Of a stretch of DNA of 38,714 nucleotides, positions 1 to 38,714 are shown one piece after another. How positions within the stretch are numbered: the stretch's first letter is position 1; every line of letters starts with the position of its first letter. The stretch is from Candidatus Poseidoniaceae archaeon (GTDB lineage: Archaea > Thermoplasmatota > Poseidoniia > Poseidoniales > Poseidoniaceae), in NCBI GenBank assembly GCA_949538025.1, contig CATISI010000210.1, forward strand, positions 1 to 38,714, written 5' to 3'. A model generated the notes under the pieces. It ran no database searches. It saw nothing but the letters and a program-made list of their open reading frames with translations, and was not told the DNA's origin. The translations under genes were made by a program, and so were the position numbers.

Positions 1-15
1 ATAGCAGGGATTGAC

Positions 16-2181
16 ATGAAAGACTCAATGACCGGTTTCGATGTTCGGGCAGTTTCGCTCGAATTGGATGCATGGTCAGGAGCCTATGTCAAGAAAGCCT
101 ACATGCCTCACTATGAGCAAATCGTTCTTCGAATCAATCCAAAGGAGGCTGATCAATTTGACTTGGTTATTGTTCGTGGACAACGTGTCTACACCTCGAA
201 ACGGGATCGCCCAATGCCGATGACACCTCCATCGTTTGCTATGGTACTGAGAAAGCATCTCAAGAATGCTCGATTAACCAAGGTCGAACAATTGGGCTTT
301 GACCGTGTCCTCATGTTCCGTTTCGACACAAAAAACGGCCAACGCTCGCTCAGCGTTGAATTGTTTCGTAACGGGAATGTTATCCTCATGGATGAAAACG
401 ATGTGATTATCCAACCTTTGACCCATGCGAGTTATTCAGGACGGACCATCAAGAAAGGAGAGACGTACATCCCCCCACCTGCTGCGATTGACCCGCATAC
501 CTTAACACTTGAATCTCTGGAAGAAGCCTTTGCTGAATCTGATAGAGACCTTGTTTCGACCTTAGGAGGAAAGATCAATCTTGGAGGCATCTATGCGAAT
601 GCCGTATGTGAACATGCAGGCCTTGAACCGAACAGTTCGACGGAAGACGCAGTTGCTGCCACCATTCTCAACTCACTGAAACACTTCCTCGGGCAACTCA
701 ATACGAGCCAAACCGGGCATCTCATCCTCAAACCAACGGAAGAGTACAGTGAGGATGCGTTGAAAGCCATCGCAGCTATGCAAACACTCGATGCAAAGTC
801 GAGTACGACGTTACGTGAAACGGCGACTGAGGCGACCCCTCTTCTCTTACCATCGCATGCAGGAAAAATCGCCTATTCTTGTTCAAATCTCTGTTCTGCC
901 ATCGATGCATGGAAAGGGCATCATGATGCGAACGCCCTTGCTCGAAGGGAACAAGAAAAGTTGGATGCTGCTGCACCTGGGCGTGGTCACTCAACAGAAG
1001 TCGAGAAGTTGGAACGGCGCATGAAACAACAAGAGCAAGCACTTGAAGGGTTTGCCAAAAAGATTGAGAAGCAGCAAGCCATTGGTCACGCTATTCAAGA
1101 GCATTGGACGCACGTTGAGACCATTCTACAACAAGCACGAGAAGCCGTTCAAACACAAGGCTGGAAGCCTGTCCTCAAAGGATTGAAAGAGAACCCTTGG
1201 GTGGATTCAGGGAATGCTGCAGATAGAACCATGATGGTTCGTTTGCCTGATGAAAGTGGTCAACCAGGACAAGCGTTCACGTTGCATCTGGATGATTCTG
1301 TCCATCAAAATGCACAACGGTACTTTGAGGCTGCTCGAAAACAGAAGGACAAAACGACCGGTGCAAAAACTGCCCTCGAGGACACGAAGACTTCGTTTAA
1401 ACGGGCGCAAAAGAAAGAAGCGAAGCAAAAAGCCAGTGGGCGGATGCAAACGGTGCGTCGATCGAAACGGCTCTGGTTTGAACAACATCGCTGGAGCATG
1501 ATTTCTGGAGGTCATCTACTCGTTGGTGGGCGTGATGCAAAAGGAAACGATTCGATCGTCAAAAAGCATCTCTCTGGAGGGGACATGTACCTCCACGCCG
1601 ACATCCATGGTGCACCAAGTTGTAGTCTAAGAGCATCCCAAGGTTTTGCTCTCGTTGAGGAACCGTATGGTCCACTTCCTCCGGGCGTTCCATCCTACAA
1701 ACTCATCGACAAGCTCGGAGATGAACGAATCAACGATGGGAAATTGGAGGAGGCCGCAACCCTCGCCCTCTGTTGGAGCCGTGCATGGAACGGTGGAGGC
1801 GCCCATGGAACGGTGTTTGCTGTCAAACCGGCCCAAGTTTCGAAATCAGCGCAGACGGGCGAATACGTCGGAAAAGGTGCATTTATCGTTCGTGGTCAAC
1901 GTCAATGGTTCAAGGATTTGGATGTTCAAATGGGCGTTGGCTTGGTCGCCATCAACGGTGTACCATTGCTCATGAGTGGTACAGTTTCCTCCATAAAGCA
2001 ACGCTGTGAGCGCTATGCAATTCTCTCGCCGGGTCAGACAAAAAAAGAGCAGCTTGCGAATCGAATCTACAAGGCAACTGGCCTTCGAACCGATGATGTA
2101 CTCTCTGTGCTTCCTGGATCTTCGGATGTACTCGAGGACGTTGGTATCTTCACACCATATCAGTCTAGGGAAGAGGAATAA
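16..2181 (+). CDS. rqcH: Ribosome quality-control protein Rqc2/RqcH (NFACT family, archaeal type)
   Basis: NFACT-N motifs (PPSFAMVLRKHL, GFDRV, ELFRNGN), coiled coil, NAQRYF motif, and NFACT-R/DUF814 region (WFEQHRW..GGRDAKGND, YLHADIHGAPS, QVSKSAQTGEYVGKGAFIVRGQR) typical of archaeal/eukaryotic members. Confidence 0.93.
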   Translation: MKDSMTGFDVRAVSLELDAWSGAYVKKAYMPHYEQIVLRINPKEADQFDLVIVRGQRVYTSKRDRPMPMTPPSFAMVLRKHLKNARLTKVEQLGFDRVLMFRFDTKNGQRSLSVELFRNGNVILMDENDVIIQPLTHASYSGRTIKKGETYIPPPAAIDPHTLTLESLEEAFAESDRDLVSTLGGKINLGGIYANAVCEHAGLEPNSSTEDAVAATILNSLKHFLGQLNTSQTGHLILKPTEEYSEDALKAIAAMQTLDAKSSTTLRETATEATPLLLPSHAGKIAYSCSNLCSAIDAWKGHHDANALARREQEKLDAAAPGRGHSTEVEKLERRMKQQEQALEGFAKKIEKQQAIGHAIQEHWTHVETILQQAREAVQTQGWKPVLKGLKENPWVDSGNAADRTMMVRLPDESGQPGQAFTLHLDDSVHQNAQRYFEAARKQKDKTTGAKTALEDTKTSFKRAQKKEAKQKASGRMQTVRRSKRLWFEQHRWSMISGGHLLVGGRDAKGNDSIVKKHLSGGDMYLHADIHGAPSCSLRASQGFALVEEPYGPLPPGVPSYKLIDKLGDERINDGKLEEAATLALCWSRAWNGGGAHGTVFAVKPAQVSKSAQTGEYVGKGAFIVRGQRQWFKDLDVQMGVGLVAINGVPLLMSGTVSSIKQRCERYAILSPGQTKKEQLANRIYKATGLRTDDVLSVLPGSSDVLEDVGIFTPYQSREEE

Positions 2182-2187
2182 TTGGGT

Positions 2188-3378
2188 TCATCGGCGAACG
2201 TACATGGCGACAGCGTTGCCGCCACCAAGACAGAGGGTTACAATTCCTGATTTGGCATCGAGACGACGCATGGCGCCAAGCATTGTAATCAAACATCGAG
2301 TTCCGCTTGACCCAAGTGGGTGACCGATACTCACCGCTCCGCCATGGAGATTGAAACGGTCATGAGGTATTCCTACCTCTTGAGCGACAGCACAAGATGC
2401 AGATGCAAACGCCTCATTGTGCTCATAGACATCAACATCCATGACGTCGAGATTGTTGCGCACAAGGAGATTCTTGACCGCTGGAATAGGAGCACTCATG
2501 ACTCGCTCTGGTTCAACACCAGCTGTACAATAATCTTCAATCGTCGCAATAATCTCCCAACCTTGTTCCCTGGCAAATGCTTCGCTCGACACGAGTACTG
2601 CGCTTGCACCATCGTTCAACGTGCTTGCATTGCCAGCCGTAACAATGCCTTCCTTATCGAAGACTGTACGGAGTTTGGCAAGACCATCCACCGTAGTATC
2701 GGAACGGACACCTTCATCCCGCTCAAGGACGATAGGATCGCCATGTCTTTGTGGAATTGATAGGGGGAACGTTTCCCAATCGAACCAACCCTCATCCCAT
2801 GCTTTGGATGCTTTGAGATGGCTTTGTGCTGCGAATTCATCAGCTTGTTGTCGATCGATTGAGCACTCTTTTGCAACGACTTCACCGGTGTTGCCCATGT
2901 GCATGTTGTTGTAAACATCCCAGAGCCCATCGTGAATCATGGAATCAATGAGTTTTGAATCGCCCATTTTCTTGCCATTCCGTTGCCCCTTGAGGACCTG
3001 GGGTGCATTGGACATGCTTTCCATGCCCCCTGCGATGACGACGTTGTGCTCTCCGAGACGAACACTCGTTGCGGCCTGCATAACGGCTCGCAAAGAGGAC
3101 CCGCAGACCATGTTGATGGTCACACACGATGTTGTCACCGGTAAGCCTGCTCCAAGAGCAACTTGGCGAGCCGGCGCCTGACCAACTCCTGCTTGCAAAA
3201 CCTGTCCCATGAGGACTTCGTCGACGACTCCAGACGAGGGGTCAAATCCAACACGCTGGCATAATTCTTTGACTGCAGCAACGCCGAGATCGACCGAAGA
3301 AAGAGAAGACAGTGAGCCCATGAACCGGCCGATGGGCGTTCTTGCGACTCCACAAATGACCGCCTTGTTTATTGCCAT
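2188..3378 (-). CDS. Acetyl-CoA C-acyltransferase (thiolase)
   Basis: ARTPIG N-terminus, NMVCGS catalytic Cys, NEAFA, GHPLGSSG and CLGGG motifs. Confidence 0.96.
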   Translation of the reverse strand: MAINKAVICGVARTPIGRFMGSLSSLSSVDLGVAAVKELCQRVGFDPSSGVVDEVLMGQVLQAGVGQAPARQVALGAGLPVTTSCVTINMVCGSSLRAVMQAATSVRLGEHNVVIAGGMESMSNAPQVLKGQRNGKKMGDSKLIDSMIHDGLWDVYNNMHMGNTGEVVAKECSIDRQQADEFAAQSHLKASKAWDEGWFDWETFPLSIPQRHGDPIVLERDEGVRSDTTVDGLAKLRTVFDKEGIVTAGNASTLNDGASAVLVSSEAFAREQGWEIIATIEDYCTAGVEPERVMSAPIPAVKNLLVRNNLDVMDVDVYEHNEAFASASCAVAQEVGIPHDRFNLHGGAVSIGHPLGSSGTRCLITMLGAMRRLDAKSGIVTLCLGGGNAVAMYVRR

Positions 3379-3470
3379 GATAATCCCATTCTGAGAGGCC
3401 TCTTGAACATACGCATGCTTACGTTTCTCGCTAACAAAAGAGTTGATGAACTCGACCTCTTGGGGGCATC

Positions 3471-4295
3471 ATGGCCAAATTCAAGACCGAACTGACTACG
3501 TCCAGAAACGCTGATGAAATGCGAAGTGTCGAAGTCGAAATTGACTTCACCAGCAACGCACTCGCCTCGATTCTTTACCGCCAAGGTGAAACCGTTGTTC
3601 TTGCATGCTGCACGAAAGAGGCACGTCTACCCGGTTGGTTCCCAAGAGATTCAACCAAGGGCTGGGTTCACGCTGAATACTCGCTACTGCCTGGATCAAC
3701 AGATTCACGATTCCGAAGAGAGCGTCGTGGTGCTAAGGGACGCACACAGGAAATTGAACGGCTTGTTGCTCGCTCACTCCGAGCTGCAGTCAATCTCGAG
3801 GAGCTCGGTCCCATTGCGCTGAACGTCGACTGTGACATTCTCAATGCGGATGGAGGCACTCGATGTGCCTCGATTACGGCTGCAAATCTCGCACTCCGAC
3901 TCGGCGTACGACGCCTCATCGCTGCCGGTATTTGCTTACCAAAGAACATGCGACCAACTGAGGAACAACGCCGCTCAGGATGGAGCCCTCCTGTTCTCTC
4001 TGAAGAAGAGCAAATAGCGCATGAAATGCGCGTCATGGAACACGATGTTGCAGCAATCTCCGTTGGCTTGATCGACGGCAAATCGTATCTTGATCTCGAT
4101 TACAATCTTGATTCAAATGCTGATGTCGACATGAACGTGGTCAAGGTAAGTAACGGTGCATTCGTTGAAGTTCAGGGTACTGGAGAAGAATCAACCTACC
4201 AGCGCGAAGAACTCGATGCCCTCCTTGATATGGCCGATATTGGATTTGAGTCTCTTTTCGAGATGCAAAAAACCATTCTTCACGGCCAGCAATAA
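3471..4295 (+). CDS. rph: Ribonuclease PH (bacterial-type phosphorolytic 3'-5' exoribonuclease)
   Basis: GWVHAEYSLLP, GRTQEIERLVARSLRA, CDILNADGGTRCASIT, LDLDY.DS.ADVDMNVV and EVQGTGE motifs match bacterial RNase PH. Confidence 0.92.
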   Translation: MAKFKTELTTSRNADEMRSVEVEIDFTSNALASILYRQGETVVLACCTKEARLPGWFPRDSTKGWVHAEYSLLPGSTDSRFRRERRGAKGRTQEIERLVARSLRAAVNLEELGPIALNVDCDILNADGGTRCASITAANLALRLGVRRLIAAGICLPKNMRPTEEQRRSGWSPPVLSEEEQIAHEMRVMEHDVAAISVGLIDGKSYLDLDYNLDSNADVDMNVVKVSNGAFVEVQGTGEESTYQREELDALLDMADIGFESLFEMQKTILHGQQ

Positions 4296-4306
4296 GTAGC
4301 GAAGGC

Positions 4307-4313
4307 TTGAAAT
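4307..4313 (+). promoter_or_regulatory. Possible TATA box for tRNA-Phe
   Basis: TTGAAAT preceded by purine-rich CGAAGG, about 30 nt upstream of the mature tRNA 5' end. Confidence 0.35.
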
Positions 4314-4338
4314 CATGGGCTTCATCGCATGCATGCAA

Positions 4339-4414
4339 GGGTTGGTAGCTTAGTTGGGAGAGCGCGGCACTGAAGATGCCGAGGTCGCCGGTTCAAGTCC
4401 GGCCTAACCCACCA
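4339..4414 (+). tRNA. tRNA-Phe (GAA), intronless, CCA encoded
   Basis: 76-nt cloverleaf: acceptor GGGTTGG/CTAACCC, anticodon stem CGGCA/TGCCG with loop CTGAAGA (GAA at 4372-4374, G37), T arm GCCGG-TTCAAGT-CCGGC, ends ACCA. Confidence 0.97.
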
Positions 4415-4460
4415 TAATTGCATCAATGGGTTCATTTGCTACCGCAGATGTAGTCTTTTC

Positions 4461-6542
4461 ATGGGCGACGCTGCAATTGGGGACGAACTGCCAAAAGAGC
4501 AGTACGACTCCGATACCAAGAGCGACCCATTGCTCAAAGAATTGAACAACATTCGCAGACGCCGGACCGATGGCGACAACCGAAGCATGTTTACCAAAAA
4601 GGAAAACCCAGTCCTCTTGATGGGTATTGCTTACGGAATTCTGTACGGAGCGCTGATTCTGTCCATGTCATCTGGTCTATTGGGTCAATCAACATCACTC
4701 GACCACTCTGCCTCAACGACGTTCCTCGATATAGGGGATGAGTGTGTTGAAATCGATGATGAACCATGGATTCTGATCTTCCCGGACGAAGACGATGAGC
4801 GGTTTTCATTGAATGCTTACAACCTTCCTGCGGGCGTGGCTGTTCTTGAGTACAACATCGAAGAAAAAGACGCTGCTGAGACCACTCCTAGCACACAAGT
4901 TGAACGTATGCTCGATGATGAGGTCAATCGCGTGCATGCCAAAGCCGATTACAGCATGCTTGAGGAAGGCGATTATGTTGTCACGCTCTCCGTCGCGCTC
5001 TACAACAATTCGGACGATGCGAAAAATAAGACAAACGTCACGGAAGCCTTGTCAAAGTCGCTCGAGTTTGAACTCGAAATTGGTACCAAAGGAGGCATAC
5101 TTCCATTCCTTGGAGGGGAAGAACACCGAGAAGTACGCGTTACAGACTCAGGCGCTCGCTCCTGCTGGTCCCTCCAAGAGTTGGGCAATTGGGGGTACAT
5201 CCTCCTCGTCGCTGAACTCGGCGGTGGAAGGGAAACCGCTATGCTCGCTGGAGGTGCTGCTGGCATCCCTGCATGGTGGATGGCATTCAACTCGCTCTCA
5301 TTGTCGGTCTTTTCGTTGTTAATTGCTTATCCAATTATGTACAAAGTCTATCACCAAGAAGCTGATGACATTCTCTCTCGAAACCACATCATTCGACTTG
5401 TTGATGACATCATCTCTCGATGTGAACGTCGGCTTGGCATTGATGTAGATCACGATTTGGCCAAGGTGGAACCAAGAGAACTCTCTGTGGACATCATGGT
5501 ACCTTACAAGAACACAGAGAACACCTTGTCGGACAGCAAGAGCATTCGCGACGAGATCTTGAAAGAGGTTCTCGAAGAATTTGCATTGTTCCGTGTATTC
5601 AAGCCTGTTCAGTTGACTGTACGAGCGATTGGTGCTGGCCAAGCCATTGATTTCGATTCAGGCGTAGGTGTTGGTGTCGGAGACCGCGAAGATGAAGCAC
5701 CACCTGAGAATTACACTTCGTTCTTCGAAGAACTTCACTCGCTCTCAAGAATCGAGGATGAGGTACGAGATTCGCTCGACCTGTACTTCGTGCGAGATAA
5801 GACGCTCGATTTACAGAATGCCGTGATCACCAGCGACGACCGCATTGTGTTTGTTTCAATCATCTTCAAACCAACAACCCGCCTTGCGTTCTTCCGGTTC
5901 AAGCGTCAAGCCTCCGAAGTGGAGGACGAATTGAGGAAATACATCTCAGAGAGAAACCAAGACATTCTCACCACACAGGAATTGATTGTCAAGGCACGAA
6001 ATCAAGTTTCGACCCTTGCAGATCGTTCAGGCGCTGGTCGCGTTGAGCGAAAAGGGGACAAAGACGAGCGGATTGCTGCTGTCGCTCGGCAAGATGGATT
6101 TGGTGGACGAATGTTGCAAACTAAACTGCTTGGTGACATTCTTTCAACGGTCGAGTACACGGCCAACGAGAAGCGCGAAATGATCAACAAATGGGGATTC
6201 TGGGGACTTATTGTCTTCGTGTGGATTCCGTTCATGGCTTCCGGTGTATTGGTCGGAGCCATGCTTGGCCTTCTGTCGCGCATGAAGTTCATGCGCGTAC
6301 TCATTGCAACGATGATTGGAGGGTTCATCGCATCGATTACATGGGCCTACACTGCGGAAGGTATCATCAAAATCATGCACAAATACAAGCTTGAAGCAGT
6401 CATTCCAATCATGATTATCGTCTTCGTCCTCGGTGCAATTCTTCACATTCGTTCGACTAAGATACGTCGACAGACGGAGTTGTTTGAAGACACTCTCTTG
6501 GACAACTTCCACAACGATATCAAAGAAAAGTACGGTTCTTGA
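4461..6542 (+). CDS. Membrane protein with split small multidrug export (COG2426-like) domain, extracellular region and large cytoplasmic insertion
   Basis: GGGRETAMLAG N-half motif and KWGFWGLIVFVWIPFMASGVLVGAMLG C-half motif separated by about 270 soluble residues; N-terminal TM helix followed by an acidic beta-rich region. Confidence 0.7.
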   Translation: MGDAAIGDELPKEQYDSDTKSDPLLKELNNIRRRRTDGDNRSMFTKKENPVLLMGIAYGILYGALILSMSSGLLGQSTSLDHSASTTFLDIGDECVEIDDEPWILIFPDEDDERFSLNAYNLPAGVAVLEYNIEEKDAAETTPSTQVERMLDDEVNRVHAKADYSMLEEGDYVVTLSVALYNNSDDAKNKTNVTEALSKSLEFELEIGTKGGILPFLGGEEHREVRVTDSGARSCWSLQELGNWGYILLVAELGGGRETAMLAGGAAGIPAWWMAFNSLSLSVFSLLIAYPIMYKVYHQEADDILSRNHIIRLVDDIISRCERRLGIDVDHDLAKVEPRELSVDIMVPYKNTENTLSDSKSIRDEILKEVLEEFALFRVFKPVQLTVRAIGAGQAIDFDSGVGVGVGDREDEAPPENYTSFFEELHSLSRIEDEVRDSLDLYFVRDKTLDLQNAVITSDDRIVFVSIIFKPTTRLAFFRFKRQASEVEDELRKYISERNQDILTTQELIVKARNQVSTLADRSGAGRVERKGDKDERIAAVARQDGFGGRMLQTKLLGDILSTVEYTANEKREMINKWGFWGLIVFVWIPFMASGVLVGAMLGLLSRMKFMRVLIATMIGGFIASITWAYTAEGIIKIMHKYKLEAVIPIMIIVFVLGAILHIRSTKIRRQTELFEDTLLDNFHNDIKEKYGS

Positions 6543-6551
6543 GGCCTTTTT

Positions 6552-7136
6552 ATGGACGCATTTACCTCAATTGATGGTCATTCGGATTCAGTAGGAGAGA
6601 AAGCGGTTATCGGTATTCTCGTTGCTTCGGATCGAGCATCTTCCAATGAATACCAAGATGAAGGCGGTCCGGCTATCCTCCAATTCCTGAACGAGGCGAT
6701 TCAATCACCATTGGACGTACACTACCGATGCATTCCTGATGCAAAGGAACGTATTGAATCCACCATGATTGAACTCGCTGATGAGGTTGGCTGTCATGTC
6801 ATCGTTACGACGGGAGGCACAGGGCCTGCAGAGCGCGATGTGACACCAGAGGCGACGGAGCGTGTTGTAGAGCGAATCATGCCCGGATTTGGAGAACAGA
6901 TGCGAGCCATTTCGTTGCAATATACACCTACTGCAATCTTGTCTCGGCAAACCGCAGGCGTTCGAGGTTCATGTCTTATTTTCAATCTTCCAGGACGACC
7001 AAAATCGATTCGGGAGACCATTGATGAAATCTGGAAAGCCGTTCCGTACTGCGTGGATTTGATAGGAGGTCCCTACATCGATTGCAACGACAAAGTGTGC
7101 AATGCTTTCCGTCCAAAAAACGCAAGGCGTCGATGA
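6552..7136 (+). CDS. mog: Molybdopterin adenylyltransferase MogA
   Basis: SDRAS..YQD.G, VTTGGTGPAERDVTPEAT, MPGFGEQMR, PTAILSRQ, NLPG.PKSI and AFRPK motifs. Confidence 0.94.
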   Translation: MDAFTSIDGHSDSVGEKAVIGILVASDRASSNEYQDEGGPAILQFLNEAIQSPLDVHYRCIPDAKERIESTMIELADEVGCHVIVTTGGTGPAERDVTPEATERVVERIMPGFGEQMRAISLQYTPTAILSRQTAGVRGSCLIFNLPGRPKSIRETIDEIWKAVPYCVDLIGGPYIDCNDKVCNAFRPKNARRR

Positions 7137-7178
7137 GAGCATTCATTGACTTGTTTCACAAGGAAGAACCGATTGAAG

Positions 7179-8579
7179 ATGTCTAACCTCCTGATTCAGA
7201 ACGCTACAATGATTTTACCTGAAACAACTGTTGTTGGTGATTTACTCATCGAAAATGGAATTATCTCAGCCATTCAACCAGGAGGAGGTTTGGTTGCAAA
7301 CGATGACGTTCGTACCATTGATGCGACAGGACTTCATCTCCTACCAGGCTTGATCGACCCACAAGTCCATTTCAGAGATCCTGGGCAACCTGAGAAGGAA
7401 GACCTCTACACCGGATCATGTGCCGCTGCTAGTGGAGGAATCACTTCCTTCCTCGACATGCCCAACAACGTACCTAGCCAAACAACGCTTCAATCGATGC
7501 ATGAAAAAATTGCCACTGGGAATCGACGATGTGTCACAAACTTTGGCTTCTTCATCGGTGCAACAGAATCAAACGTTGACGAATTGAAGAAAGCAGTTGG
7601 AACGCCCGAATCGCCAATCGCTATACCTGGAATCTGTGGAATCAAGATTTTCATGGGCTCATCAACGGGTGATTTACTGGTCAACGATTCCGATGCATTG
7701 CATGAAATTTTTACCAATACAGCTGGTCTTATTGCAGTTCATGCTGAAGATGAGACGCGTATGATCGAGCGAAAGAAGATGATCGAAGGCCGAACCGATA
7801 TGGCTGCTCATGCTGAATGGCGTGATGACGAGACGGCAATAATCGCTACAAAACGTGCAGTAGCCTACGCTCAAGCAACCGGTCACCGCTTGCACGTTCT
7901 CCACCTGACATCGGGTATCGAGGCCGACTGGCTGAATGGTATCACATCATTGCATGGAAACGGAGAAGATGCGCACATCACAACCGAAGTATTACCACAG
8001 CACTTGACCTACGATGAGCGTGATGTGGAGCGTCTTGGAACACGATTGAAGATGAATCCACCTATCCGTTATCAAAAAGACAAGCAGACGCTATGGAATC
8101 GACTCCATGATGGAACCATCGCATGCATCGCCACAGATCACGCTCCACACACCCTCGAGACCAAGGCAAAGGGATTCCCTGCTGCTCCAAGTGGAATGCC
8201 CGGTGTTGAGACATCACTTCCAATCATGTTAACACACGCATCAAAAGGCGCATGTACCATCGAACAAGTTGTCAAGTGGATGTCCCTCAACGTTGCCGAG
8301 TGCTATGGTATGATTGGGAAGGGCCGTCTTGAAGAAGGATACGATGGCGATATTACCCTTGTCGATATGACGACAGAACGCGTGGTCGATGATGCCAATA
8401 CCTGGACCACGGTTGGCTGGAGTCCATTCCATGGAATGAAGCTTGTCGGATGGCCAACCCTGACCGTCGTTGGAGGCGTTGCGGTGTTTGAACGGAACGA
8501 TACAACAGGGCCGAAAGGTTCGATTCTGGTCAAAGAAGGTGAAACTGGTTCGCCTTTGCTGATGACCCCATGGAATTAA
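7179..8579 (+). CDS. pyrC: Dihydroorotase (cyclic amidohydrolase)
   Basis: LPGLIDPQVHFRDPG, DMPNN, KIFMGSSTG, VHAED, KMNPPIR, ATDHAPH and PSGMPGVET motifs; ATG at 7179 preferred over the upstream TTG. Confidence 0.88.
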   Translation: MSNLLIQNATMILPETTVVGDLLIENGIISAIQPGGGLVANDDVRTIDATGLHLLPGLIDPQVHFRDPGQPEKEDLYTGSCAAASGGITSFLDMPNNVPSQTTLQSMHEKIATGNRRCVTNFGFFIGATESNVDELKKAVGTPESPIAIPGICGIKIFMGSSTGDLLVNDSDALHEIFTNTAGLIAVHAEDETRMIERKKMIEGRTDMAAHAEWRDDETAIIATKRAVAYAQATGHRLHVLHLTSGIEADWLNGITSLHGNGEDAHITTEVLPQHLTYDERDVERLGTRLKMNPPIRYQKDKQTLWNRLHDGTIACIATDHAPHTLETKAKGFPAAPSGMPGVETSLPIMLTHASKGACTIEQVVKWMSLNVAECYGMIGKGRLEEGYDGDITLVDMTTERVVDDANTWTTVGWSPFHGMKLVGWPTLTVVGGVAVFERNDTTGPKGSILVKEGETGSPLLMTPWN

Positions 8580-8587
8580 ACAAAATA

Positions 8588-8632
8588 GAGAAATTTTGTA
8601 ACCGTAATTAAATACTCGATGAAAAATTTCTC
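8588..8632. promoter_or_regulatory. AT-rich promoter region: TATA-like TTAAATA (8608-8614) flanked by a perfect 10-bp inverted repeat
   Basis: GAGAAATTTT (8588-8597) and AAAATTTCTC (8623-8632) are exact reverse complements. Confidence 0.55.
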
Positions 8633-8642
8633 ACTGGGAAAC

Positions 8643-8951
8643 ATGAGTAGCATGGAAGAACAATTAGGACAAGGATACCAACAAATGATGATTGGATTGA
8701 TTATTTTCATCTCAGGTGCAATCTGGGGCGGAATGGTCGCTACCGATGGCATGGTCGCAGAAGACATCTACTGGCCAGCAGTAATGATGCTGTCCGGAGC
8801 GATGATCACATTGCTTGGCACAACTTTTGGGACCGGACATGAGGATGATCGTAGCAACGACTTGAACGATGCCATCATGGAATTGACCGAGCGGATCAAC
8901 AAGCTCGTTGGTTCATCAAGTTCGGATGATGCGTCCGATGAATCAGAGTGA
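8643..8951 (+). CDS. Small hypothetical membrane protein (2 TM plus short acidic coiled-coil tail)
   Basis: Two hydrophobic stretches then LNDAIMELTERINKL; lies downstream of a TATA-like box; start could be 8619, 8643 or 8652. Confidence 0.65.
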   Translation: MSSMEEQLGQGYQQMMIGLIIFISGAIWGGMVATDGMVAEDIYWPAVMMLSGAMITLLGTTFGTGHEDDRSNDLNDAIMELTERINKLVGSSSSDDASDESE

Positions 8952-10439
8952 GTAAATCGCACCGTACTTTTCCTCAACGTACCGTAGGAAAGGTTCGCTC
9001 GAAGGAGGAGATCCTGTCGCCTCTTCAATCAAATCAGCAGGGAGAAGAGCACTTCCTCGCTTGTGAACTCGCTCTCGCAACCATGCGAGCATCGAGGACC
9101 AATCGCCTGATGCAATCGATTCTTGAATCGAGCCGAGATCGTCGCTCATCGCTTCCAGCAATTGTGCAGCATACAGATTTCCGAGAGTGTAGGTTGGGAA
9201 GTAGCCAAAGGCAGCCATCGACCAATGAATATCCTGCAAGCAACCCAAGTCGTCGGAGGGGACAGTGAGTCCGAACCAATCAGAAATCATCGAATTCCAA
9301 AGTTCAGGAAGTTGCTCGAGCGGGTAGTTCTCATTGAAGATTTTCTTTTCAATCTCATACCGCAACATGACGTGAAGATTGTACGTAACTTCATCGGCTT
9401 CAACGCGAATGAAACCAGGCTCAACTGCGTTTGCAATACGATTAAGCGTGGAAGAATCCCATGATGGAGCATCTGGGAATGATTCTTGGAATTCGTCCAT
9501 AACAACGTTCCAGAATTCTGGTGTTCGGCCGATTTGGTTCTCCCACAATCGAGATTGGGATTCGTGTACACCGAGTGAGACAGCATCACCACGTGGCGTA
9601 AATCGGTGATTGTCATCCAATCCTTGCTCGTAGAGAGCATGCCCTGTTTCGTGCATAACTGCATAGAGGCATGAGAATGGGTCGAGTTCATCGTAGCGGG
9701 TTGTAAAACGCGTATCTCCTGGCCAAATTCCAGCAGAGAATGGATGCGTTGAAGCATCCATGCGGCCTGCTGCAAAGTCGAAGCCCATTCGTTCGCTGAC
9801 TTTGCTGCAGAATGCTTCTTGCTTCTCCACTGGGAACGTCAATCCTTCTGGTAATGTTGGGTCAGGGTTTGATTGCTTGGCTACAAGAATCCGCTTGAGC
9901 AGTGGAACGAGCCGGCCACGCAGGCCCTCAAACAGTGGGTCGTAATCCTCGACGGTCATACCAGATTCGTATTCATCGAGAAGTGCATCGTAAGGTGTCT
10001 TCTCATAACCGTACGCATCGATTTTCTTACGAGTCAAATCCACAAGGGTTCGCAAATGTGGCAAAAAGGCGGCAAAATCAGCATCCTTTCGCGCATTTTG
10101 CCACGCAACCAACGCTTCACTTCGAGCTTGTGCAAATTCTGAAACAAACTCTGCAGAAAGTTTGGTTGCTTTATCGTAACGCTTCCTGAATTCCCGTACG
10201 TTGGCTCGCTCGCTCTCATCAAGATCGTTACGGTCTTCAAGCCGTCCAAGCAACTCGCCCATTTCAGAATCTGTAACTTTTTCATGAGCCAAAGCAGCAA
10301 GCCAAGCCATGATTTCACCTCGCGATTTCGCTCCTTTCTCTGGCATGAGGGTTTCTTGATCCCATCCAAGATGTCCTTGGATGCTTCCGATTCGATGGAT
10401 GTCTTGTACACGGTTCAAGAAGGAGGTTTTGTCGCTCAT
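8943..10439 (-). CDS. Carboxypeptidase, family M32 (Taq-type)
   Basis: HPF, DTRFTTRY, HETGHALYEQG, HESQSRLWEN, IRVEADEVTY, QDIHW and GYFPTYTLG motifs. Confidence 0.97.
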   Translation of the reverse strand: MSDKTSFLNRVQDIHRIGSIQGHLGWDQETLMPEKGAKSRGEIMAWLAALAHEKVTDSEMGELLGRLEDRNDLDESERANVREFRKRYDKATKLSAEFVSEFAQARSEALVAWQNARKDADFAAFLPHLRTLVDLTRKKIDAYGYEKTPYDALLDEYESGMTVEDYDPLFEGLRGRLVPLLKRILVAKQSNPDPTLPEGLTFPVEKQEAFCSKVSERMGFDFAAGRMDASTHPFSAGIWPGDTRFTTRYDELDPFSCLYAVMHETGHALYEQGLDDNHRFTPRGDAVSLGVHESQSRLWENQIGRTPEFWNVVMDEFQESFPDAPSWDSSTLNRIANAVEPGFIRVEADEVTYNLHVMLRYEIEKKIFNENYPLEQLPELWNSMISDWFGLTVPSDDLGCLQDIHWSMAAFGYFPTYTLGNLYAAQLLEAMSDDLGSIQESIASGDWSSMLAWLRERVHKRGSALLPADLIEEATGSPPSSEPFLRYVEEKYGAIYSL

Positions 10440-10535
10440 GTTTGCCGCTCAACATCGGTTCCTCATCAACACTCGTATCGTGCTCTTTGCTCGATTGTAG
10501 CCACACATTCAATATGGAGGAGTGTATGGGATACC

Positions 10536-11666
10536 ATGGTCCTTCCCTTTCGTCGAAAAGACAAGGGTGAGAAGGTGACTGCGAACGATGAAGACGAGGA
10601 CATCAATGCCCTTCTCAGTGCAGAATCGTTCGAGAACACACAACCAACGGAGCGCCTTCCGGAACCAACGACTGATGAAGAACGGCTGCATGCCATCTCA
10701 GACATGGTTATTCAAACATGCATGGACATTCGTCGTGGAGAAAACGTCCTCATCGTCTGTGACCCGACGACAGCTGAAATCGGTCAGTCGTTGCACATTG
10801 CAACACAGAAACGCTCCGATCGAGTTCTCCTTATCGTCATGCCGAAATCTCGCCACCATGGAGAAGAACCACCATCGCCTGTAGCATCATTGATGCGGCA
10901 ACAACAGGTCGTTATCGCAGCGACCAAGTATTCGCTTACCCACACGAGAGCTGCACGTCAAGCATTGAAAGATGGTGCTCGAATTGCTACAATGCCAGGC
11001 ATGACCTTTGAATTGTATACAGAAGGTGGGATGACAGCGGATTTCCAAGATGTCAAGCGCCGAATTTCCAACATTGCCAACTTCCTAAGGCGACGACGAA
11101 TCATCAACGTCAAATCTGAATCTGGAACTGATGTTACCTTTGAAGTAAATTGGCGTGATTGGAAACTCGATGATAATGGGATATGCAATCGTCCACGAAT
11201 GTTGACAAATCTTCCTGCTGGGAAGGTGTTCATTCTACCAAAAGAAGGAACCATGAATGGAACCATCGTTATCGATGGTTCTTGGGATTCGACACTGATT
11301 GATGAGCCTGTGGAGTTCATCGTGGAAGATGGAACCGTTGTCGATGTCAAAGGTGGAACCCTTGCTGCAACGATTCGTCAATCGTACGGCGAAGTTGCGA
11401 AGAAGCTCAAAGCAAAAGACCGGGAAAGTGTCTGGACAGTGGCCGAATTCGGGTTTGGAATGAATCCAAGTGCTCGACTTGTAGGAAACGTTCTCGAAGA
11501 TGAGAAGCGTATGGGTAGTTGCTACTTCTCGATTGGAGACAACACTGGCCTTGGTGGAACTTCAAATGCGGGGATTCACATTTCTGGCGTCCTCGCAAAA
11601 CCAAGCGTTTGGTTGGACGACTCGTGTTTGACCGAAAGTGGTGAATTCATCGCTGATCAGAATTAA
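10536..11666 (+). CDS. Aminopeptidase M29 / archaeal leucyl-aminopeptidase-like protein, probably catalytically degenerate
   Basis: GENVLIVCD, HGEEPP, SLTHT.AR, GARIATMPG, GTDVTF, NLPAG, AEFGFGMNP, VLEDEK and GDN..GG motifs; start moved to ATG 10536 to avoid overlap with the M32 gene. Confidence 0.8.
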   Translation: MVLPFRRKDKGEKVTANDEDEDINALLSAESFENTQPTERLPEPTTDEERLHAISDMVIQTCMDIRRGENVLIVCDPTTAEIGQSLHIATQKRSDRVLLIVMPKSRHHGEEPPSPVASLMRQQQVVIAATKYSLTHTRAARQALKDGARIATMPGMTFELYTEGGMTADFQDVKRRISNIANFLRRRRIINVKSESGTDVTFEVNWRDWKLDDNGICNRPRMLTNLPAGKVFILPKEGTMNGTIVIDGSWDSTLIDEPVEFIVEDGTVVDVKGGTLAATIRQSYGEVAKKLKAKDRESVWTVAEFGFGMNPSARLVGNVLEDEKRMGSCYFSIGDNTGLGGTSNAGIHISGVLAKPSVWLDDSCLTESGEFIADQN

Positions 11667-13180
11667 CGATGTGCACTCATGTTCATGTTCCCACAAATTG
11701 GACAGAAGCGCCAATTCGGGTCGAGACCAATCCCACATCCACGACAGTGAATTCCTGAACGAATCGTTGGTTGGATGTTCATGGCCGGTTGTTGAGGCAT
11801 CATTGGTTGTTGCATTGGTTGACGCATCGGTTGCTGTTGAGGAAGCGGTTGTTGCCAACCCATTTGTGGGGCAGCAACGCCCGGGGAGGTTGGTTGTTGC
11901 CGAACAGGTTGTTGTTGTGTAGGTTGCTGTTGTGCAGGCTGCTGAGACTGAATCGGTCTGCGAACTGGAGCAACTGGGCGGGGAAGTGATGACATCTTTT
12001 GAGCGGCTTCAGATGATACGAATTCGGAAAGAGAAACTTCTCCATCGCCGTCTGTATCTGCTGCAGTGTGCAACTCTTCGGCTTCCTCGATGGTGACGTT
12101 CGCCGCAACTGCGAGTTCTTCGACTGAGAGACTACCCGAATCATCAACATCTGCAGCGATGAAGCGTTCAGCATCGCTGACCCATTCCTCTTCTACTTGT
12201 TCTTCAGCAACGGGTTCAGGTTCGCTCACAACAGGTTCAAAGGGTTCAGGAAGGACTTCTTCAGCGGGTTCTGAAACAACTTCTGGCTCTGGTACAAGTT
12301 GGGAGCCGAATGCACCTGCAAAGGCATCCCGTGCTGCATGATCAACCTCGACTTCGTTCTTGAATCCTGTTTCCTCAAGTGGTTCCTCTTGGCTTGGAAG
12401 TGGGACGGAGTCGACAGCTGGAAGAGGTACGGACTCCGTTGGCAGAGGCACTGATTCAACCTCAGGTTCCGGGGCCGCAACCGCTGGTGTTGGTACAGAT
12501 TCTGAATCGGTTTGAGGTTCTGGTTCAACTGGAGCAGGTTCAGGTTCTCTTCGCTCGATGATTGTGCCCATCTCGATTTCAGCAGGTTGTGCCTGTTCGC
12601 CTGCAAAGAGCGGCATTGGGAGTGCATGTCCTGCAACATCGAGTGAAGATTTGAGTTCTTCAGCCATCGTCTGCATCTTCTCCAGATTGTCTGAAGGCGC
12701 TGCCATGATGGATTCGATTGATTGCAAGTATCGTTCGACCTCTACGTTTCCACCCGTTGCATAGGCAATGGCTAGGATTTTTAGGAACTGCATTGGGTCA
12801 AACAAAGGCGTGAGTGTTTGGAGAACATCCCCTGTAGCGAGAGGATGTGCTGTATTCGCTGCACCTGTCGAATCGGGTTGACCAGCAAATTGGAGCAAGG
12901 GGTCAGGAAGTGTCATAAGATTCAGATGTCCAAAAATCAAGAAGTAAATCTCACCGCCCTCACACTGCAACCGTTCGCTTGCAGCTTCAAAATCAAATTC
13001 GCCTGGACGAAGAATGATGTCAGCCAAATGCTCAAGTGCCTTTGATAACGCCTGTTTCGAATCCATCGACATCATTTGTTGAAGGACATCTGACGAATCG
13101 ACAACACCGAAGTAAGCCGCTGCATCATCTACCTCGATACCATCAGGAAGAGTTGCTCCTTCAGGTACACCTTCCGACAT
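11663..13180 (-). CDS. Cytoplasmic protein with Pro/Glu-rich linker, EF-hand pair, Gln/Pro-rich segment and C-terminal zinc ribbon
   Basis: EF loops DVDDSGSLSVEE and DTDGDGEVSLSE; CRGC..WRFCPICG; GGAGG SD before ATG 13180; no signal peptide or TM helix seen. Confidence 0.8.
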   Translation of the reverse strand: MSEGVPEGATLPDGIEVDDAAAYFGVVDSSDVLQQMMSMDSKQALSKALEHLADIILRPGEFDFEAASERLQCEGGEIYFLIFGHLNLMTLPDPLLQFAGQPDSTGAANTAHPLATGDVLQTLTPLFDPMQFLKILAIAYATGGNVEVERYLQSIESIMAAPSDNLEKMQTMAEELKSSLDVAGHALPMPLFAGEQAQPAEIEMGTIIERREPEPAPVEPEPQTDSESVPTPAVAAPEPEVESVPLPTESVPLPAVDSVPLPSQEEPLEETGFKNEVEVDHAARDAFAGAFGSQLVPEPEVVSEPAEEVLPEPFEPVVSEPEPVAEEQVEEEWVSDAERFIAADVDDSGSLSVEELAVAANVTIEEAEELHTAADTDGDGEVSLSEFVSSEAAQKMSSLPRPVAPVRRPIQSQQPAQQQPTQQQPVRQQPTSPGVAAPQMGWQQPLPQQQPMRQPMQQPMMPQQPAMNIQPTIRSGIHCRGCGIGLDPNWRFCPICGNMNMSAHR

Positions 13181-13237
13181 TTCTCTTCCTCCTATTTTCG
13201 CCAATCGCGTGTTGTTTTTGAGGTTGCTGTTAATCCT

Positions 13238-16200
13238 CTATTGTTGGTTTCGAGCCATATCGTAGATGGCTCTGGATTGTTGAGCGGACCAACCTGTGCC
13301 TTGAAGTTGCATCAAGAGGGTGCGCTCTTGCTCACCCTCACCGAGTTCACCGACCACCCATTCAACAGCAGCATCACGATCGTCTGCTTGCCATTCTTCG
13401 AAAAGAGACATGTCAACTTCAATTCGTGCACGTCGAACCTTCTTTTGTGGGCCTGTAGCCTCACTTGGTTCGGCTTCATCTGCCTTGGAAACAGGCGTTC
13501 TGCGAGCAGGTTTGGATGCAGGAGCGGGTTGTGTCTTTCCAGGCGATCCTCGACCGGGTGGACCGGACGATGGGGCTCGTGACCCTCCTGGTGGGCCTCG
13601 CTTGGGCCCAGATGGGCCTCTCGATGGAGGTGGGCCTCCAGAAGGACCTCCGGTAGAAGGTTGACTTTGAGGTGCAGGCGTCGAGCGGCTTGGCATCGGT
13701 TTGCTTTGGAACGAGGAGAAGAAATCGTCGTCATCGTCGTCATCATCGAAGAAATCGTCGTCATCGTCGTCATCATCAAAGTCATAACCACGGTTTCGAA
13801 GTCGCACAATCATCATAGTCAGGAGAAGTAAGACTACAATTCCACCAAGAATGCCACCAATGAACACAATTCCACCAAGAGCGCCATCGAAGACAGGAAT
13901 GATCCCAAGAAGATTGTTATCTCCATCGTCGGTTTTTGAAGCTGGCAGTGGACAACCATCTTCGTAGCCATCAGGTCCTTTCGGTTGTTCTGGACAATTG
14001 TCAAGCAAATCGCTGATCCCATCCTGATCGGTGTCTCGCTCACTCTTTGAGCAGCCTTCATCATCGACGTTTGTTGTTGGAGAATCTGGACACTTATCGG
14101 GTGTTGATGCGCCTTCAACGAAAATACCAGGCCATTCCGAATCTCTTGAAGCGTTCCAAGTGGGATCGCCCCAGTTGTCACCATATCCATCTCCGTCAGA
14201 ATCATTCCATTGTGTGGCGTCACCTGGGAATTTGTCGCGGCCAAATTCATCTGCCCAACCATCACCATCGTCAAGGCATCCAATCTCGAGAACATCGAGA
14301 GACGAAGAACCATTCACAGTAGGACAGAAGTCTGATTGGTTTGCACCTGGAACATACGTTCCTGCAAAACGTGGATTGATTGAGGAATTCATGGATACAT
14401 CAGGATAATTGTCTCCAAAACCATCTCCATCAATATCTGACCACTGAGTCTCATCCAATGGAAACGCATCGCCTTGTTGGTTAATTCTCAATCCTGTTTC
14501 CGGGTCGATATCGAAAGTGTATGCTCCAAAGTATCCATCCCCATCGATGTCCAGTTCCAGCAATCCTTCAACAAAACAACCCCTCGGAGTTACTGGTAGC
14601 CCCGGCTCAGTGTCTGGACATCCGTCGTTGTTGTTGGTGACTCCATCACCGTCATCATCCAACTGATTCGGAGCGCAACCGTTGGAATCAATGTTTCCTG
14701 GATTAACGATCCAAAAGATGTCCGTATCAGGACAGAGATCAACTGAGTTGTTTACTCCATCGTCATCGGAATCAAATGCATTTTGTAGTTCAGAGCATCC
14801 GTTTTCGTCTACTACGAAATTGATTTGAGTGTCTGGGCACAAATCATCTCCGTTGCTGACTCCATCTGAGTCATCATCAATTTGAAATTCTGAGCAACCA
14901 TTCCCATCAACAGTTTCGAACACCGGAGTTTCTGGACACAAATCTATGCCATCAAAAACGCCGTCTCCGTCCTCATCATCAGCACTCACAAGTGGACAAC
15001 CTTTGCCGTCTGTTCCGTCTTCAACACCAAACTGGAACGGACATTCATCAGCGTTGTTGCCTGTGGAATTATCACCAAATCCATCTCCATCGTAATCGAG
15101 GAATTGTGTCGGATCGAGTGGAAAATCATCATCTGTATTAGCCCAACCATCGTTATCACTGTCAGGACAGCCGGGAGTTGGGTTCATCGATGTTCCATAC
15201 ACGCCGGGACAACCATCGAGGACAAGTCCTTGGCCATTGGTTCCATTGTACGAAGAAGTCCAACGGTCAGGATAACCATCGCTATCGTTGTCGTCAGCTG
15301 CAGCAATGTTGTACGGGAAGAAATCAGGATTGGTTGCGCCGATGGTTCCGTTGTCTCCGTACCCGTCACCGTCCGTATCGGCCCACTGAGTTGGGTCATC
15401 TGGCCACTTGTCAGCGCCTTGGTCAATACCCCAATTGATTCCGCCGATGTTGTTTGCGTCACTCGCTCCATCGCCATCTGAATCAGGACAACCGTTGCGA
15501 TCACGGTAGGATGTTCCGTAGTCCCATGGACAATAGTCACCAGTTAACGTATCGGACTCGTTGTCACCGTATCCATCACCATCGAAGTCCTTGTATTGCC
15601 TTGGATTGTAAGGGAATTTATCACCTGGACTGGTTTCAACAGCACCAGATGGACCAAAGATAGCATCACAACAGTCAACACCGTAGTTGTCACCGATACC
15701 GTCTCCATCTGTATCTTTTGCTTGCTTCCAATTCTGTTGGAAACGGTCCCCATTCACCCAGGTGCCATCGTTGTTCGACCAGCCGTCCTCGTCGTAATCT
15801 GGACATCCGAATCGGTCATAGACAGAACGGCCTTTGTTGGTGTCGCACGAGTCGATGTCGTCTGCGAAGCCGTCTTGCTCATAGTCATCACATCCTTGCA
15901 AGAAGAAGTACGATATTCCTGAAGCAGCAGGACAATCGTCGGATAGTGGGCCTGTTGGGTTATCACCAAATCCATCCATGTCAGCATCTTCCCATTGTTC
16001 CCCAAGGTTCGGCATTGCATCAATGCGATCGAAGACGAGGTCACGGTCAGCATCTGCATAGAGTCGCAACATTTCGACATCCAGATCGAGCGTATCATAG
16101 TAACCGATTACGATTGTGCCGTTCGAATCAACAGAACTGGAGAAGTTGGTGTTTGTGAACACATTCTTCATTTCGTGCGAAGACCAAATGGAACGGTCCT

Positions 16201-19200
16201 CGCTTCGTCCATCCAGATGAAGGGTGTTGATGCGCAATGTGTTCGTTGTTGGCGTTGTTGTCATCAGTAGGACACCTGGTCCATTCGATACGAGACTCCA
16301 TGCCCCGCCAGCCTGTGAAAACAGTTGGCCACCGAAAGAGGACCAATGACCACTGCTGTTTCGTTCATACAAGGAATCCGTTGCGGATTGAACTGCAAAG
16401 ATGAGGGAAGAGCCATGCTGCGTACAGGAAAGATCGTTCCCAGTTGAGTGGCTGAGTTGTTGCATGGAAACGTTGGACCATGCCTCGGTTGTCGCATTTC
16501 GCTCGTGCACAACCAAAACACCGTTCGAGTCGAGTGAGAGAAGGGCAACGGTATGGTTTGTATCGATGCACATAGCCAATTGTGATGCTCCATCACTGAA
16601 GTTCGTGAGTGAAGTTGAAACATCGTTATCGATGTCAAGAATCTGCAGTTCGTGAACACCCGAGTTGTTGACGGTTGTTGCGACCAGTGTAGGGCCCGAT
16701 GGGACCTGCAGTGTAACGTGCTCGACACCCACTGCATCTCCACTCTCAAGTTCTGTGGCTGTTGACCACGTGCTTCCTGACTTGGTCACTCGCTCGAGTC
16801 GGTCAAGGTTCGAATCACGGTAAAGGATGTGCATGTCAGCGCCATCGAACCACAAGGATGGTGAAGACGAAAGGTTTGCGTTCGAGAAAATCTCACTGTG
16901 AGACCATCCCGATTCGGCCTCTGTGGAATAGTACATTTTCTCGATGGTTGGGTGAGAATACACCATGTGTAAATCACCATTGGCATCAATGGTAGATGCA
17001 GGATAGGTACCAAAGTCGTTGAATGTACGAACCTCTTGATGCAAGGAGGTCCACGATGTGGTCGTGTGATGTGTGTATCCAATCGCATTGTCGAGAACGA
17101 CCAATTTGGGTTGCCCAGAAGCAGAAACATCGAACTGGAATTGGAATGGCAAAGAATCTGTGGCTAATGTCTCCGTGACCCACGAGCCACCCGGAGAACC
17201 GTCATCGACATGCTCAAGATGAATCAAGGAATGAGATGATGAAGCATTGAGGGAGAACATCATGGCAGTCTCACCACGGTTTGATGTGGTCAGTTTGAGT
17301 CCTGACATTTTACCTTGGAACGTGAATTGGCTCGTATCGAAATCCTGCTTGCTCGCAGTGATCATGTCCACGCCATAGTCCGTGCCTCGAGTTGCATTTC
17401 GCGTCGAATACACGAATTCAATTGCACCGTCTGCATTCGAATCAAAGCCTCCTAGCGTAACAAGTCCAAGGTGATCGGTCGGACTTCCCGTTCGTATGGT
17501 TTCAACAGCTGTTGCAAAACCATCTGCTGACCCAAGATACAGATTGATTTGACCGGATGGGGTGAAACTTGTCCCTGAACCAATGAACGTGTCGGCATAA
17601 CCATCGTCGTTCACATCACCAGCAGGAGCAAACATCCAACCGAAGCGCTCGTTGCCCTCGCCTTGACTGGTCCAGTCAGGGATTTCGGAGAAGTTCTCCG
17701 AAGTGTTGCCCATGAACATGTGGACTGTACCGCTGTACAAAGGGGCTCCAGTTGGAGAGAATTCTTGAACAAGCAATTCATCCATTCCATCGTTGTTGAT
17801 GTCATCGATAATTTCAACAACCGTTCCAAACAATTGTCCTGAAGCCAAGCGTTGAATGCTTTTATCGGAACTTGATGAGAGTCCATCAACTGACCCATAA
17901 AACACCTCGATGGCTGAGAAGCCAACCGGCGAGTCTTCGGTTCCTGAATTTGAAACGACAACATCGCCGTAACCATCACCATTGAGGTCACCTCCGCTTG
18001 ACATCGAACGTCCAAAGAACGGGCCTGAGGTATTTGCAGTAATGTTGTGCGACAACGACAGTCCATCCGAGGAACCTTCAAACACAGACAATCGCCCTGT
18101 TGAGGTCTCGTCGCTCCAGTTGCCTTGGAGTGCGATGACATCATCATAGCCGTCACCATTGAGGTCATCAAGGAGAGAAACATCTGTGCCAAGCATTTCT
18201 TCGTGGTTTCCAGTTGTATTCCAAACAAGGTCAAACTGTGTTTGATTCCACTCATACATCGAGACACGCCCATGGTTCTGTTCACCAATTCTGCTTGTAT
18301 TATCAAAACCGGGCGATGAGAGGACAAGCTGTGTCATTCCATTTCCGAGGAACGACCCGATTACGATAGCGCTACCAAACAATTCAGATGTCTGGATGCC
18401 GCTCAGTACAACAGGTGCTGAGGAATCAAAACTTTCGTCTCCACCAAAGAGGACGGTAACACGACCGTTGTTGACCAAGCCACTGTCGGATGCAGTCGGC
18501 TGGGTAAATACGACATCATCGAATCCATCTTCGTTGAAATCGCCATATCCTGCAGCACCCTCTTTGACATCCGGATAGAGTTGATGGACATTCATGGATT
18601 CGCTCGAAAGTCGTCCAGTGGACTGGTCTTCGAGACTTTTGAAAATCGATAGTCCAGTTTGCGTGGAATCGAACGATGTCGTCGCAACTTGAGCAAGCCC
18701 GTTTAAATCGAGATCAAGCCCAATCGCTGAATGGACGCTGGAATCTCGAGCGAGAATCTGTTCCGTGCGTAGGTCTCCATCCACTTGCAGACGAACGGCT
18801 TCACCTGAACGAGTGTAAGCGATGTTTGCGACGCCATTTTGATCCATCTTCAATTCAATTTCATCACCAACTGGGCCAATGTCAAGAAGACTGTGATACC
18901 AACGCAATCCACTGTTGTTGACTTGCCATAATTCTCCAGAAGAGGTTCGAACAACGGCGAATTCATTGCCGTCTTCAGTGAGTCGAAGCGTCATTGATTC
19001 AGGGAATAGGTCTTCTACAATGGTCCGCTTAAGCCACGTATCCGTTGTGTAGACTTGTCCCTGAAAGGCCATACGAGCCATCTTGAGGTTGGCCCCGTCT
19101 CCAAACAAAGCCAATGGGCGGTAGGATTCATCGGCAACAACAGAACACCCAATGAGCCCGTGTGTGGTACTAACCGTATCGATGAGTGAATGTGAAAAAA

Positions 19201-19588
19201 CGCCTGCGGCCGTGTGGATGCCCATACGTACTTCACCGAGGTCATTCATCCAGCAGAGGTAACTCGAACCGTTTTCTGCTAGGTAGACGCTAGGTGTACT
19301 CAAGTTGCTCATCGTTCCTTCAACGAGAACGTCGCTCATCCACATATCGATGGATGAATCCGAGCGAACCAACAATTCGGACATACCTTCCACATCGATG
19401 GTTTGACCAGCAAGATTGTGCCCGTGCTCGAGGTTGCTTGGAAGTGTCAAATCGACAAGGTTCATTTCGTATAGAACTGCCTCTTCAGTCGCCGTTTGGA
19501 TACCGAGTGGAGCCATCAATTGGACCAACAGAAGTAGGACGAGTCCAAACGAAAGGACCGATTTACAAAGCGTCCGCTCCCTGCGCAT
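13238..19588 (-). CDS. Giant (2116 aa) single-pass surface protein: beta-propeller repeats, 7 FG-GAP repeats, TSP type-3-like Ca-binding repeats, TM helix, acidic and Pro/Gly-rich cytoplasmic tail
   Basis: N-terminal signal peptide; GD(L/F/V)N.DGY.D repeats; many D.D.DG..D..D.CP repeats; hydrophobic GGIVFIGGILGGIVVLLLLTMMIV followed by RLRNR. Confidence 0.9.
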   Translation of the reverse strand: MRRERTLCKSVLSFGLVLLLLVQLMAPLGIQTATEEAVLYEMNLVDLTLPSNLEHGHNLAGQTIDVEGMSELLVRSDSSIDMWMSDVLVEGTMSNLSTPSVYLAENGSSYLCWMNDLGEVRMGIHTAAGVFSHSLIDTVSTTHGLIGCSVVADESYRPLALFGDGANLKMARMAFQGQVYTTDTWLKRTIVEDLFPESMTLRLTEDGNEFAVVRTSSGELWQVNNSGLRWYHSLLDIGPVGDEIELKMDQNGVANIAYTRSGEAVRLQVDGDLRTEQILARDSSVHSAIGLDLDLNGLAQVATTSFDSTQTGLSIFKSLEDQSTGRLSSESMNVHQLYPDVKEGAAGYGDFNEDGFDDVVFTQPTASDSGLVNNGRVTVLFGGDESFDSSAPVVLSGIQTSELFGSAIVIGSFLGNGMTQLVLSSPGFDNTSRIGEQNHGRVSMYEWNQTQFDLVWNTTGNHEEMLGTDVSLLDDLNGDGYDDVIALQGNWSDETSTGRLSVFEGSSDGLSLSHNITANTSGPFFGRSMSSGGDLNGDGYGDVVVSNSGTEDSPVGFSAIEVFYGSVDGLSSSSDKSIQRLASGQLFGTVVEIIDDINNDGMDELLVQEFSPTGAPLYSGTVHMFMGNTSENFSEIPDWTSQGEGNERFGWMFAPAGDVNDDGYADTFIGSGTSFTPSGQINLYLGSADGFATAVETIRTGSPTDHLGLVTLGGFDSNADGAIEFVYSTRNATRGTDYGVDMITASKQDFDTSQFTFQGKMSGLKLTTSNRGETAMMFSLNASSSHSLIHLEHVDDGSPGGSWVTETLATDSLPFQFQFDVSASGQPKLVVLDNAIGYTHHTTTSWTSLHQEVRTFNDFGTYPASTIDANGDLHMVYSHPTIEKMYYSTEAESGWSHSEIFSNANLSSSPSLWFDGADMHILYRDSNLDRLERVTKSGSTWSTATELESGDAVGVEHVTLQVPSGPTLVATTVNNSGVHELQILDIDNDVSTSLTNFSDGASQLAMCIDTNHTVALLSLDSNGVLVVHERNATTEAWSNVSMQQLSHSTGNDLSCTQHGSSLIFAVQSATDSLYERNSSGHWSSFGGQLFSQAGGAWSLVSNGPGVLLMTTTPTTNTLRINTLHLDGRSEDRSIWSSHEMKNVFTNTNFSSSVDSNGTIVIGYYDTLDLDVEMLRLYADADRDLVFDRIDAMPNLGEQWEDADMDGFGDNPTGPLSDDCPAASGISYFFLQGCDDYEQDGFADDIDSCDTNKGRSVYDRFGCPDYDEDGWSNNDGTWVNGDRFQQNWKQAKDTDGDGIGDNYGVDCCDAIFGPSGAVETSPGDKFPYNPRQYKDFDGDGYGDNESDTLTGDYCPWDYGTSYRDRNGCPDSDGDGASDANNIGGINWGIDQGADKWPDDPTQWADTDGDGYGDNGTIGATNPDFFPYNIAAADDNDSDGYPDRWTSSYNGTNGQGLVLDGCPGVYGTSMNPTPGCPDSDNDGWANTDDDFPLDPTQFLDYDGDGFGDNSTGNNADECPFQFGVEDGTDGKGCPLVSADDEDGDGVFDGIDLCPETPVFETVDGNGCSEFQIDDDSDGVSNGDDLCPDTQINFVVDENGCSELQNAFDSDDDGVNNSVDLCPDTDIFWIVNPGNIDSNGCAPNQLDDDGDGVTNNNDGCPDTEPGLPVTPRGCFVEGLLELDIDGDGYFGAYTFDIDPETGLRINQQGDAFPLDETQWSDIDGDGFGDNYPDVSMNSSINPRFAGTYVPGANQSDFCPTVNGSSSLDVLEIGCLDDGDGWADEFGRDKFPGDATQWNDSDGDGYGDNWGDPTWNASRDSEWPGIFVEGASTPDKCPDSPTTNVDDEGCSKSERDTDQDGISDLLDNCPEQPKGPDGYEDGCPLPASKTDDGDNNLLGIIPVFDGALGGIVFIGGILGGIVVLLLLTMMIVRLRNRGYDFDDDDDDDDFFDDDDDDDDFFSSFQSKPMPSRSTPAPQSQPSTGGPSGGPPPSRGPSGPKRGPPGGSRAPSSGPPGRGSPGKTQPAPASKPARRTPVSKADEAEPSEATGPQKKVRRARIEVDMSLFEEWQADDRDAAVEWVVGELGEGEQERTLLMQLQGTGWSAQQSRAIYDMARNQQ
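13718..13777. repeat. Perfect 30-bp tandem duplication (2 copies) encoding DDDDDDDDFF x2
   Basis: GAAGAAATCGTCGTCATCGTCGTCATCATC at 13718-13747 and 13748-13777. Confidence 0.95.
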
Positions 19589-19696
19589 AAATACCTTAGA
19601 ACACTCAACGTTCTAAACCATTGTCTGCATTCGACTCATATTTGATTCATTCAAAGCGACCCATGAGGTCAAGAATGGCTTCAAAGTAGGAGTCTC

Positions 19697-20320
19697 ATGT
19701 CGAAGGTGCTCATCGTTGCAAATGGTGAATGGCCAAAGCAAATTGATGTTGCACATCGTGCTGAAACTTATCGAGTGGTCATCGCACTCGACGGTGCTGC
19801 AAACCGATTAATCGAAAGTAACACGACTCCGGATGTCCTTTTGGGCGATCTTGACAGCGTTTCTGAATCGGTTCTTCAGCATTGCAAGGTATGTGGCGTT
19901 ACCATCGTGCATACACCTGACCAACAGAGCAGTGATATCTCCAAAGGATTGGAATGGGTTCAGAGAACATATCCAGATTCGGAAGTTGATATCATTGGCG
20001 TTGAAATTGGACGCTATGACCATCACCTTGCTGCTTACTCGGCTTTGTTTGAGTGCAACAGTGATGCAAGGATTCTTCTCGATGGTTGGCATGCTCACCG
20101 AGTCTCGCAAACGCCAACCAAGATCGAGACGAAGCCAAGTTCGGTCATCAGTTTGATCCCGTTTGGAGAAGTTACTGGCACGACCATCACAGGTTGCCAG
20201 TTTTCGCTCGATTATGAAACGTTGACCACTGGAACAAGAGGTATCTCCAACATAGCCACTGGACCCTCAATCACCGTTTCGGTAGAATCAGGAGATTTGC
20301 TACTGCTCATCATGAGGTGA
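19697..20320 (+). CDS. Thiamine pyrophosphokinase (thiamine diphosphokinase)
   Basis: IVANGE, IALDGAAN, PDVLLGDLDS, DQ.SSD..KGL, GRYDH, ISLIP and RGISN motifs. Confidence 0.92.
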   Translation: MSKVLIVANGEWPKQIDVAHRAETYRVVIALDGAANRLIESNTTPDVLLGDLDSVSESVLQHCKVCGVTIVHTPDQQSSDISKGLEWVQRTYPDSEVDIIGVEIGRYDHHLAAYSALFECNSDARILLDGWHAHRVSQTPTKIETKPSSVISLIPFGEVTGTTITGCQFSLDYETLTTGTRGISNIATGPSITVSVESGDLLLLIMR

Positions 20321-21175
20321 TGGCGGTAATGCGCCTCGAATGAAGGCACTGTAATCGCTTTCACCATCCCAATCTTGGGCATATCGGTCGATTCTTGCTT
20401 TCTCCATCGTCGCCTCTAGTCCGCCCCAATCCTCGATCAGGTTCAATTTCAACGCAGCCTTGGGTGTGTATCCTGGCAGGAAATTGCGCCAAAGAAACGG
20501 AATACGGCCAGGAGTAACAGCGTTCACGGCATTGACGATGGATGTGTTGCACGTCTTGAACAGAGTATGATAGAATTCAGGCCGTGTTGCAAGCTGATTC
20601 AATCGATGCGTCATTTGAACGATCATCTGTCGTTCCTTATCGGGTGGTGTAATGACACGATACATTGAGACTATGTTGTTGCGTCCATGCGTTCGGAGTT
20701 GGGTCACATCGCGTTCAAAGCCAACGAGGAGATAGAGTTCATACGAGCGCCATAATCCAGTCCATGGATGGTACCTCTTGCCACGCTCACGTCGAGTTTC
20801 AAACGAGAAAGAAAGACAGGTCCCATCGAAGAATTCGAACGTCAGATAAGTATGCGACATACCTCGAAAGGCGTGGAATTGGTCAACAACGAACCATATG
20901 TGCTTGACCTTGGTTGAATCAACCGTGACTTCATCAGCCCACTTTTCATCTCGATCTCTCGTCGTTCGCCAATGAAAGTCACGAACGTTTCGGAACGTGA
21001 TCATCGAATCGTTGAATACTGCACTGGTTGTATATTCACAATCTGCGGCCCAGTCTGCATGCAACTTGGGTTGTCGAGGGCGAACACGCGTCCACCAAAT
21101 CCGAACGCCGTTGAGGATGAGCAGTCCAATGAAAGCGCCCAAACCAAGGAGAAGATACTGTAGCCAGTCTGCCAT
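20300..21175 (-). CDS. DUF4105 / Lnb-N-like membrane-anchored protein
   Basis: N-terminal TM helix; NVRDFHWR, SHTYLTFEF, SFETRRE.G..Y, YEL..V..ERD, PEFYHTL.KTC motifs; GGTGA SD before ATG 21175. Confidence 0.8.
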   Translation of the reverse strand: MADWLQYLLLGLGAFIGLLILNGVRIWWTRVRPRQPKLHADWAADCEYTTSAVFNDSMITFRNVRDFHWRTTRDRDEKWADEVTVDSTKVKHIWFVVDQFHAFRGMSHTYLTFEFFDGTCLSFSFETRRERGKRYHPWTGLWRSYELYLLVGFERDVTQLRTHGRNNIVSMYRVITPPDKERQMIVQMTHRLNQLATRPEFYHTLFKTCNTSIVNAVNAVTPGRIPFLWRNFLPGYTPKAALKLNLIEDWGGLEATMEKARIDRYAQDWDGESDYSAFIRGALPPSPHDEQ

Positions 21176-21179
21176 CGTT

Positions 21180-22466
21180 TCACCAACGTTGCCAAATGTT
21201 GTAGGCTGAATCCCACCAATCGAGTGAACCGTCTGGATGTTTTCTCCAGAGTTGACCCTCATCGTCGAGGACGGTCGGCAAGCCTTGAGGATCTGGAGAG
21301 CCATCGTTGAGGATTTGAGGCGCTGGGCCAAGTTCAGGCAAGGTCAGCAACTCATCGTCTTCTCGTATTCGAACAAGCAGGACAAATACGACGATTGCAA
21401 CAATGAAACCGAGAACTGCAATCGTATACCAACCAACTTCCTCGGTTGGTGTTTCATCCCCGAACGATTGGCTCGGCAGAGCTTCCTGCTCTTGTGGAGT
21501 AAGTTCAGCAGCTGGGAGACGAACGATGTTCACGGCTTGGGTGCTGGCGATGTTCTCTAGGTTGGTCACTTTGAGAACCACAAGATGGACGCCTGCTGGA
21601 AGTGCCGAGCAATCGTACACTGGTCCATTAGTCATCGCCGATGCTGTCGAGACGTCCCATTCCTTGGTGTAAGGCGTGAAATCCTCGTTGGAATTTGTTG
21701 GTTGTACGGCAATCAGACACGATCGGTCCGTGGATAAACCGTCACCGGTGACCACGAGTTCAAAAGTAGGTGCAGGTCGATTTTCAATCGTTAGATTCAA
21801 CGACGCTTCAGCCGTTTGACCAAGTTCGTTACGATAGGTTTCACGAAGTGAGTACTGGCCTGCTGGCCAAGAAGAGCAATCGATGCTTGTTGCATTATCG
21901 AGTACAATGAACGGTGCACCGGTGAAGGTTAGGGTCCCAAATGCACCGTATCGCGGCCCTGTTTCATCCATAAACAACCGGTTGATTTCACAATTCGAAC
22001 CCGTTTGCAAATTGCTCTGGCCAGTGAACTGGAGAGAAATCATCGGCGTCTGGAGAGCAGGGACCATCTCGTAACTCGGCAGAGATATTGTTGATATCTC
22101 AACGCCGTTCATATCGTAAAACCCGAGAGCAAGGTCATGAGAACCTCGTGACCAAGCATCGTAGGTAAGACTCACATTCGACTGACCAACAATCTCGATG
22201 GTTGTTGATTCAACGACTTCTCTATCGTTGTGTGTAGCGATAAGACGAACGTCAACAATGGTCGATTCAGTCGTTGAGTTGAGGATAACAACAACCCGTA
22301 CAGCATCGATGTCACCATCTTGGTTCAAATCAAGTGTATCGTTGCGAAGTGCAACCATTGTAATTCCCGCCTCCTCAAGCCCAAGGTCCGCTTCTGCACT
22401 GACCTGCCCAACACTGAGCATAGGTACAACAAACAGCAGAACCAAGACCATGGCTATCCTACGCAT
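21180..22466 (-). CDS. Secreted/membrane-anchored protein with beta-sandwich-like repeats, C-terminal TM helix and Trp-rich cytoplasmic tail
   Basis: Signal peptide MRRIAMVLVLLFVVPML after a GGAGGTGA SD; DLNQDGDID Ca-loop; TM GWYTIAVLGFIVAIVVFVLLV; tail WRKHPDGSLDWWD...WQRW. Confidence 0.75.
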   Translation of the reverse strand: MRRIAMVLVLLFVVPMLSVGQVSAEADLGLEEAGITMVALRNDTLDLNQDGDIDAVRVVVILNSTTESTIVDVRLIATHNDREVVESTTIEIVGQSNVSLTYDAWSRGSHDLALGFYDMNGVEISTISLPSYEMVPALQTPMISLQFTGQSNLQTGSNCEINRLFMDETGPRYGAFGTLTFTGAPFIVLDNATSIDCSSWPAGQYSLRETYRNELGQTAEASLNLTIENRPAPTFELVVTGDGLSTDRSCLIAVQPTNSNEDFTPYTKEWDVSTASAMTNGPVYDCSALPAGVHLVVLKVTNLENIASTQAVNIVRLPAAELTPQEQEALPSQSFGDETPTEEVGWYTIAVLGFIVAIVVFVLLVRIREDDELLTLPELGPAPQILNDGSPDPQGLPTVLDDEGQLWRKHPDGSLDWWDSAYNIWQRW

Positions 22467-24993
22467 CGTTTTCACCTCCTGGCGGAGGAGGGAGTGGTAT
22501 TGCCAGTTCAGGTAATGCCATCTCAGTAGAATTGGACGATGCAAGAGGTTCAGACGTATCATGCAATGCAAGAAGATCTTCTGTCAAGGTTTTCTCGTCT
22601 TCAGAACGCATCGTTCGAACAACAAGTGCTGCCGATGCTCCGAGAATGAACGAAACACCGACGATGAGATAGGTCAACCACGATGCTGCAGGGTCCTCAC
22701 CCATGATGGCAAGAGCAGCATTCCATTCTCCGTACTCGTTCGACCAACCATCGCCGTTGTTGTCCTCGCAACCTTGTACGTCTCGCGTCGACGTTCCAAA
22801 CACTTCAGGACAGTCATCTCGTAGAGCACCGAGGGGTACATCACCAAATCCATCACCATCGCTGTCTTTCCATTGCAGGGCTTCTGTCGGGAATGCGTCC
22901 GCTGAACCATACGGATGAGCATCCCATCCATCGGTTGGGTCAGACCAACCATCACCATCTGTATCTCGGCAACCCAATCGATCGAGGATCGAAGTTCCGC
23001 GGATGCTTGGACATGCATCTGCCTCATTTCCATCGACTTCGTCACCGTAGCCATCACCGTCTGTATCTCGCCATTGTGTTGGTTCGTGAATGAACGCATC
23101 ACCCAGATTCGACCAACCGTCACCATCTGTATCAGGGCAACCCCAGCGGTCGCCTCCTGAACTTGGACCAACAGATGTTCCAGGTTGGGATGGACAAACA
23201 TCAGCGGTAGTGCCTGATGGGTTGTCCCCTCGGCCATCACCATCACGGTCATGCCATTGAGTTGTATCCTCTGGCCAAGCATCCGCTGTACCACCCGGAC
23301 TGGCGAGCCAGTACGGTGTGGGGTCTGACCAACCATCTTCATCAAAATCTGGGCAGCCCCATCGGTCAAATGTCGATAGCCCAAAGGTGGTCTTGCATCC
23401 ATCACCACGGTAGGCAAGGCGCCATGCTTGACCATCGAAATATTCCATGTTATCTCCAAACCCGTCATTGTCGGTATCGTGCCATTGTGAAGCATCGTTC
23501 TGGAAGGCATCAGCAAACCCTTGCGGGTGCGCAATCCAATCATCGGTTGGATCGGAATATCCATCCTTGTCGACATCTCGACAACCGAGTCTGTCGAAAC
23601 GTGATATCCAGCCACTTTCAACTTCCTCAGCGTTGGAGTTCATACAGACATCGCCTTCAAAACCAGTAAGATTGTCACCATATCCGTCACCGTCAGTATC
23701 TCGATACTGGCTCGGTATCATCGGGAAATCATCGATTTGTGTGGCTCCATAGGTTTGATTATCGCCCCAACCATCAAAATCAGTATCTCGAAATTGGGTC
23801 GGGTTATCTGGGAAATCATCGATAAGATTGGCACCTTCTGATTGGTTGTCACCGTACCCATCAAAGTCACGATCACGCCATTGCGTTGGCTCGAGTGGGA
23901 ACGCATCGGCACCATCGGCTGCGGTCCAGTTCTCACTGGGGTCGGACCATGCATCCCCGTCCGCATCAGGGCAACCGTATCGATCGGCGAAAGAGATACC
24001 AAGGATGAACGGGCATGCATCGGGTTGGTGCGCCGTTTCAAGCCATTGGCCGATTCCCCACTCCAAGTGGGTTTGGTTCCACATAGGATCGTCCCAGTTG
24101 TCGCCGTAACCGTCTCCATCTGTATCTTGCCACTGTGTTACCTCAAGCGGGAACGCATCAGCTAAACCATTTGGGTGCGCATACCATGGTTCAAGCCCAT
24201 TAAGTCCGCCGGGGTCTGCATCGGAATAGGAATCTCCGTCAGAATCTATGCAACCATATCGGTCAGAAGTTGAATATCCACGGTTGTCTGGACAGTGGTC
24301 TGGTTGGTTACCGAGAATGTTATCGCCGTAACCATCGAAATCACGATCACGCCATTGTGTTGCATCGTTTTCGAAAGCATCCGCACCGTTCTGTACGTCC
24401 CATCCTGCGTCGGTATCAGACCAACCGTCTGAATCGGTATCGATGCAGCCCTGTCGGTCGTTTGTTGACGTACCGACGATTAAATCACATTCATCATCAG
24501 AGTCAACAAAGCCATCCTCATCGGTGTCTCGGTCGGTCTTGTCTATGGAGGCGAGAAGCGTGTAATCAAAGCCGTCGTTGCACCAAGAATCTTTTCCTTT
24601 GATTTTGACGTAGACGTACCCTGCTTGTGACATGGTCTTCGACAACGTTCCAGATGGGTTGTCGTCGCTTCGTCCCATGGTTGCAACTTGAGAACCTGAT
24701 TCATCGTGCATCGAGTAATCACCTTCCCAACCATCGCCAGGACACCACCAAGCTGCGTTGCTCATTGAACCTGAAAAGGCGATACTAACGATGTCTCCTT
24801 TGTATGCATAGATACGCCACCAATCCGTTCCATCGTTGGGCGAGCACCCATCTGGATCGCACACATAACCGTTGGACGAAACGCCATCGGTGAGCAAATT
24901 TGAGGAGGCCTGTGTATCATCGGCATGAACCGATGGCACCATGGAAAGCACCATGAGAGCAAACATGCCAATAGCGATGCTACGCCCGAGCAT
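22459..24993 (-). CDS. Membrane-anchored thrombospondin type-3-like repeat protein with N-terminal PPC-like beta domain
   Basis: Signal peptide; DWWRIYAYKGDIVSI (PPC-like); about nine DAFP.D.TQW.D.D.DG.GD and GC.D.D.DGWSD repeats; C-terminal TM helix; PLPPPP tail. Confidence 0.85.
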   Translation of the reverse strand: MLGRSIAIGMFALMVLSMVPSVHADDTQASSNLLTDGVSSNGYVCDPDGCSPNDGTDWWRIYAYKGDIVSIAFSGSMSNAAWWCPGDGWEGDYSMHDESGSQVATMGRSDDNPSGTLSKTMSQAGYVYVKIKGKDSWCNDGFDYTLLASIDKTDRDTDEDGFVDSDDECDLIVGTSTNDRQGCIDTDSDGWSDTDAGWDVQNGADAFENDATQWRDRDFDGYGDNILGNQPDHCPDNRGYSTSDRYGCIDSDGDSYSDADPGGLNGLEPWYAHPNGLADAFPLEVTQWQDTDGDGYGDNWDDPMWNQTHLEWGIGQWLETAHQPDACPFILGISFADRYGCPDADGDAWSDPSENWTAADGADAFPLEPTQWRDRDFDGYGDNQSEGANLIDDFPDNPTQFRDTDFDGWGDNQTYGATQIDDFPMIPSQYRDTDGDGYGDNLTGFEGDVCMNSNAEEVESGWISRFDRLGCRDVDKDGYSDPTDDWIAHPQGFADAFQNDASQWHDTDNDGFGDNMEYFDGQAWRLAYRGDGCKTTFGLSTFDRWGCPDFDEDGWSDPTPYWLASPGGTADAWPEDTTQWHDRDGDGRGDNPSGTTADVCPSQPGTSVGPSSGGDRWGCPDTDGDGWSNLGDAFIHEPTQWRDTDGDGYGDEVDGNEADACPSIRGTSILDRLGCRDTDGDGWSDPTDGWDAHPYGSADAFPTEALQWKDSDGDGFGDVPLGALRDDCPEVFGTSTRDVQGCEDNNGDGWSNEYGEWNAALAIMGEDPAASWLTYLIVGVSFILGASAALVVRTMRSEDEKTLTEDLLALHDTSEPLASSNSTEMALPELAIPLPPPPGGENDA

Positions 24994-25015
24994 GTTTGGC
25001 CATAACACATGCGGG

Positions 25016-26425
25016 TTAAGAAGAACGCGACGATGAGTTGAATCGCCCTAACGCATCACGTAGGGCCGATTCAAGGGATTCATGTTCGAATCGATATCCT
25101 GATTCTAACAAACGCTTCGGATGTACTTTTTGCCCATCCAATATCAGAGATTTCCCCATCTCACCAAATAGGATTTTCATAGTGAAACCGGGGACAGGAG
25201 CGAATGCGGGTCGGCGAAGGACCTTGCCGAGTGTCTTGGCAAATTCCTTCTGTGTCACTTGGTTAGGAGCCGTCAGATTGTAGACACCTTCCGCATCCTC
25301 TTGATTCATGAGGTGGTGTATAGCATAGATTTGATCATCGAGGGAAATCCAAGACTGCCACTGCTTACCGCCTCCAATCGGGCCAAGTGCGCCCATCTTG
25401 GCAATTGGAAGAATCTGTTTGAGCATACCACCGGCAGCTGTTGTAACGATGCCTGTTCGCATGATAATGGTACGGATTCCAGCACTCGATGCAGGAATTG
25501 TGGCGTCCTCCCATTGCTTGCAAATTTTGGCAAGGAAACCATCACCAATGATGCTTGTTTCGTCCAATTCCTCATTGCCTCTGTTATCGTAAAAGCCTAC
25601 TGCAGAAGCGCACATGAACACACCCGGAGGCGATTCAAGTGCAGCGAGGGCCTTCGAGAGATTTTCTGTTGGAACAGAACGGCTTTGAGCAATCAAATTC
25701 TTTCTCTTCTTGCTCCATCGCTTGTCACCAATTCCTGCGCCAGCTAAGTGAACAACGATGTCGAAGCCTTCCAGAGAACCTTCAAGGATTTCTCCGGTTT
25801 GATCGTTCCATCGGACGATGTTGTCTGGATTCTGATCTGCATGCAACTTCGTTGAAGGTCGGAGAAGACGATGGACATCATGTCCATCCGTTTCAAGGAA
25901 AGCACCTAGTTGAGTTCCAATCAATCCGGTCGAACCACTGATGAGGATACGGCGCCGAGGAGCATCCTTGAACATCTGCTGACGAGTGAGGTCTGCAAGA
26001 ATCCTTCGAGTTCGATGTTTGAACATCGTCCGAACACGAGGCATGACCATGATTGGAGCACCAATTCTTGAGAAGAAATGAAACGGTAGTTTCCAATCGA
26101 TCTTGTCCTCAATGGTCATCTCGTGATCTCCACCATCAACAAACTTGTGAACGTGATTCCAACGTGCAAAAGGCCCTTTGATGGAATCGTCACAGAATTG
26201 CTCGCCTTCGATGTAGCTGTGGTGTTTGGCAACCCATCGTTGTGGCACGATACCAATGCTCATTCGAAATTCAGTGACTGCACCATCGGTAATTCCTCCG
26301 ACTTGTACCGGGCGAATGCCTTCCCAATCTGGCATAATGCGGCGTACTGCACCTGGACGTGCGTGCCAGTTCCATACAGTCTGTCGAGAAAATGGAAACG
26401 TCGCATTGTGTTCAAAAATCGGCAT
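25016..26425 (-). CDS. TIGR01777-family NAD-dependent oxidoreductase fused to an N-terminal SRPBCC/START-like domain
   Basis: N-terminal VWNWHARPGA..R, F.D...GPF..W.H.H; ISGSTGLIG Rossmann motif; HLAGAGI..RW, ASAVGFY, GFLA.IC..WE, RTGIV, G.QWQSWI, LRRPA..PVP. Confidence 0.92.
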   Translation of the reverse strand: MPIFEHNATFPFSRQTVWNWHARPGAVRRIMPDWEGIRPVQVGGITDGAVTEFRMSIGIVPQRWVAKHHSYIEGEQFCDDSIKGPFARWNHVHKFVDGGDHEMTIEDKIDWKLPFHFFSRIGAPIMVMPRVRTMFKHRTRRILADLTRQQMFKDAPRRRILISGSTGLIGTQLGAFLETDGHDVHRLLRPSTKLHADQNPDNIVRWNDQTGEILEGSLEGFDIVVHLAGAGIGDKRWSKKRKNLIAQSRSVPTENLSKALAALESPPGVFMCASAVGFYDNRGNEELDETSIIGDGFLAKICKQWEDATIPASSAGIRTIIMRTGIVTTAAGGMLKQILPIAKMGALGPIGGGKQWQSWISLDDQIYAIHHLMNQEDAEGVYNLTAPNQVTQKEFAKTLGKVLRRPAFAPVPGFTMKILFGEMGKSLILDGQKVHPKRLLESGYRFEHESLESALRDALGRFNSSSRSS

Positions 26426-26440
26426 GCGCTTCACCTAATG

Positions 26441-27931
26441 TTAGGAATCAGCGTATTTTCTTATATAATCCTCAGTTTTGAACTTGCGCTGAGTTGAAGC
26501 TGATGTCATGTAACGTACTTTTCCAAACACGGCCCGTTCAAACCAACCACGGTCGAATCGCCCGAAAATCCAGAAAATACCTGTGTAGGAATTCGGATCA
26601 CGGCCATCAAGTGCCCATCGGTCGTTCAACCGAATCAACCAATCGCATGCAGTTTCAGGGTCAGGGCACCATTCCAGAACTTTCTTGCCCCAGAGCATTC
26701 GGAGGTAGTTGTGGATAATGCCTTCCTTACGAAGTTGATGTTGAGCCGCATTCCAAAGCGGGTCGTGCGTTTCGCCTCGCTCGAGTTGCTCGAAGGTGTA
26801 GATGTATGGTCGCTCGTCGTCGGCGTGTTCTTGGAGGGTATTTTTTGCCCATTCCGGTAGCGTCTCGTAGGACGTGTGGTCGGGATGTTCAAAGCAATAA
26901 ACGAACCCGAGTTCTCGCCATGTGATAACTTGGTCGAGGAATGCCTCAGCGCCCTCGCTCATACCCCACCATCCTGCACGGCGGCCGTTATGTGGCGGGG
27001 GGATTTTCATAGGATTCCAGTCCTCAAAATTGAGCACTTCATGAACAATTTCAAACGACGAAATGTGTCCGAAATGGAGCCAAGGTGATAATCCACTTCC
27101 ACCACTGCGTTCAGGATGGTTGCGGTCAATGTGGTAGGTATCAAGACGCTGTTCAATAAATTTCTTCAGTTCGGTACGCGCAGTGAGGGAACCTCCTCGA
27201 CGGTTATCGACCGGTAAGACTTCATGATCGATATCGAGGACTGCAAGTGCCTCCCTGCCCTCACGCGAGGCTTCGGAAACTCGCCAAATGAACTCAAGAG
27301 GCGTTGTTGGAACATCTGCATCTCTGAAGCACTGAGTAGCGATGTGGGAACCACTGCCGACGTCTGATAGGTTCTTTAGAGGATTCGATGATGGTGGTGT
27401 TGAAACAAAATTCAGGACGTTTTGATGGATGTAGCGCCTGAAAGAGTGGGCCGTAGAGAAGGATCGTTCAGGAGCCCGAAGTGGGATGATTCCGTTACTA
27501 TCAACACATTGAACTGAGCAATCTGCGAGATTCTTTGCACGTCGAGCGACGTCCCGAGGCATATACGTCGGGAAGTCGTCGATGACGACAGCAACAGCAT
27601 CTCTCGAAAAGGACTGCAAGAGACCTCCAGCTTGTGCTTTCTTCGTTTCGACGTATGGAATATATGTGACGGGGCTTCCTTCGAACAACTTTCTGTTGTC
27701 AATCATTCCTTGGAGGACAAACGTATGAATTCGGTCGTTCGCCCAATGGTGCCCGAGTGCGAGGCACTCAACGACGATGAGGGGGACGTTGTGTTTGTTG
27801 GCAAGTTCGATGGCGTGGTCAAGTGCGTAATTCCACCGTGCTCGCCTGGCACTTGTCATCCAATAGACAATGTGTGAGCCGTCCGGATTGACCGGCTTGT
27901 CATTGGCATCGATGCGTCGGTCGTCAATCAC
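26441..27931 (-). CDS. phr: Deoxyribodipyrimidine photolyase (class II-like CPD photolyase)
   Basis: VYWM, SGLSPWLHFGHIS, WREL, THDPLWNAAQ, HNYLRMLWGKKVLEW, LDGRDPNSY and ER.VFGKVRYM motifs; GTG start overlaps the NUDIX stop (GTGA). Confidence 0.95.
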   Translation of the reverse strand: MIDDRRIDANDKPVNPDGSHIVYWMTSARRARWNYALDHAIELANKHNVPLIVVECLALGHHWANDRIHTFVLQGMIDNRKLFEGSPVTYIPYVETKKAQAGGLLQSFSRDAVAVVIDDFPTYMPRDVARRAKNLADCSVQCVDSNGIIPLRAPERSFSTAHSFRRYIHQNVLNFVSTPPSSNPLKNLSDVGSGSHIATQCFRDADVPTTPLEFIWRVSEASREGREALAVLDIDHEVLPVDNRRGGSLTARTELKKFIEQRLDTYHIDRNHPERSGGSGLSPWLHFGHISSFEIVHEVLNFEDWNPMKIPPPHNGRRAGWWGMSEGAEAFLDQVITWRELGFVYCFEHPDHTSYETLPEWAKNTLQEHADDERPYIYTFEQLERGETHDPLWNAAQHQLRKEGIIHNYLRMLWGKKVLEWCPDPETACDWLIRLNDRWALDGRDPNSYTGIFWIFGRFDRGWFERAVFGKVRYMTSASTQRKFKTEDYIRKYADS

Positions 27932-28425
27932 TGGACCACCTCTTCGGAGAGCGTCATGCGGCCATCGCTGAAGACCAACTGATAGGGTCTCTTTGATTCG
28001 GTACTGAGATCGATGAGTGGAAGTGATGAGTCTTTAAGAGCGACCTCAGCAAATCCTCGCATTGCAGCAGAAACCCATTCAATGCTATCGAATTCTTCTG
28101 CTGTAAAAAATCGTAAATCTGAGATTTCATCTTCTTGTGGCTTCGCATCGAAATTGCTCGCCGAAATTTTGTAGCATAGGAAGAGGCCGACACCTTGTCT
28201 GGTCTGCGTTGTCCTTAATCCAATAAAACCCGAGACGTCTCCTGTGATGTTTGTTTCTTCGTGAAGTTCACGCAGTACTGCGTTTTCGATGGATTCGTTG
28301 GATTCAACGTGTCCTTTTGGGAGACCCCAACATCCAGCATAGGTTCCTTTGGCTTCTTGCACCAAAAGGATGCAGGAATCTGTGACTACAGCAGCAGCCA
28401 CGCCGATGTCAAAGTCTCCAGCCAC
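27928..28425 (-). CDS. NUDIX hydrolase
   Basis: Nudix box WGLPKGHVESNESIENAVLRELHEETNI. Confidence 0.9.
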   Translation of the reverse strand: MAGDFDIGVAAAVVTDSCILLVQEAKGTYAGCWGLPKGHVESNESIENAVLRELHEETNITGDVSGFIGLRTTQTRQGVGLFLCYKISASNFDAKPQEDEISDLRFFTAEEFDSIEWVSAAMRGFAEVALKDSSLPLIDLSTESKRPYQLVFSDGRMTLSEEVVQ

Positions 28426-28532
28426 GGGTAGATTTGAGCGGGCCCAGTATTTGAAGAACCGTTTACAAAATCGTCACAAGAACAGTTGTTAAGAAACAGT
28501 CCTTTATACATAGAACGTCGTTATCATGAATT
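28426..28532. promoter_or_regulatory. Divergent promoter region (NUDIX-phr arm versus ribA arm); TATA box TTTATACA at 28503-28510
   Basis: TATA-like element about 30 nt upstream of the ribA ATG; repeated AAGAAC(C/A)GTT motifs at 28454-28463 and 28478-28487. Confidence 0.6.
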
Positions 28533-29144
28533 ATGAAGGCAACAGCGGCCAAGAATTACACAGCAGTTCCAGCAGATGCAAGACTGCCGACAAAGTACGG
28601 AGAGTTTCGAATACGATCCTATGTTGACCCGCGCGACGGTGCTGAACATGCAGCCATTTACTATGGCGACATGAACGAACAAGCTCCTCCCTTGGTCCGC
28701 GTACACTCAGAATGCCTAACCGGAGATGCGCTTGGTAGCCTAAGATGCGATTGCGGACCACAACTCCAGCACGCCCTCAAGACCATCCAAAAGGCTGGTC
28801 GCGGTATTGTTCTGTACCTCCGCCAAGAAGGTCGAGGCATTGGCCTGTTCGCAAAAATGCAGGCATACAACCTTCAGGACCGAGGGCTAGACACCCTTGA
28901 TGCAAACCTAGCGCTAAATCTTCCTGCCGATGGTCGCGATTACAAAATAGCTGCACACATGCTCAACGATATTGGCATCGACAGTATTCGGCTGATGACC
29001 AACAACCCAGATAAAGTCGAGCAACTCAGTCAACACGGAATCAACGTCGTTGATCGGGTCGAGCACAAGGCCGGAATCTGTACCGAGAATATAGAATACT
29101 TGCAAACTAAAGTGGCGCGAATGCGTCATATTTTGCCATTTTGA
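28533..29144 (+). CDS. ribA: GTP cyclohydrolase II (bacterial-type)
   Basis: LPTKYGEF, VRVHSECLTGD..GSLRCDCG Zn motif, QEGRGIGL, LDT..AN, RLMTNNPDK motifs. Confidence 0.96.
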   Translation: MKATAAKNYTAVPADARLPTKYGEFRIRSYVDPRDGAEHAAIYYGDMNEQAPPLVRVHSECLTGDALGSLRCDCGPQLQHALKTIQKAGRGIVLYLRQEGRGIGLFAKMQAYNLQDRGLDTLDANLALNLPADGRDYKIAAHMLNDIGIDSIRLMTNNPDKVEQLSQHGINVVDRVEHKAGICTENIEYLQTKVARMRHILPF

Positions 29145-29155
29145 GGTCGATGCAC

Positions 29156-29680
29156 ATGGGGGAAGTCATATTGACGGCGGACCGCCTCACACAAGCGGAG
29201 GCGAAGCGGGTGAGCAAAGATTTGATTGGTGAACTTGCTCCTGAATTCTCGCTAACAGACGATGCGGGCAACGAATTTCAAAGCTCGAGCTTGGATGGTT
29301 CGTGGAGAATTCTGTTCTTCTACGCCAAGGACGGCTCCCCGACCTGCAAACGCGGGTGTTTGACCTTCAAAGAACAACACGACTTGTTTGTTTCAGCGGG
29401 ATGTCAAGTCATTGGAATTGGCGAAGGAACAAGCGAATCACATGCCAAATTTAAGAAGGAACTTGGTGGGCTTCCGTTCCCACTTCTTGCAGATCCCGAC
29501 CGTGCAGTTGCAGACAAATTCCTCGTACCTGTTCACCTCGGAATGTTCCCTGCAAAATCGAGTTTCCTCATTGGACCAGATAACCGGATTCATCACGTCT
29601 ACGACTGGCTCTTCCGCCCCCGTCGTCACGTCGCTCGAATTCTCAAGAGCCTCTCAACCGTCACCGGAGGGTCCGACTGA
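29156..29680 (+). CDS. BCP/PrxQ-like peroxiredoxin-fold protein with altered active site
   Basis: G..APEFSL.D..G, LFFY.KD.SP.C, FPLLADPD, FLIG motifs; GAGGT SD before ATG 29156. Confidence 0.82.
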   Translation: MGEVILTADRLTQAEAKRVSKDLIGELAPEFSLTDDAGNEFQSSSLDGSWRILFFYAKDGSPTCKRGCLTFKEQHDLFVSAGCQVIGIGEGTSESHAKFKKELGGLPFPLLADPDRAVADKFLVPVHLGMFPAKSSFLIGPDNRIHHVYDWLFRPRRHVARILKSLSTVTGGSD

Positions 29681-31077
29681 TGTGGGACAGTCTTCTTAAC
29701 GAGGCTGGCCTAACGGAGCGAGAAGTTCGCTCCATCATGGTGCTCGGCAACAATCCAAACATGCGAGCAAGCGAACTCGCCAAAGAACTACAAACCACTC
29801 GACTCGATGCATACAACAGCCTATCCCGCTTGCAAGAGATGGGCATCGTTACCGCTACCGCAGACCGCCCGATGTTGTTCTCGAGCCTTCGAGTCGACGA
29901 GGCTCTGCAACACATCATCGAGATGCGACGACGCCAACTGGACAACCTCGAGGAGGGTTTTAATGAACTCTCAAAAGGCATCAGTGAAGCGAACGCTTCC
30001 TATGAGGCAAATCGACGCCAAAGAGACGAGCCACGGTTCGCTGTGTTGAAGGAGCGAAGCCACATCTATCGACGTCTGGAACGAATGGCAGAAGAAGCCG
30101 AAGAACGACTTGTGCTCCTGCTCGGACGCTACGGTATTCTGCACCTTTGCCGAAGTGAAGCACTCGAGACCGTCAACATGGTCGCAGAAAAAGGCGTTGT
30201 TGTACAGGTCATTGCTCAACTCGATCGACGAACAACTCGATTTTTCCAGAAACTCCACGATTCCATCGAAATCAAGCACTCTGACGATCTCGACTCTCAA
30301 GGATTCTTGCAAGATTGTACCCACGTTGTTCAATTCTTGAACATCGAGGAAAACCCGGTTGGGCGAGGCAAGGAAGATGCAGCGTTGGTTATCGAAAGTG
30401 AGCCCTTCGCCAAAGCACAAGAAAATCTCATCGATACAATTTGGGAAGATGCCGTTCAGTTCGAAGTTGCTGAGGCTCGATTCTCCAAAGGTCGAATCCA
30501 TGATCCGCTCCGACTAACCATTGGCGAAGGCTCCTTCCTCGACTCACTCGTTGGCGCATTGGGCGTGGACGACCTGCCCGAACACGACACACCGTTCGAC
30601 CCAGATGCTTTCCTTGCGGCAGGTACTGAAGTCAATCAAGCACGACAAGAGCTTACCAAGGGTCGACTATCGAATCTGAAAATTCTCGGTATTGATCTCT
30701 CACGTATGCTTCGTCAAGTAGGAAACCGTGTTGGTCATGAACTCGCATTTTCACTTCGATCTATCGAGAATCACGTCGAATTCCTGGATGAAATGATGGA
30801 TTGGTGGGAGTTTGCTGGCCTTGGTCGACTCGAGTATGGCATTGACCCAGTATTCCACGTACAGGTTGGCCTAGACCATCCACCGAGTGAGGATCCAGAC
30901 GTCCTCCCGATGTGGGAACTCGACGATGGTATCATTGAAGGTGCTTTGATGACACGCTTCCCGAAAGATGGGAACGTCAACGTCCGACGATACGACGGGA
31001 CAGGTCAGCCAGATGACCTTTGGCGCTATCACATCATCATGAACAATGAAGAACAGCCAGCAGAACCATCGTCATAA
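29680..31077 (+). CDS. TrmB-family transcriptional regulator with central effector-like domain and C-terminal V4R-like domain
   Basis: GLTERE...ASELAK....R..AY..L..L...GIV.....RP..F winged-HTH pattern, coiled coil, alpha/beta middle domain, C-terminal LRQVG.RVG..LA...W..AGLG...GIIEG.L. Confidence 0.82.
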   Translation: MWDSLLNEAGLTEREVRSIMVLGNNPNMRASELAKELQTTRLDAYNSLSRLQEMGIVTATADRPMLFSSLRVDEALQHIIEMRRRQLDNLEEGFNELSKGISEANASYEANRRQRDEPRFAVLKERSHIYRRLERMAEEAEERLVLLLGRYGILHLCRSEALETVNMVAEKGVVVQVIAQLDRRTTRFFQKLHDSIEIKHSDDLDSQGFLQDCTHVVQFLNIEENPVGRGKEDAALVIESEPFAKAQENLIDTIWEDAVQFEVAEARFSKGRIHDPLRLTIGEGSFLDSLVGALGVDDLPEHDTPFDPDAFLAAGTEVNQARQELTKGRLSNLKILGIDLSRMLRQVGNRVGHELAFSLRSIENHVEFLDEMMDWWEFAGLGRLEYGIDPVFHVQVGLDHPPSEDPDVLPMWELDDGIIEGALMTRFPKDGNVNVRRYDGTGQPDDLWRYHIIMNNEEQPAEPSS

Positions 31078-31886
31078 TGGGCCCAAACGAAACCACCGTC
31101 TTGGTTGTCTTTGCTTACGTTACAACTGCATGGCTAAAGACCGTTTCATCTGGTAATGTTACTGTAATGGATGTTCTTTGGGGGATGGGTTTTGTCATCA
31201 TCGCTTGGACCCGGTTTTTGTGGTCGAACACTATCAACATTGCAGCAATTGCATGTCTCGTGTGCGTCACACTATGGGGGCTAAGGCTCGGTTTTGTTCT
31301 GCATAAGCGAACCAAAAATCGGGGAGAAGATCCTCGCTACGTACGGATGCGTGAAACTGCTGGACGGCACTGGTGGTGGATCAGTTTTCTACAAGTCTTC
31401 GTCCTCCAAGGCCTTCTTCTTCTCATCATCGCCTTACCCATTTTCCTACTCATTCCAGGACCTCCTGATTCCGTGGATTGGACAGCGGAAAAAATCATCT
31501 TATCATTGGTTTGCTTGATTGGTTTTTTGATTGGGTTGCTACTTGAACACAAAGCCGACATGGAGCTGAAGCGATTTCGAGAACTCCATGGACCTGGGCA
31601 TCTCAAAACCGATGGGATGTTTTCAGTCACGCGCCACCCCAACCATCTCGGGGAGGCTATTCTCTGGTGGTCCGTCGGTGTATTCGCGGTCGTCGTTGGA
31701 GGCAGCAATGCATTGGTTGCCCTGATTGGGCCAGCAATCCTTACACTTCTCCTACGTTATGTGAGCGGCGTCAAGATGTCCGAGGTCGACTTACAGGAAC
31801 GTAATGGTTACCAAGAATGGGTGACGAAGACTCCTGCGATGTTCGCAAACCCCATACGTGCACTCTTGAAGAAAAACGCCGATTGA
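31077..31886 (+). CDS. DUF1295 family membrane protein (steroid 5-alpha-reductase-like)
   Basis: DVLWG.GF, WGLRLG, GEDPRY, F.LQG, E.KAD.EL..F, RHPNHLGE..LWW, SGV..SE and Y..W...T..F motifs. Confidence 0.9.
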   Translation: MGPNETTVLVVFAYVTTAWLKTVSSGNVTVMDVLWGMGFVIIAWTRFLWSNTINIAAIACLVCVTLWGLRLGFVLHKRTKNRGEDPRYVRMRETAGRHWWWISFLQVFVLQGLLLLIIALPIFLLIPGPPDSVDWTAEKIILSLVCLIGFLIGLLLEHKADMELKRFRELHGPGHLKTDGMFSVTRHPNHLGEAILWWSVGVFAVVVGGSNALVALIGPAILTLLLRYVSGVKMSEVDLQERNGYQEWVTKTPAMFANPIRALLKKNAD

Positions 31887-31911
31887 TAAATGGAAGGGGG
31901 ATTTTCTATCT

Positions 31912-33201
31912 ATGCGCCTCCTGACATTTGTCCGGTTTATTCGTATGATTACGAAGGATGGGCCTGCTGATTTGAACAAAATTCAGGACATGGGTCTTCT
32001 CGCTGTCAAACTTACCCAAATCTTTGCACTTCGACCAGATCTTCTTTCGGAAGAGAAGTGCCGACAACTGCAATCTCTATATCAACGAGCAAATTCCATA
32101 CCTAAAGAAGACTCAATGAAACTGATTGCAGACCGAGCGCCATCCGGTTTCCTCGATGCCTTCGAATCGTTTGAAGAGGAACCGTTCGCAGCGGCAAGCA
32201 TTGGCCAAGTTCACCGTGGTGTGTTGAAAGATGGTAGTGAAGTGGTTGTCAAAATCATCAAATCCGATTTTGAGAAATCCTTCCGCAAGGATGTTGCTCG
32301 AATGCGACGATGGCTTCGCATCGGCCTCTTTTTGAATCCACGATTGCGGAAGGTGGGAAATCCTGTTGGGTTGCTTCAACACGTCGAAGATTACACACTG
32401 AGGGAGCTCGATCTCCGAAATGAAATCCAAGGGGCTGAATTACTTCAAACCAAAGCAAAAGAAGTTGCGCATCAGTTTCCTATGCCGTTGTTGAAGTTCC
32501 CGAAGGTTTGGCCAGAGTTATCCAATCGCCACGTGCTGGTTATGGAGCACATCAAAGCACCAACACTCGAATCGCGTTTGGCCAACAAAGACCTTTCATG
32601 GGAAGATTTGTTGCAGCTTTTCCGCATCCACGGAGCCTACATGTTCGGCATCGGAACCTTCCACGGTGATCTTCACCCTGGCAACGCCATGGTCGATAGC
32701 GATGGAATGTTCACGTTCATTGATACAGGAGCAATTTCACATGCACCAGAAAGCGTTCGTTCAGCATTGTTTGGTTTCTTTTACTATCTTGCAAAAGGAG
32801 AACTTGAGGATGCATTCGAAGCCATGTTGACCATGGCTGATACGCCTCCGACGGGCGACGCAAAAGAACGTTACATGCGTGAAATGTATGAAACATACGA
32901 CGGCTTTGTTGGAAAATCGGTAAGTGAAGTCAGCCTCACTCAACAGATGATGAAAACGGTACGAATTGCGGTCCTGGCTGGGTGCCGATTCGGTGAGGAA
33001 GCCTTCCCAATCATCAGGTCTCTGATGTACATGGACGGCATGGTTTTACGGGGGCATCCTGAAGTCGATCTTATCTCGTCGATGGGCCCTTACCTTGATG
33101 AGTTTGCATCGATCGTCGAGTTACCATACACAGGAGACTCAAGTTCTCAAAAGACATCAACGGCGGCCTTTTGGGAAGGGAATTTGAAGCCCACCGACTA
33201 G
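31912..33201 (+). CDS. ABC1/UbiB/AarF family atypical kinase
   Basis: KLTQ..A.RPDLL, PFAAASIGQVHRG, VVVK, ELD..NE, VLVME and FHGDLHPGN motifs. Confidence 0.92.
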   Translation: MRLLTFVRFIRMITKDGPADLNKIQDMGLLAVKLTQIFALRPDLLSEEKCRQLQSLYQRANSIPKEDSMKLIADRAPSGFLDAFESFEEEPFAAASIGQVHRGVLKDGSEVVVKIIKSDFEKSFRKDVARMRRWLRIGLFLNPRLRKVGNPVGLLQHVEDYTLRELDLRNEIQGAELLQTKAKEVAHQFPMPLLKFPKVWPELSNRHVLVMEHIKAPTLESRLANKDLSWEDLLQLFRIHGAYMFGIGTFHGDLHPGNAMVDSDGMFTFIDTGAISHAPESVRSALFGFFYYLAKGELEDAFEAMLTMADTPPTGDAKERYMREMYETYDGFVGKSVSEVSLTQQMMKTVRIAVLAGCRFGEEAFPIIRSLMYMDGMVLRGHPEVDLISSMGPYLDEFASIVELPYTGDSSSQKTSTAAFWEGNLKPTD

Positions 33202-33217
33202 TGGCGTAAAACGTCGA

Positions 33218-33225
33218 TTTATAAG
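33218..33225 (+). promoter_or_regulatory. Archaeal TATA box upstream of crtI (likely leaderless transcript)
   Basis: TTTATAAG 29 nt upstream of ATG 33247, preceded by A-rich BRE-like AAAA; no SD seen. Confidence 0.7.
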
Positions 33226-33246
33226 CCGCATCTCGGTAGTAGAAAT

Positions 33247-34854
33247 ATGACTACCCTCAATGCACCAACCGCCATCATCGTAGGCTCAGGACCCGGGGGT
33301 CTTGCCTCCGCACTTCTACTCGCTCATTCTGGTGTCAAAGTCACCGTACTCGAAAAGGCCGATGCAGTCGGTGGACGCACTAGACTCTTCACAAAAGACG
33401 GCTACACATTTGACCGTGGACCAACTTTCTTCCATTACCCAGAGGTCATCGAAGAAATTTTTCAAGCCATTGGTCGCGATGCCCACAAGGAACTTGGGCT
33501 GATGCCGTTGGACCCAATGTATCGTCTCGTCTTTGGCGCAGGTGGCCACATCGATGCAACAAGCAACCTTGAAGAAATGACTGAACGTATTCGAGAACTT
33601 GCTGGCGATAAGAACGCTGACGGATTCAAAAACTACGTCAAGCAGAATCGTAAGAAACTGGACCTCAGCAAAAAGTGCTTGCAAACCCCTTGGAGAAGCC
33701 CGTTGGACATTCTATCTAAACGTGCCATGCGGGTTGCTTCCGTCCTCAAGCCTTGGGCCAGCGTTGCTGGCGATCTTGGTAAGCACTTCGACGATGAGCG
33801 CATCAGACTGGCTATGTCATTCCAAACCAAGTATCTGGGAATGAGCCCATTCCATGCACCATCGCTGTTTACCATTCTCGCTTTCCTTGAGTATGAGCAC
33901 GGAATCTTCCACGCCAAAGGAGGCTTAGGAAGCATCACGGCCCGAATGGGCGAAATCGCTGAAGAGATGGGTGTCGATATCCGACTTAGCACTCCAGTCA
34001 AGTCCCTCATCTATGAAGGCAAGACCGTCACCGGCGTTCGAATTGACGGTGGCGACATAATGGCGGACAGAGTGGTCGTCAACGCTGATTTTGCTCATGC
34101 CATGACTACCCTTGTACCCAACGAAAAGCGAAAGAAGTGGTCAGACAAAAAGCTGGAAAAGAAAGGGTACTCCTGCTCGACGTTCATGCTTTACCTCGGT
34201 GTAGACAAACAATACGATCTGCCGCATCATCAGATTTATGCATCTTCTGAATACGAAAACAACCTCAAGGACATCACAAACCATCGGCTTACTTGGGACG
34301 ACCCCTCCGTTTACGTGCAAAATGCTTCAATCACCGATGATTCGCTTGCTCCTGAAGGCCACTCAACTGTTTATGTTCTCGTGCCTGTACCAAACCAACA
34401 CGAAAGCATCGTTTGGGATGATATCAAAGCAGATTTCAGAGAAATCGTTGTTAAGCAACTTTCGAAACTGGGCTACGATGATATCGGCGACCACATCGTC
34501 TCAGAGACCGTGATTACACCAGATGACTGGGGCGCATCTGACATCTACCGTGGTGCAGTTTTCAATCTTACACACGATCTCAAGCAAATGTTGTGGCGAC
34601 GCCCACACAACCGATTTGAAGAAGCCAACAACCTCTACATTGTTGGCGGTGGAACTCATCCAGGCAGTGGCCTCCCTACCATTTTTGAAAGCGCCCGCAT
34701 CAGCAGCAAATTGGTACTTGATGACCTAGGAATCGACCCTGATTGGAACGGTGTCGATACGTGGTTTGAAGGAATTCGACGTTCACCCCGTGGACGCAAA
34801 GCTCAGCGAAGAGTGACGGCAGCGAAAGAAACTGGCACGCCGACCAACGCTTGA
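33247..34854 (+). CDS. crtI: Phytoene desaturase family protein (CrtI/CrtN-like)
   Basis: IIVGSGPGGL FAD motif, GY.FD.GPT, FQ.KYLGMSP, SCSTFMLYLG, LAPEG..T.YVLVPVP and GGGTHPGSGLPTIFESARI motifs. Confidence 0.93.
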   Translation: MTTLNAPTAIIVGSGPGGLASALLLAHSGVKVTVLEKADAVGGRTRLFTKDGYTFDRGPTFFHYPEVIEEIFQAIGRDAHKELGLMPLDPMYRLVFGAGGHIDATSNLEEMTERIRELAGDKNADGFKNYVKQNRKKLDLSKKCLQTPWRSPLDILSKRAMRVASVLKPWASVAGDLGKHFDDERIRLAMSFQTKYLGMSPFHAPSLFTILAFLEYEHGIFHAKGGLGSITARMGEIAEEMGVDIRLSTPVKSLIYEGKTVTGVRIDGGDIMADRVVVNADFAHAMTTLVPNEKRKKWSDKKLEKKGYSCSTFMLYLGVDKQYDLPHHQIYASSEYENNLKDITNHRLTWDDPSVYVQNASITDDSLAPEGHSTVYVLVPVPNQHESIVWDDIKADFREIVVKQLSKLGYDDIGDHIVSETVITPDDWGASDIYRGAVFNLTHDLKQMLWRRPHNRFEEANNLYIVGGGTHPGSGLPTIFESARISSKLVLDDLGIDPDWNGVDTWFEGIRRSPRGRKAQRRVTAAKETGTPTNA

Positions 34855-34863
34855 GGGAACAAC

Positions 34864-35427
34864 GTGCGTTTCGTTGCCCTCATTGTCCTTTTATTCCTAT
34901 CGGGCTGCCTCGAATCAACGATTGAAGATGGTCGGGTTTTCACCGTTGAAACACTCGATCGACCAGAAGATGCTGGTCCGATGTATTCCATGAAAGATAA
35001 CCTCAGTGAAGGGCCCGTGTTGGTTCTCTTCATCGGTGTTGGCTGCATCGGCTGCAAGGACTGGACTGATGACTTGCGTGAGCATCACAACGACTGGATG
35101 ACACAAGATCCACCTCTGCAAATTGTCTCCGTCGAGCGGTATCTCAATTTCGAAACAAAGGAAGATGTCGCAGAAGAATTCGGTTTCTTAGACAGCAACC
35201 ACTACACGCCATGGCCGATTGTTCTGCCAACCGATGATGACTCCATCCAAAGAATTGAAGACCAAGCCAATTTGAGCCAATCCATTTTCGAATACTACGG
35301 CCTTCCTGGTACACCTGCATTGTTCCTCATCGATCAAAACGGTGTCATCCAATGGGAAAGTGACACCTACTATCCGAACGAGAACTCCATTGACGAGATT
35401 GAAAAGGCGTACAACAAGGTGATTTGA
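34864..35427 (+). CDS. Thioredoxin/TlpA-like lipoprotein (CxxC)
   Basis: Lipobox-like LSGC after a hydrophobic stretch; PVLVLF...CIGC; GTP..FLIDQNG. Confidence 0.82.
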   Translation: MRFVALIVLLFLSGCLESTIEDGRVFTVETLDRPEDAGPMYSMKDNLSEGPVLVLFIGVGCIGCKDWTDDLREHHNDWMTQDPPLQIVSVERYLNFETKEDVAEEFGFLDSNHYTPWPIVLPTDDDSIQRIEDQANLSQSIFEYYGLPGTPALFLIDQNGVIQWESDTYYPNENSIDEIEKAYNKVI

Positions 35428-35879
35428 TGGTTGAAACAATGCTCCTAGTCGCCTTCTTTACTGCATCCATGTGGGTTGGCCCATTCTGGATGCTGATGCT
35501 CCTACAGCCACATGCTGAGCGAACAAAGAAGTGGATGAATGGACCATGGTTTGTTCTTGGACCGTTGGTCGCATATCTCATTGTTCTTGCTATGAATCTC
35601 GGTGCACTGAGTGATATGATCGGAGATGGTACACTGAGCGGTCTTATTTCCGGACTTGCTGATGTCCTTGGAACAGACGACGGTGCTGTCCTTGCATGGA
35701 CACACTTCGTGATTGGTGACATCATTGTAACTCGATGGATTTGGAAGCGTAGTGTTGAGACAGAAATCAACAAAACGGCTGCACAAGTCGCAATCCTGTT
35801 TGGCGTGATGCTCATGCCAGTTGGACTCGCAATCCATTTTATCACGATGCAGACGTACAAGCGCAACAACACGCATTGA
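35427..35879 (+). CDS. ABA4-like (DUF4281) membrane protein
   Basis: PFW.LM...P....T, W.HF...D....RWI and L....PVGL motifs across four TM helices; ATG overlaps the upstream TGA. Confidence 0.8.
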   Translation: MVETMLLVAFFTASMWVGPFWMLMLLQPHAERTKKWMNGPWFVLGPLVAYLIVLAMNLGALSDMIGDGTLSGLISGLADVLGTDDGAVLAWTHFVIGDIIVTRWIWKRSVETEINKTAAQVAILFGVMLMPVGLAIHFITMQTYKRNNTH

Positions 35880-35904
35880 TAACTGAAAGAATTGGGGTTA
35901 AAAC

Positions 35905-36897
35905 ATGAACAAGACGGACTTGATTGAAAACGCATTCCTTGAATGTGAAGAAATCTGCCGCCGTGCCTCCTCCACCTTCTATGCAAGTTTCTCCGCATTA
36001 CCGTACCAAAAGCGACGTGCTGTCCACGCAGTCTATGCATTATGCCGCTACCTTGACGATATAGCTGACGGTGATTCTCGACCGGTCGTTCAAGAATCCG
36101 AAGCCCTCAACAAACTTGTCAATGAGCGTGATGAACTTCTCCAGAGCATTCATCAAACAGCAATGAACAACGCTCCTGAGGAGCACCGATACCGATTGAT
36201 GGCACTTGTTGATGCGAAGGAACGACTCAATCGATTGTTTGCTGGAGATGAATCTGCAACTCAAAACGAAGCAATTTTCATTGCCATCAATGAGGTTTTC
36301 AAGCAGTTCCCAGTTCGCCTCACAGATTTTGAAACAATCATCGAAGGAATGGAAGATGATTTGTTCGAAGTACGTCACAAAACCTGGGACGAAGTTCGCG
36401 CGTACTGCTACAAGGTCGCTTCAGCAGTTGGGCTCGTCTTGATTGAAATCTATGGATGCGAAGATGCTGGAGCACGGATCCATGCCATCGACATGGGAAT
36501 TCAATTACAATTGATCAACATCCTTCGTGACGTCTCAGAAGATTATCGCAGTGGCAGAATTTATCTTCCAATCAATGCATTGAGCGAATACAACATCGAG
36601 ATTTCCGAGCTCGGTAACACTGAATTTGGGACCAACCACCGCTGGAAGTCATTCGTTCAAGAATACATTGAAATCGTTCAACGACACCAAGAATCGGCTC
36701 AACATCTGTTTGAGTATCTTGATTCAAAGTCTCGATTGCAGCCACAACTCATGTGCGAAGCATACGATGCGATCTTCTACGAAATTGTTCGACGTTCAGG
36801 GGACGTGTTTAGCAAGCGCCCTTCCTTATCCAAGTGGAGAAAGATTCGTCTTGCTGCAAAACTTTCGCTTCGCCGGCTTCGTGCTCGATGGTCCTAA
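35905..36897 (+). CDS. crtB: Phytoene/squalene synthase family (CrtB/CrtM/HpnD-like)
   Basis: SSTFY, AVYALCR.LDDIAD, YCY.VAS.VG, QLINILRDVSED..GRIYLP motifs. Confidence 0.92.
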   Translation: MNKTDLIENAFLECEEICRRASSTFYASFSALPYQKRRAVHAVYALCRYLDDIADGDSRPVVQESEALNKLVNERDELLQSIHQTAMNNAPEEHRYRLMALVDAKERLNRLFAGDESATQNEAIFIAINEVFKQFPVRLTDFETIIEGMEDDLFEVRHKTWDEVRAYCYKVASAVGLVLIEIYGCEDAGARIHAIDMGIQLQLINILRDVSEDYRSGRIYLPINALSEYNIEISELGNTEFGTNHRWKSFVQEYIEIVQRHQESAQHLFEYLDSKSRLQPQLMCEAYDAIFYEIVRRSGDVFSKRPSLSKWRKIRLAAKLSLRRLRARWS

Positions 36898-36950
36898 TCG
36901 TTTGACCGTTGAGGCAATGCATTGAAACCCTAATGGCCGGTGGTTGTATC

Positions 36951-37724
36951 ATGGACGAGGTCTTACCAGTCTCCGTCACAGTTCTCCTTCCTACCCGGAA
37001 TGAAGAGGAAGCACTCGGTGCAACCGTCGATGCCATCCCTCGCGATTGGTGCGAATCACTGGAAATCATGATCGTTGACGGTTCCTCATCGGATCGAACC
37101 AGAGAAATCGCTCTTGAGAAGGATGTCCGCGTTCATCTCGAACCACGAAAAGGCTACGGTCGAGCCTATCGCACTGGATTCGTTGTTGCTTCAAACGACA
37201 TCGTTGTCACCATGGATGCGGATTGTACATATCCAGCTGAGTTGATTCCTGAATTGGTCAAGCGACTTGTGGATGATAACCTCGATTTCATCACGTGTGA
37301 TCGCCTCAGCATGGCTGAAGATGGATCGATGTCTGGTCTTCACGGATTTGGAAACTGGGTTCTCTCATTCACCGCACGACTTCTCTTCGGTTATGGAATC
37401 AAAGATTCTCAATCGGGCATGTGGGTGTTCAGAAAATCGATTTTTGAGAATCAAAAGATGCGTCCAACCAATGACGGAATGCCTCTATCTGAAGAAATCA
37501 AAATCCTTGCACGCAAGCATCTTGATCGGAAAAAGGCGATCGAAATCTCCGTCCCATACCGTGAGCGTGTTGGAGAAGCTGAAATTCATACATGGGGCGA
37601 TGGTTGGAAGAACCTTCGATTTCTCTACGCGAAGCGATTTGGCCTGCACAGGACAAGAACAGAATGGGGTCCACTTGAAGACAATCCAGACAGTTTGAAT
37701 GGTACGTTACCCGAACAGCAATGA
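36951..37724 (+). CDS. Glycosyltransferase family 2 (DPM1-like, no TM helices)
   Basis: LPTRNEE, IVDG.S.D.T, GYG.A...G, MDAD.TYP, DSQSGMW and YRERVGE motifs. Confidence 0.9.
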   Translation: MDEVLPVSVTVLLPTRNEEEALGATVDAIPRDWCESLEIMIVDGSSSDRTREIALEKDVRVHLEPRKGYGRAYRTGFVVASNDIVVTMDADCTYPAELIPELVKRLVDDNLDFITCDRLSMAEDGSMSGLHGFGNWVLSFTARLLFGYGIKDSQSGMWVFRKSIFENQKMRPTNDGMPLSEEIKILARKHLDRKKAIEISVPYRERVGEAEIHTWGDGWKNLRFLYAKRFGLHRTRTEWGPLEDNPDSLNGTLPEQQ

Positions 37725-37729
37725 TCGGC

Positions 37730-38662
37730 CTATCTTTTCAAACTTCCAAGGCGAGAATCAATTGCAACACGCTGTTGAATCAGTAAAGCAAGGGGTACAA
37801 GTACCCACAATGCAAGCCAGAAATACACCATCTCAGAAATGTAAGAAGGCGTTTCTGTACGCATATCTCCAGTTATGACAATGTATGAACCAGCATCAGG
37901 GCTTGTAGGCTCAGGAATGGTTGCTTCAACGGCTGAGCGATTCGCAGGACGGACCATTCCGATATCGTAGCCGGTCACTTCAAAATCCAGCGTAAATCCA
38001 TCCAAGCCTAGGTTAGACGTTGAAGAAAATTCAGCATGAGCAAGAAATGCTACATTGTCTCGACTATCAGTAAAATCTTGAGGGTTATCAGCAACGGTAG
38101 CAAACCATGATGCAGGCAGGATAAAGAGAATCAGAACCAGAACACTGAGGACGCTTGTAAGCGAAGCAAAGGAGACAAAACGTCGAACGATAGTTCGTTT
38201 AATCCCACTTACCTGTTTGGTTAAGTCAATGCAGATCAAAACGAAAAGAATCGCAGCAAGGCCAATACTTACGTGAATAACTGTGAATGTCATCGATTTC
38301 ACAGTATCTGGAGAAGGTGAAGAAAAGGCCTCATCGAGATTATCATCATACTCTTCGATTTCTTGCTCCGACAAAGCGGCTCGATCATCTCGCTCATCCT
38401 GCCAGTGACTCAGACGAAGAGGTCCAAACAATTCGATGCTGATGTCATCCTGGTCGTTCTGCATATCGATCGTGATGTTCGCTGAAACCCCCTCAAGCGA
38501 AAGAGGTCCTTCTTCAACGGTTGTTGAAAGGGTTCCAATAAACCAAGAATCCTCTTCAAGAGCAGACTTCAGTGAGAGCAAAATCACAATCTGAAGGATA
38601 AGCGTCAGGCTGGCGATAACTCGCCAGCGGGCAATGGGTTCGTGACCCGTTGCTTCACTCAT
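37730..38662 (-). CDS. Hypothetical multi-pass membrane protein
   Basis: 310-aa ORF with four hydrophobic segments and acidic extracellular loops; ATGA overlap with the upstream gene's stop. Confidence 0.72.
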   Translation of the reverse strand: MSEATGHEPIARWRVIASLTLILQIVILLSLKSALEEDSWFIGTLSTTVEEGPLSLEGVSANITIDMQNDQDDISIELFGPLRLSHWQDERDDRAALSEQEIEEYDDNLDEAFSSPSPDTVKSMTFTVIHVSIGLAAILFVLICIDLTKQVSGIKRTIVRRFVSFASLTSVLSVLVLILFILPASWFATVADNPQDFTDSRDNVAFLAHAEFSSTSNLGLDGFTLDFEVTGYDIGMVRPANRSAVEATIPEPTSPDAGSYIVITGDMRTETPSYISEMVYFWLALWVLVPLALLIQQRVAIDSRLGSLKR

Positions 38663-38714
38663 TCTTCGTCCTTCGAACGGATTGATACAAACATTCCTGC
38701 AAGTGCAATCATAG
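38659..38714 (-). CDS. 3' end of a truncated upstream gene (C-terminal TM anchor)
   Basis: Minus strand reads ...MIALAGMFVSIRSKDEE*, with TGA overlapping the ATG at 38662. Confidence 0.55.
   Translation of the reverse strand, partial: MIALAGMFVSIRSKDEE

What the first reader, a model, noticed from the sequence alone, without database searches (positions are those of the whole stretch)
33247..37724. Unusual carotenoid operon crtI-Trx-ABA4-like-crtB-GT2 with no cyclase: candidate novel acyclic (glycosyl-)carotenoid pathway
Seen: a TATA box at 33218 followed by five co-oriented, closely spaced genes. No crtE, crtY, blh, elongase or rhodopsin gene is in the window. The desaturase ends in GGGTHPGSGLPTIFESARI, which by recollection resembles Firmicute/Planctomycete/myxobacterial CrtN/CrtI-type enzymes more than proteobacterial CrtI. 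Inference: the product could be a C30 or C40 acyclic pigment modified by the ABA4-like protein and possibly the GT2, rather than a retinal precursor.
Basis: partly seen in the sequence, partly recalled or inferred. Interest (0 to 1): 0.75.

Follow-up and report, generated by a model that had tools for sequence, protein, structure and literature searches.

The report
Archaeal C30-type carotenoid operon, ABA4-like partner
This five-gene operon of a marine group II archaeon most likely makes a short, ring-less (C30-type) carotenoid pigment rather than the vitamin-A-like chromophore of its light-driven pump; its enzyme core was already described, but a conserved plant-ABA4-like membrane protein and its redox partner in the operon have not been explained.

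Summary
A TTTATA box at 33218 is followed by five tightly spaced, co-oriented genes: a CrtI-family desaturase, a thioredoxin-like lipoprotein, an ABA4-like membrane protein, an SQS/PSY-family synthase and a GT2. The host is a Poseidoniaceae (Marine Group II) archaeon.

The desaturase groups with alpha-proteobacterial CrtN-like enzymes of C30 clusters (43-49% identity, against 31-32% to Pantoea CrtI). The synthase has Phe at the CrtM Phe26 size-limiting position. Santana-Molina et al. 2022 already reported CrtN with adjacent hpnD in Poseidoniia.

Retinal genes do exist in this genome, on another contig. They form an accessory island (crtI / crtB-crtY-blh) that brings its own C40-type enzymes, and a rhodopsin lies on a third contig.

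Two things appear new:
- The ABA4-like gene, usually with a CxxC lipoprotein, is linked to the desaturase across the order.
- In 201 genomes, 120 of 122 with a rhodopsin carry this desaturase, yet only 20 carry blh.

GT2 is syntenic only within the window's genus and resembles dolichyl-phosphate glycosyltransferases, so a glycosyl-carotenoid is not supported. I rate it a new variant of a known kind, of moderate interest.

The parts
33218..33223 (+). TTTATA, archaeal TATA-box-like promoter element 29 nt upstream of the crtI2 ATG
   Evidence: Seen directly in the sequence. It is the only TTTAWA on the + strand of 29001-38714. Promoter activity was not tested.
33247..34854 (+). crtI2: CrtI-family desaturase of the CrtN (C30, 4,4'-diapophytoene/squalene desaturase) kind, 535 aa
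   Evidence: - TIGR02734 478.7 bits.
- 43-49% identical to the first desaturase of the Azospirillum, Palleronia and Gluconobacter C30-type clusters, against 31-32% to Pantoea CrtI.
- In the ML tree it is sister to those CrtN-like enzymes, support 85/91.
- Orthologue found in 151 of 201 Poseidoniales genomes.
34864..35427 (+). Thioredoxin-fold lipoprotein (lipobox LSGC at residues 12-15, CIGC at 61-64), predicted to face outside the cell
   Evidence: - Weak AhpC-TSA/Thioredoxin_2 matches.
- C-x-G-C present in 35 of 35 homologues.
- Lipobox found in 27 of 35; the 8 misses include ORFs whose called start is over-extended.
- Invariant residues G60, C61, G63, C64.
- Paired with an ABA4-like gene in two paralogue sets.
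35424..35879 (+). ABA4-like (PF14108/DUF4281) small helical membrane protein without cysteine; the real start is probably the ATG at 35427
   Evidence: - PF14108 77.1 bits; single copy in this genome.
- Invariant W92, H94, D99 in 26 MGII sequences. W and D are also invariant and H nearly so in 45 distant relatives.
- AlphaFold2 model mean pLDDT 90, all-helical.
- Follows crtI2 in 10 of 20 larger loci.
- 136 of 138 ABA4-bearing genomes also carry crtI2.
- The Atlas holds the sequence starting from residue 2.
35905..36897 (+). crtB2: SQS/PSY-family head-to-head synthase of the MGII 'HpnD-like' clade, probably FPP-specific (C30), 330 aa
   Evidence: - PF00494 195.5 bits.
- Best NCBIfam match HpnD, 196 bits, below its 278.6 cut-off.
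- Best solved relatives are CrtM 8is6 (108 bits) and 5iys (103 bits).
- Forms a clade with the genome's sqsB and the G027 synthase, support 97/97.
- Phe at the position aligned with the CrtM size-limiting Phe.
- Adjacent to crtI2 in 30 of 30 loci.
36909..37724 (+). GT2 glycosyltransferase, 271 aa, no predicted membrane helix; polyprenyl-phosphate glycosyltransferase-like. Probably co-transcribed here, but not a conserved member of the module
   Evidence: - PF00535 88.2 bits.
- AglJ 106.8 bits and dolichyl-phosphate hexose transferase 105.9 bits, both below cut-off; CruG 34 bits.
- Syntenic in 11 of 11 loci of the window's genus (the window's own locus included) and 0 of 19 in g3/g4.
- Only 28-29% identity over 93-133 aa to the GT2s of bacterial C30 clusters.
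31912..33201 (+). ABC1/UbiB-family atypical kinase, conserved upstream neighbour of crtI2
   Evidence: PF03109 147.2 bits. It lies upstream of crtI2 in all 10 larger loci that hold crtI2, directly adjacent in 9 and 3.5 kb away in L061.
29680..31077 (+). TrmB-like transcription regulator, a frequent upstream neighbour of ABC1-crtI2
   Evidence: PF01978 33.8 bits. Found next to ABC1 in L051, L057, L059 and L060.
31077..31886 (+). DUF1295 membrane protein (steroid-reductase-like); seen here only in the window's genus
   Evidence: PF06966 172.2 bits, with a weak Steroid_dh match of 17.7 bits. Among the 20 larger loci it is present only in L051, from the same genus.

Best explanation
**What it is.** The cluster is the Poseidoniales version of the C30 ('CrtN') carotenoid pathway.

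**How it probably works**
- The synthase (crtB2, of the MGII 'HpnD-like' clade) joins two farnesyl diphosphates head to head.
- The CrtN-type desaturase (crtI2) desaturates the C30 backbone, either dehydrosqualene or squalene made with the genome's separate tandem synthases. The product would be an acyclic 4,4'-diapo-carotenoid of the diaponeurosporene or diapolycopene type.
- No cyclase, CrtP oxidase, aldehyde dehydrogenase or CrtQ follows, so the end product is most likely an unmodified or only lightly modified C30 polyene in the membrane.
- It probably serves photoprotection or membrane tuning in sunlit water.

**Accessory genes.** The ABA4-like membrane protein, usually with an outward-facing CxxC lipoprotein, is a conserved accessory of this pathway in the order. 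I infer that it binds or converts the polyene in the membrane, by isomerase-type or other acid-base chemistry using the invariant His and Asp. This is not shown.

**Retinal.** In this genome retinal comes from a separate accessory island (crtI / crtB-crtY-blh).

**GT2 and DUF1295.** These are additions specific to the window's genus and more likely serve polyprenyl-phosphate sugar metabolism.

**Shown:** gene families, phylogenetic placement, synteny, distribution, and presence in RNA libraries.

**Inferred:** substrate size, product, physiological role, and the ABA4/Trx function.
For: **1. The desaturase is CrtN-type.**
- The best annotated plasmid homologues are Azospirillum, Palleronia and Gluconobacter (43.3-48.8% identity, 401-472 bits). 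Pantoea CrtI is about 31% and Staphylococcus about 30%.
- Those best hits are the first gene of clusters reading desaturase-desaturase-acyltransferase-GT2-DUF2141-aldehyde dehydrogenase. In Palleronia two SQS/PSY genes and a FAD oxidoreductase lie alongside.
- In the ML tree, crtI2 and its G027 orthologue are sister to these enzymes (85/91). The island crtI1 groups with Pantoea CrtI (97/97).
- PMC9907078 (passages read) places Poseidoniia CrtN in the Planctomycetes/alpha-proteobacterial CrtN branch, with hpnD in its genomic context, and reports no CrtP, CrtQ or AldH.

**2. The synthase looks FPP-specific.**
- Phe occupies the position aligned with the CrtM Phe in crtB2, sqsB, the G027 synthase, two g3/g4 orthologues and both Firmicute CrtMs.
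- Pantoea CrtB, Halarchaeum CrtB and the island crtB1 have Ser, Thr, Arg or Lys there.
- Phe26 is a published size determinant of CrtM (PMC13304436 and PMC4510654, passages read).

**3. The retinal island brings its own C40 enzymes.**
- The island crtI1 of G146 is 58% identical to Pantoea CrtI.
- Seven of 9 blh loci examined (the genome's own included) hold crtI1 next to crtB1-crtY-blh. One is cut by a contig end, and one holds only a blh remnant.
- All 22 blh-bearing genomes also carry crtI2. This argues that crtI2 and crtB2 do not supply lycopene.

**4. Conserved pairing.**
- crtI2 and crtB2 are adjacent in 30 of 30 loci.
- ABC1-crtI2-(Trx)-ABA4 is found in 10 of 20 larger loci, from all three families.

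**5. No other CrtI-family gene.**
- The window's genome has only crtI1 and crtI2.
- In five relatives, four have exactly one match above the crtI_fam cut-off and one (G002) has none.

**6. Light link.**
- Presence tracks rhodopsin-bearing lineages.
- PMC9723583 (passages read) reports high transcription of phytoene desaturase in Thalassarchaeaceae and depletion of crtD transcripts in the dark.
- A photolyase-like gene and a peroxiredoxin lie upstream.

**7. Presence in RNA libraries.**
- RNA-library contigs from two studies cover all five genes.
- One 6048-nt contig of a roughly 94%-identical strain spans 33150-37795.
Against: - There is no biochemical datum for any Poseidoniales enzyme.
- The synthase tree does not resolve crtB2 against CrtM, CrtB or HpnD (4 of 8 inner branches open). 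All NCBIfam equivalog scores are below cut-off.
- The 85/91 support for the CrtN-like grouping is moderate. The Firmicute CrtNs form a separate clade in my 16-sequence tree, so 'CrtN' rests partly on the published, larger phylogeny.
- The C30 function of the alpha-proteobacterial reference clusters is inferred from their gene content and from literature I saw only as listings.
- A single-residue determinant (Phe26) was established in S. aureus CrtM, not in this clade.
- Rhodopsin presence is almost perfectly nested within crtI2 presence (120 of 122). That is what a chromophore-supply role would predict, and PMC9723583 interprets the gene that way.
- ABA4-like genes of bacteria are not linked to crt genes (1 of 80 loci), so a carotenoid role for the family is not general.
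Confidence: 0.6

Rival explanations
1. The operon is a C40 phytoene-to-lycopene pathway that feeds retinal synthesis for the rhodopsin. The window's crtB/crtI would be the host's normal supply, and cyclase and cleavage would be provided elsewhere or by unknown enzymes.
For: - 120 of 122 rhodopsin-bearing genomes carry crtI2.
- PMC9723583 (passages read) lists crtI/crtD under 'proteorhodopsin retinal synthesis' and finds transcripts depleted in the dark.
- crtI2 scores 261.6 bits against the Pantoea CrtI structure 4dgk.
- Archaea make GGPP for their lipids (established knowledge).
Against: - crtI2 groups with CrtN-like enzymes, not with CrtI.
- The synthase has Phe at the CrtM Phe26 position.
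- The blh island always brings its own C40-type crtI and crtB.
- 102 of 122 rhodopsin-bearing genomes have no blh.
- Five well-assembled rhodopsin-bearing relatives have no full-length CrtY (best match 37.6 bits, N-terminal part only) and no RPE65-type oxygenase.
- 31 genomes carry crtI2 without a rhodopsin.
Confidence: 0.13
2. The genes do not make a pigment. The HpnD-like synthase and CrtN-type enzyme produce squalene or partly desaturated squalene derivatives that tune membrane properties. This is the 'alternative functions' reading of the published work and matches the reader's own refutation criterion.
For: - HpnD is the best NCBIfam match for the synthase (196 bits).
- A tandem Sqs-like plus HpnD-like pair is present in 5 of 5 relatives, including one without any CrtI-family gene above cut-off.
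- PMC9907078 states that the CrtN products in Poseidoniia 'could have alternative functions'.
- Genera g14 and g22 have crtI2 in all sampled genomes (13 of 13 and 3 of 3). Every genome of these genera that matched has a single synthase match (sqsB type), so no crtB2-type gene was found there. Most g19 genomes with crtI2 are the same.
Against: - A dedicated desaturase of the carotenoid family sits tightly paired with the synthase in 30 of 30 loci, which is typical of pigment pathways.
- Its distribution follows light-exposed, rhodopsin-bearing lineages.
- The universal tandem synthases already cover a housekeeping squalene role.
Confidence: 0.15
3. One reading: the acyclic carotenoid is modified by the ABA4-like protein to give an oxygen function and is then glycosylated by the GT2, giving a new glycosyl-carotenoid.
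For: - GT2 follows the synthase by 11 nt and is conserved there in 11 of 11 loci of the window's genus.
- An RNA-library contig covers crtB2 and GT2 together.
- Bacterial C30 clusters also contain a GT2.
Against: - GT2 is absent next to crtI2-crtB2 in 19 of 19 loci of genera g3 and g4, and from the MGIIb operons examined.
- Its best families are AglJ and dolichyl-phosphate hexose transferase.
- It shares only generic N-terminal GT2 similarity with the CrtQ-like GT2s (35-47 bits).
- No enzyme is present that would create a hydroxyl or carboxyl acceptor.
- DUF1295, a reductase-like protein also specific to this genus, fits a polyprenol/dolichol context.
Confidence: 0.07

Closest known systems
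CrtN-based 'squalene route' / C30 carotenoid pathway of Planctomycetes and alpha-Proteobacteria (Santana-Molina et al. 2022, PMC9907078), already noted there for Ca. Poseidoniia
   Same: - The CrtN-type desaturase is adjacent to an HpnD-like head-to-head synthase.
- A separate Sqs-like plus HpnD-like pair exists elsewhere in the genome.
- The product is acyclic.
- crtI2 is 43-49% identical to the alpha-proteobacterial enzymes.
   Different: - No CrtP, acyltransferase, CrtQ-type GT2, DUF2141 or aldehyde dehydrogenase is present (also stated in the paper).
- Instead an ABA4-like membrane protein and a CxxC lipoprotein are linked to the desaturase, with an ABC1 kinase upstream.
- None of these occurs in the eight plasmid reference clusters examined: five C30-type clusters and three C40 or C50 ones.
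Staphyloxanthin-type crtM-crtN pathway of Firmicutes
   Same: - Head-to-head synthase with Phe at the CrtM Phe26 position.
- The best solved relatives of the synthase are CrtM entries.
- The synthase and desaturase are adjacent.
   Different: - Only 30-34% identity to Firmicute CrtN, which forms a separate clade in my tree.
- No CrtP, CrtQ or CrtO.
Proteorhodopsin photosystem genes crtE-crtI-crtB-crtY-blh of marine bacteria
   Same: Found in this same genome as a separate island: crtI1 divergent from crtB1-crtY-blh. The G146 copy of crtI1 is 58% identical to Pantoea CrtI.
   Different: - It is not the window's operon.
- The island is accessory: blh was found in 22 of 201 genomes, all in family f1.
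- The window's desaturase is only 33% identical to crtI1.
Plant ABA4 (neoxanthin / cis-xanthophyll formation), Pfam PF14108
   Same: Member of the same Pfam family (77.1 bits). It is a small helical membrane protein genetically tied to carotenoid genes.
   Different: - The presumed substrate here is an acyclic, oxygen-free polyene, not an epoxy-xanthophyll.
- It is paired with an extracytoplasmic thioredoxin-like lipoprotein.
- No biochemical activity is established for any family member. This is my own knowledge; the top 25 of the papers listed were plant, algal or unrelated.
AglJ / dolichyl-phosphate hexose transferases (archaeal N-glycosylation GT2s)
   Same: These are the best family matches of the window's GT2: 106.8 and 105.9 bits over about 200 residues.
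   Different: Both scores are far below the curated cut-offs (325 and 375). The gene sits in a carotenoid operon in this one genus.

Membership tests
CrtN (C30 4,4'-diapophytoene/squalene desaturase subfamily of the CrtI family) | Full-length membership in the CrtI family (FAD-dependent amine-oxidase fold) | tested here: met
   TIGR02734 478.7 bits against a cut-off of 238.1, covering residues 9-497.
CrtN (C30 4,4'-diapophytoene/squalene desaturase subfamily of the CrtI family) | Phylogenetic placement with CrtN enzymes rather than CrtI, CrtD or CrtP | tested here: met
   - Sister to the first desaturase of alpha-proteobacterial C30-type clusters, support 85/91, and apart from Pantoea/Thermus CrtI and from the CrtP-like and CrtD references.
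- 43-49% identity against 28-32%.
- This agrees with PMC9907078.
- Caveat: the tree has only 16 sequences, and the Firmicute CrtNs form their own clade.
CrtN (C30 4,4'-diapophytoene/squalene desaturase subfamily of the CrtI family) | Activity on C30 substrates | not testable with these tools
   Needs heterologous expression and HPLC-MS.
CrtI (C40 phytoene desaturase, proteobacterial type) | Groups with characterised CrtI (Pantoea) | tested here: not met
   crtI2 is 31.8% identical to Pantoea CrtI, whereas the island crtI1 of G146 is 57.8% identical. crtI1, not crtI2, groups with Pantoea CrtI at 97/97.
HpnD (presqualene diphosphate synthase) | Score above the curated equivalog cut-off of TIGR03465 | tested here: not met
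   196 bits against a cut-off of 278.6. It is still the best NCBIfam match.
CrtM (dehydrosqualene synthase) | Bulky Phe at the position of S. aureus CrtM Phe26, which limits the pocket to C15 substrates | tested here: met
   Phe aligns with the corresponding Phe of the S. equorum and Enterococcus CrtM sequences; C40 CrtBs have Ser, Thr, Arg or Lys there. The determinant is documented in PMC13304436 and PMC4510654.
CrtM (dehydrosqualene synthase) | Phylogenetic placement with characterised CrtM | tested here: inconclusive
   crtB2 falls in an MGII-only clade (97/97) whose position relative to CrtM, CrtB and the Hpn enzymes is unresolved. CrtM entries are the best solved relatives (108 and 103 bits).
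CrtB (15-cis-phytoene synthase, C40) | Score above the curated cut-offs of the CrtB equivalog models, or grouping with characterised CrtB | tested here: not met
   Scores of 150.8, 124.6 and 94 bits against cut-offs of 550, 500 and 480. The island crtB1, not crtB2, groups with Pantoea CrtB at 86/84.
ABA4-like (Pfam PF14108 / DUF4281) | Match above the Pfam gathering score over the whole domain | tested here: met
   77.1 bits against a cut-off of 27, covering profile positions 2-127 of 127.
ABA4-like (Pfam PF14108 / DUF4281) | Role in xanthophyll (neoxanthin / cis-violaxanthin) formation, as in plants | not testable with these tools
   No epoxy-xanthophyll genes were seen in the window or in the carotenoid loci examined in this genome. 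The activity of the family is unknown.
CrtQ / carotenoid GT2 glycosyltransferases | Specific similarity to, and conserved synteny with, carotenoid genes | tested here: not met
   - 28-29% identity over 93-133 residues (35-47 bits) to the GT2s of four C30 clusters.
- CruG model 34 bits against a cut-off of 600.
- Synteny only within the window's genus: 11 of 11 loci, against 0 of 19.
AglJ / dolichyl-phosphate hexose transferase | Score above the curated equivalog cut-offs | tested here: not met
   106.8 bits against 325, and 105.9 bits against 375. These are the best matches but lie below threshold.
Extracytoplasmic thioredoxin-fold oxidoreductases (TlpA/ResA/AhpC-TSA-like) | CxxC active site, thioredoxin-fold match, export signal | tested here: inconclusive
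   - C-x-G-C in 35 of 35 homologues and a lipobox in 27 of 35.
- The Pfam matches are below cut-off: AhpC-TSA 21.7 against 26, and Thioredoxin_2 21.1 against 27.
- No structure was predicted for this protein.

The most novel reading that the evidence does not exclude
In the large majority of Marine Group II archaea that have a rhodopsin but no blh, no cyclase and no C40 enzymes, the rhodopsin may functionally depend on this operon. The ABA4-like/thioredoxin-like membrane pair might turn the C30 polyene into a ring-less retinal-like aldehyde chromophore. Central cleavage of 4,4'-diapolycopene would give a C15 pentaenal with the full retinal polyene; this is my own chemical reasoning. Alternatively the pair might capture, isomerise or deliver scavenged retinal to the opsin. 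Either way it would be an unknown route to a rhodopsin chromophore in one of the ocean's most abundant archaeal groups.
Probability: 0.07. Interest if true: 0.9.

Novelty: new variant of a known kind. Interest (0 to 1): 0.5.

Why it matters
Marine Group II archaea are among the most abundant planktonic archaea and remain uncultured, so their pigments and the source of their rhodopsin chromophore are known only from genomes.

This work separates two carotenoid systems in one genome:
- an order-wide C30-type operon, and
- an accessory C40 retinal island found in about one genome in nine (22 of 201).

It shows that published readings of the MGII 'phytoene desaturase' as a retinal-synthesis gene are probably wrong.

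It also gives the ABA4-like family (DUF4281), whose biochemical activity is unknown even in plants, a simple prokaryotic genetic context of desaturase, synthase and CxxC lipoprotein that could be reconstituted in E. coli.

The near-perfect nesting of rhodopsin within carriers of this operon, with blh mostly missing, sharpens the open question of how blh-lacking rhodopsin bearers obtain a chromophore. PMC7734400 names Marine Group II among such organisms.

Tried and rejected
- **Fold search for the ABA4-like model.** Foldseek against the PDB found no match at E <= 0.001. VIA-align wide gave a best Z of 8.2, with generic helical bundles at background level. Both are uninformative.
- **Domain fusions of distant ABA4-like proteins.** Of 33 proteins scanned, 32 carried no partner family beside ABA4-like. 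One of those (P0360) had no ABA4-like match at all, only other weak domains. One protein (P0300) had an FMN_red/flavodoxin-like part. No functional hint came of this.
- **Protein Atlas.** It returned only ABA4-like clusters.
- **Complex prediction, ABA4-like with the Trx-like mature domain.** No verdict (score 0.00, controls not run). This is neither for nor against binding.
- **Bacterial ABA4-like contexts.** Across 80 loci from Chloroflexota, Acidobacteriota, Trueperaceae, Sorangium and others, a CrtI lay within 7 kb in 1 locus. There was no Trx-like, MMPL or DUF2071 partner, and an SDR in 5. The crt linkage therefore cannot be generalised. A first attempt with a 45-sequence alignment failed because no stretch was conserved enough, so a 14-sequence subset was used.
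- **Contamination as the origin of the blh contig C206.** Rejected. The same gene order recurs at 82-97% protein identity in two genomes of the same genus, and the contig's GC (0.483) is within the genome's range.
- **Heterodimeric cyclase PF18916.** Not found in the window's genome, which is 84% complete.
- **RPE65-type oxygenase.** Not found in five relatives that are 91-96% complete.
- **PDB sequence search.** It could not separate C30 from C40 for the synthase.
- **Earlier scan notes.** None fitted.
Their taxa, and whether the 'two genes of unknown function' of the Ca. Kariarchaeum crtB-crtI operon (PMC12137139, legend of Extended Data Fig. 3) are the same pair, remain unknown.
- **RNA-library contigs.** Stretches without cover in runs X1-X3 say nothing about expression.
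- **Supplements.** Those of PMC9907078 and PMC7306690 (datasets listing Poseidoniia enzymes and contexts) were not opened. They may already show the neighbours of crtN.

Full report
**1. The observation**

Gaps between them are 9, -4, 25 and 11 nt. TTTATA lies at 33218, 29 nt before the first ATG, and is the only TTTAWA on the + strand of 29001-38714.

Family scans confirm the gene labels:
- CrtI family: TIGR02734 478.7 bits, cut-off 238.1.
- A weak thioredoxin-fold match: AhpC-TSA 21.7 bits, below cut-off.
- ABA4-like: PF14108 77.1 bits.
- SQS/PSY: 195.5 bits.
- GT2: 88.2 bits.

None of the 28 window ORFs scanned against Pfam (picked from the ORF lists) is a polyprenyl synthase, cyclase, blh, elongase or rhodopsin. 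Base composition is unremarkable.

**2. The organism and the rest of its genome**

Close homologues are named Candidatus Poseidoniaceae or Euryarchaeota archaeon, that is Marine Group II. The assembly has 1.88 Mb in 221 contigs and is 84% complete.

Elsewhere it holds:
- a rhodopsin on C215 (105.3 bits);
- blh on C206 (181.7 bits for PF15461; TIGR03753 222.6 bits against a cut-off of 95.25);
- directly beside blh, a CrtY-type cyclase (137.8 bits), a second synthase (crtB1) and, divergently, a second desaturase (crtI1) that runs off the contig and continues on C91.

This island is genuine. Two genomes of the same genus show the same order, S3Ae...thyA-plsC-orf214-blh-crtY-crtB1 / crtI1, at 82-97% protein identity. 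The contig's GC is typical for the genome.

The genome also has a tandem pair of SQS/PSY genes on C45:
- sqsA, which is Sqs-like and matches only weakly;
- sqsB, with HpnD at 244.1 bits against a cut-off of 278.6.

In total there are four head-to-head synthases and two CrtI-family desaturases.

**3. Which carotenoid system is the window's?**

*Desaturase.* crtI2 is only 33% identical to crtI1. The island crtI1 of G146 is 57.8% identical to Pantoea CrtI and groups with it (97/97). crtI2 is 31.8% identical to Pantoea CrtI but 43-49% identical to the first desaturase of plasmid-borne clusters in Azospirillum, Palleronia and Gluconobacter. In an ML tree of 16 sequences it is their sister, with support 85/91.

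Those bacterial clusters read desaturase-desaturase-acyltransferase-GT2-DUF2141-aldehyde dehydrogenase. In Palleronia two SQS/PSY genes and a FAD oxidoreductase lie beside them. This is the gene content of glycosylated C30 diapocarotenoate pathways.

The result reproduces what is in print. Santana-Molina et al. 2022 (PMC9907078, passages read) found the following:
- CrtN occurs in Ca. Poseidiniia's counterpart class Ca. Poseidoniia, embedded in the Planctomycetes branch together with Rhizobiales, Acetobacterales and Rhodobacterales.
- hpnD lies in its genomic context.
- No CrtP, CrtQ or AldH is present.

Their 2020 paper (PMC7306690, passages read) attributes HpnCDE and Sqs in Poseidoniia to lateral transfer.

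*Synthase.* crtB2 forms an MGII-only clade with sqsB and the synthase next to crtI2 in G027 (97/97). Its position relative to CrtM, CrtB and the Hpn enzymes is unresolved. All equivalog scores are below cut-off, with HpnD the best.

A residue test helps here. At the position aligned with the CrtM Phe that limits the pocket to C15 substrates, the residues are:
- Phe in crtB2, sqsB, the G027 synthase, two g3/g4 orthologues and both Firmicute CrtMs;
- Ser, Thr, Arg or Lys in Pantoea CrtB, Halarchaeum CrtB and the island crtB1.

The determinant itself, with F26A/S/L opening CrtM to GGPP, is documented in PMC13304436 and PMC4510654 (passages read).

*An independent argument.* Seven of 9 blh loci examined (the genome's own included) hold crtI1 beside crtB1-crtY-blh. 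One is cut by a contig end, and one holds only a blh remnant. All 22 blh-bearing genomes also carry crtI2. If crtB2 and crtI2 made lycopene, an island of crtY and blh alone would suffice.

**4. Conservation of the arrangement**

- crtI2 and the crtB2-type synthase are adjacent in 30 of 30 loci from genera g1, g3 and g4.
- The full crtI2-Trx-ABA4-crtB2-GT2 order is found in all 11 loci of the window's genus, the window's own included.
- In 19 of 19 loci of g3 and g4, crtB2 follows crtI2 directly and no GT2 follows.
- In the other families the form is [TrmB]-ABC1-crtI2-(Trx)-ABA4. The synthase lies upstream (G027) or convergent downstream (G196, G107), or is not adjacent. In all, 10 of 20 larger loci show crtI2 followed by ABA4, each with ABC1 upstream.
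- In G027 an SDR lies between crtI2 and the Trx-like gene.

**5. The ABA4-like protein and its partner**

The ABA4-like protein:
- It has no cysteine.
- W92, H94 and D99 are invariant among 26 MGII sequences. The W and D are also invariant, and the H nearly so, in 45 distant relatives.
- Its AlphaFold2 model is confident (pLDDT 90) and all-helical, but has no informative structural neighbour.

The Trx-like protein:
- It has a lipobox (27 of 35 homologues; the misses include ORFs whose called start is over-extended).
- It has an invariant C-x-G-C (35 of 35).
- It should therefore be a lipid-anchored oxidoreductase on the outer face of the membrane.

A second, divergent ABA4-like paralogue (21-29% identical to the window's) lies downstream of a roughly 930-aa MMPL/RND-type gene in four loci examined. 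It has its own Trx-like partner in 19 of the 30 loci fetched.

In G146 the window-type ABA4 gene is the last gene of crtB1-crtY-blh-ABA4. In G090 it follows a blh remnant. In four larger loci of genus g2 it stands alone among unrelated genes: beside PCNA in one, FtsZ in another and an aldo-keto reductase in a third, with the fourth not annotated.

Outside MGII the family shows no crt linkage (1 of 80 bacterial loci). The papers listed for DUF4281/ABA4 were plant, algal or unrelated (top 25 of 4,297 seen as a listing).

**6. Distribution**

In a sample of 201 Poseidoniales genomes, the window's included:

| Feature | Genomes with it |
|---|---|
| crtI2 orthologue | 151 |
| ABA4-like | 138 |
| rhodopsin | 122 |
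| blh (all in family f1) | 22 |

Cross-tabulation:
- Of the 122 rhodopsin-bearing genomes, 120 have crtI2, 115 have ABA4-like and 20 have blh.
- Of the 138 ABA4-bearing genomes, 136 have crtI2.
- 31 genomes have crtI2 without a rhodopsin.
- 48 genomes have neither crtI2 nor a rhodopsin.

The pattern also varies within genera. For example, genus g4 has crtI2 in 6, ABA4 in 6 and rhodopsin in 5 of 10 genomes. G010, G100, G108 and G132 lack all three and also lack the crtB2-type synthase.

Two cautions apply. These genomes are related, so the counts are descriptive. The genomes are 79-98% complete, so single absences are not proof.

Five well-assembled rhodopsin-bearing relatives without blh also lack a full-length CrtY and an RPE65-type oxygenase. 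That Marine Group II has rhodopsins but no blh is already noted in PMC7734400 (passages read).

**7. GT2**

- Its best families are AglJ and dolichyl-phosphate hexose transferase, at 106.8 and 105.9 bits, both below cut-off.
- It shares only generic similarity with the GT2s of four C30 clusters.
- It has no predicted membrane helix.
- It is syntenic only in the window's genus.

DUF1295, a reductase-like membrane protein, was likewise seen only in this genus. Together they look more like polyprenyl-phosphate sugar genes placed beside the operon than like carotenoid-tailoring genes. Co-transcription in this genus is nevertheless likely.

**8. Expression**

RNA-library contigs of two studies cover all five genes. 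Short contigs at 95-100% identity bridge the crtI2/Trx and Trx/ABA4 junctions. One 6048-nt contig of a roughly 94%-identical strain spans 33150-37795. Contigs do not prove a single transcript, and DNA carry-over cannot be excluded.

PMC9723583 (passages read) reports high transcription of phytoene desaturase in Thalassarchaeaceae and depletion of crtD transcripts in dark incubations.

**9. Verdict**

The operon is best read as the order-wide C30 (CrtN-type) acyclic carotenoid pathway of Marine Group II, distinct from the accessory C40 retinal island.

- The core is already published.
- The conserved ABA4-like/CxxC-lipoprotein accessory, and the nesting of rhodopsin within carriers of this pathway, did not come up in the papers I searched. 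The supplements of the two Santana-Molina papers were not opened.
- The glycosyl-carotenoid idea is not supported.

Product size, product identity and the function of the accessory pair remain inferences that a simple E. coli reconstitution would settle.

Noticed in passing
window 25016-29680: Directly upstream of the TrmB-DUF1295-ABC1-crt block lie a DUF1731/epimerase gene, a photolyase/cryptochrome-like gene (FAD_binding_7, a weak 26.9 bits), a NUDIX gene, GTP cyclohydrolase II and a peroxiredoxin (AhpC/TSA, 98.7 bits). The neighbourhood has a light and oxidative-stress flavour.
   Followed up: no
window 13238-19588 (-): A 2116-aa ORF whose only family matches are weak FG-GAP repeats. It is probably a large surface protein.
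   Followed up: no
L159, L162, L163 (G076, G020, G074) versus L160, L161, L164: Within the window's genus the desaturase exists as two alleles: 94-96% identical to the window's in G030, G126, G064 and G114, and 67-68% in G020, G074, G076 and G122. The downstream Trx, ABA4, crtB2 and GT2 genes stay 87-97% identical in the seven of these genomes whose loci were compared (G114 was not). This points to allele replacement inside the operon.
   Followed up: partly
G000 contig C206 (L009 7096-10386) and C91 (L012): An accessory retinal island: crtI1 divergent from crtB1-crtY-blh. blh was found in 22 of 201 Poseidoniales genomes, all in family f1. The island sits at different chromosomal sites in different genera, and in G146 it lies immediately upstream of the ABA4-like gene.
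   Followed up: yes
G000 contig C45 (L011 1440-3913): A tandem Sqs-like plus HpnD-like synthase pair. It is present in 5 of 5 relatives, including G002, which has no CrtI-family gene above cut-off. It is probably a housekeeping squalene-type route.
   Followed up: partly
G000 contig C131 1-3715; L043, L045, L047, L062: A roughly 930-aa MMPL/RND-type gene is followed in other genera by a Trx-like gene and a second ABA4-like paralogue (sometimes DUF2071). In the window's genome it is preceded by a GT2 paralogue 32% identical to the window's GT2. This may be a lipid-export module related to the operon's accessory genes.
   Followed up: partly
G027:C1:160134-161675 and G033:C29:2450-3991: The crtI2 matches in these two Thalassarchaeaceae genomes include one in-frame TAG near the 3' end. 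It may simply be the true stop followed by alignable sequence.
   Followed up: no
P0243, P0258, P0263 and others: Distant ABA4-like relatives include a tandem double-domain form (340 aa) and forms of about 460 aa with roughly 330 extra residues that match no Pfam family.
   Followed up: partly
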